The position numbers and the translations under genes were made by a program. Of a stretch of 64,000 nucleotides of DNA, positions 1 to 64,000 are shown piece by piece. The stretch lies in the NCBI GenBank assembly GCA_964495885.1, contig CAZBWO010000011.1:18933-82932 (forward strand). The letters run 5' to 3'. The DNA is from an uncultured Alteromonas sp. (lineage in GTDB: Bacteria > Bacteroidota > Bacteroidia > Flavobacteriales > Flavobacteriaceae). The first letter of the stretch is position 1. Every line of letters starts with the position of its first letter. The notes under the pieces are model-generated. The model did not search any database. It was not told the DNA's origin and was given only the letters and a program-made list of their open reading frames with translations.

Positions 1-1
1 C

Positions 2-157
2 TCTAGCAGAAGACTACTGGCAGAAATACGAAAAGCTCATAATAAGCAAGACCATCAATTGGTCACTTACTATGAGCTCGCCGATAGATTAGGCATGCAA
101 AAGGATATGGTCCTTCGGTATATCAACAACCAATTGGTCGTTCAAGAGGAAGAATAA
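2..157 (+). CDS. 3' end of a gene that begins upstream of the window (function unknown)
   Basis: Open frame from the window edge to TAA at 155-157 (...LVTYYELADRLGMQKDMVLRYINNQLVVQEEE*). It is too short for the ORF track and no family was recognised. Confidence 0.3.
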   Translation, partial: SSRRLLAEIRKAHNKQDHQLVTYYELADRLGMQKDMVLRYINNQLVVQEEE

Positions 158-185
158 TCCGTTGCACGTTAATCATGTAAGGGAG

Positions 186-371
<186 letters not shown>

Positions 372-482
372 TTAACCTAAAGATAGGGCACAAACCCGTG
401 GGATATTCTTTAGGATTCGTTAAAATAGGGCTATCTTGTATCTACTTTAACGCAATTTAGGAGGGCTTTAAGAAAATAAACC

Positions 483-1067
483 ATGACAGATCCCAAAGTA
501 GACCCCATTTTTGAAAACGCTACCCAATGGAAAGAACCCATGTTGCTCCTTCGGGAGTTGGTCTTGGAAGCCGGCCTTACCGAAGCCTGCAAGTGGCGGC
601 AAGCTTGTTACACCTACAAAGGGACCAATGTGGCCATTATTAGTGCATTTAAGGAATACTGTTCCCTAAATTTCTTTAAAGGATCGCTGCTGAAGGATCC
701 AGAGGGGATGCTTATTCAGCAAACAGAGAATGTACAGGCAACGCGTCAGTTACGCTTTACGGAAGCCACAGCAGTAAAAGAACAGGCTGAACACATAAGA
801 AGGTTCTTGCAGGAGGCCATTAGGGTAGAGGAAGCAGGCTTAAAAGTAGCCTATAAAAAAACCGAACAGTTTCACGTACCCGAAGAATTAGAGGAAGCGT
901 TTAAGGCAGACCCTAGTTTTAAAGAAGCCTTTGAAGCCTTAACCCCCGGACGGCAACGTGGTTATTTGTTGCATTTTGCACAACCCAAACAATCCCAAAC
1001 CCGAACCGCCCGTATTGATAAAAAGAAGGAAGCTATTTTTAAAGGGAAGGGAATGCACGACCGCTAA
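483..1067 (+). CDS. YdeI/OmpD-associated family protein (DUF1801-type N-terminus)
   Basis: 194 aa. The C-terminal ...TPGRQRGYLLHFAQPKQSQTRTARI... is typical of the YdeI bacteriocin-protection family. ATG start, followed by a terminator. Confidence 0.75.
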   Translation: MTDPKVDPIFENATQWKEPMLLLRELVLEAGLTEACKWRQACYTYKGTNVAIISAFKEYCSLNFFKGSLLKDPEGMLIQQTENVQATRQLRFTEATAVKEQAEHIRRFLQEAIRVEEAGLKVAYKKTEQFHVPEELEEAFKADPSFKEAFEALTPGRQRGYLLHFAQPKQSQTRTARIDKKKEAIFKGKGMHDR

Positions 1068-1090
1068 GGGTATTCAACATACTGAAAATT

Positions 1091-1124
1091 AAAAAACCCC
1101 TTCCAAAACGGAAGGGGTTTTTTG
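1091..1124. terminator. Bidirectional rho-independent terminator between convergent genes
   Basis: aaaaaaCCCCTTCCaaaacGGAAGGGGtttttt. This is an 8-bp GC-rich stem (1097-1104 / 1110-1117) flanked by an A-run and a T-run. Confidence 0.75.
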
Positions 1125-1162
1125 TATCATCCAGTACTTTAAAGAAAGCACTATATAATTGC

Positions 1163-4100
1163 TTATCGTTTAATTAAACGTTTTACGGTAGATTGACCTT
1201 CACCGGCAATCTGCACCATGTACACTCCGGAAGCAAGGGCAGAAACATCAACTTGACGTTCGGTACCCATGTTGGAAAGATCAAGATCCATTACCAATCT
1301 TCCGTTCATATCAAACACCATGGCAGCCTCTAGTTGAATACCACTCTGGTTGCCCAAAGTTACCCATTGGTCTGCGGGGTTAGGATATAGTTTAATACCA
1401 CTTGCAAGGGCATTGTCTTCGTTTCCTAGTACACTTTCTACGGTAAGTTCGAACGTACAACATCCTTCGTTACCATACTCATCTGTAGAACATAGGCTAA
1501 TGGTGTATACACCATCTGATAATAATGTTCCAGGAGCAGGGTCCTGACTAAAGATGGTCAACGGATCTGTACAGTTATCTGCTGCAGTAGCTTCACCAGT
1601 ATCAAAATAATCTGGCAAGACGTAGAACAGGTTGTTTGGTCCTGGGTCTACGGTTTGGTCTGCAGGACAAGTAACTTCCGGTCCTAGCAAGTCTACCACA
1701 GTTACCACGGAAGTACAAGAGGCCAAGTTTCCGCTTGGGTCACTCGCAAAGACCGTTACGGTTACAGGGGTTCCAATATCATCACAAGAGAACTCATCAA
1801 TGTCTACTGCCAATACGGAGATACCACAAGCATCGAACGAAAGTGGTCCGCCTGGGATTTCAATAAAGAAGGCATCACCATCAGAATTGTTCAATACTAC
1901 CGTCCAGTTGGCAGGCGCAAATTGTCCTGTAAATCCGGGTTGGAAGTTGGTGATAATAGTTTCACTATTTCCGAAGCCATTGTCATCTGTATCCACACGG
2001 AAGGCAAATACATCACCCGCTGTTAGGTTTACAGTGGTGTTACCACTTTGGTTACCTAACAAGTCATCTGTAAGCTGGTTATAGGTACCATTCAATACAT
2101 ATCCAAAACTATCAAAGCCAGGAATATCATTGGTGGTGTAGTCCCAATCAAAGGAGATGGTTTCATTTGCGGTTACGTTCACCTCAAAATCTGTTTCACC
2201 AGCCGTACCAGAAGCATTATCTGAACCAATCACCATGGCATTGTAGGTGGTAGGTGTAGATGCCAATAGGTCTTCAGGTACAATGGTAGCCATTCCGTTT
2301 TCATCAAGCTCTATGGTAATATCCTGACAAACAAGAATAGGATCTGTTTCATCAATTACGTTTACTGTTGCAACACAAGTGGCAGTATTTCCACTTGCAT
2401 CGGTAACCGTAACTTCCACTTGGTTTTCCCCAACATTGGAACAATCAAAATCTATGGTAGGATTAGGCGTTCCAGCACCTCCGGTGTTATAATAAATGGT
2501 TCCGTTGAAAATTCGAGGGGAGAATACCGTTCCGAAAGGATAACTTACGGAAGCACCTTCCAGGATTTCCATATTGGCATCACTTGCAAATAGATCACCA
2601 ACGGCAGTTCCTACGGTATAGTTGAAACCAGCACCTGCTACTTTATCATCGGAAGCGATGTAGAAGGCGTGGGTTTCCCCAGCATTCACTTGGTAGTTCA
2701 AGCTAAGGTTCAATGGAGTTGGGAGTCCGTCTCCCGCAGAAACCACCCCAGTTACGGTCTCTAACAGCGTCCAGTCTCCTGGGTTGTTTTCAGAACCAAC
2801 GTGGGTACCTAATTTTGCATAGATTTCGATATCCATCACGGCACCGTCATCTAAGTTTACATCAAAGGTGTTGATGGTCATATCTGAAAGGATGTTCACA
2901 TCAAACATGGGGCTTCTAATCCCACTTCCACCTGCGAAGGTAGTGGTTAAGTCTCCGGGCATAGGAGCACCGCCAGCTACCGTTACTTCATAATCACAAG
3001 CTTCGGTAACACTTACTACTAGATCACTAGCATTTACGGTAGCCATTCCGTTCGCATCCAAAACCACATCATATGCTGCAGAAGTTGGCATCTGGATGGT
3101 TTGTCCTGCATTTAGGTCTCCAGGAGAAGAAGCCATTGGTCCCATCCAGGTAAAGTCTGGGTAATAGGTTCCGGTTCCTGTAAGTTGTAGTGATTCTCCA
3201 ATTGGTGTAGAACCAGGTTCGAACACTCCAATGTCTGTAGAAGTCATTCCATCTGCAACTCCACCTACAGCGGTAAAGCTTCCTTCATAACTTAGGAATT
3301 GGATAACGTTTCCATTTTGAGCTAATACAATTCCATCTGGCGCTCCATTTTGGATTCCGGAGATGGCAAAGTTTACAGCACCATATCCGCTTCCTTCATC
3401 ATCAATAGTTCCTGAAAGCGCTACGGTATTATATTCAGCACCACCATTTCCATTGTAAAGAACAAGGGAGTAGGTACTAAGGTCTGTTCCGGCAGGTCCA
3501 GCCACTTCGATGGCTTCATCTTGATCGGCACCTGTGTTATCATAATGAATTTCATTGATAAACACAGAAGGCCCGGAAGCTTCGCCCACACAGATAATCT
3601 CTGGAGCGGTGTTATCTTCAACAGTTACGGTAGCTGTACAGGTACTTTGGTTCCCAGCAGCGTCTGTAACAATTAAATCTACCATTTGCATACCTACATC
3701 ATCACATGTGAATGTAATGGAAGGGGCAGCAGGGCCACCACCACCGGCAGGTACGTATAATAACGATTTGATTACCCCTTCAAATCCATCTGGATTTAGG
3801 ATAACGTTGGTAGTTTGTGTGTTTAGGTCTATAGTGTAAATGGTGTTACAAGAACCAGTTCCAGAAACAACCATTTTACCTCCGCCAAGGTATTCCATGG
3901 CTTGGGCAGTACCATTTCCAGCTCCTGTACAAGGAGCAAAGGAGAACTCTAGGGTTGCGGTTCCTGCTAAGTCTATGGAGTATAAATCTGTAATAGATCC
4001 AAAACCTGTTACGTAAATAATCTCATCATTGTCATAATCATAGGCAAGTCCCATCGCCCCATTTGTAGAAGGTACAGTAGTAAAGGCACTTGTAGTCATA

Positions 4101-5527
4101 GTTCCAATATCTAGGGTGTTGATTTGCCCATTAGAGAAAGAAACGTAGAGTGTTCCATCTGGAGCAAATACCATAGAGTTGGCATTTCCGCCTCCTCCTG
4201 CAGAAACTAGGTCACCCAATTCTGCACCAAGGGTATTTGTATCAAGATCATATTCAAACAATGCTCTGTTAAAAGTAGTAGGAGAATCTGCAATAAGGTA
4301 TACTTGTCCGTCTACTGGATTATAGTCTATGTGAACACTGTTTCCTAAAGAAGTATCTCCGTAAGGATCATCTACAAGCGTGATGGCATCTGTAACAGGG
4401 TCATAATCATATCTTCCCAAGTTGCTAGGTGCTCCAACAAATCCAGGGATAAGGGCATATAATCCTACTGGAGCATTTACTGTTGCTCCCCCAAGGCTTA
4501 CTTCTAGGGTACTTACCCCACAGTTATCGGTACTACCGCCATCAATTTCAGCGGCGTTCATGGTATACATCCCATTCGCATCCAATTCTACAGTAATGTC
4601 TTGGCATACTGCTACTGGAGCTTCTGTATCTTCAACAATCACATTGAAAGAACAGCTTACCGTGTTATTATCACTATCTGTAGCTTCATAAGTTACTACA
4701 GTGGTTCCTACGGGGAACATACTCCCGGAGGTAGGACCAGCCGTTTGGGTAACAGGGATAACTCCATCCTCTGGGTCAAAGGCAATAGGGTCTGTAAAGT
4801 TCACAACGGCAGAACAAACTCCTGCATCATTGGGAACGGTAATATCCATTGGACAGGAAATTGAAGGAGGGTTGCCACTTCCCAATCCTGAAACAATAAA
4901 GTTATCTACTGCAAAATCTTCATCTCCTGCATCTACGGAAACCGTAAGTCTTAGGTCTAGGGTAGTTCCAGTTCCGGCAATTGATTTTATGAAGGTTTCG
5001 GCAGTTCCTGTAAGAACGGTACCATCACCAATTCCATCAAAGTTCGTATCCTCACTAAAATTCCCATTGAAGTTTCCGTTGGATTCATCTCCTTCAAAAG
5101 CAATTAAATTCTGGTATCCGCCACCATCTATTTGGTATTGTACCAAGATGATGTCATTGGCAGCATCAATATCTCCAGGGCTATCGAAGAATTCTGCAAA
5201 ATCGCCACTAAATTCTAAGCTGGCCAGTCCAGAAATGTCTATTCCTGTCCAATCAACAACAATAGGAACGGTAGCACCGTCACCATCTAGGTCCATTCCT
5301 GTAAGGAATCCCCCAGAGAATCCAGTGTAAGCTTTGAGTCCGGAAGGAGCACTCCCGGCGCCCCAATCTCCAACACCTCCTAAGCCATAGAAATCTCCTC
5401 CTCCATCAGAGAAGAAAGCTTCGGAAGACGTAAAGCCAGAAGCGTCATCAAATGTTTCATTGAGTGCTTGTCCGAAGGACATCTGCACAAGAAACACTAA
5501 AGTAAATAGTGTAATAATTTTTTTCAT
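1163..5527 (-). CDS. Giant secreted multidomain surface protein: HYR and Cys-bracketed Ig-like modules, beta-propeller-like region, lamin-tail domain (LTD), T9SS type-A C-terminal sorting domain
   Basis: The track ORF starts at TTG 5554, and ATG 5527 gives the signal peptide MKKIITLFTLVFLVQMSFGQ. HYR-like: PPSISCPMDITVPNDAGVCSAVVNF...VSCSFNVIVEDTEAP. LTD: VFINEIHYDNTGADQDEAIEVAGPAGTDLSTYSLVLYNGNGG. T9SS CTD: IKLYPNPADQWVTL...SGVYMVQIAGEGQSTVKRLIKR. Confidence 0.85.
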   Translation of the reverse strand: MKKIITLFTLVFLVQMSFGQALNETFDDASGFTSSEAFFSDGGGDFYGLGGVGDWGAGSAPSGLKAYTGFSGGFLTGMDLDGDGATVPIVVDWTGIDISGLASLEFSGDFAEFFDSPGDIDAANDIILVQYQIDGGGYQNLIAFEGDESNGNFNGNFSEDTNFDGIGDGTVLTGTAETFIKSIAGTGTTLDLRLTVSVDAGDEDFAVDNFIVSGLGSGNPPSISCPMDITVPNDAGVCSAVVNFTDPIAFDPEDGVIPVTQTAGPTSGSMFPVGTTVVTYEATDSDNNTVSCSFNVIVEDTEAPVAVCQDITVELDANGMYTMNAAEIDGGSTDNCGVSTLEVSLGGATVNAPVGLYALIPGFVGAPSNLGRYDYDPVTDAITLVDDPYGDTSLGNSVHIDYNPVDGQVYLIADSPTTFNRALFEYDLDTNTLGAELGDLVSAGGGGNANSMVFAPDGTLYVSFSNGQINTLDIGTMTTSAFTTVPSTNGAMGLAYDYDNDEIIYVTGFGSITDLYSIDLAGTATLEFSFAPCTGAGNGTAQAMEYLGGGKMVVSGTGSCNTIYTIDLNTQTTNVILNPDGFEGVIKSLLYVPAGGGGPAAPSITFTCDDVGMQMVDLIVTDAAGNQSTCTATVTVEDNTAPEIICVGEASGPSVFINEIHYDNTGADQDEAIEVAGPAGTDLSTYSLVLYNGNGGAEYNTVALSGTIDDEGSGYGAVNFAISGIQNGAPDGIVLAQNGNVIQFLSYEGSFTAVGGVADGMTSTDIGVFEPGSTPIGESLQLTGTGTYYPDFTWMGPMASSPGDLNAGQTIQMPTSAAYDVVLDANGMATVNASDLVVSVTEACDYEVTVAGGAPMPGDLTTTFAGGSGIRSPMFDVNILSDMTINTFDVNLDDGAVMDIEIYAKLGTHVGSENNPGDWTLLETVTGVVSAGDGLPTPLNLSLNYQVNAGETHAFYIASDDKVAGAGFNYTVGTAVGDLFASDANMEILEGASVSYPFGTVFSPRIFNGTIYYNTGGAGTPNPTIDFDCSNVGENQVEVTVTDASGNTATCVATVNVIDETDPILVCQDITIELDENGMATIVPEDLLASTPTTYNAMVIGSDNASGTAGETDFEVNVTANETISFDWDYTTNDIPGFDSFGYVLNGTYNQLTDDLLGNQSGNTTVNLTAGDVFAFRVDTDDNGFGNSETIITNFQPGFTGQFAPANWTVVLNNSDGDAFFIEIPGGPLSFDACGISVLAVDIDEFSCDDIGTPVTVTVFASDPSGNLASCTSVVTVVDLLGPEVTCPADQTVDPGPNNLFYVLPDYFDTGEATAADNCTDPLTIFSQDPAPGTLLSDGVYTISLCSTDEYGNEGCCTFELTVESVLGNEDNALASGIKLYPNPADQWVTLGNQSGIQLEAAMVFDMNGRLVMDLDLSNMGTERQVDVSALASGVYMVQIAGEGQSTVKRLIKR

Positions 5528-5632
5528 AGTTGAATTAATTTTAATAGTCACCAAATATACTTCCTTCCAAGGTGAATTCCTTGGATTTTCAGATTAAATT
5601 AATGTAAAGAGAGGAGACAAAAAGAAGGATGA

Positions 5633-6637
5633 TCAATCTAGCTTTTCGGTTAACTTGCTAAATACTTTTTTAGGGCTTTTGTTTTCATAAAGTACATTAT
5701 AGACTGCTTTGATAATAGGTATCTTTGCTTTTTTCTTTCCTTTGGCTTCGTTGAGTTCATAGGCACTTTTGGTAGCGTAATATCCTTCTGCGACCATATT
5801 CATTTCCATCATGGCACTTTTAACGGTATAGCCTTTGCCAATCATGTTTCCAAACATACGGTTTCTACTGAAGGTAGAATAGCCTGTAACCAACAGGTCT
5901 CCTAAATAGGCAGAACCGTTGATATCTCTTTTCATCTTATGTACTTTTTTTACATAGCGTTTCATTTCCCTTATGGCATTGCTCATAAGCACACTTTGAA
6001 AATTATCCCCATAACCCAAACCATGGGCTATTCCTGCTGCAAGTGCGTAGATGTTTTTTAGCATTGCAGCGTACTCTGTTCCAATGATGTCATCACTGGT
6101 GGTACATTTTATATAATCACTGGAAAGTACATCGGCTACTTGCTGTGCTTTTTTCTCATCTGCACAGGCAATGGTTAGATAGGAAAGTCGCTCAAGGGCT
6201 ACTTCTTCTGCATGACAAGGACCCGTAATGACCCCAATATCCTGAAAAGGAATTGAATAATTGGTGTAAAAATGATCCCCAACAATTAAACTGGTTTCTG
6301 GAACAATTCCCTTAATAGCAGAGAAAACTACTTTCCCTTTCAAAGGAGTGGTGATTTTTTGAAGTTCAGCTTCCAAAAAGGCTGAAGGAATCACAAAAAT
6401 GAGATAGTCTGCATAAGCAACCATTTCATTGATATCATTGCTTAATTTTAGCTTTGTGACATCAAACTCAACCGAGCTGAGATAGTTGGGGTTGTGGTAT
6501 TCTTTTTTGAGATGTTCCAAAGCGTATACACTGCGCATGTACCATCCAACTTCTTCAAGATTTTCTGATAGCATTTTTACAATAGCAGTTGCCCAGCTCC
6601 CCCCTCCAAATACTGCAAATGTTTTTTTGGTCGCCAT
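5633..6637 (-). CDS. gpsA: NAD(P)H-dependent glycerol-3-phosphate dehydrogenase
   Basis: 334 aa. N-terminal Rossmann FAVFGGGSWATA, GpsA-typical length and motifs (...NMVAEGYYATKS...). Confidence 0.93.
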   Translation of the reverse strand: MATKKTFAVFGGGSWATAIVKMLSENLEEVGWYMRSVYALEHLKKEYHNPNYLSSVEFDVTKLKLSNDINEMVAYADYLIFVIPSAFLEAELQKITTPLKGKVVFSAIKGIVPETSLIVGDHFYTNYSIPFQDIGVITGPCHAEEVALERLSYLTIACADEKKAQQVADVLSSDYIKCTTSDDIIGTEYAAMLKNIYALAAGIAHGLGYGDNFQSVLMSNAIREMKRYVKKVHKMKRDINGSAYLGDLLVTGYSTFSRNRMFGNMIGKGYTVKSAMMEMNMVAEGYYATKSAYELNEAKGKKKAKIPIIKAVYNVLYENKSPKKVFSKLTEKLD

Positions 6638-6795
6638 ATGAGATTATTTGGTATTCAAAAATAAGCAAAACCTTTCGCACCCCCTAATTTGAAGTATTAA
6701 GAACAAGTAATGATTTAATGCATTGAAAATTAACATATTACAATTTTGGCATGTTTTTAGATTTTCAAAAAGTATAACCCCTAAAATCGTGTATT

Positions 6796-7713
6796 ATGAA
6801 AAAATGGAAATTACTACTTGGATTAATGTTCGTTACCACGATGTTTACTTCTTGTTATACTGAAGTGATTGTAGAAGATCCTATAGACCCAGTTCCTACC
6901 GTGACCCTTGCTGATATCATGGAGGGTTATGAACTTTGGTATGTAGACATTCACCGTTCCAATGCTCATGGGGAGATTCCTTTTATGCAGATGGCATTTA
7001 CCCTCTCGTTTCGGAATGGAACTTTATATGCCAACAACAATTTGGTTGGGATTGGGGATCAAGGATACGGATTTGGAATAGATATAGGTTTTTACAACAC
7101 CTATTCCAAAACCTTGGAAATTACACATGATATTGATGGGTATCATCAATTTAAAGTAAACCAGTTGAATGCCCATGAAATAGAGTTATATCACCCAGGT
7201 TGGGATGTATACTTTGTATTAGAGGGCTATCAGCGAAATACGTTTGATTATGATGCATTGTTTTATGACAATATCCATTACTTCCTTCAAGAATACTCGG
7301 CTTGGGAAAAAAGTTATACCAGTCCATACGGGGAGCCAAATCCTTTTGATTATGAGAATTACCTTCAATTTCTGCCAGGTGGCGGGGATGGTAATTTCCA
7401 GAGTTCGGAAGATCCAAACGGAATCCCTTATCCTAGTGTTTATTGGGATTACACAGGAATTTATAATGTAGACCCGGTGCAGGGAGATCGTTATCTAAAA
7501 TATTTAACATTAGATTATGATTATATGGGCAATGAATATTTTGAATTGAGCGTTATTGATGACAACACGATTGAATTGTTCCACTCTTTTTCAGCAACGG
7601 TTTACCGATTTAGGGGAAAAGGGTACATTCAATTAAAGAACAGTGCGACAGGAAAGCTTCGTCTTTCCAATGCTGAAATTGAACAACAAATGATCAAGAT
7701 CAGTTCGTTCTAA
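6796..7713 (+). CDS. Lipoprotein of unknown function
   Basis: 305 aa. Signal plus lipobox MKKWKLLLGLMFVTTMFTSC. Rich in aromatic, Asp and Gly residues. No family recognised. Confidence 0.7.
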   Translation: MKKWKLLLGLMFVTTMFTSCYTEVIVEDPIDPVPTVTLADIMEGYELWYVDIHRSNAHGEIPFMQMAFTLSFRNGTLYANNNLVGIGDQGYGFGIDIGFYNTYSKTLEITHDIDGYHQFKVNQLNAHEIELYHPGWDVYFVLEGYQRNTFDYDALFYDNIHYFLQEYSAWEKSYTSPYGEPNPFDYENYLQFLPGGGDGNFQSSEDPNGIPYPSVYWDYTGIYNVDPVQGDRYLKYLTLDYDYMGNEYFELSVIDDNTIELFHSFSATVYRFRGKGYIQLKNSATGKLRLSNAEIEQQMIKISSF

Positions 7714-7769
7714 GTGTTTTTCAAGTCCCTTTAAAGGGCACTGAATAATTTTTGGTTGGTTATTTAGTT

Positions 7770-7813
7770 GAAACCGTCTCATCCATTCTTCGGATAGGGC
7801 GGTTTCTTTTTTT
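7770..7813 (+). terminator. Probable rho-independent terminator of the 6796-7713 gene
   Basis: GAAACCG...ATCC(attcttc)GGAT...CGGTTTC followed by a T7 run (7807-7813). The stem has an internal loop and the T-run touches the nadD stop. Confidence 0.45.
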
Positions 7814-8402
7814 ATTTATAGAAATTCATCTCGTCTAGATACTGCCAAACATTGTGGGGTAATAACGGACGGATATTTTTTCCATCCTTTATGGCATTCC
7901 GTATAAATGTTGCTGAAATTTCCATAATAGGGGCTTTGACGGTATGGATTTGAGGATGGTTTTTGAATGCTTCGGTATGCTCTCCATCTGAAATTCTAGG
8001 ATAGACATAAAGTTCGTAGTTGGCCAACAACACTTCGTAGTTTTTCCATTTGTGTAATCCTTTCAAATTGTCTTCCCCCATGATAAGGCAAAATTGCTGC
8101 TCTGGATAGCGTTCATCCAAATGAGCCAACGTATTTACCGTATAGTTTGGTTGTGGAAGGTCAAATTCAATATTACTGGCTTTTAGCTTTGGGTAATCTT
8201 CTACGGCTATGCGTACCATTGCCAAGCGATGTAAGTCATCTAAAAGGGTTTTCTTTTTTTTGTGTGGATTATGCGGTGTGACCACCATCCAAACTTCTTC
8301 CAAATCACTAAACTCCACAAGATGGTTAGCAATTGCCAAATGCCCAATGTGGATGGGATTAAAGGTTCCAAAAAAGAGTCCGATTTTCTTACGGGTTCTC
8401 AT
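7812..8402 (-). CDS. nadD: Nicotinate-nucleotide adenylyltransferase
   Basis: GLFFGTFNPIHIGH (HxGH nucleotidyltransferase motif). The track start (8432) overlaps gmk, and ATG at 8402 (MRTRKKIGLFF...) lies 1 nt after the gmk stop. Confidence 0.9.
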   Translation of the reverse strand: MRTRKKIGLFFGTFNPIHIGHLAIANHLVEFSDLEEVWMVVTPHNPHKKKKTLLDDLHRLAMVRIAVEDYPKLKASNIEFDLPQPNYTVNTLAHLDERYPEQQFCLIMGEDNLKGLHKWKNYEVLLANYELYVYPRISDGEHTEAFKNHPQIHTVKAPIMEISATFIRNAIKDGKNIRPLLPHNVWQYLDEMNFYK

Positions 8403-8403
8403 A

Positions 8404-8997
8404 CTATTCTTCTTCTTCAGATGAAAGGCCAATATGTTTTGCCACTAAGGCTTCGGCTTGTTCCAGTGCAAGGTCTAGTTTGTCATTCACGATGATATGA
8501 TCAAACTGTGGTGCGGTGGCCATTTCAATGGAAGCCTTTGCAACCCGCATATTAATTTTATCCTCACTTTCGGTTTTGCGTTTTTTTAGCCTAATTTTCA
8601 ACTCATCTACACTAGGAGGCTTTACAAAAACAGCTAAAGTTTCCGAAGGGAATTTTTTCTTGATTCGTAATCCACCCACCACATCAATATCAAAAATCAC
8701 ATTTTTCCCCTTCTTCCAAATTCGCTCCACTTCCTTTTTAAGCGTTCCGTAGAAATTATCCCTGTAGACTTCTTCCCACTCCAAAAAGTCTCCATTTTTG
8801 ATGTGCTGCTTAAATTGTTTCGTGCTCATGAAATAGTAGTCCACGCCATCCTGCTCATGTTCACGTGGTTCCCTGGAAGTAGCAGAAATGGAAAACTCCA
8901 GATTAAGGTGTTCCTGAACCAACAAGTGCCTTACAATGGTGGTTTTTCCACTTCCGGAAGGCGCCGAAAAAACAATTAATTTCCCGCCTTTTTTCAT
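8404..8997 (-). CDS. gmk: Guanylate kinase
   Basis: P-loop SAPSGSGKTT plus ...ISATSREPREHEQDGVDYYF... typical of Gmk. Its ATG overlaps the yicC stop by 1 nt. Confidence 0.95.
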   Translation of the reverse strand: MKKGGKLIVFSAPSGSGKTTIVRHLLVQEHLNLEFSISATSREPREHEQDGVDYYFMSTKQFKQHIKNGDFLEWEEVYRDNFYGTLKKEVERIWKKGKNVIFDIDVVGGLRIKKKFPSETLAVFVKPPSVDELKIRLKKRKTESEDKINMRVAKASIEMATAPQFDHIIVNDKLDLALEQAEALVAKHIGLSSEEEE

Positions 8998-9854
8998 TAG
9001 AGTACGTTTAAAGCTTGTTCTTTTATTTTCTCCAGTTCATCTTTCATTTGTACGACCAATTGTTGCATGGGGGCATAGTTAGCTTTGCTGCCAATAGTGT
9101 TGATTTCCCGACCAATTTCCTGTGAAATGAAGCCCAGTTTTTTTCCGTTGGAGTCTGAAGAGGATAACGTTTCCAGAAAATAGTCCAGATGGTTTTTTAA
9201 ACGAACTTTTTCTTCGGTGATATCGTATTTTTCCAAATAGTAGATGAGTTCCTGTTCAAAGCGGTTGGCATCCACGTCTGTTTTTAAATCTGCTACTGCT
9301 TTTTCCAATCTGGTTCGTACATGAGCAATACGCTCTGTGTCTATAGTTTCAACTTGCATCAAAAGATCTGCAATAGTGTTGATGCGGTTTTTAAAGTCGG
9401 TTTCCAACACCTTTCCTTCATCACTTCGGTATTCAATAATCGCATCCAAAGCTTCATTTACTGAATCTAGGATTTGCTGAAATTCATCTTCGTTAATTTC
9501 ATCCCGTTCGGTTGTTAGGGTATCTGGCAACCTGATAGCCATTTTAAGCAATTCGGCATCGTTTACATCAACCACATTCTTTAATTGATTCATATAACCT
9601 TTTACCACTACTTCATTCACTACGGAAGTTGTTGTTTCCCCTGAAATCTCTACATAAAGATTGAAATCAATTTTTCCGCGGATGAGTGCTTTCGCCAAAT
9701 GATCCCGAAGCGTCATTTCTTTTTCCCGATAGTGGGAGGGCATACGTGCGTTAAGATCTAGGTTTTTGCTGTTCAGCGATTTGATCTCAATGCTGATTTT
9801 TTTGGAGGGTAATTGTAGGATACTTTTCCCGTATCCAGTCATGGATTGAATCAT
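8997..9854 (-). CDS. yicC: YicC-family stress-induced protein (endoribonuclease family)
   Basis: 285 aa. N-terminus MIQSMTGYGKS and C-terminal ...GFISQEIGREINTIGSKAN... are YicC hallmarks. Confidence 0.9.
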   Translation of the reverse strand: MIQSMTGYGKSILQLPSKKISIEIKSLNSKNLDLNARMPSHYREKEMTLRDHLAKALIRGKIDFNLYVEISGETTTSVVNEVVVKGYMNQLKNVVDVNDAELLKMAIRLPDTLTTERDEINEDEFQQILDSVNEALDAIIEYRSDEGKVLETDFKNRINTIADLLMQVETIDTERIAHVRTRLEKAVADLKTDVDANRFEQELIYYLEKYDITEEKVRLKNHLDYFLETLSSSDSNGKKLGFISQEIGREINTIGSKANYAPMQQLVVQMKDELEKIKEQALNVL

Positions 9855-9907
9855 ACCTTAAAAAATTGGACACAAAGTTACAATTTTAAGCCCAAAGGGT
9901 GTGGGGA

Positions 9908-10261
9908 TTATTTTGGATTCCCGTTTTTATCAAAATAACGGTCCAAATAGCGCTCAGTGAACCAAAAAGTTGATACAATGAGCAAAGTGTTGCCAGCGAT
10001 TGTTACGAGTATGTTGTAGTTTGGAAACAGGAAATAACCAATAGCTGGTATGAGTAAGCTGTACCAACAAACTTTTACCATGAATACACTGGAGTATGTG
10101 TTAGCTGACTTCCAAACTTTTTCATTGGCCATGGATCTACGGGTTCTGTAGCCATACCACCAATTAATTTTTTTAGGAGGATTCTTCTGAAATATATAGG
10201 CCAATAATAACATGAATATGCAGTATCCTAAACTGGCATAGAGTTGAACTTCTGCATCCAT
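9908..10261 (-). CDS. SdpI-family integral membrane protein
   Basis: 117 aa, 3-4 TM. NWWYGYRTRRSMANEKVWKSAN matches the SdpI/YfhL signature. It lies 6 nt downstream of the DUF1080 gene. Confidence 0.65.
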   Translation of the reverse strand: MDAEVQLYASLGYCIFMLLLAYIFQKNPPKKINWWYGYRTRRSMANEKVWKSANTYSSVFMVKVCWYSLLIPAIGYFLFPNYNILVTIAGNTLLIVSTFWFTERYLDRYFDKNGNPK

Positions 10262-10267
10262 GTGCTG

Positions 10268-11011
10268 CTATAATTCCTTGATTTTTATATTTCTAAACCA
10301 AACTTTATCGCCATGATCCTGAAGCCCTATGTGCCCAGTTTGGGAAACACCAAATCCTTCCCAATCCTTAAACTTTGAGTTGGCGACCATGGTGTCCCAC
10401 TCTTCACCATACACAGGGAAAGTGACGATTTTGGTTCCGTTAAGGGTCACGGTTCCTTGATTGGTTTCATGATTGATTTCAATCACGCAAAGGTTCCATT
10501 CTCCAGTAGGTTTTACAACAGAAAGATCACTCGGGGCAATCATGTCATACAATGAACCAGCTTTATGTGTGCCTTCCCCTACAAATGAATCTGGGTGTTT
10601 GGCGTCATCCAAAACTTGTATTTCGGGGCCCGTTTGAAAAATATAAGGATATGCTTCGTCTTCCTGTACCCCCCAAAAAATACCACTGTTTCCTCCCTCA
10701 GCAATTTTCCATTCCAAGGAAAGGATAAAATTAGTATACGTTTTTTTGGTTAGGATGTCATTGCCATGGGATTCCCCTGGAACGAACGCCATTGCTTCAT
10801 TTTCAATACGCCAGCCTGCAGGCATGCTATCTTTTTGGTAGCCACGCCAGTGGTCTAAGGAAGTTCCGTCAAAAAGGATTTCCCATTCTTGAGTATTTTC
10901 AGTTTCCGAAGTAGTGATTTCTGAATTTTCAGCAACTGGTTCTTGCGCTGTTTTTTCTTTGCAAGCTAAAAATGCAAAACCAAAAAGTAAGAGATAAATT
11001 GTTTTTTTCAT
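10268..11011 (-). CDS. DUF1080 (3-keto-disaccharide hydrolase family, PF06439-like) lipoprotein
   Basis: Lipobox MKKTIYLLLFGFAFLAC. ...ILFDGTSLDHWRGY... and C-terminal ...IGLQDHGDKVWFRNIKIKEL are the family's terminal motifs. Confidence 0.85.
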   Translation of the reverse strand: MKKTIYLLLFGFAFLACKEKTAQEPVAENSEITTSETENTQEWEILFDGTSLDHWRGYQKDSMPAGWRIENEAMAFVPGESHGNDILTKKTYTNFILSLEWKIAEGGNSGIFWGVQEDEAYPYIFQTGPEIQVLDDAKHPDSFVGEGTHKAGSLYDMIAPSDLSVVKPTGEWNLCVIEINHETNQGTVTLNGTKIVTFPVYGEEWDTMVANSKFKDWEGFGVSQTGHIGLQDHGDKVWFRNIKIKEL

Positions 11012-11020
11012 TGAGGTGTT

Positions 11021-11830
11021 TTATAGTTCCCTAACCCAAATATTTCGGTAGCTAACGCCACTTTGGTCTTGATGATCCTGAAGCTTAATGGGTGCAGGGC
11101 CATGTGCATCATTTTTAGGCCATCCTATATATTCTGTAGTGCCTTCCAACTCAAAGTGATCCTGAATTAGCACACCATTTAATAAGACGGTTAGCGTCGC
11201 CGATTTGGTTTTGTTGCCTTCGGAATCAAATTCTGGTGCATGGAAAATGATGTCATAGGTATTCCATTCTCCCGTGGGTTTTGCAGCCATGGCGAGTGGG
11301 ATGGATTGTTTATAGATTGACCCTACCATTCCATTTACATAAGTAGGATTATCATTATTATCCAATATCTGTACCTCATAGCGATTTTGGAGGAAGACGC
11401 CACTGTTGCTTCGGTTCTGATTAGTTTGTGTATTGTCTGGATTACTTCGCCATTCCAAATGTAATTGCACACTACCAAATGATTGTTTGGTTTGGATGTC
11501 CCCACTTTTATCCTTTACGGTCATACTTCCATCCCCGTTAAGAGTCCATGCTGCCTCTCCAGCTTCTTCTTTGGCACTTTCCCAAGCATCTAAATTAGAG
11601 CCATCAAAGAGTATGATTGCATCACTTGGGGCCCCATTTTGTTGGTTTGGATTTACTTTTGGGGGCACTGGCTCCCAAATTTCTGTTTCTTCTGGCTTGG
11701 TAGGTTCTTTCTGGGTCACGCTATCCATTTTTTGAGTAGGAGTTTCTGTTTTTTCCTCGGAAGTTTTGGTGCTGTCATTACATGCAAAAGATAACAAACC
11801 AGTAATTACTCCCATGACAAGATATTTCAT
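11021..11830 (-). CDS. DUF1080 (3-keto-disaccharide hydrolase family) lipoprotein, tandem paralog
   Basis: Lipobox MKYLVMGVITGLLSFAC followed by a T/E/K/P-rich linker. ...ILFDGSNLDAWES... and ...IKLQDHQDQSGVSYRNIWVREL. Confidence 0.85.
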   Translation of the reverse strand: MKYLVMGVITGLLSFACNDSTKTSEEKTETPTQKMDSVTQKEPTKPEETEIWEPVPPKVNPNQQNGAPSDAIILFDGSNLDAWESAKEEAGEAAWTLNGDGSMTVKDKSGDIQTKQSFGSVQLHLEWRSNPDNTQTNQNRSNSGVFLQNRYEVQILDNNDNPTYVNGMVGSIYKQSIPLAMAAKPTGEWNTYDIIFHAPEFDSEGNKTKSATLTVLLNGVLIQDHFELEGTTEYIGWPKNDAHGPAPIKLQDHQDQSGVSYRNIWVREL

Positions 11831-11840
11831 ATGGTTGTTT

Positions 11841-12896
11841 TTAGAGTCCTAATATTTTTCTGAGACGTTCTTTATCGATTTCCGCGCCTGCGAAATCATC
11901 AAAACGCTTTTGAGTGGCTTCAATGATATGTTTTTGAATAAATGGTGCTCCTTCACGCGCACCCTGTTCTGGGCTTTTAATCACACATTCCCATTCCATT
12001 ACGGCCCAGACATCGCAACCATATTCAGTAAGTTTACTAAAAATGGTTTTAAAATCTACCTGTCCGTCACCCGGTGAACGATAGCGTCCGGCCCGGTCCC
12101 GCCAATCTGAATATCCTCCAAAAGCCCCGCGTTTCCCATCTGGCAGGAATTCAGAGTCTTTTACGTGGAAAGACTTAATAAACTCGTGGTAATGGTCTAT
12201 ATATTCAATATAATCTAATTGTTGTAATACAAAGTGACTGGGGTCATAGAGGATGTTTACGGCTTTATGATTTCCGGTAGCTTCCAGAAAACGCTCAAAA
12301 GTAACCCCGTCATGGATATCTTCTCCGGGATGCACTTCATAGCATACGGCAACGCCATTTTCTTCAAATTCATTTAGCAGCGGAAGCCAACGTTTGGCCA
12401 ATTCTTCGAAGCCCATTTCCACTAGACCATCTGGACGTTGTGGCCAAGGATGGAAGGTATGCCAAAGTAAGGCTCCACTAAAAGTTGCGTGCGCTTTAAG
12501 TCCTAAATGTTTGCTAGCACGCGCAGCACTTAGGAGTTGGTTTCGGGCCCATTCGGTGCGTTTTTTAGGATTGTTTTTACAATCATCTGGCGCAAAATTG
12601 TCAAACATCAAATCATAAGCTGGATGTACCGCTACCAATTGCCCTTGTAGGTGGGTAGAGAGTTCGGTAATTTCAAGTCCGTAGCTATTGATAGTTCCTT
12701 TCAGTTCATCACAATAATCTTTGCTTTCCCCCGCAAGGGTTAAATCAATAAGCCTAGATTCCCAAGTAGGAATTTGAATTCCTTTATACCCAAGATCTGC
12801 AGCCCATTTACAAATACTTTCCAAGCTATTGAAAGGCGCTTTGTCATCCATAAATTGGGCTAGAAAAACTGCAGGTCCTTTAATGGTCTTCATCAT
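11841..12896 (-). CDS. Sugar phosphate isomerase/epimerase (xylose-isomerase-like TIM barrel), cytoplasmic
   Basis: 351 aa with no signal peptide. Family-like motifs are ...YKGIQIP..., ...CYEVHPGEDIHD..., ...FHVKDSEF... Confidence 0.8.
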   Translation of the reverse strand: MMKTIKGPAVFLAQFMDDKAPFNSLESICKWAADLGYKGIQIPTWESRLIDLTLAGESKDYCDELKGTINSYGLEITELSTHLQGQLVAVHPAYDLMFDNFAPDDCKNNPKKRTEWARNQLLSAARASKHLGLKAHATFSGALLWHTFHPWPQRPDGLVEMGFEELAKRWLPLLNEFEENGVAVCYEVHPGEDIHDGVTFERFLEATGNHKAVNILYDPSHFVLQQLDYIEYIDHYHEFIKSFHVKDSEFLPDGKRGAFGGYSDWRDRAGRYRSPGDGQVDFKTIFSKLTEYGCDVWAVMEWECVIKSPEQGAREGAPFIQKHIIEATQKRFDDFAGAEIDKERLRKILGL

Positions 12897-12906
12897 TTAG
12901 TTGCTT

Positions 12907-14040
12907 TTAAAGTTCTTTCCAAATGTTCCCTTCTTGGTGGGAGGCTACTGATGTTTCGATAAAGTGCATGCCTCTAACACCATCTTCCATAGAAGGGAAT
13001 TCGGCAGGATCATAATCTTGATTTCTAATTGCCTTTGCCATGCCTTTATAAATATTCCCCATGGCATCAAAAATCCCCTCTGGATGTCCTGGTGGGAGTT
13101 TGGTTCCCTCTAAAGAAAGTTCACTGTTATAGGCATGTCCTGGTTTCAAGGTTTTTAATGGCTGTCCTTCTTCTAAGTGATAAAGATAATTGGGATTTTC
13201 CTGTTCCCATTTCAATCCACCATTTTTTCCATAGATTGCTACGGTAAAATTGTTTTCTTCGGCGGTGGCAATTTGGCTGGCCCGAAGAACCCCTTTTGTA
13301 TTCCCGTTGAAACGCAGCAGGACGGTACCATCAATATCCATTACATTATCTTCGTACAGATAGTTGAGGTCTGCCAGAATGGAAGTTACTTTCATCCCAG
13401 AAACATATTCCAACATTTGGTAAGCATGTACGCCAATATCACCCATACAACAGCTAATCCCTGATTTTTTCGGATTGAGACGCCAGGTGGTTTTTCGTTG
13501 CTCTACATCATGAATGATGGGGTTGATCCATCCTTGGTAATATTGCACATCTATTTTTTGGATTTCCCCCAAAACGCCATTGGCAATCATCTTTTTCATT
13601 TGGCGTATCATTGGATAGCCGGTATAGGTATGGGTAAGGGCGAAAAGTGTATTGTTTTTTTGCTGAATGGATTGTAGTTCCAATGCTTCCGAATAGGTCA
13701 TGGTCATTGGTTTTTCACAGATCACATTAAACCCATTTTCAATCAGCTTTTTGGCCATGGGGAAGTGAAGGAAATTCGGTGTTAAAATCGAAAATACCTG
13801 AATACGCTCACTTTCAGGAAGTTTTAACTCTTCTTCCACCATGGTATCAAAATCCTTGTAAATACGATTGGTTGGAATTCCTATTTCTTTAGCAAACGCC
13901 ATGTTTGCTTCAAAGTCTGGGTTAAAAACAGCTCCTGTTAATTGATAGGCATCAAACATACTGGCGGCAACCCGGTGCAGCACCCCAATTAAGGAATCAC
14001 CTCCACCACCAAGTACACCCCAGCGAATTTTATTACTCAT
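12907..14040 (-). CDS. Gfo/Idh/MocA-family NAD(P)-dependent sugar oxidoreductase, cytoplasmic
   Basis: 377 aa. N-terminal Rossmann IRWGVLGGGGDSLIG and the ...VICEKPMT... (EKP) motif. Confidence 0.9.
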   Translation of the reverse strand: MSNKIRWGVLGGGGDSLIGVLHRVAASMFDAYQLTGAVFNPDFEANMAFAKEIGIPTNRIYKDFDTMVEEELKLPESERIQVFSILTPNFLHFPMAKKLIENGFNVICEKPMTMTYSEALELQSIQQKNNTLFALTHTYTGYPMIRQMKKMIANGVLGEIQKIDVQYYQGWINPIIHDVEQRKTTWRLNPKKSGISCCMGDIGVHAYQMLEYVSGMKVTSILADLNYLYEDNVMDIDGTVLLRFNGNTKGVLRASQIATAEENNFTVAIYGKNGGLKWEQENPNYLYHLEEGQPLKTLKPGHAYNSELSLEGTKLPPGHPEGIFDAMGNIYKGMAKAIRNQDYDPAEFPSMEDGVRGMHFIETSVASHQEGNIWKEL

Positions 14041-14045
14041 ATTGT

Positions 14046-15269
14046 TTATTCTTTATATTCTATTTTTTCGTTTTTAAACAACAATGCGAAAAGTACCAAT
14101 ACTCCTCCCGCAAATAAGGCTGGGAACGTCCAAATGGTTTTCCATCCATGTGCACCTCCATCTAATAAATTGGCATCGGTAACTTTTCCAGCAACATAGA
14201 AACCTATCAACATTCCAAGTCCATAAGTAGCCAAGGTAATCAGCCCTTGCGCCGCACTTTTTGCTTTTTCTCCAGCTTTGCTATCGGTATAAATTTGTCC
14301 GGAAACGAAGAAGAAATCATAGCAAATCCCATGAAGTAAAATTCCTATAATAATCATGAATACCAGTTCCCCAGTATCACCATACGCAAAGAGTAAATAC
14401 CGAATGGTCCAAGCCAACATCCCAGCAAGGATAGTGAGTTTGAAACCAAAACGCTTAAAGAAAAACGGCAATAATAGCATGAACAGAATTTCTGAAACCT
14501 GCCCTAACGATGCTTTCCCGGTTGAACCTTCCATGCCGATTTCAACAAGGAACGGACTTAAATTCTGATAATAAAATGCGAGTGGGATACAAATTAAAAT
14601 GGAAGCAAGGAAGAAGACTAAAAAGTTTCGGTCCTTCAGTAGTTTTAATGCATCAAGCCCTAAAATATCTGAAATACTAGAGGAAGTTCCTTTTGCTTTC
14701 GGAGGGGTTTTAGGTAAAGTGAAACTGAAAACCCCAAGTACTGCGGAAGCAACTGCCACCATTAGAAACGTATTGGATAAATCACCGGCTGCAATGCCTG
14801 CTTCAGAATCCCAAGCCATAAAACTAATGGTAACTCCTGCCACAATCCAACCAATGGTTCCCCATACCCGAATAAATGGAAAGGACTTAGCAGGATCTTT
14901 CATTTGATTGAACGAAACCGAATTCACCAAAGCCAATGTAGGCATATACGCAATCATATATCCTAAAACATAGGGGTAAAAAACATTGAAGTCGGTTGCT
15001 TTAGACATTTGGTACATTAAAAAAGCGCCAATAAGGTGAAGGATTCCCAAAATCCGTTCTGCATTAAAATAACGATCGGCAATAAGTCCAATAATAAACG
15101 GTGCAATTATAGCCCCCCATGATTGGGTAGAAAAAGCCATGGCTGTTTCTGCTCCAGAAGCAGATAGGTTATTGCCCAAAAAAGTTCCTAAAGTCACAAA
15201 CCATCCACCCCAAATAAAGAATTCGAGGAACATCATTATGGAAAGTCGAATATAATTAAGTGTTTTCAT
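14046..15269 (-). CDS. MFS permease of the NupG/XapB nucleoside:H+ symporter family
   Basis: 407 aa, about 12 TM. N-terminus ...IRLSIMMFLEFFIWGGWFVTLGTFL... is characteristic of the nucleoside-transporter MFS family. Confidence 0.8.
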   Translation of the reverse strand: MKTLNYIRLSIMMFLEFFIWGGWFVTLGTFLGNNLSASGAETAMAFSTQSWGAIIAPFIIGLIADRYFNAERILGILHLIGAFLMYQMSKATDFNVFYPYVLGYMIAYMPTLALVNSVSFNQMKDPAKSFPFIRVWGTIGWIVAGVTISFMAWDSEAGIAAGDLSNTFLMVAVASAVLGVFSFTLPKTPPKAKGTSSSISDILGLDALKLLKDRNFLVFFLASILICIPLAFYYQNLSPFLVEIGMEGSTGKASLGQVSEILFMLLLPFFFKRFGFKLTILAGMLAWTIRYLLFAYGDTGELVFMIIIGILLHGICYDFFFVSGQIYTDSKAGEKAKSAAQGLITLATYGLGMLIGFYVAGKVTDANLLDGGAHGWKTIWTFPALFAGGVLVLFALLFKNEKIEYKE

Positions 15270-15280
15270 AAGAGACAGTA

Positions 15281-16252
15281 TTATTGGTTAAGTGCTTTTA
15301 ATACTAACGCTTTGGTGGCAGCAATTCCTTCGGCAGGGGTTGCTTCCCCTTCAAATTCAATCCCGATGAAGCCTTCAAAGTCTGAAGCCTTCACAATATC
15401 CATCATTTTATAGAAATCGATTTTAGTTTCATCACCGTTCGCGTCAAATTCATAAGACTTAGCCGAAACGCCTTTTGCATAAGGCATAAGCATTTCGGTT
15501 CCTTTATACTTGTCATATTCTTCTACACAAGGAGCACCCCATCGGGCACCACCTTCACGCTTCAAACAGAAGTTTCCAAAATCAGGAAGGGTTCCTACGT
15601 TTTCCATGTCAACTCCCTCCATCACCCTAACTAATAATTCAGCATTACTTGAGAGCCCGCCGTGATTTTCTACAATAATATTTACATTTTTAGGGGCGGC
15701 ATATTCACATAGTGCTTTAAGGGAGCGTACAGAGTTTTTTACCCAGTCATCTGCATTTTCTTCCCCAAATAAATTTACACGAATAGAGTGGCACCCTAAA
15801 AAGGCCGCGGCGTCAATCCACTTTTTATGGTTTTCCACGGCTTGGTTGGTAATGGCCTCATCGTTAAAGGAAAGATCTCCTTCCCCATCAATCATAATTA
15901 ATAAGTTTTGCATTCCATGACGCTCACTGCGTACTTTGAGGGTGTCTAAAAGAACTTGGAGTTCTACTCCTTTCATGGGGTAGTTTACGTTTTCATTTAC
16001 GTACAGCTGACTTACATACTCAAGGCCTTCAAAGCCCATTTCACTTGCGGTTTTGGCAAAATCTGTAGGGTCTGCTTCCCCTGCAAAAATGTGTTTGTTT
16101 AATGACCATTGTGCTAAGGAAAGGGAATAGGACTTTTCTGGAATGGTATCTTCGGAAATTTCGGAAGTTGCTGTATTGTCTTCTTGTTTGGCCTGGTCCT
16201 TACAGGCGCCTAAGAGGAAGACCGCTAAAACTAGCAGGGCTAAATTTTTCAT
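15281..16252 (-). CDS. Xylose-isomerase-like TIM-barrel protein, lipoprotein (periplasm-facing)
   Basis: The track start 16258 is TTG. ATG 16252 gives MKNLALLVLAVFLLGAC (lipobox). ...CHSIRVNLFG..., ...IIVENHGG..., ...FIGIEFEG... are TIM-barrel isomerase-like motifs. Confidence 0.8.
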   Translation of the reverse strand: MKNLALLVLAVFLLGACKDQAKQEDNTATSEISEDTIPEKSYSLSLAQWSLNKHIFAGEADPTDFAKTASEMGFEGLEYVSQLYVNENVNYPMKGVELQVLLDTLKVRSERHGMQNLLIMIDGEGDLSFNDEAITNQAVENHKKWIDAAAFLGCHSIRVNLFGEENADDWVKNSVRSLKALCEYAAPKNVNIIVENHGGLSSNAELLVRVMEGVDMENVGTLPDFGNFCLKREGGARWGAPCVEEYDKYKGTEMLMPYAKGVSAKSYEFDANGDETKIDFYKMMDIVKASDFEGFIGIEFEGEATPAEGIAATKALVLKALNQ

Positions 16253-16367
16253 TGTCAAATTGATATGGTTAATTGAGAGAAATAGTTGGTCTGGTTTATT
16301 GGCTCTAAGATAAGCCTTTTTTGAAAGGAAACTAAAGGAATGACTTCATGATTGAGATTTTAATAGG

Positions 16368-16381
16368 CGAAAACGTTTTCG
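16368..16381. promoter_or_regulatory. Perfect 14-bp palindrome CGAAAACGTTTTCG, candidate LacI/GalR-type operator in a divergent promoter region
   Basis: Read directly from the sequence. It lies 116 bp upstream of the minus-strand operon start codon and 156 bp upstream of the GMC oxidoreductase ATG. 13 of 14 nt recur at 26740-26753. Confidence 0.5.
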
Positions 16382-16536
16382 ACTGACAATCTTCTTATTT
16401 TAAGGAGGGTTTTTTGTATAATCGAAAAAAATGGCGGAAATTAGTAGTTACATTACGTTTTTCTGGGAATTTTGAAATTTCAGATCCACAGAAATTCATT
16501 TGACCGAAATTTTCTTATTAACTGAATAACAAACAC

Positions 16537-18234
16537 ATGGCAAACCCTAATGAAATGTATGATGCCATCGTCGTGGGTTCTGGGATTAGCGGCGGTTGGG
16601 CTGCCAAGGAACTTTGCGAAGGTGGGTTAAAAACCTTGGTCTTGGAACGAGGCCGAATGGTAAAACACATTGAAGATTACCCTACCGCGAATATGGACCC
16701 TTGGGATTTTAAATTCAAAGGGCAACTTCCCGTTGAGGAAAAGAAAAAACAATTAAAACAATCCAGAACTGGATATACTACAGATGAATCGGCACGCCAT
16801 TGGTTTGTGAATGATCTTGTACACCCTTATAACGAGGTCAAAAGATTTGACTGGATTAGAGGATACCATGTAGGTGGAAGATCTATTATGTGGGGACGTC
16901 AAAGCTATCGTTTAAGTGATATTGATTTTGCCGCAAATAAGAATGAAGGTATTGCTGTAGATTGGCCCGTTCGTTATAAGGATATCGCACCATGGTATGA
17001 TAAAGTAGAGGAATTTATTGGGGTAAGTGGTGAAGCTCTAGGAATGGAAGTTCTACCTGATGGCGTTTTCTCTCCCCCAATGGAATTGAACTGTGCCGAA
17101 GAGGAATTTAAAAATACCCTAAAAGCGAATTATGATGACGGCAGGGTACTAACCATTGGCCGTGCAGCACATATTACAGGAGATAAAGCCCATGAAGGCC
17201 GATCTAATTGTCAATATAGAAACCGTTGTATGCGCGGTTGTCCGTTTGGCGCTTATTTTAGCAGCGTATCTTCTACCTTGCCTGCTGCCGAAAAAACTGG
17301 AAATATGACCCTAAGGCCAAATTCCATTGTACATGAAATCATGTATGATGAGGCAACAAAAAAAGCCACAGGGGTGAAAGTAATAGATGCTGAAACTGGT
17401 GAAAAAATGGAATTCAAAGCAAAGGTGGTTTTCCTTTGTGCGTCTGCCATTGCAACCGCAAGTATCTTAATGCAATCTAAAAGTGAACGCTTCCCGAACG
17501 GAATGGGGAATGACAGCGGGGAATTAGGATGTAATATCATGGACCACCATTTCAAAGCAGGGGCCATGGCAAAAGTAGATGCTTTCGAAGATAAATATTA
17601 TAAAGGAAGACGGCCTAATGGAATATACATTCCGCGTTTTAGAAATATTGGCGGAAAAACAGACATGCCTACCTTTAAAAGAGGATATGGCTATCAAGGA
17701 GGCGCAGGTCGCTCCAACTACGAAGAAGTCGTTGCTGAATTAGGCTACGGAAAAGCCCTCAAGGATGAAATCCAAAAACCCGGAAGCTGGAGTATGTTGT
17801 TGATGGGCTTTGGAGAGTGTCTTCCATACCACGATAATAAAATGACCTTGGATTACGACAAGTTGGATAAGTGGGGATTACCTACAATTACCTTTGACGT
17901 TGAGTGGAAGGAAAACGAGTATGCAATGCGTAAAGACATGGTACAACAAGCCATGGAAATGTTAGAAAAAGCAGGGTATAAGGATATTCGTCCGTGGGAT
18001 GATCCTGGAGCTCCAGGTTTGGGAATTCACGAAATGGGAACTGCACGTATGGGGAATGATCCAAAAACTTCTGTTTGCAACAAGAATAACCAGTTACATG
18101 CAGTATCAAACGTATACTGCACCGATGGATCCTTTATGACTTCGGCTAGCTGTGTGAACCCTTCACTAACGTATATGGCATTTACAGCAAGAGCTGCTAA
18201 ACATGCCATTGATCAACTTAAAAACGAAGCATAA
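16537..18234 (+). CDS. GMC-family FAD-dependent oxidoreductase (large subunit of a glucoside/gluconate-dehydrogenase-type complex)
   Basis: 565 aa. FAD fold YDAIVVGSGISGGWAAKEL sits at the extreme N-terminus with no signal peptide. The C-terminal ...GTARMG... motif region is GMC-like. The stop overlaps the next ATG (TAATG). Confidence 0.9.
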   Translation: MANPNEMYDAIVVGSGISGGWAAKELCEGGLKTLVLERGRMVKHIEDYPTANMDPWDFKFKGQLPVEEKKKQLKQSRTGYTTDESARHWFVNDLVHPYNEVKRFDWIRGYHVGGRSIMWGRQSYRLSDIDFAANKNEGIAVDWPVRYKDIAPWYDKVEEFIGVSGEALGMEVLPDGVFSPPMELNCAEEEFKNTLKANYDDGRVLTIGRAAHITGDKAHEGRSNCQYRNRCMRGCPFGAYFSSVSSTLPAAEKTGNMTLRPNSIVHEIMYDEATKKATGVKVIDAETGEKMEFKAKVVFLCASAIATASILMQSKSERFPNGMGNDSGELGCNIMDHHFKAGAMAKVDAFEDKYYKGRRPNGIYIPRFRNIGGKTDMPTFKRGYGYQGGAGRSNYEEVVAELGYGKALKDEIQKPGSWSMLLMGFGECLPYHDNKMTLDYDKLDKWGLPTITFDVEWKENEYAMRKDMVQQAMEMLEKAGYKDIRPWDDPGAPGLGIHEMGTARMGNDPKTSVCNKNNQLHAVSNVYCTDGSFMTSASCVNPSLTYMAFTARAAKHAIDQLKNEA

Positions 18235-18923
18235 TGGATAGAAGACAAGCATTACGAAACATAGGATGGGGAGCTGGTGCCTTAGTGGCAACTCCTACCA
18301 TCATTAGTATATTACAGAGTTGTGAGAACAAGCCAACCTTTGTCCCTGTTTTTCTTTCAGCTGCCCAAGGACATGCCCTTAAGAGTATGGTAGATTTAAT
18401 TATTCCAAATGATGAAGCTGTACCAGGTGCTGTTGCAGTAGGGGTACACGAATTTATTGATTCTTATTGGGATCAAGTGCTTCCTTCAGATGAAAGTCAA
18501 TTGAAAGACGAATTTATGGATTCCTCTCCTACGCAAGAAAAGCAATTTGTAAAAGATGCCTTTGCAACCTTTGAAAATAGTTTTAAGACTACATTCAACA
18601 AAGAATTGGCAGATGGAACCCCTGAAGAGTTTGACCAACTTTTAGCGAAATATCTTCGTAGCAGTAAGGAAGAACAAATGGCTTATGGAAAGAAGATGGC
18701 AGAGTATTTGATGGCATTGGAGAAAGATCCTGCTACTGCTAGTTTTGATGAAGACGCTCAACTATTTTATTTGCTTTCCTCTATTCGAGGGTTAACCACT
18801 TGGGGATGGAAAACCAGCGAACAAATTGGTGAAAATGTACTATGGTACGATCCAGTTCCTGGTCAGCAGAAAGGATGTATTCCTTTGGAAGAAGCTGGAA
18901 ACGGTAAAGTGATGTCATTATAA
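18234..18923 (+). CDS. Gluconate 2-dehydrogenase subunit-3-family small subunit with twin-arginine signal
   Basis: 229 aa. Tat motif MDRRQALRNIGWGAGALVA. Translationally coupled to the GMC gene. Confidence 0.8.
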   Translation: MDRRQALRNIGWGAGALVATPTIISILQSCENKPTFVPVFLSAAQGHALKSMVDLIIPNDEAVPGAVAVGVHEFIDSYWDQVLPSDESQLKDEFMDSSPTQEKQFVKDAFATFENSFKTTFNKELADGTPEEFDQLLAKYLRSSKEEQMAYGKKMAEYLMALEKDPATASFDEDAQLFYLLSSIRGLTTWGWKTSEQIGENVLWYDPVPGQQKGCIPLEEAGNGKVMSL

Positions 18924-18931
18924 TATAAACT

Positions 18932-19861
18932 ATGGATCGAAGATCATTCATACAAAAGGGAGCCTTTGTGGGTTCCCTTTTTTCATTAGGAGGAACAGCG
19001 TTAGCTTCAGAAATTTTTTCAAGTAAAAAGGTGTTTACTTCCGAAGCCCCTTTTCATTTAAAATATGCTCCACACGATGGAATGTTTAAAGCTCATGCTG
19101 GAGACTCCATACTCCCACAGCTAGATTTTATGGCCGCTCAAGGATTTACGGCTTTTGAGGATAATGAAATGCGTAACAGGAGTATTTCAGAACAGAAAGA
19201 AATAGCGAACAAAATGCAATCCTTAGGGATGCAAATGGGCGTTTTTGTCGCGCATAAGATTTATTGGAACGAACCCAACCTTGCTAGTGGAAATTTAGAA
19301 AAAAGGGAAGAATTCCTTTCAGAAATACGTGCTTCTGTTGAAGTGGCCAAAAGAGTAAATGCGAAATGGATGACTGTAGTTCCGGGTCATATAGATCCAA
19401 GGTTAAACGTGCAATACCAAACTGCAAATGTGGTAGAATCCCTTAAACAGGCTTGTGCTATTTTAGAACCTCACGGACTTGTCATGGTCTTGGAGCCGCT
19501 TAATTTTAGAGATCATCCTGGGTTGTTTCTTTCAGAATCGCCGCAAGCTTACCAAATTTGTAAGGCAGTGAACAGCGAGTCCTGTAAGATTTTGTTTGAC
19601 ATTTATCATCAACAAATTCAAGAAGGCAATTTAATTCCTAATATTGAGGCCTGTTGGGACGAGATTGCCTATTTTCAAGTAGGGGATAATCCAGGAAGAA
19701 AGGAGCCCACCACTGGGGAAATAAATTACAGGAATGTATTTCGATTTATTCATGATAAAGGATTTGATGGAATTGTTGGAATGGAGCATGGAAATTCCAC
19801 TGAAGGAAAACTTGGGGAATTGAAGGTTATTGAGGCCTATAAGGAAGTTGATAATTTTTAG
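18932..19861 (+). CDS. Hydroxypyruvate-isomerase-like TIM-barrel protein with twin-arginine signal
   Basis: 309 aa. Tat motif MDRRSFIQKGAFVGSLFSLGGTALA. ...MVLEPLNFRDHPG... and ...VGMEHG... are typical of the Hyi/xylose-isomerase-like fold. Confidence 0.85.
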   Translation: MDRRSFIQKGAFVGSLFSLGGTALASEIFSSKKVFTSEAPFHLKYAPHDGMFKAHAGDSILPQLDFMAAQGFTAFEDNEMRNRSISEQKEIANKMQSLGMQMGVFVAHKIYWNEPNLASGNLEKREEFLSEIRASVEVAKRVNAKWMTVVPGHIDPRLNVQYQTANVVESLKQACAILEPHGLVMVLEPLNFRDHPGLFLSESPQAYQICKAVNSESCKILFDIYHQQIQEGNLIPNIEACWDEIAYFQVGDNPGRKEPTTGEINYRNVFRFIHDKGFDGIVGMEHGNSTEGKLGELKVIEAYKEVDNF

Positions 19862-19867
19862 AAAAGA

Positions 19868-20473
19868 ATGGACTCGCGATTGGCTTCCGTATCACTACCC
19901 TTGAAATGTGATGTTTCGTATTTTGAAATTTTCATTTCCCCTACAGTTTCAAAGGAACTGTATCAACTTTTCCAACATGATTACCAAATTCAAGCGTCTA
20001 AGCTTTCATGGAAAATAGGTGATGAGATTATAGAAAGTGATTTCAGTAAAATAATTTTCACAGATCAAGAATTAATACATAAAAATGTTTTTGAAGCTTC
20101 TATTTGGGGAAATTCATATGTTTGGCCTGCTGCCTTGCTTCCAGTTAAGGAAGCCATTGAAGATATCACAAAAAAAGAGTTTCGGGTTTGTGTTTGCATT
20201 TATTATCCAGATGGTACCTCTGGTGTAGATTTCCATTCAGATTTTGTAGCATTTGGTGACACCAGCGTGATTCCTTCTTTAAGTTTGGGGGCAGAAAGGA
20301 CGTTTCAGCTTCGTGAAAGAGCTACGCAAGAAGTCTACAGTAAATTATTACATGAAGGGAGCCTTGTTGTTATGGGAGATCAATGTCAAGAACTTTATGA
20401 ACATGCGCTCCCCTTGGACCCTAAATGCAAAAGCGGAAGAATCAATTTGACCTTCCGCCAGTATGGGTTATAA
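19868..20473 (+). CDS. alkB: AlkB-family Fe(II)/2-oxoglutarate dioxygenase
   Basis: 201 aa. HxD (VDFHSDF), distal His (YEHALP) and RINLTFRQ (RxNxTxR) motifs. ATG lies 6 nt after the preceding stop. Confidence 0.8.
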   Translation: MDSRLASVSLPLKCDVSYFEIFISPTVSKELYQLFQHDYQIQASKLSWKIGDEIIESDFSKIIFTDQELIHKNVFEASIWGNSYVWPAALLPVKEAIEDITKKEFRVCVCIYYPDGTSGVDFHSDFVAFGDTSVIPSLSLGAERTFQLRERATQEVYSKLLHEGSLVVMGDQCQELYEHALPLDPKCKSGRINLTFRQYGL

Positions 20474-20481
20474 AGAGATTT

Positions 20482-20994
20482 TTACTCTACTATAAACTTC
20501 CCTTTCATCATGGCCGAATGGCCTGGGAAACTACAGATAAAATCATACGTTCCTTTTTCCGGTGCTGTAAATGTAATGGAATCAGACTCACCGCCACCCA
20601 GCATTTTGGTATGTACAATCACCTCTGCGCCTTCTTCCGGAATCCAATCTGCATCTTCACCCGCATTGGAAGCTTTGATGGAAAATTCCTGAATGCTAAC
20701 GCCAGGTTTTAGCAATACAAAATTGTGCCCCATAACCTTCATGTCCAACTTCCCAATATGTGAAAGTATCAAGGTAACTTCTTGACCAGCTTTCACTTTA
20801 ATTTCACTTTTGTTGAATTTCATCATGTCATTACCAGTAAGGGTAACCTCTACACTTTTAGGGTCTTCCTTTTTGGTTTCTTCGGTAGTGCCAATTTTAA
20901 TGGAACTATCCTCTTTTTTCTTTTCTTCTTTTCCACCACAAGCTATCAAAAGCGATAGTGTTGCAAGCAGGAGTATAGATTTAAGTGTTTTCAT
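20482..20994 (-). CDS. azu: Azurin-type blue-copper protein, lipoprotein
   Basis: Lipobox LLIAC followed by a K/E-rich linker. The azurin body is ...LTGNDMMKFN...VMGHNFVL...HTKMLGGGE...FICSFPGHSAMMKGKFIV. The Cu ligands His, Cys, His and Met are all present. Confidence 0.9.
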   Translation of the reverse strand: MKTLKSILLLATLSLLIACGGKEEKKKEDSSIKIGTTEETKKEDPKSVEVTLTGNDMMKFNKSEIKVKAGQEVTLILSHIGKLDMKVMGHNFVLLKPGVSIQEFSIKASNAGEDADWIPEEGAEVIVHTKMLGGGESDSITFTAPEKGTYDFICSFPGHSAMMKGKFIVE

Positions 20995-21000
20995 CGTGTA

Positions 21001-21960
21001 TTATTTTGTAGTTAAAAATTCTAAAGTTCTTTTTTCACTGTAGTAGACTTTTTCGGTTAGATGAAAGCCCACATGGCCGCCATATTTTGGCGTTTCAAGA
21101 TAGAGTATTTTTGATTTTTCCGCAAGGGAATAGGGATAACATTCTGAAGGTAAAAAACTATCGTTTTGTGCATTGAGAATTAATACAGGGACGGGTATTT
21201 CTGGAAGAAATTGTAAGCTGCTATTTTTTTGGTAATAGTCGAATGCGTCTTCAAATCCGTTTGCTGGCGCAGTATACCAATCATCAAATGCTTTCAGGCT
21301 TGTAATTTTATGAAGTTCTTTTTCTGAAATTTGTTCGGGGAACTGATGAATTTTATGAGATACTTTTTTCCGAAGATCCTTCAGGAAAACAGACCGGTAC
21401 AGCCAATTTTCCCATTGAGCAAGTTTCCAGAGCGTACCTTTTAAATCTACCGGAGTAGAAATAGCAATTCCTTTTTTGATTTCCTTTGGGGTTTCCCTTC
21501 CTTCTCCTAAATATTTTAACAGCAAATTACCCCCAAGGCTAAAGCCCACCAAGGCTATTTCCTTGTATTGATTTTTTCCTAGCACATATTCCACAACCCA
21601 ATGGAGGTCTTCCGTTTTTCCAGCAGTATAGGATTCAAACTTCCAATTGGGCTCCCCACTGCAGCCCCGTAAATTTACCGCACAGGCATCCCATCCTTTT
21701 TTATTCAATATGCTGGCTTGTCCCACCATATAAGTGCGTTGTGCGTTTCCTTCCAGGCCGTGCAATAAAATTGCGATTTTTTCCGAAGGACCCTCCGAAA
21801 AAGAAAAGTCCAAATCCAGAAAATCTCCATCGGGCAACATCAAACGCTCCCTTTTTTGGGTCAGTTTTGGAGGCTTTCGAAGTTTTGCTGAATAGATGGT
21901 GGCAAAGTGCCCGTTTTTAAAAATTCCTTTAGGGTTATATTTTGAAGTTACTAGCGGCAT
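21001..21960 (-). CDS. Alpha/beta hydrolase (YheT/ABHD1-3-like)
   Basis: 319 aa. ...ILLHGLEGN... and nucleophile elbow GFSLGG. It ends 6 nt upstream of the azurin gene on the same strand. Confidence 0.85.
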   Translation of the reverse strand: MPLVTSKYNPKGIFKNGHFATIYSAKLRKPPKLTQKRERLMLPDGDFLDLDFSFSEGPSEKIAILLHGLEGNAQRTYMVGQASILNKKGWDACAVNLRGCSGEPNWKFESYTAGKTEDLHWVVEYVLGKNQYKEIALVGFSLGGNLLLKYLGEGRETPKEIKKGIAISTPVDLKGTLWKLAQWENWLYRSVFLKDLRKKVSHKIHQFPEQISEKELHKITSLKAFDDWYTAPANGFEDAFDYYQKNSSLQFLPEIPVPVLILNAQNDSFLPSECYPYSLAEKSKILYLETPKYGGHVGFHLTEKVYYSEKRTLEFLTTK

Positions 21961-22021
21961 CCTTCTAAAAAATCTTAGGGCATTTGAAATTCACATTGTA
22001 AATTTACCACAAAAAAGAAAC

Positions 22022-22495
22022 GTGTACACAAAAGAATTTGAAATACGATGGAGTGACGTAGACGCCAACTTGCATTTACGTAATAGTGCCTACATAGATT
22101 ATATGAGCCATACCCGAATGAGTTATTTTCAAGACCATGGTTTTGACCAAAGACGGTTGCATCAACTACAAATTGGCCCAGTTGCGCTATATGAGCATAT
22201 GTTTTATTTCAAGGAAGTCTTTCCTGGCGAGCCTGTTTCGGTGTCATTGCAATTAAAAGGAGTTTCTGAGGAAGGAACCTTTTTTTCTTTTGAACATAAC
22301 TTTTACAGCACAAGTGGCAAAAACTTAGCTCGATGTGAAATGCTAGGCGCGTGGATTGATTTAAAAACGCGAAAGCTTATCCATGCCCCAAAGGAACTTT
22401 GGGATTTTTTGGAAGGAATGGTTAAAACCCACGATTTTAAGACACTTACTAAGGAAGATACCCGTAGACACGGACAAATCCCGAAAGATCTTTAA
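22022..22495 (+). CDS. Hotdog-fold acyl-CoA thioesterase (4HBT family)
   Basis: ...YTKEFEIRWSDVDANLHLRNSAYIDYMS... is a typical 4HBT N-terminus. The track ATG (21896) lies inside the divergent hydrolase gene. There is no in-frame ATG after 21960, so GTG 22022 is proposed. Confidence 0.7.
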   Translation: MYTKEFEIRWSDVDANLHLRNSAYIDYMSHTRMSYFQDHGFDQRRLHQLQIGPVALYEHMFYFKEVFPGEPVSVSLQLKGVSEEGTFFSFEHNFYSTSGKNLARCEMLGAWIDLKTRKLIHAPKELWDFLEGMVKTHDFKTLTKEDTRRHGQIPKDL

Positions 22496-23394
22496 TTAGA
22501 AAGTGCTTTTCCACGCTTTTTCTTGGTAGACAGATACACTCCCAGAAAAATGAGTGCTGCTGCAAAAATTCGCAATGGAGTTAAGGAGTCTGCCCCTGCT
22601 ACTATGGCAAAAATTGCTGCCAATACGGGTTGTAAATAAATAAACGCACCAATGGTGGAAGGGCTTAATTGCTTCAGTGCGTAGATGTTAAACAAATAGG
22701 TAAGGAATGTTGTTCCAACCACCACAAAAAGGAGCTGCCAGACTTCAGTGGAATGTAGTTGTGCCCAAGCTACTTCCGAAAATTCTGAAAACCCTACCGG
22801 AATATTCATTAATAGCGCGAAGAAGAAAAACATTTTCATTAAGGTAATTGAATGGTATTTCAGCACTAATGGTTTCACCAAAATAAGATAGAACGAATAG
22901 GATGTGGCATTCACTACAAAATAGAGGTTTCCCAATGGAATATTAGGAGCGTTTGGTTGTGTTTTAGCACCAAATAATATAAGCATCAATGCTCCAAGCA
23001 GCCCTATTGCAATTCCACCAATTTTTAATGAAGTCATCTTTTCTTTCAGAATAAGTGCTGATAAGATTAATAAAATCACAGGGGAAAGGGTAATGACCAC
23101 TGAACTGTTAATAGGGGTAGAAAGCTCCAGTCCTTTGAAGAATAGGTTCATATTTAGAAACATCCCAAAAAACGCACAAACAAGCATTCTAAGAAGATCC
23201 TTTTTGGCAATTTTTTCTGAAGGGAAAAAGAAGGAGGCCGTCCAAAAAAGAATTGCGGCACCTCCAACACGCAATAATATAAATCCGAAGGGGCCAATTA
23301 CATTGGGCATTAACCCCTTGGCTATGGTATGGTTTACTCCATAAATAGCACTGGCGGCTGTAGCTGCCAATAACGCTAAAGCCCTAGGATTCAT
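22492..23394 (-). CDS. EamA/DMT-family transporter
   Basis: 300 aa, 10 TM, two EamA-like halves. Confidence 0.85.
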   Translation of the reverse strand: MNPRALALLAATAASAIYGVNHTIAKGLMPNVIGPFGFILLRVGGAAILFWTASFFFPSEKIAKKDLLRMLVCAFFGMFLNMNLFFKGLELSTPINSSVVITLSPVILLILSALILKEKMTSLKIGGIAIGLLGALMLILFGAKTQPNAPNIPLGNLYFVVNATSYSFYLILVKPLVLKYHSITLMKMFFFFALLMNIPVGFSEFSEVAWAQLHSTEVWQLLFVVVGTTFLTYLFNIYALKQLSPSTIGAFIYLQPVLAAIFAIVAGADSLTPLRIFAAALIFLGVYLSTKKKRGKALSN

Positions 23395-23396
23395 AC

Positions 23397-23747
23397 TTAC
23401 TGAATAGAATTTTTGGCGGCTTCCACCACTTTTTTGCTATTTCCAATAAAAATCTCATCTCCGTTTACCAAAACCGGCCGCTTGAGGAACGTGTAATGCT
23501 CCAAAAGGAATCTTTTAAAATCTTCTTCGGAAAGGCTTTCGTCTTTTAGATTCCGTTCTTTATAAAGCTTGGCTCTTTTACTAAACAGCGCTTCATAACT
23601 TCCAGAAAGTTCTCTTAGTGCTTCCAGTTGTTTTACACTAATTGGGTTGCTTTTAACGTCTTGTTTTTCAAATGAGCTAGGCAATGAAATTTCGTTCATG
23701 ATGCGCTTACATGTATCGCAGGTACTTAGGAAATAGAATTTTTTCAT
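23397..23747 (-). CDS. ArsC/Spx/YffB-family thioredoxin-fold protein
   Basis: 116 aa. N-terminal Cys motif STCDTCKR, family-typical size, and ...LLEHYTFLKRPVLV... Confidence 0.75.
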   Translation of the reverse strand: MKKFYFLSTCDTCKRIMNEISLPSSFEKQDVKSNPISVKQLEALRELSGSYEALFSKRAKLYKERNLKDESLSEEDFKRFLLEHYTFLKRPVLVNGDEIFIGNSKKVVEAAKNSIQ

Positions 23748-23752
23748 GCTAT

Positions 23753-24508
23753 TTAAAAATAATTATCAGCCAAATAAGGCTGAAGGTCCTCCCACGGAAT
23801 TTCTATGGAAATAGCTCCTGCAGCATAACTGGCAATATCATATTGATTGTATATGAAAACGAGACCTTCTTCTGTAAAGCCTAGATTTTCTGGAAGGTAA
23901 AACCTGTCTTTTTCAAACCAAAAACCTGTTGCGTTGATGGAACCTTGGGCCGGAATATCATTTTCTTCCCTGAACTTCTTTTCTGCAAATGCTTCAAAAG
24001 CTGAAAAATCATTAAATAGCATTTCCTTTGAAATCAATTCTCCTGTTTTTAAATCGAAATTTTTATATGTACCCATTCCATATCCGTGGGCCCCTCCTGT
24101 AAAAAGATAGTTGAACATGGACAAACAAAGGAGATCTTCATTGCTGAAGGAAGGTAAAATAGTCACTTCGGCTTCGTATTCCATATCAAATTCAAATTCA
24201 TTTTTGTGGTCTCGGTATGCTAGTATAAATTGTTTGGCGGCTTCTTCAATGTTGGCTGCGGAAGGGCGCTCATCTTCTCCCAAGAATAATGATTCAATAA
24301 CAAAGTCTTTGATTGCAGCATTGATATTGGCCGAAACTTCTGTATCTCCATGAACGATGGGGTATTCGATATCTATGGAAGAACAAGGGGCATTTTTACA
24401 GAGTGCTAATTCAGTTTCAGAAAAGGTCTTGGTTTGAAGCTCCAAGGGGGCACTTTCTTTACAGGATGCAAAAAGCAACACCAGAATAATTGGGCAGATC
24501 CATTTCAT
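23753..24508 (-). CDS. DUF3298/DUF4163-type lipoprotein (RsiV/PdaC-like fold)
   Basis: Lipobox LLFASC. ...LFTGGAHGYG... is the DUF3298 signature. Confidence 0.7.
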   Translation of the reverse strand: MKWICPIILVLLFASCKESAPLELQTKTFSETELALCKNAPCSSIDIEYPIVHGDTEVSANINAAIKDFVIESLFLGEDERPSAANIEEAAKQFILAYRDHKNEFEFDMEYEAEVTILPSFSNEDLLCLSMFNYLFTGGAHGYGMGTYKNFDLKTGELISKEMLFNDFSAFEAFAEKKFREENDIPAQGSINATGFWFEKDRFYLPENLGFTEEGLVFIYNQYDIASYAAGAISIEIPWEDLQPYLADNYF

Positions 24509-24550
24509 AATTCAAAAATACAATCATTTTTAAAATGGGTAGGGAAAGTG

Positions 24551-24558
24551 TACCTTTG
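24551..24558 (+). promoter_or_regulatory. Candidate Bacteroidota -7 box (TAnnTTTG)
   Basis: TACCTTTG lies 29 nt upstream of the 24587 ATG. No clear -33 TTG was seen. Confidence 0.3.
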
Positions 24559-24586
24559 TTTACCATAAAAAGATGAACCTATATTT

Positions 24587-25726
24587 ATGAAATTTAATAC
24601 AAAAACAATACACGGCGGACAAGAACATGATAAGGCTTATGGAGCAGTCATGCCCCCTATTTACCAAACATCTACCTATGCACAATCTACTCCGGGAGGA
24701 CACAAGGGGTTTGAATACTCCCGAACACACAATCCAACTAGGGATGCACTGGAAAAAGCATTTGCAAGTATCGAGAATGGAACGTATGGTTTAGCTTTTG
24801 GAAGTGGTTTGGCAGCAATTGACGCAGTATTAAAATTGCTAAAGCCAGGAGATGAAGTGGTTTCCACCAATGATCTTTATGGAGGTACCTACCGACTTTT
24901 CACCAAGGTTTTTGAAAAATTTGGGATTACCTTTCATTTTGTGGGAATGGAAGAAAGTGCCAATATTGAAAAATACATCAACGAGAACACTAAACTCATC
25001 TGGGTTGAAACACCTACCAACCCTATGATGAACATTATAGATATCAAGGCTTGTGCAGCTATTGCCCGTAAACATAATATACTGTTGGCAGTAGACAATA
25101 CCTTTGCCACTCCCTATTTGCAACAACCTCTAGATTTAGGCGCCGATTTGGTCATGCATAGTGCGACTAAATATTTGGGAGGCCACAGTGATGTGGTGAT
25201 GGGAGCTTTGGTAGTAAAAGATAAAAAATTGGCAGACCAATTGTATTTTATTCAAAATGCTAGCGGGGCAGTATGTGGCCCGCAAGATAGTTTTTTAGTA
25301 TTACGTGGAATTAAAACTCTGCATGTACGTATGCAGCGTCATTGCGAAAACGCAAAAAAAATAGCGGCCTATCTTGATAATCACCCAAAGATTGACCGTG
25401 TGTATTGGCCTGGTCTGGAGTCTCATCCAAATCATCATGTTGCCAAGGAGCAGATGCGGGATTTTGGGGGGATGATTTCTTTTGTAACCAAAGGAGATAA
25501 CTATCAGGAAGCGATTAAAATTGTAGAACGGTTGAAGGTATTTACCCTAGCGGAAAGTTTAGGAGGTGTTGAAAGTTTGGCTGGACATCCAGCAAGCATG
25601 ACACATGCTAGTATTCCGAAGGAGGAGCGTGAAAAATCTGGAGTAGTGGATTCCTTGATTAGGTTAAGTGTAGGAATAGAAGATGTAGATGATTTGATTG
25701 CCGATTTGGAACAAGCAATTTCTTAA
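24587..25726 (+). CDS. Cys/Met-metabolism PLP enzyme (cystathionine gamma-synthase / beta-lyase family)
   Basis: 379 aa. PLP-lysine motif HSATKYLGGHSD and ...YSRTHNPT... Confidence 0.9.
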   Translation: MKFNTKTIHGGQEHDKAYGAVMPPIYQTSTYAQSTPGGHKGFEYSRTHNPTRDALEKAFASIENGTYGLAFGSGLAAIDAVLKLLKPGDEVVSTNDLYGGTYRLFTKVFEKFGITFHFVGMEESANIEKYINENTKLIWVETPTNPMMNIIDIKACAAIARKHNILLAVDNTFATPYLQQPLDLGADLVMHSATKYLGGHSDVVMGALVVKDKKLADQLYFIQNASGAVCGPQDSFLVLRGIKTLHVRMQRHCENAKKIAAYLDNHPKIDRVYWPGLESHPNHHVAKEQMRDFGGMISFVTKGDNYQEAIKIVERLKVFTLAESLGGVESLAGHPASMTHASIPKEEREKSGVVDSLIRLSVGIEDVDDLIADLEQAIS

Positions 25727-25730
25727 ATAA

Positions 25731-25761
25731 AAAAGGGGCAACGAATTCGTTGCCCCTTTTT
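25731..25761. terminator. Bidirectional rho-independent terminator
   Basis: aaaaGGGGCAACGaattCGTTGCCCCtttt. A perfect 9-bp GC-rich stem lies between convergent genes. Confidence 0.8.
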
Positions 25762-25779
25762 AAATACAATATTTTTCAA

Positions 25780-26601
25780 CTAATCTAAGTAATAGATATA
25801 TCCTACATTCAACCAGAAAATCCAATCATTGGCCTTGTTTTCCGGAACTGGAATACCGTTTCCTTCCCCTAAGGTTAATTCGTTAAGTTCTTCTTGAGGA
25901 TTTAAACCGTCTACCCAGTTTGAGAAATAATATTGCCAACGGGCGTCCAACATCAAATCACTCAATGGTGATAATTTATAACGTATTCCCGCACTCATCA
26001 CCACGCTCCAAGTAGAATCTCCTTCCTGTTGGAAGGAATTATAATATTTTTTTGGGGTACTAATAGGAGTATTCAAAGCGCCAAGTTCACTGGTAATTTC
26101 TGGGTCAAAACTCACCCAGTGCACTCCAAAACTTCCAAAAGGCGCAATTTTGTATGCTCCTGCAGCAAAATCTCTAATACTCAACGGGAAGAATTCTAAT
26201 TGCGCACCAATATCAAAAACAGTAGATGAGCCTTTCATGGCTCTAAGTTGGTCGGCAAATAAATTTACTTCATCATCTGCAACATGTTCTCCAAAATGTT
26301 CAAAATTGGTTTTGTGGAAATCTATTTCACTTCTCAATTTAAAGTGATCATTGAAATAAGAATCCCTCGTATAACAATTACAGTCTGCCCTGTAGGAGAA
26401 GTTCAAATAATGGATTATCCCAACGCCAAAACCAACGTTACCGAGATTGGTTTCAGAGTTGTTTCTTTGGCCAAAATCAGAATAAAAAGCCACGGGACCA
26501 GTGATAATACCTATTTCATGCGAGAAACCAAACTGTCCAAAAACAGCCTGTTTTGGCATAGCAACGAAGAGTAATACCAATAGCAATAATCTGGTATTCA
26601 T
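25780..26601 (-). CDS. Predicted outer-membrane beta-barrel protein, function unknown
   Basis: 273 aa. Signal peptide, alternating aromatic/polar beta-strand pattern, and a C-terminal ...WLNVGYIYYLD aromatic terminus. Confidence 0.6.
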   Translation of the reverse strand: MNTRLLLLVLLFVAMPKQAVFGQFGFSHEIGIITGPVAFYSDFGQRNNSETNLGNVGFGVGIIHYLNFSYRADCNCYTRDSYFNDHFKLRSEIDFHKTNFEHFGEHVADDEVNLFADQLRAMKGSSTVFDIGAQLEFFPLSIRDFAAGAYKIAPFGSFGVHWVSFDPEITSELGALNTPISTPKKYYNSFQQEGDSTWSVVMSAGIRYKLSPLSDLMLDARWQYYFSNWVDGLNPQEELNELTLGEGNGIPVPENKANDWIFWLNVGYIYYLD

Positions 26602-26720
26602 TGGTAATTAGGTTTAGATTGAGACGTAACAAATATATAAAAACATATCTAACGGTGAAATTTATTGTAATTAAATAGCTTATTTACATAATTTTTAACG
26701 CCCATTTGGGGTAGATAATT

Positions 26721-26728
26721 TATATTTG
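26721..26728 (+). promoter_or_regulatory. Candidate -7 box (TAnnTTTG) upstream of gdhA
   Basis: TATATTTG lies 12 nt upstream of the palindrome at 26740. It implies a leader of about 120 nt. A 1-mismatch alternative (AATTTTTG) lies near 26810. Confidence 0.3.
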
Positions 26729-26739
26729 CGGTCTAAGAA

Positions 26740-26753
26740 CGAAAACGTTTTCA
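26740..26753. promoter_or_regulatory. Second copy of the CGAAAACGTTTTC palindrome (candidate LacI-type operator) upstream of gdhA
   Basis: The read is CGAAAACGTTTTCA, so 13 of 14 nt are identical to 16368-16381. It is intergenic, about 100 nt upstream of the gdhA GTG. Confidence 0.5.
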
Positions 26754-26819
26754 GAATCACTATATTGCAATTTTGAGAGCTTTTTCAGCATACATTTTAA
26801 AAGAAAATTAAATTTTTGA

Positions 26820-28193
<1,374 letters not shown>

Positions 28194-28216
28194 CAATTGT
28201 TAGAGATAAATTATCT

Positions 28217-28247
28217 AAGGTTGCCTTAAATGGCAACCTTTTTTTTT
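28217..28247 (+). terminator. Rho-independent terminator of gdhA
   Basis: AAGGTTGCCttaaatGGCAACCTTttttttt. A perfect 9-bp stem plus a T-run. Confidence 0.8.
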
Positions 28248-28309
28248 GAAAATGACAATAAATAGTATCTTCGGAAGTTCATTGTATTACATGAGACTAC
28301 CGTTTTAAA

Positions 28310-30598
28310 ATGAAACATTTTATAAGTATTGTGCTTTTTTTGGTGGGAACATTGCTACATGCCCAAAATTTTGAAGATCAATGGCAAGGGCATTTTTCAT
28401 TTGTTTCCATAAAAGATATTTCAAAATCAGAGAGTAAGTTATATGTTGCTTCAGAGAATGCCATATTTATTTATGATCTAGCAACCAAAGAGATATCAAC
28501 GCGTACCACTCTTACGGGTTTGGATGGAAGCTTTATTTCAACCATACATTACAGTGAAGATTATGGGGTATTATTTATAGGGTACGAAAATGGTTTGATG
28601 GATGTACTTATTGATGGGGAAGAAGAAGTTTTAAAAGTTGTTGATATTGTTGAAAAACCGTCTATTCCTCCTAATGAAAAGAGAATTAATCATTTTAATG
28701 AATACAATGGGGTGCTCTATTTGTCAACTCAGTATGGTATTTCCCTATATGACATCGAAAGATTAGAATTTGGAGACTCCTATTTTATTGGGAACCAAGG
28801 TACGCGGATTAATGTTCTTCAAACAACCATCTTGGAGCCTTTTATCTATGCTGCCACTTCATTATCAAGTGAGGGATTAAAGCGGGCAGACGTAGAGAAC
28901 CCAAATCTTATTGATTTTGAAGAATGGACTACCATTAGGACTGGTGCTATGTTTGGGGTGCAAGCTTTTGCTGGAGATTTGTATTACGCAAGAACAAATA
29001 ACGCATTCTTCAAATTTCAGGAAGGTTCAGATCAACAAATTGCACAATTTTCCAATAGTTTAGTTGACTTTAGAGCTGATGATGATGTGCTAACCGTTAC
29101 TTCAGAAACGAGGGTTTCCGCATATGGACCCGGACCAACTTTACTTTCTACCTTAAATAGTCTGCCTGAAATAGATGACACCTATCAATGTGGTATGGCA
29201 CTTAACAACTTCTTTTACCTAGGGACTTCAGAAAACGGACTTTTAGAGGTGCCTTTTAACTCCACCAATTTTACACAAATTTTACCAGACGGGCCTATTT
29301 TAAATACTCCTTTCGCGATTGATACTAGCCCTGGTCAACTTTGGGTAGCCTTTGGCGACATTACTCAAACAAGCAATCCTTTTCCACTTAGTCGAAGGGG
29401 TATTTCCAATTTAAGAGATGGAGAGTGGCTTAATATTCCTTACGAAGAACTTTTTGGAGCAACAGACTTGGTAAATGTTACCATCAATCCAGACAACCCA
29501 AATGAGGTATATATAAGTTCTTATTACGAAGGTCTTCTAAAAATAGAAAATCAAGAACCGATAATACTTTATGATGAAACGAATAGTAATTTGGAAGAGT
29601 TTATTTATCCAAGCGGATCAAATACCGGGATTCGGCTTTATGGGTCTAAATTTGATGTAGAAGGAAACCTTTGGTTTGTTCAATCCCGTGCGCCAGAAGG
29701 TCTTTTAAGATTAACTCCTTCGCAGCAGGTGCAAAAAATAGATTTATCTTCAATTATTGAAGCTCCTGATGAACAGGCACTTCAGGATGTCGAAATTAGT
29801 AGAGAAGGATATATATTCATTGCAAGTACAAATAATGGTTTGCTTGGATATGACCCTGCATCAGATACTTTTAACAAGATTGGAGAAGGATTGGGGCAGG
29901 GAAACCTTCCTAAAAACAAAGTTGTTGCTTTAGATTTCGATCAAAATAATCGCCTTTGGATTGGAACAACAAATGGACTTAGAGTATTATTTACAGTAGG
30001 CGCTTTTTTTGATACAGGAGAAACCGTCGATGCTCAAGAGATTATTATTGAAGAAGATGGAGTGGCTCAGGAGCTTCTTTTTGAACAGAGCATTACAGAT
30101 ATTGAAACCGATGGTTCCAACAATAAATGGATTTCCACTTCAACCTCAGGAGTGTTTTATTTGTCTTCCAATGGACAAGAAACCTTGCTACGATTTACCA
30201 AAGACAATTCACCGCTTCCTTCCAATAACGTTCAGGATATAGCAATTGACAGCTCTACGGGTATTGTATATTTTGCTACTGTTAATGGATTGGTAGCCTT
30301 TAAAGGTACCTCCACCGCCCCAAGGGATAATCTTGAAAATGTATATGCCTTTCCCAACCCGGTCCGGCCCGGTTTTACCGGAAATGTGACAATAGATGGC
30401 CTTACAGATAATGCCAATGTAAAAATCACAGACATTGAAGGAAATTTGGTTTTTGAAACAACCAGTGAAGGCGGAAGTGTCCTTTGGGATACTACTGCTT
30501 TTGGCAAGTATAGGGTAGCTTCGGGGGTATATATGGTTTTGATTACTTCGGATGATGCCATAGAAACCAAAATCACCAAAATCATGGTTGTTCGGTAA
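28310..30598 (+). CDS. porZ: PorZ-like T9SS component: double beta-propeller (two-component-regulator propeller repeats) plus T9SS C-terminal domain
   Basis: 762 aa. Signal peptide, repeated ...NGL...G/...GT.NGL... propeller blades, and the CTD ...VYAFPNPVRPGFTGNVTIDGLTDNANVKITDIEGNLVFE...SGVYMVLI. The symbol is assigned by architecture only. Confidence 0.55.
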   Translation: MKHFISIVLFLVGTLLHAQNFEDQWQGHFSFVSIKDISKSESKLYVASENAIFIYDLATKEISTRTTLTGLDGSFISTIHYSEDYGVLFIGYENGLMDVLIDGEEEVLKVVDIVEKPSIPPNEKRINHFNEYNGVLYLSTQYGISLYDIERLEFGDSYFIGNQGTRINVLQTTILEPFIYAATSLSSEGLKRADVENPNLIDFEEWTTIRTGAMFGVQAFAGDLYYARTNNAFFKFQEGSDQQIAQFSNSLVDFRADDDVLTVTSETRVSAYGPGPTLLSTLNSLPEIDDTYQCGMALNNFFYLGTSENGLLEVPFNSTNFTQILPDGPILNTPFAIDTSPGQLWVAFGDITQTSNPFPLSRRGISNLRDGEWLNIPYEELFGATDLVNVTINPDNPNEVYISSYYEGLLKIENQEPIILYDETNSNLEEFIYPSGSNTGIRLYGSKFDVEGNLWFVQSRAPEGLLRLTPSQQVQKIDLSSIIEAPDEQALQDVEISREGYIFIASTNNGLLGYDPASDTFNKIGEGLGQGNLPKNKVVALDFDQNNRLWIGTTNGLRVLFTVGAFFDTGETVDAQEIIIEEDGVAQELLFEQSITDIETDGSNNKWISTSTSGVFYLSSNGQETLLRFTKDNSPLPSNNVQDIAIDSSTGIVYFATVNGLVAFKGTSTAPRDNLENVYAFPNPVRPGFTGNVTIDGLTDNANVKITDIEGNLVFETTSEGGSVLWDTTAFGKYRVASGVYMVLITSDDAIETKITKIMVVR

Positions 30599-30599
30599 T

Positions 30600-31316
30600 A
30601 TGCAAGTAAGTACCCGAGCCTTTGTTTTTTCTGCTGTAAAGTATGCTGAAGCTGATTTAATTGTTAGTTGTTTCACAGAAGAATACGGGCTTAAAAGTTA
30701 CCTTCTTAGAGGAATTCTAAAATCAAGAAAAGGAAAATTAAGAGCTTCCATGTTTCAGCCTCTCACGCAGCTTCAGCTGGAAGCCTTCCACAAAAACAAG
30801 GGTACGTTAGAGCGAATTCAGGAAGCAAAAGTCATTCAGCCATATCAAAGCCTCCAAACCGAAGTAGTGAAATCCTCATTATTGCTATTCCTCTCTGAAG
30901 TTTTAAAAAATTCGGTCAAAGAAGAGGAGACTAATATTCCACTGTATCAATTCATTTCCAAATCACTATACTGGCTGGATGATCACAATGAAATAGCTGC
31001 CTTCCACTTGCTTTTTTTGCTGAAACTTTCAGGGTTTTTAGGCTTCTACCCAGATTTCACAGAAAAAGATTGCACTTTTTTTCATCTACAGGAGGGTGTT
31101 TTTCAAAATCTGAAACAAGAATATTGTCAGCAAGGCCCTCATGTGGAAGCAATAAAATGGTTACATGGTAAATCCTATGAAAATCTCTATGAAAAGAAAA
31201 TTCCGAAAGAGGTTAGAATGGAGCTCCTGCAGCTTTTGCTAAATTATTATCAGTTGCATTTGCAAGGTTTCAGGATTCCAAAATCATTACCGGTATTGCA
31301 ACAAGTATTTCATTAA
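30600..31316 (+). CDS. recO: DNA repair protein RecO
   Basis: MQVSTRAFVFSAVKYAEADLIVSCFTEEYGLKSYLLRG is a RecO OB-fold N-terminus. ATG 30600 lies 1 nt after the porZ-like stop, whereas the track ATG 30588 overlaps it. Confidence 0.85.
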   Translation: MQVSTRAFVFSAVKYAEADLIVSCFTEEYGLKSYLLRGILKSRKGKLRASMFQPLTQLQLEAFHKNKGTLERIQEAKVIQPYQSLQTEVVKSSLLLFLSEVLKNSVKEEETNIPLYQFISKSLYWLDDHNEIAAFHLLFLLKLSGFLGFYPDFTEKDCTFFHLQEGVFQNLKQEYCQQGPHVEAIKWLHGKSYENLYEKKIPKEVRMELLQLLLNYYQLHLQGFRIPKSLPVLQQVFH

Positions 31317-33880
31317 GCACTGTTTCGGCTTGCATTGATATTTCCGAACAAGGAACGGGTTACCATCTTTTCATAGGTAGCGATTAAATTTGGGTCTCCT
31401 TGTTGTTTTTTCAATTGCTGAATTTCCTTCAATGCAAATTGTTGGATCGTCAACAAAGGAAGCACGATTTTTTCCCTCACCGCAATGGAAGCTCGCATGG
31501 CTTTACTGTCTTCCATTAATTCTTGATAGCCAGTGAGTTCTAAAAGTAATGACTTGCTACGGTTGAATTCTGCATAGATTAGTGACCAAAATTCACCAAA
31601 CTCCGGATCATTTTTCATGTAAGCCGTTAACGGAAAAAATGATTTGGTCAAACTCATCATACTGTTTTCCAATAGCGTTTTAAAAAAGGCAGATTTGTGA
31701 TACAATTGCACCACTTTTTCAAATTGTCCCTGTTCTTTATACCATTCCAAAGCAATTCCTACCCCATAAAAGCCCGGGACGTTCTGTTTAAGTTGGCTCC
31801 AGCTTCCCACAAATGGAATTGCTCTAAGATCGCTAAATACCAGTTCTGTGCTTTTTCCTCTTTTGGAGGGTCTACTCCCAATATTTGTTTTGGCGTAGTA
31901 TTTTAGGGTACTCATTTCTTCCAAATAAGGAAGGAATTTTGGATGGCTTTTAAAATTCTTATAGGCTTCATAACTTAACTTGGCCAATTGGTCCATAGTT
32001 TCGCGTTCTTCCTCAGAAATGATGGCTTCTTCATCCCTAAAGACTTCATTGGAAATCCCAGAACTTAACAATTGTTCCATATTATATTGGCAGGAATCTA
32101 CTGTTCCAAAATTAGAACTAATGGTTTGCCCTTGAATGGTGAGTTGAACTTCATCATGTTCAATGGTGTTGCCTAAGGAAGCGTAAAATTGGTGGGTTTT
32201 TCCACCACCCCTAGCTGGTGGTCCGCCCCGTCCATCAAAAAACATCACAGTTATTCCATACTTTCTGGAGATTGCTGTTAGTCGTTCCTTGGCAGTGAAA
32301 ATACTCCAATTTGCCATTAAATATCCACCATCTTTTGTGCCATCACTAAAGCCTAACATAATAGTTTGGCGTTGCCCTCTTCTTTGTAAATGGGCAGCAT
32401 AAGCCTTATTGGTGTAGAGTGTTTCCATTACCTGGTCTGCCACTAATAAATCGTCAACGGTTTCAAATAGCGGAATGACATCTACGGAAGGAGATTCCCA
32501 ATCACTTAAACGAATCATTGCGAAAGCTTCCAATACATTTACAACACTTCCGTTATTGCTAATCACATAGCGATTACAACCTTGTTCGCCATTGTACTTT
32601 TGAATGTCTTTTATGGCATAAATGGAAGCAATGGTTTTTTGTGCCATTTCATCAGAAAGGGATTTGGGATCCAACGAACCCGTAAGTGTACTTAAGGCCT
32701 CAATCTTTTCCTCATCTGAAAGAGTTTCATAGGGTTGGTCAAATAAGTTAGGATGATCCTTTGCAATAGCATTCATTACATGACTATGCACCCTTGAATC
32801 CTGCCGGATATCTAAACTGGCAAAATACAACCCGAAGAGCGTTACTTTATTGATCAAATCTACCACTTGGTCTACAAATAGGGACTGATGTTGTTCTTTT
32901 AATACCTCCTTCAACGATTGAAGTACCTCCAAAATTTCCTCAGCCTTAATGGATCCTTTGTGCAAAGGAAGATTCATCTCCTTGTAGATTTTGTTTTCAA
33001 GAAAAATCACTTTTTCTTCGGCTCCCTTGAACGTGATTCTTCGTCTTAGTTTCCGAAGGTCTTTATGGTAATTTTTTAAGATAGTTTGTCGTAAACGTTC
33101 TGCCACTTTTATTGTGGTTTCCGTAGTCACAAAAGGATTTCCGTCACGGTCGCCTCCTGGCCAAAACCCTAAATTGATTACTTGATTTTCTAAAAGTTCT
33201 CCTTCAAAAATGTTATTCTGGATGTAATCATAAATATTGGTTACTGCATCGTAAAAAACATTTTCCAAATACCAAATAAGGCTTACCGCTTCATCATAAG
33301 GAGTAGGTTTGGTTTTTTTGAAAAACGGGGTTTTTCCTAGTTGAGCCAATAATTGTTTGATGATTTCCAATTCATTATTATGGATGGCATCTGCTAAATC
33401 TGTAATAATCCCCAAAACGCTCCCAGGATAAAATTGGGTAGGGTGAGCTGTAAGCACCGGTCTAATCTTAAACCGTTCCAAGTAGTGTTTTAAAGCTTCT
33501 TTTTTGTTTTTGTCTTCAGCTTCTTCACGAACATTTCGGAGGGTACCTCTACCATCCATATTGTTTATAATAGGAAAAGTGGCTTCTTCAATGGCATCAA
33601 AAAGAACCACTTGTCGCTCAATGTATTGGATAAACCGAAAGAGTAAATTATTCCGCTCCTCCAGTGAAGGATTGTTTCGGTATTGTTTAAAAAACTGTTC
33701 CACGATTTCCGTGGGATTATTTTTTGCCTCAAAGCCTTTCTCACAAATTTCCTGAAAAAGAGGCAATAAGACCCCTGTGTGCGTGATGGCATCAAAAGGC
33801 AGGGTCATAAAAATACTATTGTATATCTGGTACTTTGAAAGTACGTGCTGCTGAAAGCGCTCTTCCTTGGTGTATCTCAT
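31313..33880 (-). CDS. ppc: Phosphoenolpyruvate carboxylase
   Basis: 855 aa. ...VLTAHPTQ..., ...GFWPGGDRDGNP..., ...MLGFSDGTKDGG..., ...FDGRGGPPARGGG... and C-terminal ...NASRNSA. Confidence 0.95.
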   Translation of the reverse strand: MRYTKEERFQQHVLSKYQIYNSIFMTLPFDAITHTGVLLPLFQEICEKGFEAKNNPTEIVEQFFKQYRNNPSLEERNNLLFRFIQYIERQVVLFDAIEEATFPIINNMDGRGTLRNVREEAEDKNKKEALKHYLERFKIRPVLTAHPTQFYPGSVLGIITDLADAIHNNELEIIKQLLAQLGKTPFFKKTKPTPYDEAVSLIWYLENVFYDAVTNIYDYIQNNIFEGELLENQVINLGFWPGGDRDGNPFVTTETTIKVAERLRQTILKNYHKDLRKLRRRITFKGAEEKVIFLENKIYKEMNLPLHKGSIKAEEILEVLQSLKEVLKEQHQSLFVDQVVDLINKVTLFGLYFASLDIRQDSRVHSHVMNAIAKDHPNLFDQPYETLSDEEKIEALSTLTGSLDPKSLSDEMAQKTIASIYAIKDIQKYNGEQGCNRYVISNNGSVVNVLEAFAMIRLSDWESPSVDVIPLFETVDDLLVADQVMETLYTNKAYAAHLQRRGQRQTIMLGFSDGTKDGGYLMANWSIFTAKERLTAISRKYGITVMFFDGRGGPPARGGGKTHQFYASLGNTIEHDEVQLTIQGQTISSNFGTVDSCQYNMEQLLSSGISNEVFRDEEAIISEEERETMDQLAKLSYEAYKNFKSHPKFLPYLEEMSTLKYYAKTNIGSRPSKRGKSTELVFSDLRAIPFVGSWSQLKQNVPGFYGVGIALEWYKEQGQFEKVVQLYHKSAFFKTLLENSMMSLTKSFFPLTAYMKNDPEFGEFWSLIYAEFNRSKSLLLELTGYQELMEDSKAMRASIAVREKIVLPLLTIQQFALKEIQQLKKQQGDPNLIATYEKMVTRSLFGNINASRNSA

Positions 33881-33919
33881 GCTATTCTATTAAATACTAA
33901 GTTAGGGAATAAGCAGCAC

Positions 33920-33950
33920 AAAAAAAACCCGCCATGGAAAAGGCGGGTTT
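33920..33950 (-). terminator. Rho-independent terminator downstream of the TonB-dependent receptor gene
   Basis: The minus strand reads AAACCCGCCttttccatGGCGGGTTTTTTTT, starting 10 nt after the stop at 33960. Confidence 0.75.
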
Positions 33951-33959
33951 AAATGATTG

Positions 33960-36365
33960 TTAAAATTTCGCCCGAAGGGCTAAAATAAGGTTGCGGCCTG
34001 CCCCTGAAATACCAGAGCTATAGGGCCTATATCTTCTGTCTGTGATATTTTCAAGTCCGCCGTTGATGGAAATCATCTCGGTCAACTCGTAATTTGCCTT
34101 GAAATTCAAAGTGTACCATCCTGGTGCATAGGGATTGCCATCGTCATTGATGGCGTAAATTTCCGTTTTGCCTTTTTCCCCTTCCGGAAGATCCTCAAAA
34201 GTGACTTCCCCGCTATAGTCTACATACATTTGCATACGCAATTTCTGTGTTCTGAAATTCAAACGGGAAACTCCAAACCAAGGCGCAGCGTGGCGTGACG
34301 GACTCGTAGTGCCGTCATCCAATTCTTCTTCTCCCTTTTGATAGTTGAAATCTGAAGAAAAACCAAATCCGGCAGGCAGTTTTACTTCCACACCTGCTTG
34401 AATTCCCCATACTTTAGCTTCAGCAGCATTTTGAATGGCCTGTACTTGGCTTAATTCACCATCATATACTATGCTATCTTGTCCGTTTAGCTGAAAATCT
34501 CTACGTACCAAGGCATTTTTCAGCAAGGTATAATAGGCAGAAACATCTACTTTAACTGTTTTGTTGAATATTTTGGCGACACCCACATCCCCGTTATAGG
34601 CATATTCTGCTTCCAAATCAGGATTTGGCACTACTACCGATCCAGCTTCAGAATCAAACACTTTTCCCATATCATCTACATTGGGTGCCCTAAAAGCAGT
34701 TGCTGCATTGGCACTAATCACCCAATCCCTTGAAGGGCGGTACACTGCTCCTAAGTTTCCAGTAAGAGCGCCATTATCTAATTTAGCAGTTTCAAATGGG
34801 AATGGATAAAACCGGGTATCAAAGTCTGCATTAAGAATAAAGTGATTGTAACGAAGACCGCCTTGTAATACCACTTTATCATTTATTTTAAAATGATCTG
34901 AAACATATGCTGCATAAGAAGACCAATCTGCATAGGGATATCGTGCAGGACCTTCTGTACTTGTACCTGTTTCAATATTGGTGTCTGTGCCGTTGGAACG
35001 TACATCATCAAAAACCACTTCAAGACCATAAAAGAGGGTATGCCTTTCCCCGATAGATTTAGTAAAATCTAAATTTCCAGAGTAGGCGTACACTTTTTCT
35101 ACTCGTGTTTCCCGTGTTGCATCATTGAAATTTCTACTAATTCTACTTTCTTCAAAGTTTTGAATCGCTAGTCTTAGTGCCATTTCATCGTATACTTTAT
35201 TAGACCCATTGTTGGTGATGTTGAGGTTGTTCATCATCCATTTTTGGGGGCCATAGCTCCATTCTCCATAGCGGGGACCACCATTACGGGTTCTAAGATG
35301 GCGGTCATATCTTCCGTAATCTGAAGTTTCCGAATAATGAAATCCGTACTGAAAATCCCACCTTTTGTTCGGCTTAAAACGTACCTTTTGCATCATGTTA
35401 ATTTGGCTGTAGCCGGAAGGAGCCTGTACCTTTGGATCTTCATTGGTCACCACAACATCCATGCTATCTTGTCTCTTCACATAGTATGGGCGAAGGAATT
35501 CAGCGGGGCCGCGGCTTCCCTGTTTAAGGTCGTCGTAATCATTGGCTGAAATACTAGAAACAAAAGCCCACTTTTTCCAACCAACATTTACATCAAAATG
35601 TGCGGTTTTCTCATTGTTTGCTGTGGCATACCGAGTAACAGCTTTTCCCATAACAAAAGTTTTGTCACTTACAGAAAGTTCTGGCACCAATGTTTGAAAA
35701 CTCATGACGCCTCCAATGGCGTCGCTTCCATAGATTACGGCATCGGGGCCAAAGAGCACTTCGGCGCGTTCCATGGCAAAGGGATCAAGTGAAATCACAT
35801 TTTGGAGATTTCCACCTCTAAAGATTGCGGTGTTCATGCGTATACCATCTACAGTATACAACAATCGATTGGTTGAAAAACCCCTAATCATAGGGCTTCC
35901 GCCTCCCTGCTGACTTTTTTGGATAAAGACTTTCCCTGAAGCCCCTAACAAATCTGCTGCAGTTTGCGGGTTCTGAAGGGCCGCGGTTTGAGGGGAGATG
36001 GAAATGATTTTAGATGGAATGTCTGAAGTAGATTGATTCCATCGCGTAGCTGAAATAACCACTTGATCGATACTTATATTGGAGAGAGGCATCGCCAATA
36101 GGAAGTCAGTAGCTTCTAATTCGTCAAAACTTCGAATTAGTGTTTCATACCCTAGGGTTCTTATTTCTATAGTTTCGGCACCTTGGAAAGCCGTAATGTC
36201 TGCTTGTCCTTCGGCATTGGTTGTTGTAAAGGCTTTAGGATTGGAACTCATTAAAGTAACCAAATCCAAGGGCTGTCCAGATTCTTCATCGGTAATGGTA
36301 ATCACCTGTGAGAACATCCCTTGGGCAATACAAATCATTGCCCAAAAAAATATAAATTTTTTCAT
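33960..36365 (-). CDS. TonB-dependent receptor with CarboxypepD_reg-like N-terminal domain
   Basis: 801 aa. Signal peptide, plug (...GGGSPMIRGFS..NRLLYTVDGIRMN...) and a C-terminal barrel ending ...LILALRAKF. Confidence 0.9.
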   Translation of the reverse strand: MKKFIFFWAMICIAQGMFSQVITITDEESGQPLDLVTLMSSNPKAFTTTNAEGQADITAFQGAETIEIRTLGYETLIRSFDELEATDFLLAMPLSNISIDQVVISATRWNQSTSDIPSKIISISPQTAALQNPQTAADLLGASGKVFIQKSQQGGGSPMIRGFSTNRLLYTVDGIRMNTAIFRGGNLQNVISLDPFAMERAEVLFGPDAVIYGSDAIGGVMSFQTLVPELSVSDKTFVMGKAVTRYATANNEKTAHFDVNVGWKKWAFVSSISANDYDDLKQGSRGPAEFLRPYYVKRQDSMDVVVTNEDPKVQAPSGYSQINMMQKVRFKPNKRWDFQYGFHYSETSDYGRYDRHLRTRNGGPRYGEWSYGPQKWMMNNLNITNNGSNKVYDEMALRLAIQNFEESRISRNFNDATRETRVEKVYAYSGNLDFTKSIGERHTLFYGLEVVFDDVRSNGTDTNIETGTSTEGPARYPYADWSSYAAYVSDHFKINDKVVLQGGLRYNHFILNADFDTRFYPFPFETAKLDNGALTGNLGAVYRPSRDWVISANAATAFRAPNVDDMGKVFDSEAGSVVVPNPDLEAEYAYNGDVGVAKIFNKTVKVDVSAYYTLLKNALVRRDFQLNGQDSIVYDGELSQVQAIQNAAEAKVWGIQAGVEVKLPAGFGFSSDFNYQKGEEELDDGTTSPSRHAAPWFGVSRLNFRTQKLRMQMYVDYSGEVTFEDLPEGEKGKTEIYAINDDGNPYAPGWYTLNFKANYELTEMISINGGLENITDRRYRPYSSGISGAGRNLILALRAKF

Positions 36366-36430
36366 CAGTTTTGATTTTCATTTAAAAAAAAGCCTGTAGC
36401 AAAATATTGCCACAAAAATTGTACTAAAGT

Positions 36431-36964
36431 TTAAATGAAATTCGGAGGAGGTGATTGCTCTTCCAAATGGATCGATTGGTAGTGGCAACAATACTTAAAC
36501 ATTTGTGTTGCATATAGTGTGTAGGCTGTGGGAGTTTCCCACAAATTGTGCTCTATTAGGAATAAAGAGTGGAAGAACTGAAAAAGCTGTTGTTGTTTCT
36601 TATGTTGATTAGAATCATTTCCATAGGTAATGGCCAGGAGTTGTTCCAGTTTTTTGTTCAATTTGGTTTCCTTGGCGTCTTTCCAGCACCAGAAATAATA
36701 TTTTCCTTCATGCTTTCGGCGCTTCACAATATCATACATGACACCTTTAAACTTGAATTCTTTTTCATGTTCCCATTCCAATGCGGTTTGTAGTTCGTTT
36801 TCTGAAAAAACGAGCAATTCCAAGTCATCGTCACTAAGCTGGGAAATGAGCAGGTGTTTGACTTCCTTTTTGATGCTTTTTTGATGATATTCAAACCAAA
36901 TCCATGTACTTAAAGCAGGAGCCATAAGTGATAAAAGCAAAAAGATGCCAATGAATTTTTTCAA
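36431..36964 (-). CDS. Hypothetical N-terminally anchored protein
   Basis: 177 aa, a single N-terminal TM, K/E/Q-rich. TTG start and no in-frame ATG nearby. It sits directly upstream of the receptor gene. Confidence 0.45.
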   Translation of the reverse strand: MKKFIGIFLLLSLMAPALSTWIWFEYHQKSIKKEVKHLLISQLSDDDLELLVFSENELQTALEWEHEKEFKFKGVMYDIVKRRKHEGKYYFWCWKDAKETKLNKKLEQLLAITYGNDSNQHKKQQQLFQFFHSLFLIEHNLWETPTAYTLYATQMFKYCCHYQSIHLEEQSPPPNFI

Positions 36965-37032
36965 AAGTAGGTTGGTTTGAGGGCAAATGTAACTAAAAAT
37001 AGGTAAGTTTATACAACCGCAAGTATTTAGTT

Positions 37033-37791
37033 TTGAAAGAAAGAAAGACCCTCATTTCTTTTGTGATTCTAATTTTTTTTACATTCTCGGTTGTTTGTCA
37101 AATAAATAATGAATCCTCAAATGACACCCTCAAGGGAAAATTCCCCTACAAAAAATTTATTGTGCCTTCAGCGCTTATTATTACAGGGATTGTTGGTTTA
37201 GAAAGCCATACCCTTAAAGACCTTAGCACTCAAGTGCAGAATGAGGTCAATGAGCATATAGATGATCAAGTAACTATTGATGATTTTTCTCAATATGCTC
37301 CAATGGCTTCTGTCTATGTGCTCAATGCTACAGGTATAGAAGGAAAACACCGTTTTAAGGAACGTACTATTTTATTGGCAAGTTCGTATTTACTAACTGC
37401 TTCTACCGTATTGCTTACCAAAAAAGGGTCTAATGTGTTGAGACCAGATGGGAGTAGTCAAAATTCTTTTCCCTCTGGGCATACCGCTACAGCATTTGTT
37501 GGAGCCGAGTTCTTGTGGCAAGAATATAAAGATGTTTCTGTTTGGTATGGTATTGCAGGCTATGTGGTGGCCACAGGAACAGGTCTCTTTAGGGTATATA
37601 ATGATCGCCATTGGTTAAATGATGTGATCATGGGAGCGGGTGTAGGAATGCTATGTACAAAATTTGCCTATTGGATTCACCCTTTTGTAACTCAGAAACT
37701 ACTTCCTAAAAACGAAAGAAATACCCAAACCGCCATTGTTCCATTTTATAATGGAGAGCAGGCAGGCTTGGGTATGGTTTTACAATTTTAA
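37033..37791 (+). CDS. PAP2-superfamily phosphatase (membrane)
   Basis: The PAP2 motifs are KxxxxxxRP-like (KKGSNVLRPDG), PSGHT and SRVYNDRHWLNDV. TTG start. Confidence 0.8.
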   Translation: MKERKTLISFVILIFFTFSVVCQINNESSNDTLKGKFPYKKFIVPSALIITGIVGLESHTLKDLSTQVQNEVNEHIDDQVTIDDFSQYAPMASVYVLNATGIEGKHRFKERTILLASSYLLTASTVLLTKKGSNVLRPDGSSQNSFPSGHTATAFVGAEFLWQEYKDVSVWYGIAGYVVATGTGLFRVYNDRHWLNDVIMGAGVGMLCTKFAYWIHPFVTQKLLPKNERNTQTAIVPFYNGEQAGLGMVLQF

Positions 37792-37795
37792 AAAA

Positions 37796-39703
37796 CTACA
37801 ATGCGTTATCCATAATTTCCTGAACAACTTCAGGATTCAACAAGGTACTGGTATCCCCTAAATTGCCTGTGTCTTTATGGGCAATTTTGCGAAGGATCCT
37901 TCGCATGATTTTACCGCTTCGGGTTTTGGGCAACCCAGAAGTAAATTGAATTTTATCCAGTTTTGCAATTGGCCCAATCTTTTCGGTAATGAGTTGATTG
38001 ACCTCTTTTCGAAGATTATCATGGTTTCTAACTTCTCCAGTTTCCTTCAGTATCACATATCCGTAGAGTGCATTCCCTTTTACTTCGTGTGGGAATCCTA
38101 CAATCGCACTTTCGGCAACAGCTGGATGTTCATTTATGGCATCCTCAATAGGAGCGGTTCCCAAATTATGACCCGAGACAATAATTACATCATCTACACG
38201 TCCAGTGATTCTGTAATAACCGGTATTATCCCGAAGTGCCCCGTCGCCAGTAAAATATTTGTTTTCAAACGCCGAAAAATAGGTATCCTTATACCGTTGG
38301 TGATTCCCCCAAATGGTACGGGCCATGGAAGGCCAAGGGAATTTAACGCACAACCTTCCATTGGCGGGGCTTCCTTTAATTTCTTTCCCTTCTTCATCCA
38401 TTAAGCAAGGTTGGATTCCAGGAAGTGGTAATGTCGCGAATGTAGGAATAGTTGGTGTTGCAAAAGGAATAGGGGAAATCATGATTCCGCCTGTTTCGGT
38501 TTGCCACCAAGTATCTACAATAGGGGTATTTCCTTTTCCAATATTGTCATTGTACCAATGCCAGGCTTCCTCGTTAATGGGCTCTCCAACAGTCCCCAAA
38601 ACTTTTAGGGATGAGAGGTCATATTTTTCCACAAAATCAAGGTTTTCCTTGGCAAGTGCACGAATTGCGGTGGGAGCGGTATAAAACTGATTGATTTTAT
38701 GTTTTTCCACAATCTCCCAAAAACGTCCCCAATCTGGGTAGGTGGGAACACCTTCAAACATCACGGTGGTAGCACCATTGGCAAGAGGCCCATACACTAT
38801 GTAACTATGGCCGGTAATCCACCCAATATCTGCAGTACACCAATAAATATCATGCTCTTTATACTGAAAAACATTTTTAAAGGAATAAGCACTATATACC
38901 ATATACCCTCCAGTAGTGTGAACCATTCCTTTGGGTTTTCCTGTAGACCCTGAAGTGTACAAAATAAATAAGGGGTCTTCTGCATTCATTACTTCTGAGT
39001 CACAATCTAGGTAAGCAGCATCCAATAAGGGTTGTAACCAGTGATCCCTGCCTTCTTTCATTTGAATGTCTGAATCAATCCGCTTGGCTACCAGGACAGA
39101 TTCCACACAATTACAGGATTCCAAGGCTTCGTCTACAATTCCTTTGAGGTCTATGGTCTTGGCACCTCTATAAGAACCATCACTGGTAATCACCATTTTG
39201 CAGGTACTGTCATTAATTCGTGTGGCAAGTGCTTGTGCTGAAAACCCTGCAAAAACCACACTGTGGATTGCTCCAATACGGGCACAGGCCAATACGGAAA
39301 CAGCCAATTCCGGAATCATGGGTAAATAAATACAAACGCGGTCGCCTTTTTGAATACCCTTTTCTTTTAATACGTTGGCAAATTGGCATACCCGTTTATG
39401 TAATTCGCTATAGGTAATATGTTGCGCCTCTTCTGAAGGGTCATTTGGTTCAAACAAAATAGCGGTTTTGTCTCCTCGGGTGGCGAGGTGGCGATCAATG
39501 CAATTTTCGGTGATATTAAGTTGTGCACCTTCAAACCATTTCACTTCGGGTTTGTTGAAATCCCAATCAAGGACTTTATTCCAGCGTTTACGCCATAAGA
39601 AATGTTCTTCGGCTACTTCTTCCCAAAAAGTTTCGGGATCCCGAACACTTTTTCGGTATACTTGAAAATATTCTTCCAGGTTTTTAATGTGATAATTACT
39701 CAT
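37796..39703 (-). CDS. acs: Acetyl-CoA synthetase (AMP-forming)
   Basis: 635 aa. ...YTSGSTGKPKG..., ...WWQTETGG..., ...TGDGALRD..GYYRITGRVDDVI... and ...LPKTRSGKIMRR. Confidence 0.95.
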   Translation of the reverse strand: MSNYHIKNLEEYFQVYRKSVRDPETFWEEVAEEHFLWRKRWNKVLDWDFNKPEVKWFEGAQLNITENCIDRHLATRGDKTAILFEPNDPSEEAQHITYSELHKRVCQFANVLKEKGIQKGDRVCIYLPMIPELAVSVLACARIGAIHSVVFAGFSAQALATRINDSTCKMVITSDGSYRGAKTIDLKGIVDEALESCNCVESVLVAKRIDSDIQMKEGRDHWLQPLLDAAYLDCDSEVMNAEDPLFILYTSGSTGKPKGMVHTTGGYMVYSAYSFKNVFQYKEHDIYWCTADIGWITGHSYIVYGPLANGATTVMFEGVPTYPDWGRFWEIVEKHKINQFYTAPTAIRALAKENLDFVEKYDLSSLKVLGTVGEPINEEAWHWYNDNIGKGNTPIVDTWWQTETGGIMISPIPFATPTIPTFATLPLPGIQPCLMDEEGKEIKGSPANGRLCVKFPWPSMARTIWGNHQRYKDTYFSAFENKYFTGDGALRDNTGYYRITGRVDDVIIVSGHNLGTAPIEDAINEHPAVAESAIVGFPHEVKGNALYGYVILKETGEVRNHDNLRKEVNQLITEKIGPIAKLDKIQFTSGLPKTRSGKIMRRILRKIAHKDTGNLGDTSTLLNPEVVQEIMDNAL

Positions 39704-39713
39704 TTTGGTCGAT

Positions 39714-41600
39714 TTAAATAATATTGTGTTTTATGTACGTCTGTTCTATTTCTGAAATGATGCCCACATCATCAATGGTAGAGGGTATTTTATATTCAGA
39801 TTGGTCTGCGATATTCCGAAGTAATTTACGAAGAATTTTTCCAGAGCGTGTCTTCGGAAGGCGTTCCACGATTAATACTTCCTTGAAAGAGGCCACGGCA
39901 CCAATTTGCTCCCTCACAGCTCCCACGATTTCCACCTGAAGTTCTTCCGGTTTGCTTTGGGCGCCTGCTTTTAAAACAACCAAACCAAGAGGTCTCTGGC
40001 CTTTTAAGCTACAGCTAATGCCAAATACAGCACATTCAGCAACCTTAGGATGTGCGGCAACAACTTCTTCCATTTCTGCCGTTGAAAGACGGTGTCCCGC
40101 CACATTAATGATGTCATCTACGCGTCCGGTAATGTAGACATAGCCTTCTTCATCTTTGTAGCCTCCGTCACCGGAAAAATAATATCCTGGGAATTTTTCC
40201 AAGTATCCATGTTTGAAACGTTCGGGATTTCCCCAAAGGCCCATGAGCATTCCCGGAGGTAGCGGAAGTTTTACTACCACATACCCTTCTTTGTTGGGCT
40301 CCATTTCTTCGCCATCTTCATTCACAACTTGAATGTCATAACCGCAAACGGGTTTTCCTGCTGAAACTGGTTTTACCTTTTGTAATTCAAGCCCTGCCAT
40401 ATTTGCCAACATGGGCCATCCAGATTCGGTTTGCCACCAGTGATCAATAACAGGGATATTCAATTTTTCCTCTAGCCATTGCAGCGTTGCTACATCGCAG
40501 CGTTCACCAGCCAAGAATTGGTACTTTAAACAGGAGAGGTCAAAATCCTTTATCAATTCACCCTCTGGATCTTCCTTTTTGATGGCCCTAATAGCAGTTG
40601 GTGCGGTAAACATTACTTTTACTTGATGTTCACTAATCACCCGCCAAAAAGTAGATGCATCAGGCGTTTTAATAGGCTTACCTTCAAAAAGAATAGATGT
40701 GTTTCTGTTGAGCAATGGACCATAAACAATATAGCTATGGCCTACCACCCACCCAACATCACTAGCTGCCCAATAGGTGTCACCTTCATCAACCCCATAG
40801 ACATATTTCATGGAAAATTTCAAGGCTGTGGCATATCCTCCAGAATCCCGAACCACGCCTTTTGGTGTTCCTGTGGTACCGGAAGTATATAAAATATATA
40901 AAGGATGTGTTGCATGGACAGGAACTGGAGCTGCCGGGGAGGCATTATCTACCAATTCTTGATAATCAATATCATGAAGCTTCTTGGGGATTTCTACACC
41001 CAATTTACGATCAAAGATGATAACGTTTTCAGGGGGAAAGGAAGCTTCCTCGATGGCTTTATCTACAAACGGTTTGTACGGAATGATTCGGTTTATTTCA
41101 ATTCCGTTTGAAGCCGTGATAATAATTTTTGGTTTACAATCGTCAATTCTAATGGCAAGTTCATGTGGGGCAAAACCACCAAACACAACAGAATGGATGA
41201 CCCCCAATCTTGCACAAGCCAACATGGCGTAAATTGCCTGTGGAATCATGGGCATGTAAATAATGGCAGTATCTCCTTTTTTTAGTCCTAAGAATTTCAG
41301 CCCGCCCGCCAATTTGCCCACCTCCTCTTGAAGTTGAAAAAATGTTATTTTTTCAATGGTATTGGTTACAGGCGAATCATAGATGATTGCGTTTTGGTTT
41401 CCGTGGCCCTCTTCAATATGCTTGTCTATGCATAGGTAACTTATGTTAAGACTTCCATCTTCAAACCATTTATACCCTTCATCTTCTGTACGGGACAGTA
41501 TATTCTTTGGAAATTCAAACCATTTTAAAGCTTGAGCTTGTTCCTTCCAAAAGCTTTCAGGATTTTGAATGCTGTCTTGATAAAACTTTGTGTAGCTCAT
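39714..41600 (-). CDS. prpE: Propionate--CoA ligase-like acyl-CoA synthetase (PrpE family)
   Basis: 628 aa. The N-terminus MSYTKFYQDSIQNPESFWKEQA resembles PrpE. ...YTSGTTGTPKG..., ...WWQTESGW... and ...LPKTRSGKILRK. The symbol is by family resemblance only. Confidence 0.8.
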   Translation of the reverse strand: MSYTKFYQDSIQNPESFWKEQAQALKWFEFPKNILSRTEDEGYKWFEDGSLNISYLCIDKHIEEGHGNQNAIIYDSPVTNTIEKITFFQLQEEVGKLAGGLKFLGLKKGDTAIIYMPMIPQAIYAMLACARLGVIHSVVFGGFAPHELAIRIDDCKPKIIITASNGIEINRIIPYKPFVDKAIEEASFPPENVIIFDRKLGVEIPKKLHDIDYQELVDNASPAAPVPVHATHPLYILYTSGTTGTPKGVVRDSGGYATALKFSMKYVYGVDEGDTYWAASDVGWVVGHSYIVYGPLLNRNTSILFEGKPIKTPDASTFWRVISEHQVKVMFTAPTAIRAIKKEDPEGELIKDFDLSCLKYQFLAGERCDVATLQWLEEKLNIPVIDHWWQTESGWPMLANMAGLELQKVKPVSAGKPVCGYDIQVVNEDGEEMEPNKEGYVVVKLPLPPGMLMGLWGNPERFKHGYLEKFPGYYFSGDGGYKDEEGYVYITGRVDDIINVAGHRLSTAEMEEVVAAHPKVAECAVFGISCSLKGQRPLGLVVLKAGAQSKPEELQVEIVGAVREQIGAVASFKEVLIVERLPKTRSGKILRKLLRNIADQSEYKIPSTIDDVGIISEIEQTYIKHNII

Positions 41601-41603
41601 GAC

Positions 41604-41822
41604 TTACCCTTTTTTTGGTCCAAAGAGTCCAAACCAATTGGGGTTTAGCACTTTAAACTTGATGAGCACCCAAAGGATGACAATAAAACAAAGTCCCATA
41701 ACTATGGAATGCATAGGGGTTATAGGAGTTTCATTTTCCAGTTTGAATCGTATAAAAAGGGTAATAGCTGCGTAGAGACAAATGATGATGTCTGAAGCCA
41801 AAGGAGGTATGCGTAATTTCAT
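41604..41822 (-). CDS. Small two-TM membrane protein (72 aa), unknown function
   Basis: ATG start. The stop lies 3 nt before the prpE-like ATG. There are two hydrophobic helices and no family was recognised. Confidence 0.5.
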   Translation of the reverse strand: MKLRIPPLASDIIICLYAAITLFIRFKLENETPITPMHSIVMGLCFIVILWVLIKFKVLNPNWFGLFGPKKG

Positions 41823-41867
41823 GATACAAATCTTAAATTAAACCAGTTCTTGCACACAGACCAAGTA

Positions 41868-42230
41868 TTAACTCAAGAGTTCATGTATTTCTGAAACTAT
41901 TTTTTTTATTGAAAACGGCTTTGTAATATACTTATTTGCTCCAAGTTTTAAGCCTTTTTCAATATCTGAAGCTTTATTCTTCGCGGTGACAAATACAACT
42001 TTCGTTTCCTGTAAAGCTGTATTTTCCCGAATCCATTTCAACGTTTCATATCCATCTACTTTTGGCATCATAATATCCAAAAGAACAACATCTGGGATAT
42101 GTTTTTCTAAGATCGTGAGCGCTTCACTTCCGTCTCTTGCAATAAACACTTCAAAATCTTTTTTTTTGAAGGCATACTCCAAGGTCATCACTATGTTTGG
42201 CTCATCATCAACAATTAAAATCTTCCGCAT
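41868..42230 (-). CDS. Stand-alone receiver (CheY-like) response regulator with no output domain
   Basis: MRKILIVDDEP, phospho-acceptor ...VVLLDIMMPKVDG..., ...FVTAK... and ...YITKPF. The track start 42239 is TTG, and ATG 42230 is preferred. Confidence 0.9.
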   Translation of the reverse strand: MRKILIVDDEPNIVMTLEYAFKKKDFEVFIARDGSEALTILEKHIPDVVLLDIMMPKVDGYETLKWIRENTALQETKVVFVTAKNKASDIEKGLKLGANKYITKPFSIKKIVSEIHELLS

Positions 42231-42247
42231 CTTTTTCAAAAAGCAAT

Positions 42248-44935
42248 TTACTTAAAAGGTAGTTTAAAAACAAGGGTTGCCCCTGTTTTATTGCCCTTTT
42301 TAGCATAAATTTTTCCATGGTGCATCTCAATGATATGTTTACAAATGGAAAGCCCTAAACCACTACCCATGGGTTTTTTGGTGTTTTGTGTTTTGGATTG
42401 GTAAAATTTGTCAAAAATATAACGTATATCTTCTTCTGGAATTCCCTTTCCGTTGTCTGAAACACTTACTTTTGCCCACTTCTTTTTGACTTCGCAGGAA
42501 ATGATAATTTTTCCATCTTCCTTTGGGACAAACTTGAATGCATTGCCCAGAAGATTGGTGAGTACCTGCAGGATTCGGTCTTCATCATAAGTTACAATAA
42601 CATTATCCATAGGATGGCAGATGATTTCAATCCCTTTTTTATTCGCTATATGGCGTACCCCGTTCACAGCTTTCAGCACAGAAACTTTTAAATCGTTTTT
42701 CGCAAGATTTAATTTTTCCCTTCCAGAGGACAGTTTTTCAAAATCAAGGATATTATTGATTAACCGAGACAAGCGTTCACTATCAGTGAGGATATTGTTC
42801 AGGAATTGAAATTTCATTTCAACGGGCATTTCCTCATCCTCTAACAACAACTCTGTTGCAGCCCTAATTCCCGTTAATGGGGTTTTTAGCTCATGAGCCA
42901 CCGTATCCAAAAACTCATCTTTCTGTTTGTCTTTTACCATCAAACTTTCATTGGCATTCTGTAATTGTTCGGTAAGATGGGTAAGCGCATCCGATTTCTC
43001 CCTAAGCAGTTTGTTTTTTGTAATGTTGTCTTTAGATTCTTCCAGGATTTTTAACACTTCCACTAGGCTTATTTCCTGTTCCTTGACCACTCCGGAAATA
43101 AGTATTTTTGCAGAAGCGCTCCCAATGGTTCCGGTTAAAAGTTTTTCTGAAAAATTAATCAGACGTGCATCTGCCATTTGTGTATCCTTCGGAAGGTTAT
43201 ATTTATTGAAAAACAGGTTGAGGGCACGTTGGGTTTGATTTTCCCCTAAAAATTTTGTGAGGACATTTTGAATATCCGAAACATATGCTTCCCCCTTCCA
43301 AACCAGTGCACTATCCTGAAGAGAAGTATATTTTTTGGGGTCTACATACATTTCTGCATAGTTCCGTTCCCGATAATTGCCCTTTTGTAGTAAAGAGATG
43401 GTTAGGTAGCAAAATGTATTCAGCAGTAAACTCCAAAAAAATGCATGTGCTGGAGGAGATAGAAAATCCACTCCAAATAAAGCATAAGGTTTTAAAGCTT
43501 CCAACCCAAAAAACCCCTCATCTATTAATGCTGCTTGCCCGTTATATGCTTCCAATGTGAACGGAAGGATAAGGGTGTATAAGGCAACAAAAAATCCTAA
43601 GATGATTCCAATAATTGCTGCCCTTGAAGTACCTCGATTCCAGTAAAGTCCTATAAAAAAAGAGGGGGCCAATTGAGAAATGACAACAAAGGAGATAAGT
43701 CCTATGGAAATAAGGGGCAGTTCAATAGAGAAATTGGCATAAAACCAATAGGCAATAATGATGATCAAAAAAATAGAGGCCCGACGAATATTTTTAATGT
43801 ACTTTGCATTTTTTCGGGACTCTCCCTCACTAAACCTACTTAGAAATCCATAGGGAATCACCAGGTTATTACTCACCATGGTGGAGAGTGCCAAGGTAGA
43901 AACAACCACCATGGAAATTACTGCGGAAAACCCGCCCAAAAAAACCAATGTGGCCAAAAAAGTTTGGCCATTTTCCAGCGGAAGCAAAAGGGTAAAATAG
44001 TCACTATTAACAGCATCCCCAAAAGTGAGTTTTCCTCCCCATGCAATAAAAATCACAAAGAGGTTGAATAGCAAAAGGTACAGCGGGAAAAGCCAAATTG
44101 CTTTTTTAAGATACTTTTCCCTACTATTTTCCACTACTGATATTTGAAATTGCCTTGGAAGCAGAAAAATGGCAAAAAAGGAAAGCCCAATGGTTAGAAA
44201 CCAATTGAAACCATCGTCCATCCCTTGGATATGGGTGAGCTTTTCGAAATCTGGAGTTTGTGAAAATGCATCGTGAATTGCACTGGGGCCATCAAAAAGG
44301 GAAAAAGTCACATAACCTCCAATAAGCAAGAAGAACACTAGTTTCAATACAGATTCCAGTGCCACCGAAGTAACGATTCCTCTGTGTTTTTCAGAGGCGT
44401 CTGTTTTTTGTGTTCCGAAGAATGCAGCAAAAATGGCCAAAATTACAGCGATATACAATGTAGAATCATCATAGATACCAGAGGCTACGTAACTGGTCTC
44501 ATCACTCATGATCTGAAAGGTTTCAGAAACAGCTTTTAGCTGTAGGGCAATGTAGGGAACGGTGCCAATGACACAGATAAGCGTTACCAAAGCACCAAGA
44601 AACCGATGGTTTCCGTGGCGTAATGATAGAAAATCGGCAATGGAAGAAATCTTGTGCTGTTTTGAAATCCGCATGATTTTCCGAAGCAAAACAATCCAAA
44701 GCGGGAAGGCAATCACAGGCCCTAAGTAGATAGGCAAAAAATGAATCCCACTATTTGCGGCTACCCCAATACTTCCGTAGTAGGTCCATGCAGAGCAATA
44801 AACGGCAAGGGACAAAGTATAAATATATGGATTGTTCACCCATTTGCTTTTCGCATTCTTTTCGGCTAAAAAAGCAATGTAAAAGAGGACAGATAAATAC
44901 CCAATAATGATGGCGAAAAGAAGGTAATTACTCAT
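42248..44935 (-). CDS. Sodium:solute-symporter-fused sensor histidine kinase (CbrA/CrbS-type architecture, non-hybrid)
   Basis: 895 aa. About 500 aa form a 13-TM SSS-like domain. This is followed by a coiled coil, H-box FLDTVAHELKTPLTGI, N-box LLGNAFKF, G1 DNGKGIP and G2 GSGLGLSI. There is no C-terminal receiver. Confidence 0.9.
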   Translation of the reverse strand: MSNYLLFAIIIGYLSVLFYIAFLAEKNAKSKWVNNPYIYTLSLAVYCSAWTYYGSIGVAANSGIHFLPIYLGPVIAFPLWIVLLRKIMRISKQHKISSIADFLSLRHGNHRFLGALVTLICVIGTVPYIALQLKAVSETFQIMSDETSYVASGIYDDSTLYIAVILAIFAAFFGTQKTDASEKHRGIVTSVALESVLKLVFFLLIGGYVTFSLFDGPSAIHDAFSQTPDFEKLTHIQGMDDGFNWFLTIGLSFFAIFLLPRQFQISVVENSREKYLKKAIWLFPLYLLLFNLFVIFIAWGGKLTFGDAVNSDYFTLLLPLENGQTFLATLVFLGGFSAVISMVVVSTLALSTMVSNNLVIPYGFLSRFSEGESRKNAKYIKNIRRASIFLIIIIAYWFYANFSIELPLISIGLISFVVISQLAPSFFIGLYWNRGTSRAAIIGIILGFFVALYTLILPFTLEAYNGQAALIDEGFFGLEALKPYALFGVDFLSPPAHAFFWSLLLNTFCYLTISLLQKGNYRERNYAEMYVDPKKYTSLQDSALVWKGEAYVSDIQNVLTKFLGENQTQRALNLFFNKYNLPKDTQMADARLINFSEKLLTGTIGSASAKILISGVVKEQEISLVEVLKILEESKDNITKNKLLREKSDALTHLTEQLQNANESLMVKDKQKDEFLDTVAHELKTPLTGIRAATELLLEDEEMPVEMKFQFLNNILTDSERLSRLINNILDFEKLSSGREKLNLAKNDLKVSVLKAVNGVRHIANKKGIEIICHPMDNVIVTYDEDRILQVLTNLLGNAFKFVPKEDGKIIISCEVKKKWAKVSVSDNGKGIPEEDIRYIFDKFYQSKTQNTKKPMGSGLGLSICKHIIEMHHGKIYAKKGNKTGATLVFKLPFK

Positions 44936-45122
44936 AGTGCCTTGATAATATGATATAGGAAATTACAATGGCAATGGCCCAGACCAAAAAGCAATAGAAG
45001 TAAAAAACAGGAAACCCAAAGATAGCCCCATCCCCACTAAAAATAAGCAACAAAGGCACATTGAAAAGTGCCAATAATGCCAAGGAAAGGATTATCAGTT
45101 TTTGTTCGTGTCTTTTTTTCAC
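44928..45122 (-). CDS. Small two-TM membrane protein (64 aa), translationally coupled to the sensor kinase
   Basis: GTG start. Its stop overlaps the kinase start in ATGAGTAA (44928-44935). Two TM helices carry an FGFPVFYFY motif. Confidence 0.45.
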   Translation of the reverse strand: MKKRHEQKLIILSLALLALFNVPLLLIFSGDGAIFGFPVFYFYCFLVWAIAIVISYIILSRHYE

Positions 45123-45143
45123 GGAATGAAGATACTTAAAATT

Positions 45144-45180
45144 AAAAAAACAGCGCTCTTAGAATGAGAACGCTGTTTTT
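45144..45180 (-). terminator. Rho-independent terminator after the symporter gene
   Basis: The minus strand reads CAGCGTTCTcattctaAGAGCGCTG, a 9-bp stem with 1 mismatch. It is followed by T7 and lies 22 nt after the stop at 45202. Confidence 0.7.
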
Positions 45181-45201
45181 ACTAACAACCAAACCAATTT
45201 A

Positions 45202-46968
45202 CTAGTGCTGTTGGGCTTCTCCAGCACCACTTGGTATTCTAATATGCTCTACAATGTCCTGTACATTTTTTGGCGGAGCAGCGGTTACCCTTGAAATGAC
45301 CACGGAAATCACCACGTTTACAATCATAGCTATGGTTCCGAAGCCTTCAGGGGAAGTTCCAAACCACCAGTCTTCAGCAGTTCCTCCTCCAAACATTCCT
45401 AATTTGTATTTCATCATATAAAATAACATCAATAGTATTCCAACGACCATTCCCGTTACCGCTCCTTGTTTGTTCATTCGTTTGTCAAAAATCCCTAAAA
45501 TGATGGCTGGGAAGAAGGAAGCTGCCGCAAGCCCGAATGCGAGGGCAACAACCGCTGCAACAAATCCTGGCGGGTTGATTCCGAAGTATCCAGCAATGAT
45601 GATGGCTCCAAGGATAGAGAAACGTGCTGCCCAAAGCTCTCCTTTTTCGGAAATATTAGGCTTAATCTGTTTTTTAATCAAATCGTGTGAAATAGAAGTT
45701 GAAATAACCAACAATAATCCAGCTGCTGTTGAAAGCGCAGCTGCTAATCCCCCTGCTGCAACTAAAGCAATAACCCAGTTAGGGAGCTTGGCAATTTCTG
45801 GATTGGCCAATACCATGATATCGCGGTCCACGTACAATTCATTTGTTTCGCCATTGGCATTTGAGATAGTGCGTTCACCATGTGTTCCTCGGCCTTCGGT
45901 GTACACAGGTTTTTTTCCGTCAATTGCACTTCCGGCTACATACTGTATTTTTCCATCCCCATTTTTATCACTCCAGGCAATGAGTCCGGTGTCCTCCCAA
46001 TTTTTAAACCATTGGGGTACTTCCGTATAGTTGGTATTTTCAACCGTTTCAATAAGGTTTGTTCTGGCGAATACAGCTACAGCAGGTGCTGTGGTATATA
46101 GGATAGCAATGAACAATAAAGCCAATCCAGCCGATTTCCGGGCATCTTTCACCTTGGGAACGGTAAAAAACCGAACAATTACGTGAGGTAATCCCGCCGT
46201 ACCCACCATAAGCGCTAGGGTAATTGCAAATACGTCCCAAGTAGATTTGGTTCCAGAGGTGTATTCTTTAAACCCTAATTGGGTATGTAGGTTATCCAGT
46301 TTTTCCAATAGATATGTACCATCTTCCAGTGTACCTCCCATTCCAATTTGAGGGATAGGGTTACCTGTCATTTGTATGGAGATAAATATTGCCGGCACCA
46401 TGAATGCGAATATCAACACACAATATTGTGCTACCTGGGTATAGGTGATTCCTTTCATTCCGCCAAGGAAGGCAAAAACCAGCACCACGGCCATTCCAAT
46501 AATCACTCCAAGGGTAATATCTACTTGAAGAAATTGGGAGAATACAATACCTACCCCCCGCATTTGTCCCGCCACATAGGTGAAGGATACAATTAGTGCA
46601 CAAATAACTGCTACGGTTCTTGCGGTGTTTGAATAATACCGATCCCCAATAAAATCTGGAACCGTAAATTTTCCAAATTTCCGTAAATATGGGGCTAAAA
46701 GGAGTGCTAGTAGTACATATCCTCCGGTCCATCCCATAAGGAAAACAGAACCGTCGTATCCCATGAAGGAAATTAATCCGGCCATAGAGATAAAAGAAGC
46801 CGCGCTCATCCAATCGGCGGCTGTAGCCATTCCGTTTGCTAGTGGGGAAACACCTCCGCCAGCTACGTAAAATTCTTTAGTGGAACCCGCTCGGGCCCAA
46901 ATTGCAATTCCAAAATAGAGGGTGAATGTAACCCCTACTAAAATCCATGTCCAAACTTGAACGCTCAT
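45202..46968 (-). CDS. Na+/solute symporter large subunit, VC_2705/ActP-like (acetate/monocarboxylate permease)
   Basis: 588 aa, SSF family. It is immediately preceded by a DUF4212-type small subunit and embedded in an acs locus. Confidence 0.88.
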   Translation of the reverse strand: MSVQVWTWILVGVTFTLYFGIAIWARAGSTKEFYVAGGGVSPLANGMATAADWMSAASFISMAGLISFMGYDGSVFLMGWTGGYVLLALLLAPYLRKFGKFTVPDFIGDRYYSNTARTVAVICALIVSFTYVAGQMRGVGIVFSQFLQVDITLGVIIGMAVVLVFAFLGGMKGITYTQVAQYCVLIFAFMVPAIFISIQMTGNPIPQIGMGGTLEDGTYLLEKLDNLHTQLGFKEYTSGTKSTWDVFAITLALMVGTAGLPHVIVRFFTVPKVKDARKSAGLALLFIAILYTTAPAVAVFARTNLIETVENTNYTEVPQWFKNWEDTGLIAWSDKNGDGKIQYVAGSAIDGKKPVYTEGRGTHGERTISNANGETNELYVDRDIMVLANPEIAKLPNWVIALVAAGGLAAALSTAAGLLLVISTSISHDLIKKQIKPNISEKGELWAARFSILGAIIIAGYFGINPPGFVAAVVALAFGLAAASFFPAIILGIFDKRMNKQGAVTGMVVGILLMLFYMMKYKLGMFGGGTAEDWWFGTSPEGFGTIAMIVNVVISVVISRVTAAPPKNVQDIVEHIRIPSGAGEAQQH

Positions 46969-46992
46969 AATATGTAGTTTTTTTAGTTAGGG

Positions 46993-47250
46993 CTACTCGT
47001 CGTAACCGTATTTTTTATCGAGTTTATTCATTAATCTCACGTATACGAAAATAAGGATCACGAATACGTAGATAGAGCCTTGTTGGGCGAACCAGAATCC
47101 TAGTTTGAACCCTCCTAATTTGATGCTATTGAGCGCATCGCAAAATATGATGCCACATCCATAGGAAACGATAAACCAGATGGTAAGAAGGATTACCAGG
47201 TATTTCAGGTTTTCTTTCCAATAGGCAACTGCTTTGTTTTTTTCAGTCAT
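46993..47250 (-). CDS. Solute:sodium symporter small subunit (DUF4212)
   Basis: 85 aa, two TM. ...LGGFKLGFWFAQQGSIYVFVILIFVY... matches the DUF4212 core as I remember it. Confidence 0.8.
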   Translation of the reverse strand: MTEKNKAVAYWKENLKYLVILLTIWFIVSYGCGIIFCDALNSIKLGGFKLGFWFAQQGSIYVFVILIFVYVRLMNKLDKKYGYDE

Positions 47251-47261
47251 GATTATTGATA

Positions 47262-48512
47262 TTAGAGATAGATCATGGCTTGCAGCGTAACAGTTCCTTG
47301 TTCGCTATCGCCAAATTTTTGATTTTTATATTCCAAGGTAAGTTTGGAGTTGTGACCGCTAAAGAAGGCGTTTGCCCCTAGTCCGAATACATTTCGGTTG
47401 TCATCTACTGCATCATAGCTATTGGAAGCAAAGGATACAAATGGTTGGAAACGGGTTTTCTTATCGGTTCCAGGAATCACATATCCAGCATGTGCAAAGA
47501 GCATGCTTCCAGTTCCGTAGGCGCTATAAAGGTAATTTTCACCGTAATCATTAGATTGAAAGGTAGCATATCCTGTAATGGCAGCACCATTTTCTCCTAG
47601 CGGGGCATCATAAAATGCATCTACGGCAAATATAGCCACATCTTCTCCTTGCAGTTCTCCGCTTTCCAATCTAACAGCTCCACTTGGATGGAAGAAAAAT
47701 CCAGCCCCTACATTGAAGACTTTTTTGGTCCCAAGATAAGTTCCCACTTTGTAGGGAAGGAAATTAGATTCCTGATCAAAAATCTGATAATCAAAATAAC
47801 CAGCATAGGTAAAACCAGCATCTTTAGAGCCTAAGAGCTTTTTCCCTGCATAATATGTTCTATTAGGGTCTAATGCTACATTTCCTTCATCATCATATTG
47901 AATCACATTCTCAACTTCCAGACTATTGGTAAGGGCATCGTTTATTGCTACCCGATATTGTAGTTTTCCAAACTTTCCTTTTCCGTAAACACCAAGATGT
48001 CTAGCAAATTGATCTGAAAGCCCAATTGTTGCCCAAGACTGTCTGTTGTTGTCTAGGGTTAACATATTGAGTGTGCTTTGATTGTTTAAACGGGAAATCC
48101 CGTTCCAATAATGGAGACCACCCCCAATGGCATGATCAGATCCAATGGAATATTGGGCCCATACATCATGAAAGAATAATTGGGAGCCACTTCCTTTTCC
48201 TGTAGGACTTAATTGTCCTGCATTTAGACTATTTAGTCCAAAATGGGTAAGAATCAGGAAGTCTTTGTTGATTTGCGCAAAAGCAAGGATACGGGCCCTT
48301 CTAAGGTTGAATCCAAGGTTACTGGAATTGTCTGGAACTTCGTCTGTGTACGTTGCTTGAACTTGTGCCCAAGAAATGATGCGGAGGTACTTGTTTCCCT
48401 CCTCATCAAATTTCACTTTGAGTCCGCCACCATAATCTGGTGAGCCTTGCGAAAAGGCATTCTGAAAAGCAAACAAACAGCAGCTTAACAGGATTAGAGC
48501 AAGTTTTCTCAT
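47262..48512 (-). CDS. Outer-membrane porin (beta-barrel), first gene of the symporter operon
   Basis: 416 aa. Signal peptide MRKLALILLSCCLFAFQNAFSQ, alternating beta-strand pattern, and a C-terminal ...TLQAMIYL. It lies 11 nt upstream of the small-subunit gene. Confidence 0.75.
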   Translation of the reverse strand: MRKLALILLSCCLFAFQNAFSQGSPDYGGGLKVKFDEEGNKYLRIISWAQVQATYTDEVPDNSSNLGFNLRRARILAFAQINKDFLILTHFGLNSLNAGQLSPTGKGSGSQLFFHDVWAQYSIGSDHAIGGGLHYWNGISRLNNQSTLNMLTLDNNRQSWATIGLSDQFARHLGVYGKGKFGKLQYRVAINDALTNSLEVENVIQYDDEGNVALDPNRTYYAGKKLLGSKDAGFTYAGYFDYQIFDQESNFLPYKVGTYLGTKKVFNVGAGFFFHPSGAVRLESGELQGEDVAIFAVDAFYDAPLGENGAAITGYATFQSNDYGENYLYSAYGTGSMLFAHAGYVIPGTDKKTRFQPFVSFASNSYDAVDDNRNVFGLGANAFFSGHNSKLTLEYKNQKFGDSEQGTVTLQAMIYL

Positions 48513-48621
48513 TTTTTGGTCGATTAATTAGAGTTAATAATTGGTCTTGTGTGCCTTACGAATCTCCAAAAAAGAATGAGTGCAATAAAAAGTAATATAT
48601 ATATTTGCTAATAAAGTATAG

Positions 48622-49041
48622 TTAATCCCTAAAACGCTCCCATTTAATAAGCATAAACTTGTCTCCAAGCTCTGTGATAACTACACCAGCCCCTGAAAGA
48701 TTTTCGGTTCTTTGAAAGTAATTTGAAAGTTCGTTCGCGTTTAGGATTCGGTAGGTTGGATGGTAATCGCCGTGGTACGGTCTCTTGATATTGTATTTTT
48801 TCACCCAATTAATAATACTCACATGGGAGACACCCAATATACGTTCTATTTCCCGGTAGGTGAGGCCCTCTAGATAAAGCTGTAGTGCTTTGTTTACGTA
48901 GTAGTCATCAATTTTTTTCCCTAGTTTGTTCACTGTAAAATAATACTTGCATTCCTTGCATTTGTAACGCTGCCTATTGGCTACAATACCGCTTTTGATA
49001 TAGCTTTCGGAACCGCAATTGGGACAGTGATTAATTTTCAT
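48622..49041 (-). CDS. InsA-like Zn-ribbon + HTH protein (IS1 InsA/COG3677-like N-terminus) with an extra C-terminal domain
   Basis: MKINHCPNCGSESYIKSGIVANRQRYKCKECKYYFT (CxxC...CxxC), HTH ...TYREIERILGVSHVSIINWVKKY..., then about 50 further residues. The track start 49077 is TTG, and ATG 49041 is preferred. Confidence 0.65.
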   Translation of the reverse strand: MKINHCPNCGSESYIKSGIVANRQRYKCKECKYYFTVNKLGKKIDDYYVNKALQLYLEGLTYREIERILGVSHVSIINWVKKYNIKRPYHGDYHPTYRILNANELSNYFQRTENLSGAGVVITELGDKFMLIKWERFRD

Positions 49042-49151
49042 ATATATAAAATTAGCATAAATATATTTATTTAGCAATAATTGTTAACGAAATGTAAAAG
49101 AATTTTCTACCTTGTCTATGCAAAACCACTAGTATTTCTAAGCGTTCAATC

Positions 49152-51056
49152 ATGGGAAACAATACAATTTCCTTACGGATATTTGATTTTCTAAAGAATT
49201 TTCCGCCATTTCATATTCTTGAAAAGGAACAACTTCTGGAAATTAGTAGCGCTGTGAAAGTGCTTTATTTTGAAGATGGCGAAACAGTTTTTAAGTTAGG
49301 AGATTTACCGCAACCACACTTTTTTGTGGTTCATGAGGGCGCTGTTGGTTTGTACTCAGATACTGAAGGCGGGCAACTGCTCATTAATATTTGTGACGAA
49401 GGCGAGGTATTTGGTCTTCGTCCAATTATAGAAAAGGATGCCTACAAGCTTCATGCATCCACCAGGGAAGAATCCATTCTTTATGCCATTCCTGTTGATG
49501 CTATTTTGCCATTTATGGAAGTGAATGCAGAATTGAAGCAATTTATAATCGCTAGTTTTAATGTAAATCTTGCGAACGGCGGCAAACAATTTTCCACTAC
49601 TTCCTCGAAAGAACCGTTTAGTGATGGGTTTTTTGATCATCAACTAGTACAATTTAGCAAGAACCCTATTGTTTGTGATGATTCCCATACCATTCAGCAA
49701 GCTGCTTTGTTAATGGAAAAACATCGGGTAGGATCTGTAATTGTAGTAAACGATCAATATCCAAAAGGGATCATAACCGATAAGGATTTGAGGCTTAAGG
49801 TAGCCACTGGAAAGGTGGGAATTAATGCTTTGGCCTCAGAAATTATGTCTTCCCCGGTTATCACGGCTTCAGCTCAATTAACAGTTGCCGAAGCACAGAT
49901 TATGATGCTTCAGCATAAAATAACACACTTGTGCATCACTAAAGATGGGACACCCCAAAGTGTTTTGGTCGGGGTACTTTCCGAACACGATATTGTAGCT
50001 CTTAGAAGCAACAATCCTTATTCCTTGCTAAAGGAAATAAAAAGGGCCAAGGATATAGAGGGGGTAAAAAACTGTCGTTTAAAGCTTTCCAAACTTATTG
50101 AAAAGTATATACAACAACAGGCTCCCATGGTTTTCGTTACTCAAATTTCGGGAGCTATAAATGATGCCCTTACACAACAAATTATCAAATTGAGTATTGC
50201 AGAAATGGACACTCCGCCGCCTGTTCCTTTTGGTTGGTTAGCATTGGGTAGCCAAGGAAGGAATGAGCAATTACTGTTAACAGATCAAGATAATGCCTTG
50301 GTTTTTGGGGAGGTGACAGAAGCTGAAAAGAAAGTTGTGTCACAGTATTTTTTATCCCTTGCGGAAAAAGTAAATACGGGCCTTCATACTATTGGTTATG
50401 TATATTGCCCTGCGGAGATGATGGCCAAAAACCCCAAGTGGTGTCTTTCATTGACAGATTGGAAAAAACAATTTCAGCATTGGATTACCCGCCCGGATGA
50501 AGAGTCTATGATGTTGTGTACGATCTTTTTTGATTTCAAATGTGTTTACGGGGATGCATCACTTTCCGAAGCTTTGGCGCAACATATTTTTTCTTCCATT
50601 GGGGATTATGAGGTGTTTTTGAACTATCTCGCACGAAATGCAATTCAAAACCCTGCCCCAATTGGCTTTTTTAGACAATTTATTGTAGAAAAGGATGCGC
50701 AGCACAAAAATGAATTTGACTTAAAGGCGAGGGCACTTATGCCTTTAATTGATGCTGCTAGGGTTTTATTGTTTTCACATAGTGTAAGCGGAAAAAATAA
50801 TACCATGGAACGATACGAAGCCTTGATGGAAATTGAGCCACAGAATGAAGAATTGTTTGCATCTTGCCAAGAAGCATTTTCCCTGCTGTTACGGTTCAGA
50901 ACAGAGCAGGGGTTTAAGGCAGAGGACTCTGGAAGATACCTTCCGCTGGAATCTTTAAATAAAATGGAAAAGTTGCAACTACGAGCTTGTTTCAAACCTT
51001 TAAAGGATATTCAGGAGTTGCTTCGGGTTCGTTTTCAACTTTCACAAATCACCTAA
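49152..51056 (+). CDS. Signal-transduction protein: cNMP-binding domain + tandem CBS + DUF294 pol-beta nucleotidyltransferase + DUF294_C
   Basis: 634 aa. cNMP-like ...GEVFGLRPII.... CBS ...HRVGSVIVVNDQYPKGIITDKDL... and ...ITHLCITKDGTPQSVLVGVLSEHDI.... NTase ...LALGSQGRNEQLLLTDQDNALVF... Confidence 0.85.
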   Translation: MGNNTISLRIFDFLKNFPPFHILEKEQLLEISSAVKVLYFEDGETVFKLGDLPQPHFFVVHEGAVGLYSDTEGGQLLINICDEGEVFGLRPIIEKDAYKLHASTREESILYAIPVDAILPFMEVNAELKQFIIASFNVNLANGGKQFSTTSSKEPFSDGFFDHQLVQFSKNPIVCDDSHTIQQAALLMEKHRVGSVIVVNDQYPKGIITDKDLRLKVATGKVGINALASEIMSSPVITASAQLTVAEAQIMMLQHKITHLCITKDGTPQSVLVGVLSEHDIVALRSNNPYSLLKEIKRAKDIEGVKNCRLKLSKLIEKYIQQQAPMVFVTQISGAINDALTQQIIKLSIAEMDTPPPVPFGWLALGSQGRNEQLLLTDQDNALVFGEVTEAEKKVVSQYFLSLAEKVNTGLHTIGYVYCPAEMMAKNPKWCLSLTDWKKQFQHWITRPDEESMMLCTIFFDFKCVYGDASLSEALAQHIFSSIGDYEVFLNYLARNAIQNPAPIGFFRQFIVEKDAQHKNEFDLKARALMPLIDAARVLLFSHSVSGKNNTMERYEALMEIEPQNEELFASCQEAFSLLLRFRTEQGFKAEDSGRYLPLESLNKMEKLQLRACFKPLKDIQELLRVRFQLSQIT

Positions 51057-51715
51057 TTTTGGCATTCTTCAGCAAAAAGAAATATCCACCCTATTGGAAT
51101 CGGTACCTTGAGGGATTTTCCGAAAAACCCCCAAAAAGCATTGTAGATGCCAGATTTATAGTCTTTGACACCGAAACCACAGGGCTCAACCCATCTAACG
51201 ACAAACTACTTTCCATAGGCGCTGTCACCGTGCAAGGAAATTGCATTGATGTGCAGCAGAGTTTTGAAGTTTTTGTGGAACAGGAAAAATTTACCCCAGA
51301 GACCGTACAAATACATGGGATTAGAAAAGCGGGATCCGTAAACAAAATTACGGAAGCAAAAGCAATGGAGGCTTTTCTTGATTTTTTGGAAAATGGAATC
51401 CTGGTTGCGCATCACGTTGATTTTGATGTGGCGATGATCAATGGAGCGTTGAAACAACTGAAGCTTCCGAAGTTAAAAAACAATTGCATAGATACTGGGG
51501 ACCTTTATCGCATGCTTTTGGGTAAACCGCAACGCCCTATTTCACTGGACGCCCTTTGTGAGGAATTCGGCGTAAAAACCCATGATAGGCATAATGCTTT
51601 GGGGGATGCGTTGATTACGGCAATGCTTTTTCAAAAAATTACAAGGCAATTACAACATGAAAAAAAATATACCCTTGCAGATTTATTCCATACGTCCAAA
51701 AGTCATGGTTGGTAG
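50987..51715 (+). CDS. DEDDh 3'-5' exonuclease (DnaQ/epsilon-like)
   Basis: ExoI FIVFDTETTGL, ExoII VAHHVDFDVAMI, ExoIII HNALGDALITAML. ATG 50987 overlaps the upstream gene by 70 nt. The alternative start TTG 51059 lies 2 nt after that gene's stop. Confidence 0.85.
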   Translation: MFQTFKGYSGVASGSFSTFTNHLILAFFSKKKYPPYWNRYLEGFSEKPPKSIVDARFIVFDTETTGLNPSNDKLLSIGAVTVQGNCIDVQQSFEVFVEQEKFTPETVQIHGIRKAGSVNKITEAKAMEAFLDFLENGILVAHHVDFDVAMINGALKQLKLPKLKNNCIDTGDLYRMLLGKPQRPISLDALCEEFGVKTHDRHNALGDALITAMLFQKITRQLQHEKKYTLADLFHTSKSHGW

Positions 51716-51716
51716 C

Positions 51717-53078
51717 CTACCCAAATAGGTGTTTCACCACATCATGTACTTTGCCTACTTTGATGATTTGAATACCGAAGTTTTTCTTTGAAAGTTTACA
51801 GTATTTGGAAATGACAATACAGCCAAAGCCTAGTTTTTCTGCTTCGGAAATGCGTTGCTCAATTCGGTTTACGGGGCGCACTTCACCGGCAAGGCCTATT
51901 TCCGCAGCAAAACAAAGCGATTTATCTATGGGAATATCTACGTTTGAAGAAAGAACTGAAGCCACAATTGCCAAATCTATGGCGGGATCATCCACCGAAA
52001 TTCCACCCGTAATATTTAAAAAGACATCCTTGGCCCCCAATTTAAAACCGGCTCTTTTTTCAAGGACCGCCAAAATCATGTTCAGTCGTTTGGTGTTATA
52101 TCCCGTAGACGATCGCTGAGGCGTTCCATAGACAGCGGTACTCACCAATGCCTGAATTTCAATCATAAGGGGTCGCATGCCCTCTAAGGTGGCGGCAATA
52201 GCGGTTCCGCTAAGGTCTTCGTCGTTTTTGGAAATAAGAATTTCTGAAGGGTTGGACACTTCCTTGAGTCCGTTGGATTGCATTTCAAAAATACCTAGTT
52301 CGTTGGTACTTCCGAAGCGGTTTTTATGTGCCCGAAGGATTCTGTAGACATGATTTCGGTCTCCCTCAAATTGCAACACGGTATCTACCATATGTTCCAA
52401 TATTTTGGGACCCGCAATGTTACCATCTTTGGTAATATGCCCAATAAGGATCACGGGAGTGTGGGTTTCCTTGGCAAATTTAATGAGTTCTGCGGTGCAT
52501 TCCCTTATTTGTGAAATACTACCTGCGGCACTATCCAGATAGTCTGTTTGAAGGGTTTGAATGGAATCAATGACCACGACATTTGGTTCGAGGTCGGCAA
52601 TGTGTTTGAAAATGTTTTGGGTTTTGGTTTCGGTAAGGATAAAGCAGTTGGTTTCTTCCGGAGTAATCCGTTCTGCCCTAAGTTTAATTTGTTGCGCGCT
52701 TTCCTCTCCGGTTACGTATAACGTTTTGTAATGAAGCCGAAGCGCCACCTGTAACATCAACGTGCTTTTTCCAATTCCGGGTTCTCCTCCCAAAAGCGTA
52801 AGGGACCCTGGCACCAATCCTCCTCCCAAGACTCTGTTGAGTTCTTGGTTTTGGGTATCCATACGTACTTCGGAATGGGCAGGGATTTCTGAAATTTTAT
52901 AAGGTTTTGCAGCTCTTTTGGAAGTCCCCTCTGTAGCTTTCCAAGTTGTCTTTTCAGCCTTCTGCACCACTTCTTCCACAATGGTGTTCCATTCCTTACA
53001 AGAGGTACATTGTCCTTGCCATTTTGAAAATTGGGTGCCACAATTTTGGCAGAAAAAAGAGGTCTTAACTTTTGCCAT
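51717..53078 (-). CDS. radA: DNA repair protein RadA/Sms
   Basis: Zn finger CQNCGTQFSKWQGQCTSCKEWNT, Walker A GGEPGIGKST, the KNRFG motif and a Lon-like C-terminal domain. Confidence 0.95.
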   Translation of the reverse strand: MAKVKTSFFCQNCGTQFSKWQGQCTSCKEWNTIVEEVVQKAEKTTWKATEGTSKRAAKPYKISEIPAHSEVRMDTQNQELNRVLGGGLVPGSLTLLGGEPGIGKSTLMLQVALRLHYKTLYVTGEESAQQIKLRAERITPEETNCFILTETKTQNIFKHIADLEPNVVVIDSIQTLQTDYLDSAAGSISQIRECTAELIKFAKETHTPVILIGHITKDGNIAGPKILEHMVDTVLQFEGDRNHVYRILRAHKNRFGSTNELGIFEMQSNGLKEVSNPSEILISKNDEDLSGTAIAATLEGMRPLMIEIQALVSTAVYGTPQRSSTGYNTKRLNMILAVLEKRAGFKLGAKDVFLNITGGISVDDPAIDLAIVASVLSSNVDIPIDKSLCFAAEIGLAGEVRPVNRIEQRISEAEKLGFGCIVISKYCKLSKKNFGIQIIKVGKVHDVVKHLFG

Positions 53079-54229
53079 TAATACCCAAAATCATCTTTAA
53101 TCTTGTCTGCCCGATCCAACATAAGGTCAACTGTAATAAAGTCTACCTCTTCTTTGTCAAAACCAGCCTGGAAGGTACGCATCGCTTTTTTAGGTTCTCC
53201 CATTTCTTCATAATAGCGGCCTAAATAATAATCCCCCAATACGGTATCTGGGTATTGGCGTTGAGCCAAGGATGCAATAATTCTTAAGGATTCCCATTGT
53301 TTTTTCTTTTCACAGGCGGTAGCTGTAGCAATAAAATCATTTACACGGATAGGATTGGTTAAACCGAAAAGATTTTCAATGGTGTTGTATTTATCCTGAA
53401 GGTATTCGTGGATAGGAGTGTCCATTTTCAATAATTTTTCTTCAAATTCTTGTTTGGAAATTGGACGATATACCGAAAAGATTTTTTCCAGTGCCGAAGG
53501 TATGGCTCTTGCCACTAATGAATAGTGTGTAGCTCCTTCAAAATTATCATAGTAATAGGCAAAATTATCGCTTTTGAGTGGTGATAACATTTTGTTGAGG
53601 TCCTCACTTATCTGCATTAAATCCTGAATATCATCTGAACCTGTTGCCAAGTAGTAAAAAATCTTCGACTCAATACTTGGAATCCGTTCTGGGATTCGCT
53701 CATCAAGCATGGGAGCTAAGTCTGGACTCAAACTAATATACCCATTGAATAAGGGAGGGGATTTAAAAAGATAATAATTGATATAGCTTGCTGTAAAATC
53801 ATGACCTACGGCAATAGTAAACTTGGCTGTTCTAAAGTTAGCATCAACCCAAGGCATTAACTCCAGACCAATAAATTCAAAAAAGTCGGCTCCTTTATCA
53901 TCAGGCATAAAGTTGGTGTCATCATAGCTACAGTCATCATAACGCATGTCTCCTTGCATGATCCCAACCACAATGGCTTCGGGCATATCTTCCCAGTAGC
54001 CAAAATAATCTACATTCCCAGCGACTGGTTCAAAAAGATAATTAGCATCCAATACAATGACAATGGGGTATGATTTTTCAATGTTTGCTTCGTAATCCCT
54101 AGGCAATTGAATTTTAAGCTGGCGGGTTTCTTCCAAAAAGGAAGACGGAAATTCTTCATAAATGATCTTAGATTGAGCTGAACCAATCACTGAAATAAAA
54201 GAAAGGAAAAAAAGTAGGTTGTATTTCAT
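53078..54229 (-). CDS. Secreted esterase-family alpha/beta hydrolase with a C-terminal TPR-like region
   Basis: 383 aa. Signal peptide, ...YPIVIVLDANYLFEP... (putative-esterase family style) and a TPR-like ...GDYYLGRYYEEMGEPKKAMRTFQAG.... The stop overlaps the radA ATG (TAATG). Confidence 0.65.
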   Translation of the reverse strand: MKYNLLFFLSFISVIGSAQSKIIYEEFPSSFLEETRQLKIQLPRDYEANIEKSYPIVIVLDANYLFEPVAGNVDYFGYWEDMPEAIVVGIMQGDMRYDDCSYDDTNFMPDDKGADFFEFIGLELMPWVDANFRTAKFTIAVGHDFTASYINYYLFKSPPLFNGYISLSPDLAPMLDERIPERIPSIESKIFYYLATGSDDIQDLMQISEDLNKMLSPLKSDNFAYYYDNFEGATHYSLVARAIPSALEKIFSVYRPISKQEFEEKLLKMDTPIHEYLQDKYNTIENLFGLTNPIRVNDFIATATACEKKKQWESLRIIASLAQRQYPDTVLGDYYLGRYYEEMGEPKKAMRTFQAGFDKEEVDFITVDLMLDRADKIKDDFGY

Positions 54230-54288
54230 GTTCCTAAAATTTAAGGATTGAAAGATACTAATTTTTAAAGAGCGAAACGAGGGTTGGA

Positions 54289-55254
54289 TTATTCCTTTTT
54301 CTTATTCAGGATGGGTAAAAGCACAAAGGATGTTACACCCGCAAGGATGATATAAAGGATATTGGACGTCCATACAATCCAGCCAAGGGCACTACCTGTG
54401 GTTTCCGGTATTCCGAAGATAAACAGGATTCCCGCAATGGCCAAAGGGTAATATCCCACGCCACTGTTAGTGAAAGCAAAGGCGAAACTTCCCACTACAA
54501 ATCCAATAATGACGGTGCCTATTTCAATTTGGGATGTCGCTTCCAATGCTTTTGTGGCAAAATAGAAAGATAATACATATAGTGCCCAAATCAATAAACT
54601 TTGAACGATAAACGCCCCTTTCTTTTGTATTTTGAAAATACTTAGGATTCCGTCTTTCAGCCCTAAAAGGAATTGATTAATTTTTATGATAATTGGACTT
54701 TTCAGTCGTTTCAAAAGCAAAATGATGATAAGAATACTGCCAACCCCAACGGCAAACAGTAATAGTAATTTCTTGAAAGGGATAAGGTTGTTGACATAGT
54801 TAAAGAGTTGCTCGAACTCTAGGGCAACAGCTACAATGGTAAATAGTAATAAAAAGATTAAGTCTATGATTCGTTCCGAAATAATAGTTCCGAAACCTTT
54901 ATCAAAAGGAATTTTCTCGTATTTTTTCATGACCATGGCCCGGGTCACCTCTCCGCTCTTCGGAATAAATAAGTTCATAAGATAGGCTACCGAAACAGCC
55001 AAAAACCTATTCAATAATCCAGGTTGGAACCCAAGCGGCTCTAGCATAAGCCCCCATCTGTGCGACCGGATGATATGGCTTGTAAGGCTCATCAATACCG
55101 AAAGTACTACAAAGGAATAATTTGCTTTTTCAAATTGAAGCTTCATCTCTTCCCATTGTTCTGGAGAGAATTTTGAGTAATAATACCATATAAGAAAAAC
55201 CCCTAAGGCAAGTGGCAAAAAGATTTGTAAAAACTTGGAAAGGGATTTTTTCAA
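54289..55254 (-). CDS. UPF0104 / lysylphosphatidylglycerol-synthase-TM-region family membrane protein
   Basis: 321 aa, about 8 TM. TTG start 2 nt after the panD stop. Confidence 0.75.
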   Translation of the reverse strand: MKKSLSKFLQIFLPLALGVFLIWYYYSKFSPEQWEEMKLQFEKANYSFVVLSVLMSLTSHIIRSHRWGLMLEPLGFQPGLLNRFLAVSVAYLMNLFIPKSGEVTRAMVMKKYEKIPFDKGFGTIISERIIDLIFLLLFTIVAVALEFEQLFNYVNNLIPFKKLLLLFAVGVGSILIIILLLKRLKSPIIIKINQFLLGLKDGILSIFKIQKKGAFIVQSLLIWALYVLSFYFATKALEATSQIEIGTVIIGFVVGSFAFAFTNSGVGYYPLAIAGILFIFGIPETTGSALGWIVWTSNILYIILAGVTSFVLLPILNKKKE

Positions 55255-55255
55255 A

Positions 55256-55606
55256 TTACCTTAAAAGGTTGTTTTCTTCATTGGGGAATACCAATGAGGG
55301 TTTGAATTTTTTTGCATCTTCCTTGCACATCATGGCATAGGTTATCAAGATGAGGATATCGCCTGGCGCCACTTTTCTTGCGGCAGCTCCGTTTAATGTT
55401 ATTTCCCCGCTTTTTCTTGGTCCCGGAATAGCATAGGTTTCAAGGCGTTCGCCGTTATTATTATTTACAATTTGCACTTTTTCACCTTCCACAATATTTG
55501 CTGCATCCATAAGATCTTCATCTATGGTTATACTTCCAATATAGTTGAGGTCTGCACCTGTTACCTTGACTCTATGAATTTTCGATTTTACTACAGTGAT
55601 CATCAT
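55256..55606 (-). CDS. panD: Aspartate 1-decarboxylase
   Basis: [29 protein letters not shown] includes the Gly-Ser self-processing site. Confidence 0.95.
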
Positions 55607-55618
55607 CCTGCAAAGATA

Positions 55619-56470
55619 TTAATTTAGTGCGATATTGTCTATTAATCGTACCTCCCCGGCAAAGACTGCAATAAAGCCGCGATAGGTGTTTCCTTTTCGC
55701 TTTCGAAGCGCAGATTTTAAGGTATGGATTGGTGCGATTTCAAAATATTCCAATTGTAAATGGGGATTTTGGGAGAATTCCTGATAAACCCATTCCCTTA
55801 GATTTGGAATGCTATTTTCTCGAAATTTATCTTTTACCGCTTTTAAGGTTTTGTAAATAAAAGCCGCTTCTTTAAATTGTTGCGGGGTAAGTCTTTTATT
55901 TCGTGAACTCATTGCGAGGCCGCTTTCTGTTCTGGCAATAGTGCAACCAACGATTTGAACGGGAAGTTTTTCTATTTCAACAAGTTTTCGCACGATCTGT
56001 AATTGCTGAAAATCCTTTTCTCCAAAATAGGCCCGGTCTGGGTTTAGCACCCTGAAAAAAAGATTCAATACCGTGCCCACTCCATCAAAATGACCCTCCC
56101 TAAATGCGCCTTCCATTTCATTTTCAATACCCCCAAAATCATAGGATGTTGAGACCACATCGTCTCCGTACAATTCATTAGGGGTAGGTGAGTAAATAAG
56201 AATATTTCCAGTGAGGGTATTCAGCAGAGATATATCATCCTCTAGGGTTCTGGGATATTTTTCTAAGTCTTCAGCATTATTAAACTGGGTTGGGTTTACA
56301 AAAATACTAACCACCACCGTGTCGTTTTCTTTCAGTGCTTTGGAAACTAAGGTAAGATGTCCTTTGTGAAGTGCCCCCATGGTTGCCACAAATCCAATTT
56401 TTTGGCCTTTTGCTTTGAGCGCCTTCAGTTTTTCCTGAATATCATTTTTTTGGGTATATATCATCTCCAT
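55619..56470 (-). CDS. panC: Pantoate--beta-alanine ligase
   Basis: ...GFVATMGALHKGHLTL... (HxGH) and ...FGEKDFQQL... Confidence 0.95.
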   Translation of the reverse strand: MEMIYTQKNDIQEKLKALKAKGQKIGFVATMGALHKGHLTLVSKALKENDTVVVSIFVNPTQFNNAEDLEKYPRTLEDDISLLNTLTGNILIYSPTPNELYGDDVVSTSYDFGGIENEMEGAFREGHFDGVGTVLNLFFRVLNPDRAYFGEKDFQQLQIVRKLVEIEKLPVQIVGCTIARTESGLAMSSRNKRLTPQQFKEAAFIYKTLKAVKDKFRENSIPNLREWVYQEFSQNPHLQLEYFEIAPIHTLKSALRKRKGNTYRGFIAVFAGEVRLIDNIALN

Positions 56471-56520
56471 TGAAAATCGAGCAAAATTAAGATATTACGG
56501 GGAATCTGCATAAATTTTCG

Positions 56521-56528
56521 TAATTTTG
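56521..56528 (+). promoter_or_regulatory. Candidate -7 box (TAnnTTTG)
   Basis: TAATTTTG lies 39 nt upstream of the 56567 ATG in the panC/glgA-like divergent region. Confidence 0.3.
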
Positions 56529-56566
56529 CACCGTTTTAAACAACGAGCCAGTAAAGTTTTGTATTT

Positions 56567-57376
56567 ATGAAAGATAAAAGAATCTTGTATGTGTCTTCTG
56601 AAGTAATCCCTTACCTGCCAGAGACCGAGATTTCTTCCATGTCGTTTGAAGCCCCCCGAATGGTTAACAACAACAACGGGCAAATTAGAATCTTCATGCC
56701 GCGTTATGGAAACATTAATGAACGTAGACATCAATTGCATGAAGTCATTAGGCTATCTGGGATGAACTTGGTTATAAATGACCTGGACATGCCTTTGATT
56801 ATTAAGGTAGCCTCTATTCCGAAAGAGCGTATGCAGGTATATTTTATTGATAACGAAGATTACTTCAAGCGGAAAGCTACCTACGCAGATGAAGATGGAA
56901 CGCTATTTCCAGATAATGACGAAAGAGCTATTTTCTTTGCAAAAGGGGTCATTGAAACTGTGAAAAAATTGAACTGGTCCCCAGATATTATTCATGTACA
57001 TGGATGGTTGGCTTCTTTTCTTCCACTGTATCTAAAAACCTATTATGCAAATGAGCCACTATTTGAAAATAGTAAAATAGTGACCTCTCTATACAATCAA
57101 GGCTTTGAAGGAACGTTAGATAAGGAGTTGTCTAAAAAAATAATGTTTGATGGAGTAGAAGATGATTTGGTGGCTCACCTTGAGAATCCAAACTACTTTA
57201 ATGTCATGAAAACTGCAATGGAACATTCAGATGCAGTAATTGTTGGTTCTGCGGAAATGGCCTCAGAGTTTGAAACTTATCTTAAGGCGTATGATAAGCC
57301 TGTGTTAAAGTTTCATAATAAAGAGGAATTTTCAGAAGCATATTTAGATTTTTACCGATCTAAAGTATTGTCATAA
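56567..57376 (+). CDS. Short glycogen/starch-synthase-like protein (N-terminal GT5 half only)
   Basis: 269 aa. The N-terminus RILYVSSEVIPYLPETE resembles GlgA, but the K-T-G-G-L motif is absent and there is no C-terminal GT1 domain. Confidence 0.75.
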   Translation: MKDKRILYVSSEVIPYLPETEISSMSFEAPRMVNNNNGQIRIFMPRYGNINERRHQLHEVIRLSGMNLVINDLDMPLIIKVASIPKERMQVYFIDNEDYFKRKATYADEDGTLFPDNDERAIFFAKGVIETVKKLNWSPDIIHVHGWLASFLPLYLKTYYANEPLFENSKIVTSLYNQGFEGTLDKELSKKIMFDGVEDDLVAHLENPNYFNVMKTAMEHSDAVIVGSAEMASEFETYLKAYDKPVLKFHNKEEFSEAYLDFYRSKVLS

Positions 57377-57392
57377 AAAATTGCCGAAAAGC

Positions 57393-59006
57393 ATGAAGAG
57401 GTCCGTGTTACTCCCAAAATTGGGAATTATTTTATTACTTATCCTAGGCTTTGCCTCCTGTGAAGAGGATTTCAGTAATTTGGAAACTGAAATTATTGAA
57501 CAAAATTTTTCTACCGATGTTGACTCATCCAAAACGGTAATTGCATATAGTCTACCATTTTCAGGGGTACAAACTAATGGTTTGCCACTCTATCAAGTGG
57601 GGACCTATACTGATCCTTTCTACGGAAAGACTACAGTAAACCTACTTTCCCAATTATCTTTGGGATCTATAGATACCGATCCAGATTTTGGGGATTGCCC
57701 CGTATTGGATAGCGTAGTAATATACCTACCCTTTTTCAGCGAATCTGAAACAGTAGATGACGTAACCACCTATACACTAGATTCCATTTTTGGTTCCGAA
57801 CCTATCAATATCCAGATGTTCGAGTCTAATTATTTTCTTTCTCAAAATGACCCAAACACCTCTTTTGAAGACCCGCAAAATTACTATTCCAATCAGCGGA
57901 ATCTTTTCGAAAGTAACCTAGGGACCTTAATTACAACCATAGAAGATTTTACACCCAAGGCTGAAGCAATTGTATTGAACGATACGGTAACCTTGCCTCC
58001 AGGTTTGCGTGTTTCTTTGCCTGTTGAGTTCTTTCAAGAGAAAATTATGGATATGGGCGGCTCTACGGAATTATTGAACAATAATAACTTTAGGGAATAT
58101 TTTAGGGGAATCTATTTTAAAACCCAATCTGCTGCCGGAAACGGAAACCTTACGTTTTTTAACTTTGAAAACACAGACAATCCTCCTGGTATTACCTTAT
58201 ATTATACCTCTACAAACCTCGTTAGTGGTGAGACCTGTGAAGATTTTGATTCTGATACTTTTAATGAAGATGTGGAACTTCTCTTTAATGCGATTAGTGT
58301 AAATGTGTTTAATAATCAGGAATCTCCTTCAGGGAATTCGTCTTCAAATCCAAATACAGAAGAAGGGGAAGAGCGTCTTTTTCTTAGGGGTCAACAAGGA
58401 TATGTGACCGTGGTAGAGCTTTTTGGCAAGGAAGATAATCAACAAATTACAGAGGTAAATGGGGAGTCCTTCCTTACAGACGGGGCAAATGGTGTGCCAG
58501 ATGAGTTAGACGAACTAAGAATTAAAAAGTGGCTTATAAATGAGGCAAACTTAGTATTCTATGTAGATCAGCAACAAGTTAACGGAGGAGCTACAGAACC
58601 CGAAAGAATTATCATTTTTGACACAAAAAACAATACAGTTCTGGCAGATTACGCATTAGATCTAACGGGGAATAATACAGATGTAGACGCGGTAACAGAG
58701 CATCTTGGTAGACTTGAACGTGGTAGCGACGGGCTTGGAGACTATTATAAAATAAAAATTACGACCCACCTAAGCAACCTTATCAATAAAGATTCCTCTA
58801 ATATACCGTTAGGGGTCATGATTTCCCAGAATGTGACTGAAACAGACTTCCAAAACTTGGAAAATGCTTTGCTGGATGATGAGTATCTTTCAGAAGTTCC
58901 AGCTACTAGTGTTATTTCTCCGGAAGGAACTGTATTGCACGGGAACCGCTCCTCTAATTTGGGGAAAAGACTTAAACTGAAAATTTATTATACCGAACCA
59001 GAATAA
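57393..59006 (+). CDS. DUF4270-like lipoprotein
   Basis: The track start 57381 is TTG. ATG 57393 gives MKRSVLLPKLGIILLLILGFASC (lipobox). The family is assigned from memory of the conserved position next to the short GlgA-like gene. Confidence 0.55.
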   Translation: MKRSVLLPKLGIILLLILGFASCEEDFSNLETEIIEQNFSTDVDSSKTVIAYSLPFSGVQTNGLPLYQVGTYTDPFYGKTTVNLLSQLSLGSIDTDPDFGDCPVLDSVVIYLPFFSESETVDDVTTYTLDSIFGSEPINIQMFESNYFLSQNDPNTSFEDPQNYYSNQRNLFESNLGTLITTIEDFTPKAEAIVLNDTVTLPPGLRVSLPVEFFQEKIMDMGGSTELLNNNNFREYFRGIYFKTQSAAGNGNLTFFNFENTDNPPGITLYYTSTNLVSGETCEDFDSDTFNEDVELLFNAISVNVFNNQESPSGNSSSNPNTEEGEERLFLRGQQGYVTVVELFGKEDNQQITEVNGESFLTDGANGVPDELDELRIKKWLINEANLVFYVDQQQVNGGATEPERIIIFDTKNNTVLADYALDLTGNNTDVDAVTEHLGRLERGSDGLGDYYKIKITTHLSNLINKDSSNIPLGVMISQNVTETDFQNLENALLDDEYLSEVPATSVISPEGTVLHGNRSSNLGKRLKLKIYYTEPE

Positions 59007-59008
59007 TT

Positions 59009-60856
59009 ATGTGTGGCATTGTTGGATATATTGGAAAAAGGGAGGCATACCCAATCATCCTCAACGGACTTAAAAGACTTGAGTATAGAGGTTATGATAG
59101 TGCAGGAGTGGCTTTATATGACGGAACTGAAATTCAGCTTTGCAAAACACAAGGTAAAGTAAGTGATTTAGAAGAAAAGGTTACCTCCAATATCTCTACT
59201 AAAGGTTCTTTAGGAATTGGGCACACCCGATGGGCGACACATGGTGTACCCAATGATGTGAATTCACACCCTCACTATTCCAATAGCGGAAATTTGGTTA
59301 TTATCCATAATGGGATCATCGAAAATTACTCTTCCATTAAAAAAGCCCTTGAAAAGCGTGGCTACGAATTTGAAAGTGATACAGACACCGAAGTACTTAT
59401 CAATCTCATAGAAGAGGTAAAAAAAGAGGAAGGTGTTAAATTAGGGAAAGCAGTACAAATTGCCCTCAATCAAGTAGTAGGTGCATATGCAATTGCTGTA
59501 TTTGATAAAAATAAACCAGATGAAATCGTTGTTGCAAAACTAGGAAGTCCGCTCGCCATTGGAATTGGTGAAGATGAATTCTTTATTGCCAGCGATGCAA
59601 CTCCTTTCATTGAATTTACCAAAAGCGCCATCTATTTGGAAGATGAAGAAATGGCTATCGTGCGTTTAGGAAGGGAAGTTAGGGTGCGAAAAATCAAAAG
59701 CGACACCTTGGTAGATCCTTATATCCAGAAGCTTAAATTGAACCTTGAGCAGATAGAAAAAGGAGGGTATGAGCATTTTATGTTGAAGGAGATTTACGAA
59801 CAACCTTCCGTGATAAAAGATACCTACAGGGGAAGATTGCTTGCTAAAGATGGAATTATCAAATTGGGCGGACTTGAAGATCATATCCAGAAATTTGTCA
59901 ATGCCAATAGAATTATTATTGTAGCCTGTGGTACTTCCTGGCATGCTGGGCTTGTAGCAGAATATATCTTTGAAGACTGGGCACGAATCCCTGTGGAAGT
60001 GGAATACGCTTCCGAATTTCGATACAGAAATCCGGTTATTTCAGAAAAAGATGTGGTGATTGCTATTTCTCAGAGTGGAGAAACGGCAGATACGTTGGCC
60101 GCTATAAAATTGGCAAAACAGCGTGGTGCATTTGTCTACGGTGTATGCAATGTGGTTGGTTCTTCCATTTCAAGGGAAACCCATACGGGTACCTATACCC
60201 ACGCCGGACCAGAAATTGGGGTAGCTTCAACAAAGGCATTTACAACCCAGATTACAGTGCTTACCATGATTGCTTTGCGTTTGGCGAAGGAAAAGGGTAC
60301 CATTTCGCAACGCAACTATATGCAACACCTTCATGAATTGGAACTTATTCCAGAGCATGTTTCCGAAGCCTTGAAAAGTGATGAGAAAATTCAGGCGATC
60401 GCCGAAATTTTTAAGGATGCATCGAATTTTTTGTACTTAGGAAGAGGGTATAATTTCCCAGTCGCACTTGAGGGCGCCTTGAAATTGAAGGAGATTTCCT
60501 ATATCCATGCAGAAGGATATCCCGCTGCTGAAATGAAACATGGCCCAATTGCACTTATTGATGAACAGATGCCAGTAGTGGTGATTGCTGTGAATAGCAA
60601 TCATTATGAAAAGGTGGTGAGCAATATTGAAGAAATCAAAGCTCGTGAAGGGAAAATCATTGCGGTAGTTACAGAGGGAGATACCACTGTAAAAGAACTT
60701 GCAGATTACATCATGGAAGTGCCTAAAACCACCGAAACCTTAAGTCCGTTGGTAACCACTATTCCGCTCCAGCTTTTATCCTATCATATCGCTGTAATGC
60801 TAGGCAAAAATGTAGATCAGCCTAGAAATTTGGCGAAGTCGGTGACGGTAGAGTAA
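59009..60856 (+). CDS. glmS: Glutamine--fructose-6-phosphate aminotransferase
   Basis: MCGIVGY N-terminal nucleophile, two SIS domains and the C-terminal ...PRNLAKSVTVE. Confidence 0.97.
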   Translation: MCGIVGYIGKREAYPIILNGLKRLEYRGYDSAGVALYDGTEIQLCKTQGKVSDLEEKVTSNISTKGSLGIGHTRWATHGVPNDVNSHPHYSNSGNLVIIHNGIIENYSSIKKALEKRGYEFESDTDTEVLINLIEEVKKEEGVKLGKAVQIALNQVVGAYAIAVFDKNKPDEIVVAKLGSPLAIGIGEDEFFIASDATPFIEFTKSAIYLEDEEMAIVRLGREVRVRKIKSDTLVDPYIQKLKLNLEQIEKGGYEHFMLKEIYEQPSVIKDTYRGRLLAKDGIIKLGGLEDHIQKFVNANRIIIVACGTSWHAGLVAEYIFEDWARIPVEVEYASEFRYRNPVISEKDVVIAISQSGETADTLAAIKLAKQRGAFVYGVCNVVGSSISRETHTGTYTHAGPEIGVASTKAFTTQITVLTMIALRLAKEKGTISQRNYMQHLHELELIPEHVSEALKSDEKIQAIAEIFKDASNFLYLGRGYNFPVALEGALKLKEISYIHAEGYPAAEMKHGPIALIDEQMPVVVIAVNSNHYEKVVSNIEEIKAREGKIIAVVTEGDTTVKELADYIMEVPKTTETLSPLVTTIPLQLLSYHIAVMLGKNVDQPRNLAKSVTVE

Positions 60857-60887
60857 GTTTCCGAAGCTATTTTCTTACATTTGGATT

Positions 60888-61631
60888 ATGGCGGATGTCA
60901 TAAATCTTATTTCGGGCCCTAGGAATATTTCCACAGCTCTCATGTATGCTTTTGCGCAACGTTCAGACCTTAAGGTGTTGGATGAGCCTTTTTATGGGTA
61001 TTATCTGCAATATGCTCGTCGAGGCACAAAGCATCCCTCCGAAAAGAATATCATACAATCTATGCCAACTGGCCTTGAAGAAATTGTTTCGGGGATTACT
61101 AAAATGACTTCGGAAGGTCACGTTTTTGTGAAAGGAATGGCACATCATTTTTTAACTGATGAACCTTCATTTATTCTTCCGTGGAAAAATGTAATCCTAA
61201 TTCGGCATCCTCAAAAATTAATTGCCTCTTTCGCAAAGGTCATTGAAAAACCAACCCTTTATGATATTGGCATTGAAAAGGCTACTAAACTTTTTGGGTA
61301 CTTAAAACAAAATCATAGGGAGCCGCTCGTAATTGAAAGTGATGAATTGTTGAAAAACCCTAGGCGATATCTTGAGCAAATTTGTATTGTATTACAAATC
61401 CCTTTTGATGAGAAGATGCTTTCATGGAAAAAAGGAGGTATCCCTGAAGATGGGATTTGGGCAAAACACTGGTACCATAATACCCATCAATCTACAGGTT
61501 TTATCAAATCTGAAACCGCTATGCCTCCTATTCCAAAAGGACTGGAACCCTTGTTGGAAGAGGCCATTCCCTTATATGAAACATTGTATAAAAAAGCACT
61601 AATAAACGATTCCTATGCTACAAAAGTTTGA
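60888..61631 (+). CDS. Sulfotransferase-like P-loop protein (function unknown)
   Basis: 247 aa. The N-terminal ...LISGPRNISTALMYAF... resembles a 5'-PSB loop variant. It overlaps the next gene by 17 nt. Confidence 0.55.
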   Translation: MADVINLISGPRNISTALMYAFAQRSDLKVLDEPFYGYYLQYARRGTKHPSEKNIIQSMPTGLEEIVSGITKMTSEGHVFVKGMAHHFLTDEPSFILPWKNVILIRHPQKLIASFAKVIEKPTLYDIGIEKATKLFGYLKQNHREPLVIESDELLKNPRRYLEQICIVLQIPFDEKMLSWKKGGIPEDGIWAKHWYHNTHQSTGFIKSETAMPPIPKGLEPLLEEAIPLYETLYKKALINDSYATKV

Positions 61632-62508
61632 CAGCCGTAATGCCCAAATTCAAGTTTTTATAAAAGACAGGCTTTATCCAAGGGAGGAAGCCAAAGTTTC
61701 GGTTTTTGATAGTGTAGTGCAAGGGGGTGATGCTGTTTGGGAAGGATTGCGTTTGTATCCAGAAGGAATTGTTTGCCTAGATAAGCACCTCAATAGATTG
61801 GAGGCATCAGCTAAAGCATTGGCTTTTTCAGATATTCCTTCCAAGGCATTCATAAAGAAGGCCCTTCGTCAAACGTTGGAAGCGAATGACATGAAGGATG
61901 AGGTTCATATTCGGCTAACCCTTACCCGAGGAGAAAAAATAACCAGCGGTATGGATCCTAGGTTGAATCAAAAAGGGGCTTGTCTAATTGTGTTGGCAGA
62001 ATGGAAACCGTTGGTGTACAATAATGATGATGGCATTGCGGTGATAAGTGTAAGTCAAAGGCGAAACGCTCCTCAATTTTTAGATAGTAAAATTCACCAT
62101 AATAATTTGCTAAATAATATTTTGGCGAAGATTCAAGCCAATGTTGCTGGAAAGGATGCCGCGCTAATGTTGGATGAACATGGTTTTGTTGCCGAACTTA
62201 ACGGCAGCAATCTTTTTATGATTAAGGATCAGAAAATATATACCCCTTTTGCACACGCTTGTTTGCCGGGTATCACAAGAGGAACCGTAATGGAGTTGTG
62301 TGAAAAACATTCCATTCCAATTATTGAAACAAACATTAGTTTGTCCCAATTATATTCTTCAGATGCCGTATTTGCAACCGGGACCATGGGGGAGCTTACG
62401 CCAGTGATAGAAATTGATGGAAGGCGTATTGGTAAAAATAATGCGCTATTAGGGGATATGATACGTATTTTCCGTAGTGAAATTAGAAATTTTTGCGAAG
62501 CTTTATAG
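61615..62508 (+). CDS. Class IV (fold-type IV) aminotransferase (branched-chain / D-amino-acid family)
   Basis: 297 aa. ...VSVFDSVVQGGDAVWEGLRLY... and ...PGITRGTVMEL... are class IV motifs. Confidence 0.85.
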   Translation: MLQKFDSRNAQIQVFIKDRLYPREEAKVSVFDSVVQGGDAVWEGLRLYPEGIVCLDKHLNRLEASAKALAFSDIPSKAFIKKALRQTLEANDMKDEVHIRLTLTRGEKITSGMDPRLNQKGACLIVLAEWKPLVYNNDDGIAVISVSQRRNAPQFLDSKIHHNNLLNNILAKIQANVAGKDAALMLDEHGFVAELNGSNLFMIKDQKIYTPFAHACLPGITRGTVMELCEKHSIPIIETNISLSQLYSSDAVFATGTMGELTPVIEIDGRRIGKNNALLGDMIRIFRSEIRNFCEAL

Positions 62509-62658
62509 TCCTTTAATGTGCGCTTTTATTTTAAATTTCAATTATTTAGGAGCTAATTAGGAAAGCTCTAATATAGAATTCCCAAAAAAAGTATGCTTAC
62601 ATAGAGATATCAGTAAAATTTATGCATATATTTAGACAATAATTAATCAAACTATAAT

Positions 62659-64000
62659 ATGAGAACGATTGTATTTATTTTTTGTTTGTGTTTTAGCATG
62701 GTAGCTTTCTCACAGACAACGGTAAGTGGGACCGTGGTAGATGAATCTAATGTGCCTGTTTTAGGGGCAAATGTGATTGTCGTAGGGACTTCTTCTGGAA
62801 CAGCCACAGATTATGATGGGAATTTCTCCCTACTGGTAGACCAAGACCCTCCATTTACATTGCAGATATCCAGTGTTGGATATGCCGGTCAGGATATTGA
62901 GGTGACATCAAATAACCAAACCCTGAATGTGATCCTTGTGGAAGGATCAGAATTGGATGAGGTGGTTATTTCTGCTTCCAGAACGCCAGAGCGTGTATTT
63001 GAATCTCCAGTGACCATTGAAAGAATGGGTATTAAGGAAATTAGAAATACAGCTTCTTCCGATTTTTATGATGGATTGGAAAACCTAAAAGGTGTAGATA
63101 TCAACACCAACAGTTTAACCTTTAAATCTATCAATACCCGTGGATTTGCAACTTTTGCCAATACAAGGTTTATGCAATTGGTAGATGGAATGGACAACGC
63201 GGCACCTGCCTTGAACTTTCCGTTAGGAAACTTGCTGGGTATGACCGAAACAGACGTACAGAGCGTAGAATTATTGCCCGGAGCGGCATCTGCATTGTAC
63301 GGTGCGAATGCCTTTAATGGTATTTTATTCATGCGTTCCAAAAGTCCTTTTGATCATCAAGGAATTAGTGTTTCCATTAAGCAGGGAATTACCAGTCAGG
63401 AAGCTGCTGGAGACAATCCGTATACCGATGTTGGAATCCGTGCTGGATATAAATTTAGTGAAAAGTTTGCCGCTAAGGTGAACTTCGGATTGCTAACAGG
63501 AACAGACTGGGCGGCTAATAATACTACCGATAAATTGAATCGTGGAATTGATAGAAGTGCCATAGATTATGATGGGGTGAATGTATATGGAGATGAGGTA
63601 AGTACCAATATTAAAGGAGTAGCCGAAGCTTTAGTGGGCTTGGGAATTCTTCCCAATGGTGCAGATGCTTTAGTGCCTTCTGTTAATGTAAGTAGGACAG
63701 GGTATAATGAAGCAGATCTTACCAATTATGACGCTGAAAGCATAAAAGCAGATTGGGGATTGTACTACCGTCCTTGGGGCAATGATTTCGAAATTGCTTA
63801 CGTAGGAAAAGTAGGAACAGGATCTACTATCTACCAAGGTGCCAACCGATACCAAATTGCCGATTTCTTTCTGCAACAGCATAAGCTGGAATTTAGAAAC
63901 AACAACTTCTTCGTGAGAGGATATATTACAGAAGATAAAGCTGGGAACAGTTATGATATGGTGTTTACGGGAATCAATATTAACCGTGCCTGGAAAGACG
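62659..64000 (+). CDS. TonB-dependent receptor, 5' part (runs off the window)
   Basis: Hand translation from ATG 62659 stays open to the window end. It reads MRTIVFIFCLCFSMVAFSQTTVSGTVVDESNVPVLGANVIV... (CarboxypepD_reg). The plug is ...ERVFESPVTIERMG...LPGAASALYGANAFNGILFM.... It is absent from the ORF track because it has no stop. Confidence 0.85.
   Translation, partial: MRTIVFIFCLCFSMVAFSQTTVSGTVVDESNVPVLGANVIVVGTSSGTATDYDGNFSLLVDQDPPFTLQISSVGYAGQDIEVTSNNQTLNVILVEGSELDEVVISASRTPERVFESPVTIERMGIKEIRNTASSDFYDGLENLKGVDINTNSLTFKSINTRGFATFANTRFMQLVDGMDNAAPALNFPLGNLLGMTETDVQSVELLPGAASALYGANAFNGILFMRSKSPFDHQGISVSIKQGITSQEAAGDNPYTDVGIRAGYKFSEKFAAKVNFGLLTGTDWAANNTTDKLNRGIDRSAIDYDGVNVYGDEVSTNIKGVAEALVGLGILPNGADALVPSVNVSRTGYNEADLTNYDAESIKADWGLYYRPWGNDFEIAYVGKVGTGSTIYQGANRYQIADFFLQQHKLEFRNNNFFVRGYITEDKAGNSYDMVFTGININRAWKD

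Follow-up and report, generated by a model that had tools for sequence, protein, structure and literature searches.

Gene Content and Organization of the Cluster

The window, the whole stretch of 64,000 nucleotides that was analyzed, contains a divergent gene cluster between positions 9908 and 19861. An ORF check and a Pfam search found all ten open reading frames at the coordinates reported in a first-pass annotation of this DNA, and bore out its gene positions, its domain assignments and the TAATG coupling of two genes. The features of the region are as follows:

9908-10261, minus strand, SdpI/YfhL-like small membrane protein (PF13630, E 2.9e-11), last ORF of the minus-strand string
10268-11011, minus strand, DUF1080a, predicted lipoprotein of the BT2157 type (PF06439, E 2.4e-45)
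11021-11830, minus strand, DUF1080b, predicted lipoprotein of a separate, 4qhz-like subfamily (PF06439, E 1.2e-40)
11841-12896, minus strand, signal-less TIM barrel, predicted AtHYD orthologue (PF01261; PDB 8ro4, E 4.6e-161)
12907-14040, minus strand, Gfo/Idh/MocA oxidoreductase (PF01408, PF22725, PF02894)
14046-15269, minus strand, NupG/XapB-family MFS permease (PF03825, nucleoside:H+ symporter type, E 3e-116)
15281-16258, minus strand, predicted TIM-barrel lipoprotein of the 4ovx family (PF01261, E 2.2e-22)
16368-16381, palindrome CGAAAACGTTTTCG in the divergent promoter
16537-18234, plus strand, GMC flavoprotein, predicted GlycDH orthologue
18234-18923, plus strand, small subunit with a Tat signal (PF13618, E 1.6e-19)
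18932-19861, plus strand, predicted Tat-exported TIM barrel of the Hyi / ketose-epimerase type (PF01261, E 6.5e-34)
20482-20994, minus strand, predicted cupredoxin lipoprotein of the azurin/plastocyanin type (PF00127, E 8.6e-21), outside the 9908-19861 range

Intergenic spacings in the minus-strand string were 5-11 nt, and the GMC and small-subunit genes overlap at TAATG. The SdpI-like ORF follows DUF1080a by 6 nt and was syntenic in only 22 of 80 related loci, and its membership in the cluster is doubtful. Neither this first ORF nor the LLQSC motif of the small subunit was recorded in the first-pass annotation. Among the cluster neighbors and the large ORFs scanned in the window, no glycoside hydrolase and no SusC/SusD pair, the mark of a polysaccharide utilization locus, was detected, in agreement with the earlier reading.

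Export signals were read from the protein sequences and then compared across orthologues. Lipobox cysteines, conserved in orthologues, were present in both DUF1080 proteins and in the TIM barrel at 15281-16258; RR motifs were present in the small subunit and in the TIM barrel at 18932-19861, being invariant in orthologues of the latter. The GMC protein, the Gfo protein and the TIM barrel at 11841-12896 carried no signal, and the export pattern proposed previously thus stands. Lipoproteins of Bacteroidota can be surface-exposed; we infer that those of the cluster sit in the periplasm rather than on the cell surface.

The cluster is conserved in marine Flavobacteriaceae. Among the 80 related Flavobacteriaceae loci, the GMC gene was detected in 80, the small subunit in 79, the TIM lipoprotein in 77, the Gfo gene in 72, the MFS permease and the hydratase (the AtHYD-like TIM barrel) in 71 each, and DUF1080b in 57. 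Their grouping is not due to chance, because the member genes recur across these loci; the co-conservation check suggested earlier found them kept as a block.

The palindrome CGAAAACGTTTTCG is present in the genome as three exact copies and twelve copies with one mismatch, 13 of these 15 being intergenic. In most loci of the closest relatives, the palindrome precedes the GMC gene by about 120-170 nt, and in at least ten related genomes it closely precedes LacI-family genes. The genome has a single LacI-family gene, and the palindrome is probably the operator of its regulator.

Predicted Glycoside Oxidation and Electron Transfer

The GMC flavoprotein matched GlycDH of Rhizobium sp. GIN611 over its full length (54% identity, E 0, 558 aligned columns) and is predicted to be a glycoside 3-dehydrogenase, orthologous to GlycDH. 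GlycDH, for which the TAT protein was co-expressed, oxidizes O- and C-glucosides at C3, and its activity is at least 100-fold higher when ferricyanide rather than O2 is the acceptor (PMC10628242). The FAD motif, GxGxxG, occupies residues 13-18 of the GMC protein, and reading of the sequence revealed no signal peptide of its own. The Cys-rich motif of fructose dehydrogenase, whose family holds a 3Fe-4S cluster in the catalytic subunit (PMC9727119), lines up with residues Cys225, Cys231, and Cys235; the flavoprotein probably binds, in addition to FAD, a 3Fe-4S cluster through this Cys triad.

The small subunit contains an RR motif and an invariant LLQSC in about 60 orthologues. The position of LLQSC after the Tat region suggests that the small subunit is a Tat-exported lipoprotein, probably lipid-anchored. 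A hitch-hiker role for a Tat small subunit is known from FAD-GDH (PMC9727119), and by analogy the small subunit is predicted to export the GMC flavoprotein by hitch-hiking.

No CxxCH ORF was found within about 16 kb of the cluster, and no LacB-like cytochrome was recognized in a genome scan. The gene for a cupredoxin adjoins the cluster in 42 of the 80 loci; a cupredoxin was present in six of ten hydratase-positive related genomes compared with five of 31 hydratase-negative ones. The link is weak, and the neighboring cupredoxin lipoprotein is only a candidate for the electron acceptor of the dehydrogenase.

Predicted Cleavage Outside the Cytoplasm

DUF1080a matched PDB entries 8tda (E 1.8e-34), 8rr2 (E 1.6e-34), and 8v31 (E 8.6e-37). 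Entry 8tda is titled only "Probable secreted glycosyl hydrolase," and we take it to be BT2157 of B. thetaiotaomicron. DUF1080a was detected in 35 of the 80 loci. The first-pass annotation had noted that DUF1080 is named for 3-keto-disaccharide hydrolase, but more recent work describes enzymes of this family as lyases of 3-keto-alpha-glucosides and as glucal hydratases rather than hydrolases (Nasseri et al., 2024; bioRxiv 10.1101/2024.03.25.586180). DUF1080a is a candidate for both activities, as a 3-keto-alpha-glycoside 1,2-lyase and a 2-hydroxy-3-keto-glucal hydratase. DUF1080b, about 27% identical to DUF1080a, matched 4qhz at E 8.9e-73 and 8tda only at E 8e-4, and is probably another lyase or hydratase; these two genes are the only DUF1080 genes of the genome. 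DUF1080b has no characterized close relative.

The TIM lipoprotein (15281-16258) matched PDB 4ovx at E 3e-72. Foldseek comparison of its AF2 model (pLDDT 87.9) returned 4ovx followed by the catalytic subunits of the C-glycoside deglycosidases DgpC, DfgA, and CarB (E 1e-15 to 1e-11), so that among characterized folds the 3-keto-C-glycoside lyases are nearest to it. No BT2156-type 3-keto-beta-glucoside lyase chain matched the TIM lipoprotein in the PDB sequence search at E ≤ 0.01, and BLASTP of AtOGE, the eliminase of the Agrobacterium operon, against the two exported TIM barrels gave E values of 0.9 and 1.9, that is, no similarity. The modeled fold makes the TIM lipoprotein a candidate 3-keto-beta-glycoside lyase in the place of AtOGE. 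Since AtOGE has no sequence counterpart here, the evidence for the cleavage step comes only from fold similarity and DUF1080a.

The Tat-exported TIM barrel (18932-19861) scored 136.6 bits against TIGR03234, far below the 353-bit cut-off. Its AF2 model (pLDDT 82) resembled ketose 3-epimerases, 3ngf, 1k77, and YcjR, a 3-keto-glucoside 4-epimerase, in Foldseek searches, and the protein is possibly a periplasmic 3-keto-sugar epimerase or isomerase. It was detected in 39 of the 80 loci and was not found by tblastn in Aquimarina loci. This TIM barrel also has no characterized close relative.

Predicted Cytoplasmic Hydratase, Reductase and Permease

The TIM barrel at 11841-12896 is about 67% identical, end to end, to PDB 8ro4, which is AtHYD of A. 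tumefaciens; it lacks a signal peptide, and its N-terminus matches that of AtHYD. AtHYD was inactive on 3-keto-phlorizin, and from preliminary evidence its authors attributed to it the hydration of the elimination product (PMC10628242). By orthology, the TIM barrel is predicted to be a 2-hydroxy-3-keto-glucal hydratase.

The Gfo gene adjoins the hydratase gene at a distance of 10 nt. Its product has no signal, and its Rossmann motif, starting at residue 9, leaves no room for one. The protein matched the A. tumefaciens "Gfo Oxo" over its full length (35% identity, E 2e-71) and PDB 3v5n at E 1e-85. AtOGE, AtHYD, and the Agrobacterium Gfo enzyme together with NADH converted 3-keto-phlorizin to glucose (PMC10628242, Suppl. 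Fig. 22), and the Gfo/Idh/MocA protein of the cluster is probably an NAD(P)H-dependent 3-ketoglucose reductase. Gfo/Idh/MocA enzymes of the 3-keto-glycoside pathway act reversibly (bioRxiv 10.1101/2024.03.25.586180), so the direction is not readable from the sequence. Scores against the models for levoglucosan dehydrogenase and glycoside 3-dehydrogenase (BT_2158 family) were 79.7 bits for NF052479 (E 1.6e-22; cut-off 650) and 28.8 bits for NF058561 (E 4.6e-7; cut-off 750). The cytoplasmic pair is most likely a hydratase and a reductase that would salvage the sugar after import.

The MFS permease scored 373 bits against the NCBIfam nucleoside permease model TIGR00889, below its 446-bit cut-off, and its gene, present in 71 of the 80 loci, sits in every one of them between those for the TIM lipoprotein and the Gfo protein. 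Although its family is that of nucleoside permeases, our guess is that it imports the 3-keto sugar or the glucal product.

Proposed Pathway and Alternatives

The homologies support the earlier view of an oxidative 3-keto glycoside-cleavage cluster in which oxidation and cleavage occur outside the cytoplasm. We consider it quite likely that the genes encode one non-hydrolytic 3-keto-glycoside pathway split across the inner membrane, with each enzymatic activity predicted from homology. The GMC flavoprotein would leave the cytoplasm bound to the Tat-signal small subunit, which is probably lipid-anchored, and would oxidize, at its C3-hydroxyl, a small glycoside that reaches the periplasm by diffusion, passing electrons to an external acceptor. 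Periplasmic lipoproteins would then cleave the activated glycosidic bond by beta-elimination, with DUF1080a acting on alpha-linked substrates and the 4ovx-type TIM barrel, perhaps with DUF1080b, acting on beta-linked ones. This step would yield the aglycone together with 2-hydroxy-3-keto-glucal, and some of the glucal may undergo hydration to 3-ketoglucose at this stage. An accessory role, which may broaden the range of sugars, would fall to the Tat-exported, epimerase-like TIM barrel. After uptake of the keto-sugar product by the NupG-type MFS permease, the AtHYD orthologue would convert the glucal to 3-ketoglucose in the cytoplasm and the Gfo/Idh/MocA enzyme would reduce 3-ketoglucose to glucose with NAD(P)H. 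The operator in the divergent promoter would be read by the only LacI-family regulator of the genome.

The first-pass annotation had instead placed complete oxidize-then-cleave routes on both sides of the membrane. The cytoplasmic route would require import of an intact glycoside or nucleoside-like compound by the permease, its C3 oxidation by the Gfo protein and its cleavage by the signal-less TIM barrel, which is consistent with the NupG family of the permease, the weak Gfo matches to the two dehydrogenase models, the reversibility of such Gfo enzymes and the Gfo and TIM-barrel pairs that oxidize and eliminate in the cytoplasm in levoglucosan and C-glycoside systems (PMC10628242). We regard this alternative as improbable, however. 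The TIM barrel is 67% identical to an enzyme that is inactive on 3-keto-phlorizin and provisionally assigned to glucal hydration; the Gfo protein falls far below the dehydrogenase cut-offs, and its full-length match is the Agrobacterium reductase; and the Gfo/TIM pair accompanies the periplasmic GMC gene, which is present in nine of ten hydratase-positive relatives. From the AtHYD and reductase homologies, the cytoplasmic set looks like the closing pair of steps in a single pathway rather than a second copy of it.

The same pathway logic could also serve other substrates, such as galactosides (e.g., lactose, as for Caulobacter LacABC), algal glycosides, or pseudo- and thio-glycosides, with the Tat-exported TIM barrel bringing epimers, 3-keto-galacto or others, into the gluco series. 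The resemblance of this TIM barrel to YcjR and ketose 3-epimerases, the very broad specificity of the B. thetaiotaomicron and Alistipes systems and the requirement for LacABC-type GMC and DUF1080 proteins during growth on lactose, salicin, and raffinose all point in this direction. We give this version only a slim probability. Specificity is not readable from sequence; gluco-configured substrates are those on which the closest characterized enzymes, GlycDH and AtHYD, act; and about half of the loci gave no match to the Tat-exported TIM barrel. Adjacency through shared ancestry of the chromosome region, without shared function, is extremely improbable: the closest genera keep the block at the same site, adjoining yicC and gmk, so some of the co-occurrence is plain synteny, but in Aquimarina the core genes form a single co-directional operon away from yicC and gmk, the spacings are short with one gene overlap, and the same enzyme set is an operon in Agrobacterium (PMC10628242).

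Comparison with Known Systems

The proposed pathway of oxidation, elimination, hydration, and reduction is shared with the GlycDH operon of Agrobacterium/Rhizobium, which encodes GlycDH with its TAT protein, AtOGE, AtHYD, and the Gfo reductase (Bitter et al., 2023; PMC10628242). The GMC protein, hydratase, and reductase are 54, 67, and 35% identical, respectively, and a Tat small subunit adjoins the GMC protein in both. In place of AtOGE, the cluster has the 4ovx-family TIM lipoprotein, two DUF1080 lipoproteins, and the Tat-exported epimerase-like TIM barrel; it also differs in having an MFS permease within it and in the predicted lipid anchoring of its periplasmic parts. The GlycDH operon is reportedly also the subject of Kastner et al. 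(2024, Angew. Chem.).

The BT2156-BT2160 system of B. thetaiotaomicron and AL1-3 of Alistipes (Liu et al., 2021; PMC8121099; Nasseri et al., 2024; bioRxiv 10.1101/2024.03.25.586180) share with the cluster a BT2157-type DUF1080, a TIM-barrel partner, and, as predicted here, 3-keto-glycoside cleavage outside the cytoplasm in a member of the Bacteroidota. Their oxidant is a Tat-exported Gfo/Idh/MocA protein with tightly bound NAD that is recycled by 3-ketoglucose, whereas the predicted oxidant of the cluster is a respiratory-type FAD/Fe-S GMC dehydrogenase and its Gfo protein is signal-less. A BT_2158-family Tat-exported Gfo glycoside 3-dehydrogenase was not present in the cluster (NF058561, 28.8 against 750 bits), and the cluster lacks a SusR-type regulator.

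Likened by parts list and not by identity, the cluster resembles Caulobacter crescentus lacABC and homologous clusters of Pedobacter sp. GW460-11-11-14-LB5, Echinicola, Indibacter, and Algoriphagus (Price et al., 2022; PMC9007349), with a GMC protein and small subunit, DUF1080, a transporter, two TIM barrels, and a reductase in common. The homologous clusters of Caulobacter, Pedobacter, and Echinicola are required for growth on disaccharides and glycosides, and lacABC-type clusters are genetically tied to growth on lactose, salicin, raffinose, and trehalose (PMC9007349). The LacABC dehydrogenase, made up of three components, is described as cytochrome c-dependent (PMC9007349), whereas the cluster has no linked cytochrome c gene. 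Burkholderia cepacia FAD-GDH and Gluconobacter fructose dehydrogenase (PDB 6a2u, 7w2j; PMC9727119) share the 3Fe-4S Cys triad and the Tat hitch-hiker subunit with the GMC protein, to which they are only distantly homologous (E 1e-34 to 1e-38). Both have a three-haem cytochrome c subunit, which the cluster lacks, and the GMC protein is missing the second Cys of the CC pair, which in FAD-GDH makes the disulfide to the small subunit. The levoglucosan pathway of Bacillus smithii (Kuritani et al., 2020; PMC7676230), DgpBC, and CarBC follow the same oxidation-elimination-hydration-reduction logic, but in the cytoplasm. The C-glycoside deglycosidases DgpBC/CarBC need a small beta subunit, for which the Pfam search found no candidate family among the ten ORFs; the fold of the TIM lipoprotein is the only likeness.

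The cluster is a good example of a known, recently described pathway and not a new one: the novelty implied by the first-pass annotation does not hold, the 3-keto chemistry and such cluster design having been published in 2021-2024 (PMC8121099; PMC9007349; PMC10628242; bioRxiv 10.1101/2024.03.25.586180). A tentative and rather unlikely reading is that, in this lineage of Flavobacteriaceae, the dehydrogenase delivers electrons to the neighboring lipid-anchored cupredoxin instead of cytochrome c, and that cleavage is carried out by the uncharacterized 4ovx-type TIM lipoprotein, 4qhz-type DUF1080, and Tat-exported Hyi-like TIM barrel. If so, at least one of these three proteins could have a new 3-keto-sugar activity.

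Gene content and export signals

Window positions 9908–19861 contain ten open reading frames, arranged as two divergent strings with 278 nt between them. Their Pfam matches, which include two DUF1080 proteins and three xylose-isomerase-like TIM barrels, confirmed the gene set and domains of the first-pass annotation, whose list lacked the SdpI-like membrane protein.

9908–10261, minus: SdpI-like membrane protein
10268–11011, minus: DUF1080 protein (DUF1080a)
11021–11830, minus: DUF1080 protein (DUF1080b)
11841–12896, minus: xylose-isomerase-like TIM barrel (cytoplasmic TIM barrel)
12907–14040, minus: Gfo/Idh/MocA oxidoreductase (Gfo)
14046–15269, minus: nucleoside:H+ symporter-type MFS permease
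15281–16258, minus: xylose-isomerase-like TIM barrel (TIM lipoprotein)
16537–18234, plus: GMC flavoprotein
18234–18923, plus: 'gluconate 2-dehydrogenase subunit 3' small protein (small subunit)
18932–19861, plus: xylose-isomerase-like TIM barrel (Tat-exported barrel)

Intergenic spacings in the minus-strand string were 5–11 nt, and a TAATG overlap joins the genes for the GMC protein and the small subunit. The predicted export signals were borne out by the orthologues, in which the lipobox cysteine of the TIM lipoprotein and of both DUF1080 proteins is nearly invariant and the twin arginine of the Tat-exported barrel and the small subunit is invariant. The signal of the small subunit terminates in an invariant LLQSC, which suggests that this protein is a Tat-exported lipoprotein. 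The folds of the GMC protein, Gfo and the cytoplasmic TIM barrel begin at the N-terminus, with no leading signal. As the first-pass annotation had claimed, neither a glycoside hydrolase nor a SusC/D pair was detected among the window ORFs scanned. A scan for sigma-70 promoters and terminators gave sites fewer or no more than in shuffled sequence and was uninformative, as expected for Bacteroidota.

Elsewhere in the window, a 1463-aa protein unrelated to the cluster (1163–5554) combines a HYR domain with a C-terminal T9SS sorting domain and confirms that the host is a member of the Bacteroidota with type IX secretion. Neither the ORF at 6796–7713 (305 aa) nor that at 47262–48512 (416 aa) matched a Pfam family at the thresholds used.

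Identity of the enzymes

Reference sequences of the Agrobacterium/Rhizobium glucoside operon, which contain small OCR errors, came from Bitter et al. (2023; PMC10628242, supplement) because the search for homologues of the putative hydratase (the cytoplasmic TIM barrel) gave no Agrobacterium context. The GMC protein shared 54% identity, along its whole length, with the glycoside C3-dehydrogenase (GlycDH) of Rhizobium sp. GIN611. GlycDH oxidizes O- and C-glucosides at C3, uses ferricyanide at least 100-fold better than O2 and is produced together with its TAT protein (PMC10628242). Across its entire length, the cytoplasmic TIM barrel shared about 67% identity with AtHYD (PDB 8ro4), the A. tumefaciens 2-hydroxy-3-keto-glucal hydratase. 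AtHYD did not cleave 3-keto-phlorizin, and hydration of the elimination product was assigned to it on preliminary evidence (PMC10628242). Gfo matched the Agrobacterium 'Gfo Oxo' over its full length (35% identity, E 2e-71). The Agrobacterium Gfo, together with AtHYD, the eliminase AtOGE and NADH, converted 3-keto-phlorizin to glucose (PMC10628242, Suppl. Fig. 22).

The first-pass annotation had proposed that 3-keto-glycosides are formed and cleaved on both sides of the inner membrane. The 3-keto chemistry was supported, but a second, cytoplasmic oxidize-and-cleave route is disfavoured, and probably wrong, given the identity of the cytoplasmic TIM barrel to AtHYD and of Gfo to the Agrobacterium reductase.

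DUF1080a matched PDB 8tda (E 1.8e-34), which we take to be BT2157. DUF1080b belongs to a separate subfamily, with an E value of 8.9e-73 to the uncharacterised 4qhz and barely any similarity to 8tda. Hydratase homologues numbered at least 8000 at E ≤ 1e-50, and the best 120 of these were close flavobacterial relatives only; wherever a listed homologue was named, the label was 'sugar phosphate isomerase/epimerase'. A literature search for '2-hydroxy-3-keto-glucal hydratase' gave no direct match.

Conservation of the cluster

The host genome (3.2 Mb) is that of a marine member of the Flavobacteriaceae near Halomarinibacterium, Aureisphaera and Aureitalea. Among 41 related genomes, the GMC gene was present in 12, the cytoplasmic TIM barrel gene in 10 and both in nine. 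The first-pass annotation had made co-conservation of the genes a test of its reading, and the block was found to be kept over 80 loci retrieved around GMC relatives.

Detection of cluster genes in the 80 loci retrieved around GMC relatives
GMC flavoprotein: 80/80
Small subunit: 79/80
TIM lipoprotein: 77/80
Gfo: 72/80
MFS permease: 71/80
Cytoplasmic TIM barrel: 71/80
DUF1080b: 57/80
Tat-exported barrel: 39/80
DUF1080a: 35/80

The block adjoins yicC and gmk in the closest genera, so its conservation is partly inherited synteny. In Aquimarina, the core has been relocated away from yicC/gmk and rebuilt as a single co-directional operon (GMC, small subunit, TIM lipoprotein, MFS, Gfo, hydratase, DUF1080b), which argues for the cluster being a functional unit. 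In an Aquimarina sp. (NZ_CP159328.1; positions 8763–18490 of the retrieved locus), this operon is flanked by a divergent 296-aa TIM-barrel gene and a convergent gene for a PfkB-family sugar kinase, which would fit phosphorylation of released hexose. Another relative (genome G019, contig C1, ~313478–326092) encodes the hydratase and a cupredoxin about 12 kb apart, has no GMC orthologue at E ≤ 1e-50 and may use a different 3-dehydrogenase.

Exported TIM barrels

Sequence comparison detected no likeness to AtOGE in either exported TIM barrel. Both were modelled with AlphaFold2 from 33-sequence orthologue alignments (pLDDT 87.9 for the TIM lipoprotein and 82.2 for the Tat-exported barrel), and the PDB was searched by fold. 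The top match of the TIM lipoprotein was 4ovx, an uncharacterised Planctomyces protein (48% identity), followed by the catalytic subunits of the 3-keto-C-glycoside lyases DgpC, DfgA and CarB (E 1e-15 to 1e-11); from its modelled fold, the TIM lipoprotein is the best candidate for a beta-lyase. The Tat-exported barrel matched ketose 3-epimerases, Hyi-like proteins and the 3-keto-glucoside 4-epimerase YcjR. It had no tblastn match in about half of the 80 loci, including the Aquimarina operon, yet that operon is adjoined by the divergent TIM-barrel gene. The Tat-exported barrel was treated as a putative accessory protein.

Proposed pathway and comparison with known systems

The GMC protein and small subunit would form a Tat-exported, probably lipid-anchored GlycDH complex that oxidizes glycosides at C3 in the periplasm. 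Lipoproteins predicted to face the periplasm rather than the cell surface would then catalyse beta-elimination, DUF1080a acting on alpha-linked substrates and the TIM lipoprotein or DUF1080b on beta-linked ones, to free the aglycone and 2-hydroxy-3-keto-glucal or 3-ketoglucose. The MFS permease would import the sugar product, and in the cytoplasm the AtHYD orthologue would hydrate it and Gfo would reduce it with NAD(P)H to glucose.

The cluster belongs to a pathway type that is already known, and its novelty had been overstated in the first-pass annotation. The chemistry has been known since work on 3-ketosucrose in Agrobacterium in the 1960s (bioRxiv 10.1101/2024.03.25.586180), and the gene-level account is recent. 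It includes B. thetaiotaomicron BT2156-2160 (Liu 2021, PMC8121099; Nasseri 2024), the Caulobacter lacABC genes with a DUF1080 protein, a transporter, two 'epimerases' and a reductase, clusters of Pedobacter, Echinicola and Indibacter (Price 2022, PMC9007349), and the Agrobacterium GlycDH operon (Bitter 2023, PMC10628242). Four of the five sequence-level features of the GlycDH operon are present in the cluster, whereas the AtOGE feature is absent. The Agrobacterium operon was reportedly also described by Kastner in 2024. The Bacteroides system shares the DUF1080 module, but its Tat-exported Gfo dehydrogenase is absent here.

Electron transfer and downstream genes

The GMC protein can be aligned with the large subunits of both fructose dehydrogenase and FAD-glucose dehydrogenase, and the Cys-rich motif of the former is matched by its Cys225, Cys231 and Cys235. 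In this family, FAD passes its electrons first to a 3Fe-4S cluster in the catalytic subunit (PMC9727119). The GMC protein lacks the second cysteine of the CC pair, which FAD-glucose dehydrogenase uses for a disulfide to its small subunit. In these relatives, a three-haem cytochrome c subunit receives the electrons, but a gene for one was neither found near the cluster nor recognised when the genome was scanned for CxxCH.

A cupredoxin lipoprotein gene lies 620 nt downstream of the cluster and is adjacent to it in 42 of the 80 loci. With the gene for an alpha/beta hydrolase 6 nt away, it forms a pair (20482–21960) that lies beside the cluster in 42–43 of the loci. The cupredoxin was detected in six of ten hydratase-positive and five of 31 hydratase-negative relatives, a loose association with the pathway. 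An obligatory partnership was rejected, as four hydratase-positive relatives and the Aquimarina operon lack it; the cupredoxin is a candidate electron acceptor and nothing more. We consider it unlikely that it is the physiological acceptor and that, in addition, one of the 4ovx-type TIM lipoprotein, DUF1080b and the Tat-exported barrel has a new activity.

An AlkB-type 2OG-Fe(II) oxygenase gene (PF13532; 19868–20473) begins 6 nt past the gene for the Tat-exported barrel. Since none of the 80 related loci carries it, it was rejected as a pathway member and regarded as an insertion private to the host genome. A second GMC flavoprotein, 36% identical and with its own PF13618 small subunit, is encoded elsewhere in the host genome (C14:24171–25859) between genes for formate-tetrahydrofolate ligase and asparagine synthase, with no sugar genes nearby.

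Putative LacI-type operators

The divergent promoter contains a perfect palindrome, CGAAAACGTTTTCG, at 16368–16381. The genome holds three exact and 12 one-mismatch copies, 13 of these 15 being intergenic; within the window, sites lie at 16368–16381 and 26740–26753. Chance expectations by composition (0.013 exact, 0.59 one-mismatch) overstate the enrichment. A reversed-pattern control matched eight times in the host genome vs. 15 for the real pattern, which makes the raw count weak evidence, so the operator claim rests on position and conservation.

As judged from neighbouring ORFs, sites precede pfkA, pckA, serC, gdhA and anmK as well as genes for a GAPDH, pyruvate dehydrogenase E1-alpha (pdhA), an Lrp-type regulator and a sugar MFS protein. 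One site separates a SusC-like gene from the only LacI-family regulator gene of the genome (C15:3982–5001), which lies in an island with GH32, SusC/D, GH97, GH100-like invertase, GH37 trehalase, MFS transporter and fructokinase-like genes. Most loci of the closest relatives keep the palindrome about 120–170 nt upstream of the GMC gene, and at least ten related genomes have it directly 5' of a LacI-family gene; it was not found at the Aquimarina loci and most Leeuwenhoekiella loci. The sites are probably operators of the single LacI-family regulator, and the cluster would share LacI-type control with glycolysis and sucrose/trehalose genes. Such control is consistent with a role in the use of carbon sources and speaks mildly for small glucosides as substrates. 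It may be worth looking separately at a flavobacterial LacI regulator with ties to central glycolysis.

Implications

The cluster is a well-conserved marine addition to the non-hydrolytic glycoside pathway, which public annotation hides under names like 'sugar phosphate isomerase/epimerase'. Its electron acceptor, the three periplasmic enzymes without an assigned role, the permease cargo and the putative LacI control in common with glycolysis and sucrose/trehalose genes offer enzymology specific targets, none of which overturns current understanding. For marine carbon cycling, it implies that many Flavobacteriaceae would be able to use small glycosides without a CAZyme or PUL, a capacity that CAZyme-based surveys would overlook.

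Follow-up and report, generated by a model that had tools for sequence, protein, structure and literature searches.

The genes at positions 49152..51056 and 51059..51715 (both on the + strand) of the window, i.e. the whole 64,000-nt stretch of DNA analysed, encode two regulatory enzymes that form a conserved pair with coupled translation and belong to a module for uptake and activation of the short-chain monocarboxylates acetate, propionate and pyruvate. This module is governed by a CrbS/MxtR-type sensor kinase with an SLC5 domain. The pair is very probably the one known from the CrbS/R (MxtR/ErdR) regulon, the acetate regulon of Pseudomonas, in which it has been published as a "conserved unknown". 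The counterparts are PP_0354/PP_0353 of P. putida/alloputida KT2440, Pflu5625 of P. fluorescens SBW25 and PA3233/PA3232 of P. aeruginosa, which are regulon members. Regulon membership, deletion phenotypes and a proposal of protein nucleotidylation are already in print (PMC5715377, PMC9927547, bioRxiv 10.64898/2026.09.07.749794); hence, the pair is not uncharacterised, as an earlier note on this DNA had it. The window is an additional phylum-level example and not a new system. New here are the likeness of the nucleotidyltransferase (NTase) to DrrA and GlnE, the finding of a "cNMP" domain without the contact residues, and a Desulfobacterota row of REC, PAS-exonuclease and NTase genes.

The gene pair and its neighbourhood

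The first gene (49152..51056) encodes a 634-aa sensor NTase of the COG2905/DUF294 family, and the second (51059..51715) a 218-aa DnaQ-like DEDDh 3'-5' exonuclease (PF00929, TIGR00573) that starts with TTG at 51059, 2 nt beyond the NTase stop. This geometry bears out the co-expression claimed in the earlier note, which had left the start undecided between this TTG and a 70-nt overlap with the NTase gene. The overlapping 242-aa ORF from 50987 is unlikely, because the database contains an identical 218-aa protein and homologs of 218–221 aa align with it nearly end to end (95–100% of the window protein covered, mostly 100%).

The pair is divergent from a minus-strand cluster headed by a Zn-ribbon/HTH gene (48622..49041, 139 aa from ATG 49041). 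The product is InsA/IS1 N-terminal-like, with 77 bits to NF033558 (below the cut-off of 100) and 42 bits to the Zn domain NF050000 (above the cut-off of 28). The gene matches that of a Gillisia locus (L001) in position and length, and its start is backed by an alignment of four genera. In the divergent intergenic region (49042..49151), the same four genera share a conserved AT-rich element (49042–49076) in which the palindrome ATAAATATATTTAT (49057–49070) and two copies of the repeat TTAGCA occur. The element accompanies the HTH gene even where the latter is not beside the NTase gene (L038), and it is different from the CrbR-binding ACTU motif, which has been defined for Gammaproteobacteria.

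The cluster continues on the minus strand with genes for a 416-aa outer-membrane porin (47262..48512; weak ExtI-porin match, same position in Bacteroidota loci), a DUF4212/TIGR03647 small symporter subunit (46993..47250; 121 bits) and a VC_2705-family sodium/solute symporter (45202..46968; TIGR03648, 863 bits vs a cut-off of 321). A 64-aa membrane ORF (44928..45122), whose position is kept in Bacteroidota and Desulfobacterota loci, overlaps the start of the gene for the SLC5(SSF)-HisKA-HATPase sensor kinase (42248..44935). According to its Pfam domains the kinase is CrbS/MxtR-like but not hybrid; no Response_reg domain was found in it, and the neighbouring gene (41868..42239; PF00072) encodes a REC-only response regulator of 123 aa. 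After a 72-aa ORF follow two acyl-CoA synthetase genes. The product of the first (39714..41600; NF007815, 713 bits, below cut-off; NF001208, 675 bits vs 657) appears to be intermediate between propionate- and acetate-CoA ligase, and the second (37796..39703; TIGR02188, 967 bits vs a cut-off of 725) encodes the acetate-CoA ligase AcsA. The acetate-related context is stronger than in the earlier note. The CrbS/R combination of an SLC5-domain histidine kinase with acs and a monocarboxylate symporter recurs here in the SSF+HisKA+HATPase_c kinase, AcsA and the TIGR03648 symporter. No CrbR-like gene was found in the minus-strand cluster. On the other side of the pair, radA is convergent with the exonuclease gene, the stop codons being 1 nt apart.

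Domains and conserved residues of the two proteins

The domains PF00027, PF00571, PF03445 and PF10335 were found in the single NTase chain, each above its curated cut-off, and this layout persists in homologs down to ~28% identity within a family of 1771 clusters (50% identity) at E<1e-30. The DUF294 pol-beta NTase core (50085..50501, aa 312–450; PF03445, 152 bits, E 1e-44) is followed by the helical DUF294_C domain (50613..51035, aa 488–628; PF10335, 98 bits), a GlnD/GlnE-type 'substrate-binding' domain that has been grouped in the same clan with the C-terminal domain of GlnD/GlnE (PMC3710099). The catalytic motif LGSQGRNEQLLLTDQDNA at aa 365–382 includes G366-X11-D378-X-D380, with exactly the X11 spacing of the G-X11-[DE]-X-[DE] motif of GlnE, GlnD and DrrA. 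With the third acidic residue, D461, located just downstream of the core domain, the catalytic set is intact. The 126 family representatives compared all have S367, R370 and D461, and at least 90% of them keep G366, D378 and D380. The domain architecture and motif read from the sequence in the earlier note are thereby confirmed.

The structure of the NTase was predicted with a model pLDDT of 92.5. When its catalytic half was compared with known structures by Foldseek, DrrA ranked first (6yx5_B; E 2e-8, 345 columns, target TM-score 0.68), and GlnE (1v4a and 3k7d) was also among the best, the three entries spanning E 2e-8 to 7e-7 and 345–395 columns. The modelled catalytic half is thus closest in structure to the protein AMP-transferases DrrA and GlnE, in line with the GlnD/GlnE-type fold named in the earlier note. 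The Pfam GlnE/GlnD models (PF03710, PF08335) gave no match to the window NTase at E≤0.01, and in its homologs GlnE and GlnD matches of 13–16 bits were sub-threshold (cut-offs 24 and 21).

The fold bears also on the question of whether the product could be a signal molecule. An NTase that, with its sensors occupied, produces a small nucleotide, either linear or cyclic, together with an exonuclease that degrades this signal as Orn/NrnC do pNpN, would be consistent with the pairing of a synthase with a hydrolase and their tight co-inheritance. Pol-beta NTases do include signal synthases, and sensor domains are carried or acquired by both partners. However, the fold matches GlnE and DrrA and not cGAS/CD-NTase or OAS-type enzymes, the PADLOC models, including those of CBASS-type synthases, gave no match for the NTase, and no conserved candidate for a receptor or effector lies beside the pair. 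Such a nucleotide signal is highly improbable.

The N-terminal part of the NTase includes a CRP/FNR-like beta-roll domain (49266..49520, aa 39–123; PF00027 cNMP_binding, 51.3 bits vs a cut-off of 27.5), for which a Crp/Fnr regulator carrying the motif FFGMRP was the best single match in the PDB. Position 89, that of the canonical Glu which comes after the Gly in the phosphate-binding cassette, is occupied by I/V/L/A/F in 106 of the 126 sequences, mostly by I/V/L, and the position of the canonical Arg by Tyr (Y98) in 85. The register of the cassette was checked against alignments with PKG (FGERALL) and Crp/Fnr chains, the placement of the Arg being partly a hand alignment. As judged by these alignments, the "cNMP" domain lacks the two hallmark cNMP-contact residues family-wide, and because of their absence the gating by cNMP level suggested in the earlier note is doubtful. 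The adjacent CBS pair (49656..50006, about aa 169–285; PF00571 twice, 75 bits) matched CBS structures in the PDB, AcuB among them. Its two repeats have the ribose-contact motif G-h-h-[TS]-x-x-D with conserved G206/T209/D212 and G274/D280, which points to a CBS pair of the adenosyl type.

The exonuclease matched PF00929 (RNase_T) with 109 bits and TIGR00573 with 104 bits (cut-off 71.5). All three DEDDh motifs named in the earlier note are present, and their residues D37/E39 (Exo I), D123 (Exo II), and H178 and D183 (Exo III, H-x4-D) are invariant among close homologs. By its motifs, the protein is predicted to be a catalytically complete DnaQ-type enzyme. An N-terminal helix of ~30 aa, with P10, Y16 and F20 conserved in Bacteroidota, sets it apart from the known DnaQ-family enzymes and RNase T. 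The closest PDB chains are the PolC exonuclease, Pol III epsilon, Cas2-DEDDh and the DinG exonuclease (sequence matches with E 5e-22 to 1e-15, Foldseek target TM-scores ~0.8), the identity to Pol III epsilon and the PolC exonuclease being ~30%. Nevertheless, the scores were below the cut-offs for Pol III epsilon, i.e. DnaQ proper (TIGR01406, 87 bits vs 223; NF004316, 91 vs 196), and RNase T (TIGR01298, 31.5 bits vs 246), and RNase T from the PDB matched only at E ~2e-4. The top-scoring NCBIfam model was that of the PRK09145-type 3'-5' exonuclease (NF006601), and the score of 133.5 bits, below the cut-off of 189, suggests a divergent relative of this type. Among the PADLOC models for anti-phage systems, only generic DEDDh models were matched.

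Synteny, mutant phenotypes and possible mechanisms

A census covered 81 loci from six phyla. In 70 of them the NTase and exonuclease genes adjoin, either overlapping or 2 nt apart, and one locus (L008) has two copies of the whole pair. Genes for Acs, the symporter or DUF4212 lie within 10 kb in 42 of the 81 loci; in roughly half of the Bacteroidota loci, neither an uptake gene nor acs is found that close. As the earlier note had expected, synteny of the pair with the symporter and acs extends beyond close relatives, reaching Desulfobacterota and Nitrospirota.

A Desulfobacterota variant combines, in one row, an acs-like gene and genes for an SSF transporter, a REC-only protein, a PAS-exonuclease and the NTase. 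Here the exonuclease, whose gene follows the REC-only gene, carries its own PAS-containing sensor region of ~500 aa. The REC-only protein of the window is 52% identical to the Desulfobacterales REC protein encoded directly before the PAS-exonuclease, and the window kinase is 40% identical over its full length to the kinase of a Desulfobacterota locus (L064). Judging from these identities, the genes for the REC protein and the kinase have orthologs in another phylum.

In Pseudomonas, the operon is acetate-induced and a direct target of ErdR/CrbR, among those most dependent on this regulator. Published deletions of either gene caused no defect on acetate (20 mM), and single mutants in the NTase and exonuclease genes were both moderately impaired on propionate. 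On pyruvate, the exonuclease mutant was impaired like an actP-I mutant and the NTase mutant was unaffected. An acetate phenotype of the deletions, as the earlier note would have it, is thus not supported. Price et al. found RB-TnSeq cofitness with DUF4212/symporter genes and suggested a role in symporter expression.

The weak mutant phenotypes, the similarity of the exonuclease to proofreading domains and its convergence on radA in the window could be accounted for if it were a generic repair or proofreading paralog beside an unrelated sensor NTase, with no shared mechanism. This is scarcely credible, given that the two genes adjoin in 70 of the 81 loci, spread over six phyla, and are duplicated together in L008, and given the scores below the Pol III epsilon equivalog cut-offs and the acetate-induced, ErdR-bound operon of Pseudomonas. 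Moreover, the adjacency to radA is not kept in other loci.

A shared mechanism by which the NTase writes and the exonuclease erases an NMP mark on a protein is plausible, though the case for it falls somewhat short of even. The NTase would NMPylate a protein of the module, candidates being Acs, the symporter or kinase, the REC protein and the exonuclease itself, in response to the adenylate status at the CBS pair and some ligand bound to the CRP-like domain. Belonging to the same pathway, the exonuclease would in the simplest case hydrolyse the phosphodiester of the NMP, which is the same chemistry as release of a 5'-NMP from a 3' end, and thus would reset the mark. The net effect would be post-translational tuning of monocarboxylate uptake and activation that is most visible on propionate and pyruvate and less so on abundant acetate. 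This mechanism is favoured by the conserved domains and catalytic residues, the likeness of the NTase to DrrA and GlnE, the adjacency of the two genes and their ties to the module across phyla, including the Desulfobacterota row and ErdR/CrbR control in Pseudomonas. A pyruvate defect in the exonuclease mutant but not in the NTase mutant fits removal of an inhibitory mark, whereas defects of both deletions in the same direction on propionate would not be predicted for a writer and an eraser that simply oppose each other. The lack of an acetate phenotype and the Bacteroidota loci that have no uptake or acs gene nearby also speak against it. It counts against a de-NMPylase, too, that the exonuclease looks like an ordinary DNA/RNA 3'-5' exonuclease. 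Furthermore, a separate eraser is not required, because GlnE-fold domains can themselves remove the nucleotide. In the literature searched, no transfer of NMP to a protein side chain by the NTase was reported, nor any biochemical activity of either protein in any organism, nor removal of an NTase product by the exonuclease. A more specific version of the writer/eraser mechanism, in which the SLC5-kinase pathway has in this pair an output branch that bypasses transcription, with the REC-only protein docking on the pair and the DnaQ-fold enzyme de-NMPylating in a reversible switch on Acs or the symporter, is quite unlikely.

Alternatively, the exonuclease may be the effector itself, acting on a nucleic acid, for instance at the 3' end of a small RNA or of the mRNAs for the transporter or Acs, and thereby setting expression of the uptake system. 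The NTase would then be a sensor-controlled modulator that NMPylates the nuclease or adds and repairs 3' nucleotides on that same RNA (compare the CCA-adding enzyme and RNase T on tRNA). Sequence and fold alike mark the exonuclease as a canonical DEDDh enzyme for nucleic acids, and the PAS region and preceding REC-only gene in Desulfobacterota are as expected of a regulated output domain. The likeness of exonuclease and transporter mutants on pyruvate, the cofitness data with the suggestion on expression by Price et al., and the propionate impairment in the same direction also agree with a nuclease output. On the other hand, the nearest structural relatives of the NTase act on proteins and not on RNA 3' ends, a search for RNA elements near the locus found none, and no RNA or DNA target is known. 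Besides, the nuclease would need no NTase on pyruvate, since deletion of the latter had no phenotype there. Taken as a whole, this alternative is unlikely, though it deserves weight.

COG2905/DUF294 and its exonuclease are among the most widespread signalling enzyme pairs without known chemistry (1771 clusters), and they sit in a regulon that decides on bacterial uptake and activation of acetate, propionate and pyruvate. If the NTase does nucleotidylate a protein and the DnaQ-fold enzyme reverses this, the pair would represent a new reversible modification in carbon metabolism and a new activity for the DEDDh fold, with the first known protein de-NMPylase of the DnaQ fold. The layouts in Bacteroidota and Desulfobacterota offer fresh leads, namely a REC-only protein as a candidate partner, an exonuclease fused to PAS and a cluster that has no regulator of the CrbR type.

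Comparison with known systems

The window pair is of the PP_0354/PP_0353 type, in which one operon encodes the four-domain NTase and, after it, an exonuclease of the RNase_T type. Two Pseudomonas loci (L077, L078) were retrieved with the same profile and encode NTases 29–30% identical to that of the window over aa 13–630. In both settings the pair is tied to acs, SSS-family monocarboxylate transporters and a sensor kinase with an SLC5 domain. The transporter is VC_2705/DUF4212 with a porin in the window and ActP/YjcH in Pseudomonas. The window kinase is not hybrid and the regulator is REC-only, whereas the CrbS/R system has a hybrid kinase with a fused receiver and the DNA-binding regulator CrbR, and the Zn-ribbon/HTH gene heads the cluster in the window only.

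GlnE and GlnD likewise have a G-X11-D-X-D core followed by a helical domain of the KNTase_C clan, and Foldseek matched the window NTase to both halves of GlnE. The signal-controlled reversible protein nucleotidylation carried out by these enzymes is the logic proposed for the window pair. The sensors differ, being CBS and CRP-like domains in the window NTase and ACT domains or PII in GlnE/GlnD. In Legionella DrrA/SidM and SidD, the writer and the eraser are separately encoded, and the AMPylation domain of DrrA is the best structural match found. Unlike the window NTase, DrrA is a secreted effector that acts on Rab1 and has no CBS or CRP-like sensors. Known erasers of NMP marks have other folds than DEDDh: the AR domain of GlnE, which is a second NTase domain, the HD domain of GlnD, and SidD, which is PP2C-like. 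A DEDDh enzyme that de-NMPylates proteins is not known.

Acs is controlled by acylation through a cAMP-dependent acetyltransferase in mycobacteria and AcuA/AcuB/AcuC in Bacillus, a precedent for its energy-linked post-translational control. These systems couple a cNMP-type or CBS sensor to a protein-modifying enzyme, as does the layout of the window NTase. They differ in that the modification is acetylation and the enzymes are non-homologous, and Acs as a target here would be an analogy only. The DnaQ-family exonucleases (Pol III epsilon, PolC, Cas2-DEDDh and the N-terminal domain of DinG) and RNase T share all DEDDh motifs with the window exonuclease; the latter is linked to DUF294 in 70 of the 81 loci and not to a polymerase.

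The nucleotidyltransferase and its sensor domains

The nucleotidyltransferase gene (49152..51056, plus strand) encodes a 634-aa product in which four Pfam families score over the curated cut-offs, namely cNMP_binding (aa 39-123; 51 bits), CBS in two repeats (75 bits), DUF294 (PF03445; aa 312-450; 152 bits, E 1e-44) and DUF294_C (PF10335; aa 488-628; 98 bits). This confirms the reading of the earlier note, in which a cyclic-nucleotide-binding-like domain, a CBS pair, a pol-beta core and a helical C-terminal region were joined in one polypeptide. The motif quoted there, LGSQGRNEQLLLTDQDNA, occupies aa 365-382. In an alignment of 126 family representatives (28-50% identity to the window protein), S367, R370, D461, R537 and R554 are invariant, and conservation reaches 90% or more at G366, E372, Q373, D378, D380 and K525, indicating, as judged from the alignment, an intact pol-beta catalytic set that is maintained by selection.

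The AlphaFold model of the protein is confident (pLDDT 92.5, pTM 0.83). The top Foldseek match of its catalytic half is DrrA/SidM (6yx5_B; 345 columns at E 2e-8, with a target TM-score of 0.68); the two halves of GlnE (1v4a and 3k7d) are likewise among the best matches. The motif spacing is G366-X11-D378-X-D380, and G-X11-D-X-D is what we take to be the signature of the DrrA/GlnE group of protein AMP-transferases. Homologs further give sub-threshold Pfam matches to GlnE and GlnD_UR_UTase, and the C-terminal domain of GlnD/GlnE has been placed in one group with DUF294_C (PMC3710099). The catalytic half thus resembles a protein AMP-transferase, and the evidence, without proving it, makes a protein substrate more likely than the tailing of RNA or the synthesis of a signal. 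A model in which the pair works through a nucleotide signal is considered improbable. The N-terminal half of GlnE is the removing enzyme; hence, by analogy, the DUF294 core could itself be either a writer or an eraser.

A sequence search of PDB chains found no solved structure of a DUF294 core, matches being confined to the CBS and cNMP-like parts. The nucleotidyltransferase gave no PADLOC match, and assignment to an anti-phage system was rejected.

In CAP, PKA and PKG, a Glu follows the conserved Gly of the phosphate-binding cassette. With the register set by HMMER alignments to PKG chains (query FGLRPII, PKG FGERALL), this position is I, V, L, A or F in 106 of the 126 family members, and Tyr stands at the cassette Arg position in 85 of 126, the placement of Arg being partly by hand alignment. 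The N-terminal domain finds its best single PDB chain in a Crp/Fnr regulator, which has the motif FFGMRP, and the Desulfobacterota variants, which carry two CRP-like domains (FGGISILMN...(A/V)R(T/S)), likewise lack the Glu. The N-terminal domain is therefore probably not a cNMP sensor, and gating by cNMP level, as had been proposed, is probably wrong, the cassette Glu and Arg being replaced in most family members. The G-h-h-T/S-x-x-D motif typical of adenosyl-ligand sites is kept in the CBS repeats. In Gillisia (locus L001), a gene for a TPR and class III nucleotide cyclase protein (13291-15069, minus strand) runs on the opposite strand ~0.7 kb downstream of the pair; its presence there bears on the involvement of any cNMP signal and may be a coincidence.

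The family is large, with 1771 clusters at 50% identity reaching E<1e-30, and nearly all share the 630-650 aa architecture. Among the top 150 representatives no fusion to the exonuclease was found, and the long forms have a second cNMP-like domain instead. Members of ~470-500 aa (P0275, P0285, P0307, P0328 and others) align only from ~aa 160 onward and comprise CBS, DUF294 and DUF294_C without the CRP-like domain, and some truncated entries may be fragments. If these forms are real, the CRP-like domain is dispensable in some lineages.

The exonuclease and its pairing with the nucleotidyltransferase

The identical database protein of the exonuclease has 218 aa, and homologs of 218-221 aa cover 95-100% of it, most of them 100%; therefore, the gene is 51059..51715 (plus strand), beginning at a TTG 2 bases after the TAA of the nucleotidyltransferase gene. 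Both starts had been left open previously, and the homolog lengths uphold the TTG and make the 242-aa ORF from 50987 with its 70-nt overlap unlikely. The product is hit by RNase_T (PF00929) at 109 bits and by the dnaQ subfamily-domain model TIGR00573 at 104 bits (cut-off 71.5), and D37, E39, D123, H178 and D183 are invariant in close homologs, so that all three DEDDh motifs noticed earlier are borne out. By sequence and fold, the exonuclease is an ordinary DnaQ-family enzyme, most closely related to the PolC exonuclease, Pol III epsilon, Cas2-DEDDh and the DinG exonuclease, and more distantly to RNase T. Its scores for the equivalog models of epsilon, RNase T and PRK09145 all fall short of the cut-offs, and these curated values exclude a replicative epsilon or an RNase T.

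Residues 1-30 of the exonuclease (51059-51150, plus strand) make up an extension at the N terminus, in which a helix at aa 11-21 is predicted with confidence. P10, Y16 and F20 of this extension are conserved in Bacteroidota and absent in Pol III epsilon and the PolC exonuclease; the extension could serve for docking to the nucleotidyltransferase. On the other side, radA is convergent with the exonuclease gene, and the single nucleotide between the stop codons (51715-51717) leaves no room for a terminator. This position of radA was not seen in the other loci compared.

The pairing was surveyed by a phmmer screen, with window proteins as queries, of 81 loci (80 from a profile scan, one genome per species, and L001). 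A locus was scored as linked if an Acs, SSS symporter or DUF4212 gene lay within 10 kb, several of the misses being contig ends. An adjacent exonuclease and a linked gene were found, respectively, in 50 and 26 of 54 loci of Bacteroidota, 13 and 13 of 20 of Desulfobacterota in the broad sense, 3 and 3 of 3 of Nitrospirota, 1 and 0 of 1 each of Acidobacteriota and Chloroflexota, and 2 and 0 of 2 of Pseudomonas. Where the full 10-kb flanks were present on both sides, uptake or activation genes occurred in 20/36 Bacteroidota loci and 10/16 others, as compared with ~2% expected by chance (our estimate from a handful of such genes per ~4 Mb genome). Thus, the link of the pair to acetate genes, stated in the earlier note for Proteobacteria, is real and crosses phyla beyond close relatives, and it is not obligatory. 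The link of the exonuclease to the nucleotidyltransferase is close to obligatory; pure hitch-hiking of the former with the latter is a very unlikely explanation of their association. In a Gelidibacter MAG (L008, 3302-8532), two complete tandem pairs are followed by acs, a 72-aa ORF, REC and kinase genes, and the pair has been duplicated there as a unit.

Two other loci depart from the usual arrangement. At L050 (9995-12581), the nucleotidyltransferase is split over three frames, due to a pseudogene or an assembly error, and the exonuclease is intact. The Nitrospiraceae locus L071 (6358-11929) has two nucleotidyltransferase copies with a response-regulator gene between them and an exonuclease after the second only.

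Genes accompanying the pair

The minus-strand cluster beside the pair is larger than had been described. It begins with the Zn-ribbon/HTH gene, followed by genes for a porin, the DUF4212 (TIGR03647) small subunit and a VC_2705-type symporter (TIGR03648, 863 bits), a 64-aa membrane ORF (44928-45122) overlapping the kinase start by 8 nt, a non-hybrid SSF-HisKA-HATPase sensor kinase with an SLC5 domain and, directly after it, a 123-aa REC-only protein (kinase and REC, 41868-44935). A 72-aa ORF (41604-41822) separates the REC gene from an acyl-CoA synthetase paralog (39714-41600), and a bona fide AcsA (37796-39703; TIGR02188, 967 bits against 725) completes the cluster. The order in Gillisia L001 is identical. 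As the paralog scores between the propionate- and acetate-CoA ligase models, the tandem synthetases suggest that the cluster serves for acetate and also for propionate or further short acids.

Neither Pfam nor NCBIfam gave a match to the hydrophobic 64-aa ORF; small ORFs similar to it lie before the orthologous kinase gene in Bacteroidota loci and in three of Desulfobacterota (L064, L066 and L069). The ORF is reminiscent of the short reading frames found in translational coupling with other SLC5-type kinases and transporters. The 72-aa ORF, also without a family match, recurs at the equivalent position in many Bacteroidota loci. No riboswitch or small RNA match was found near the pair in an Rfam scan of 37000-53500 (E<=0.1), and no common motif upstream of the nucleotidyltransferase gene was seen by eye in ~50 Bacteroidota loci. 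A scan for sigma-70 promoters and terminators gave no more sites than in shuffled sequence and is uninformative for a Bacteroidota genome.

The Zn-ribbon/HTH gene and its upstream element span 48622-49076 (minus strand), and the start is most likely ATG 49041 (139 aa, as in Gillisia) rather than TTG 49077. Directly upstream is an AT-rich element of ~35 nt, nearly invariant across four genera, which includes two TTAGCA repeats ~20 nt apart and the perfect palindrome ATAAATATATTTAT (49057-49070). At locus L038, this element accompanies the HTH gene although the nucleotidyltransferase gene is not adjacent. The protein is similar to IS1 InsA (77 bits against a cut-off of 100). A decaying IS1 remnant is not the main reading, given that the same 139-aa gene heads the Gillisia, Flavobacterium and Flagellimonas clusters with a conserved upstream element. 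The protein may control the cluster by binding DNA, and no CrbR-type regulator is encoded there.

In the Desulfobacterota variant, an acs-like gene, an SSF transporter gene and a REC-only gene are followed by a gene for an exonuclease-bearing protein of 720-816 aa and the nucleotidyltransferase gene. The 720-816 aa protein has a C-terminal RNase_T domain after an N-terminal region of ~500 aa, in which PAS domains were detected at L060 and L064 and none at L054. The window REC protein is 52% identical over 117 aa to a REC-only protein of Desulfobacterales (L060, 7031-7402), a value that is unusually high for a receiver domain across phyla, and full-length alignment of the window kinase with the SLC5 kinase of L064 (locus span 60-5454) gives 40% identity. 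Together with the gene order, these identities indicate that kinase, REC-only protein, exonuclease and nucleotidyltransferase move together as a single signalling set in two distant phyla. In four of five variant loci (L054, L060, L070 and L076), the genes for the exonuclease and then the nucleotidyltransferase come straight after the REC gene, and the locus yielded no kinase; hence, REC accompanies the pair there and not a kinase.

Function of the pair

The pair is not new and has already been studied in Pseudomonas, where CrbS/R (alias MxtR/ErdR) are the sensor kinase and regulator of the acetate regulon. Pflu5625 of P. fluorescens belongs to this regulon; its deletion gave no phenotype, and regulation based on nucleotidylation was suggested (PMC5715377). 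In P. putida, ErdR binds the promoter of the nucleotidyltransferase gene PP_0354, which is induced by acetate (PMC8402216). PP_0354 forms an operon with the exonuclease gene PP_0353; deletion of either did not affect growth on 20 mM acetate, and the exonuclease mutant was impaired on pyruvate like an actP-I mutant (PMC9927547). According to a 2026 preprint, the operon is among the genes most dependent on MxtR/ErdR, both deletions reduce growth on propionate, and sensing of cNMP and energy with protein modification was explicitly proposed (10.64898/2026.09.07.749794). PA3232-PA3235 of P. aeruginosa are up ~16-fold on propionate (PMC9765439). By RB-TnSeq, DUF4212/symporter pairs are important on D,L-lactate or D-alanine, and cofitness with them was seen for an adjacent "COG2905" gene, which led the authors to speculate that this gene is needed in symporter expression (10.1101/072470). 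Thus, the pair is a known regulon member with published mutants, and the earlier remark that neither partner has a known biochemical function still holds for the literature searched.

The nucleotidyltransferase would be a GlnE/DrrA-like, sensor-gated protein nucleotidyltransferase that tunes the module for monocarboxylate uptake and activation. The exonuclease would act in the same pathway, most simply as a hydrolase freeing 5'-NMP from the protein adduct, an inferred step whose chemistry is analogous to 3'-5' exonucleolysis. This mechanism is put forward tentatively, as a serious possibility, and is favoured because of the fold evidence, the near-obligate pairing, the translational coupling and the published pyruvate pattern in P. 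putida, where loss of the exonuclease is harmful and loss of the nucleotidyltransferase is not. Against this mechanism stand the ordinary appearance of the exonuclease, the propionate defect in the same direction in both mutants and the lack of an identified target; moreover, we know of no precedent for a DEDDh de-NMPylase.

The main rival is an exonuclease that constitutes a nucleic acid-directed output, the nucleotidyltransferase either modulating it or serving as a partner at 3' ends. This alternative, which is rather unlikely, accords with the PAS fusion of the exonuclease, with the symporter cofitness and with the mutant growth on propionate; the nucleotide-signal and hitch-hiking explanations are less likely still. 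Sensor-gated protein nucleotidylation with NMP release remains preferred, and the writer/eraser interpretation of the earlier note is plausible, putative and already in print.

The underlying question is a good one, and the window is no more tractable for testing it than the Pseudomonas systems. As compared with these, the window contributes an example from Bacteroidota of a pair that is known but uncharacterised, in a distinct local arrangement, which includes a VC_2705/DUF4212 symporter, a porin, a non-hybrid kinase, a REC-only protein and a Zn-ribbon/HTH gene.
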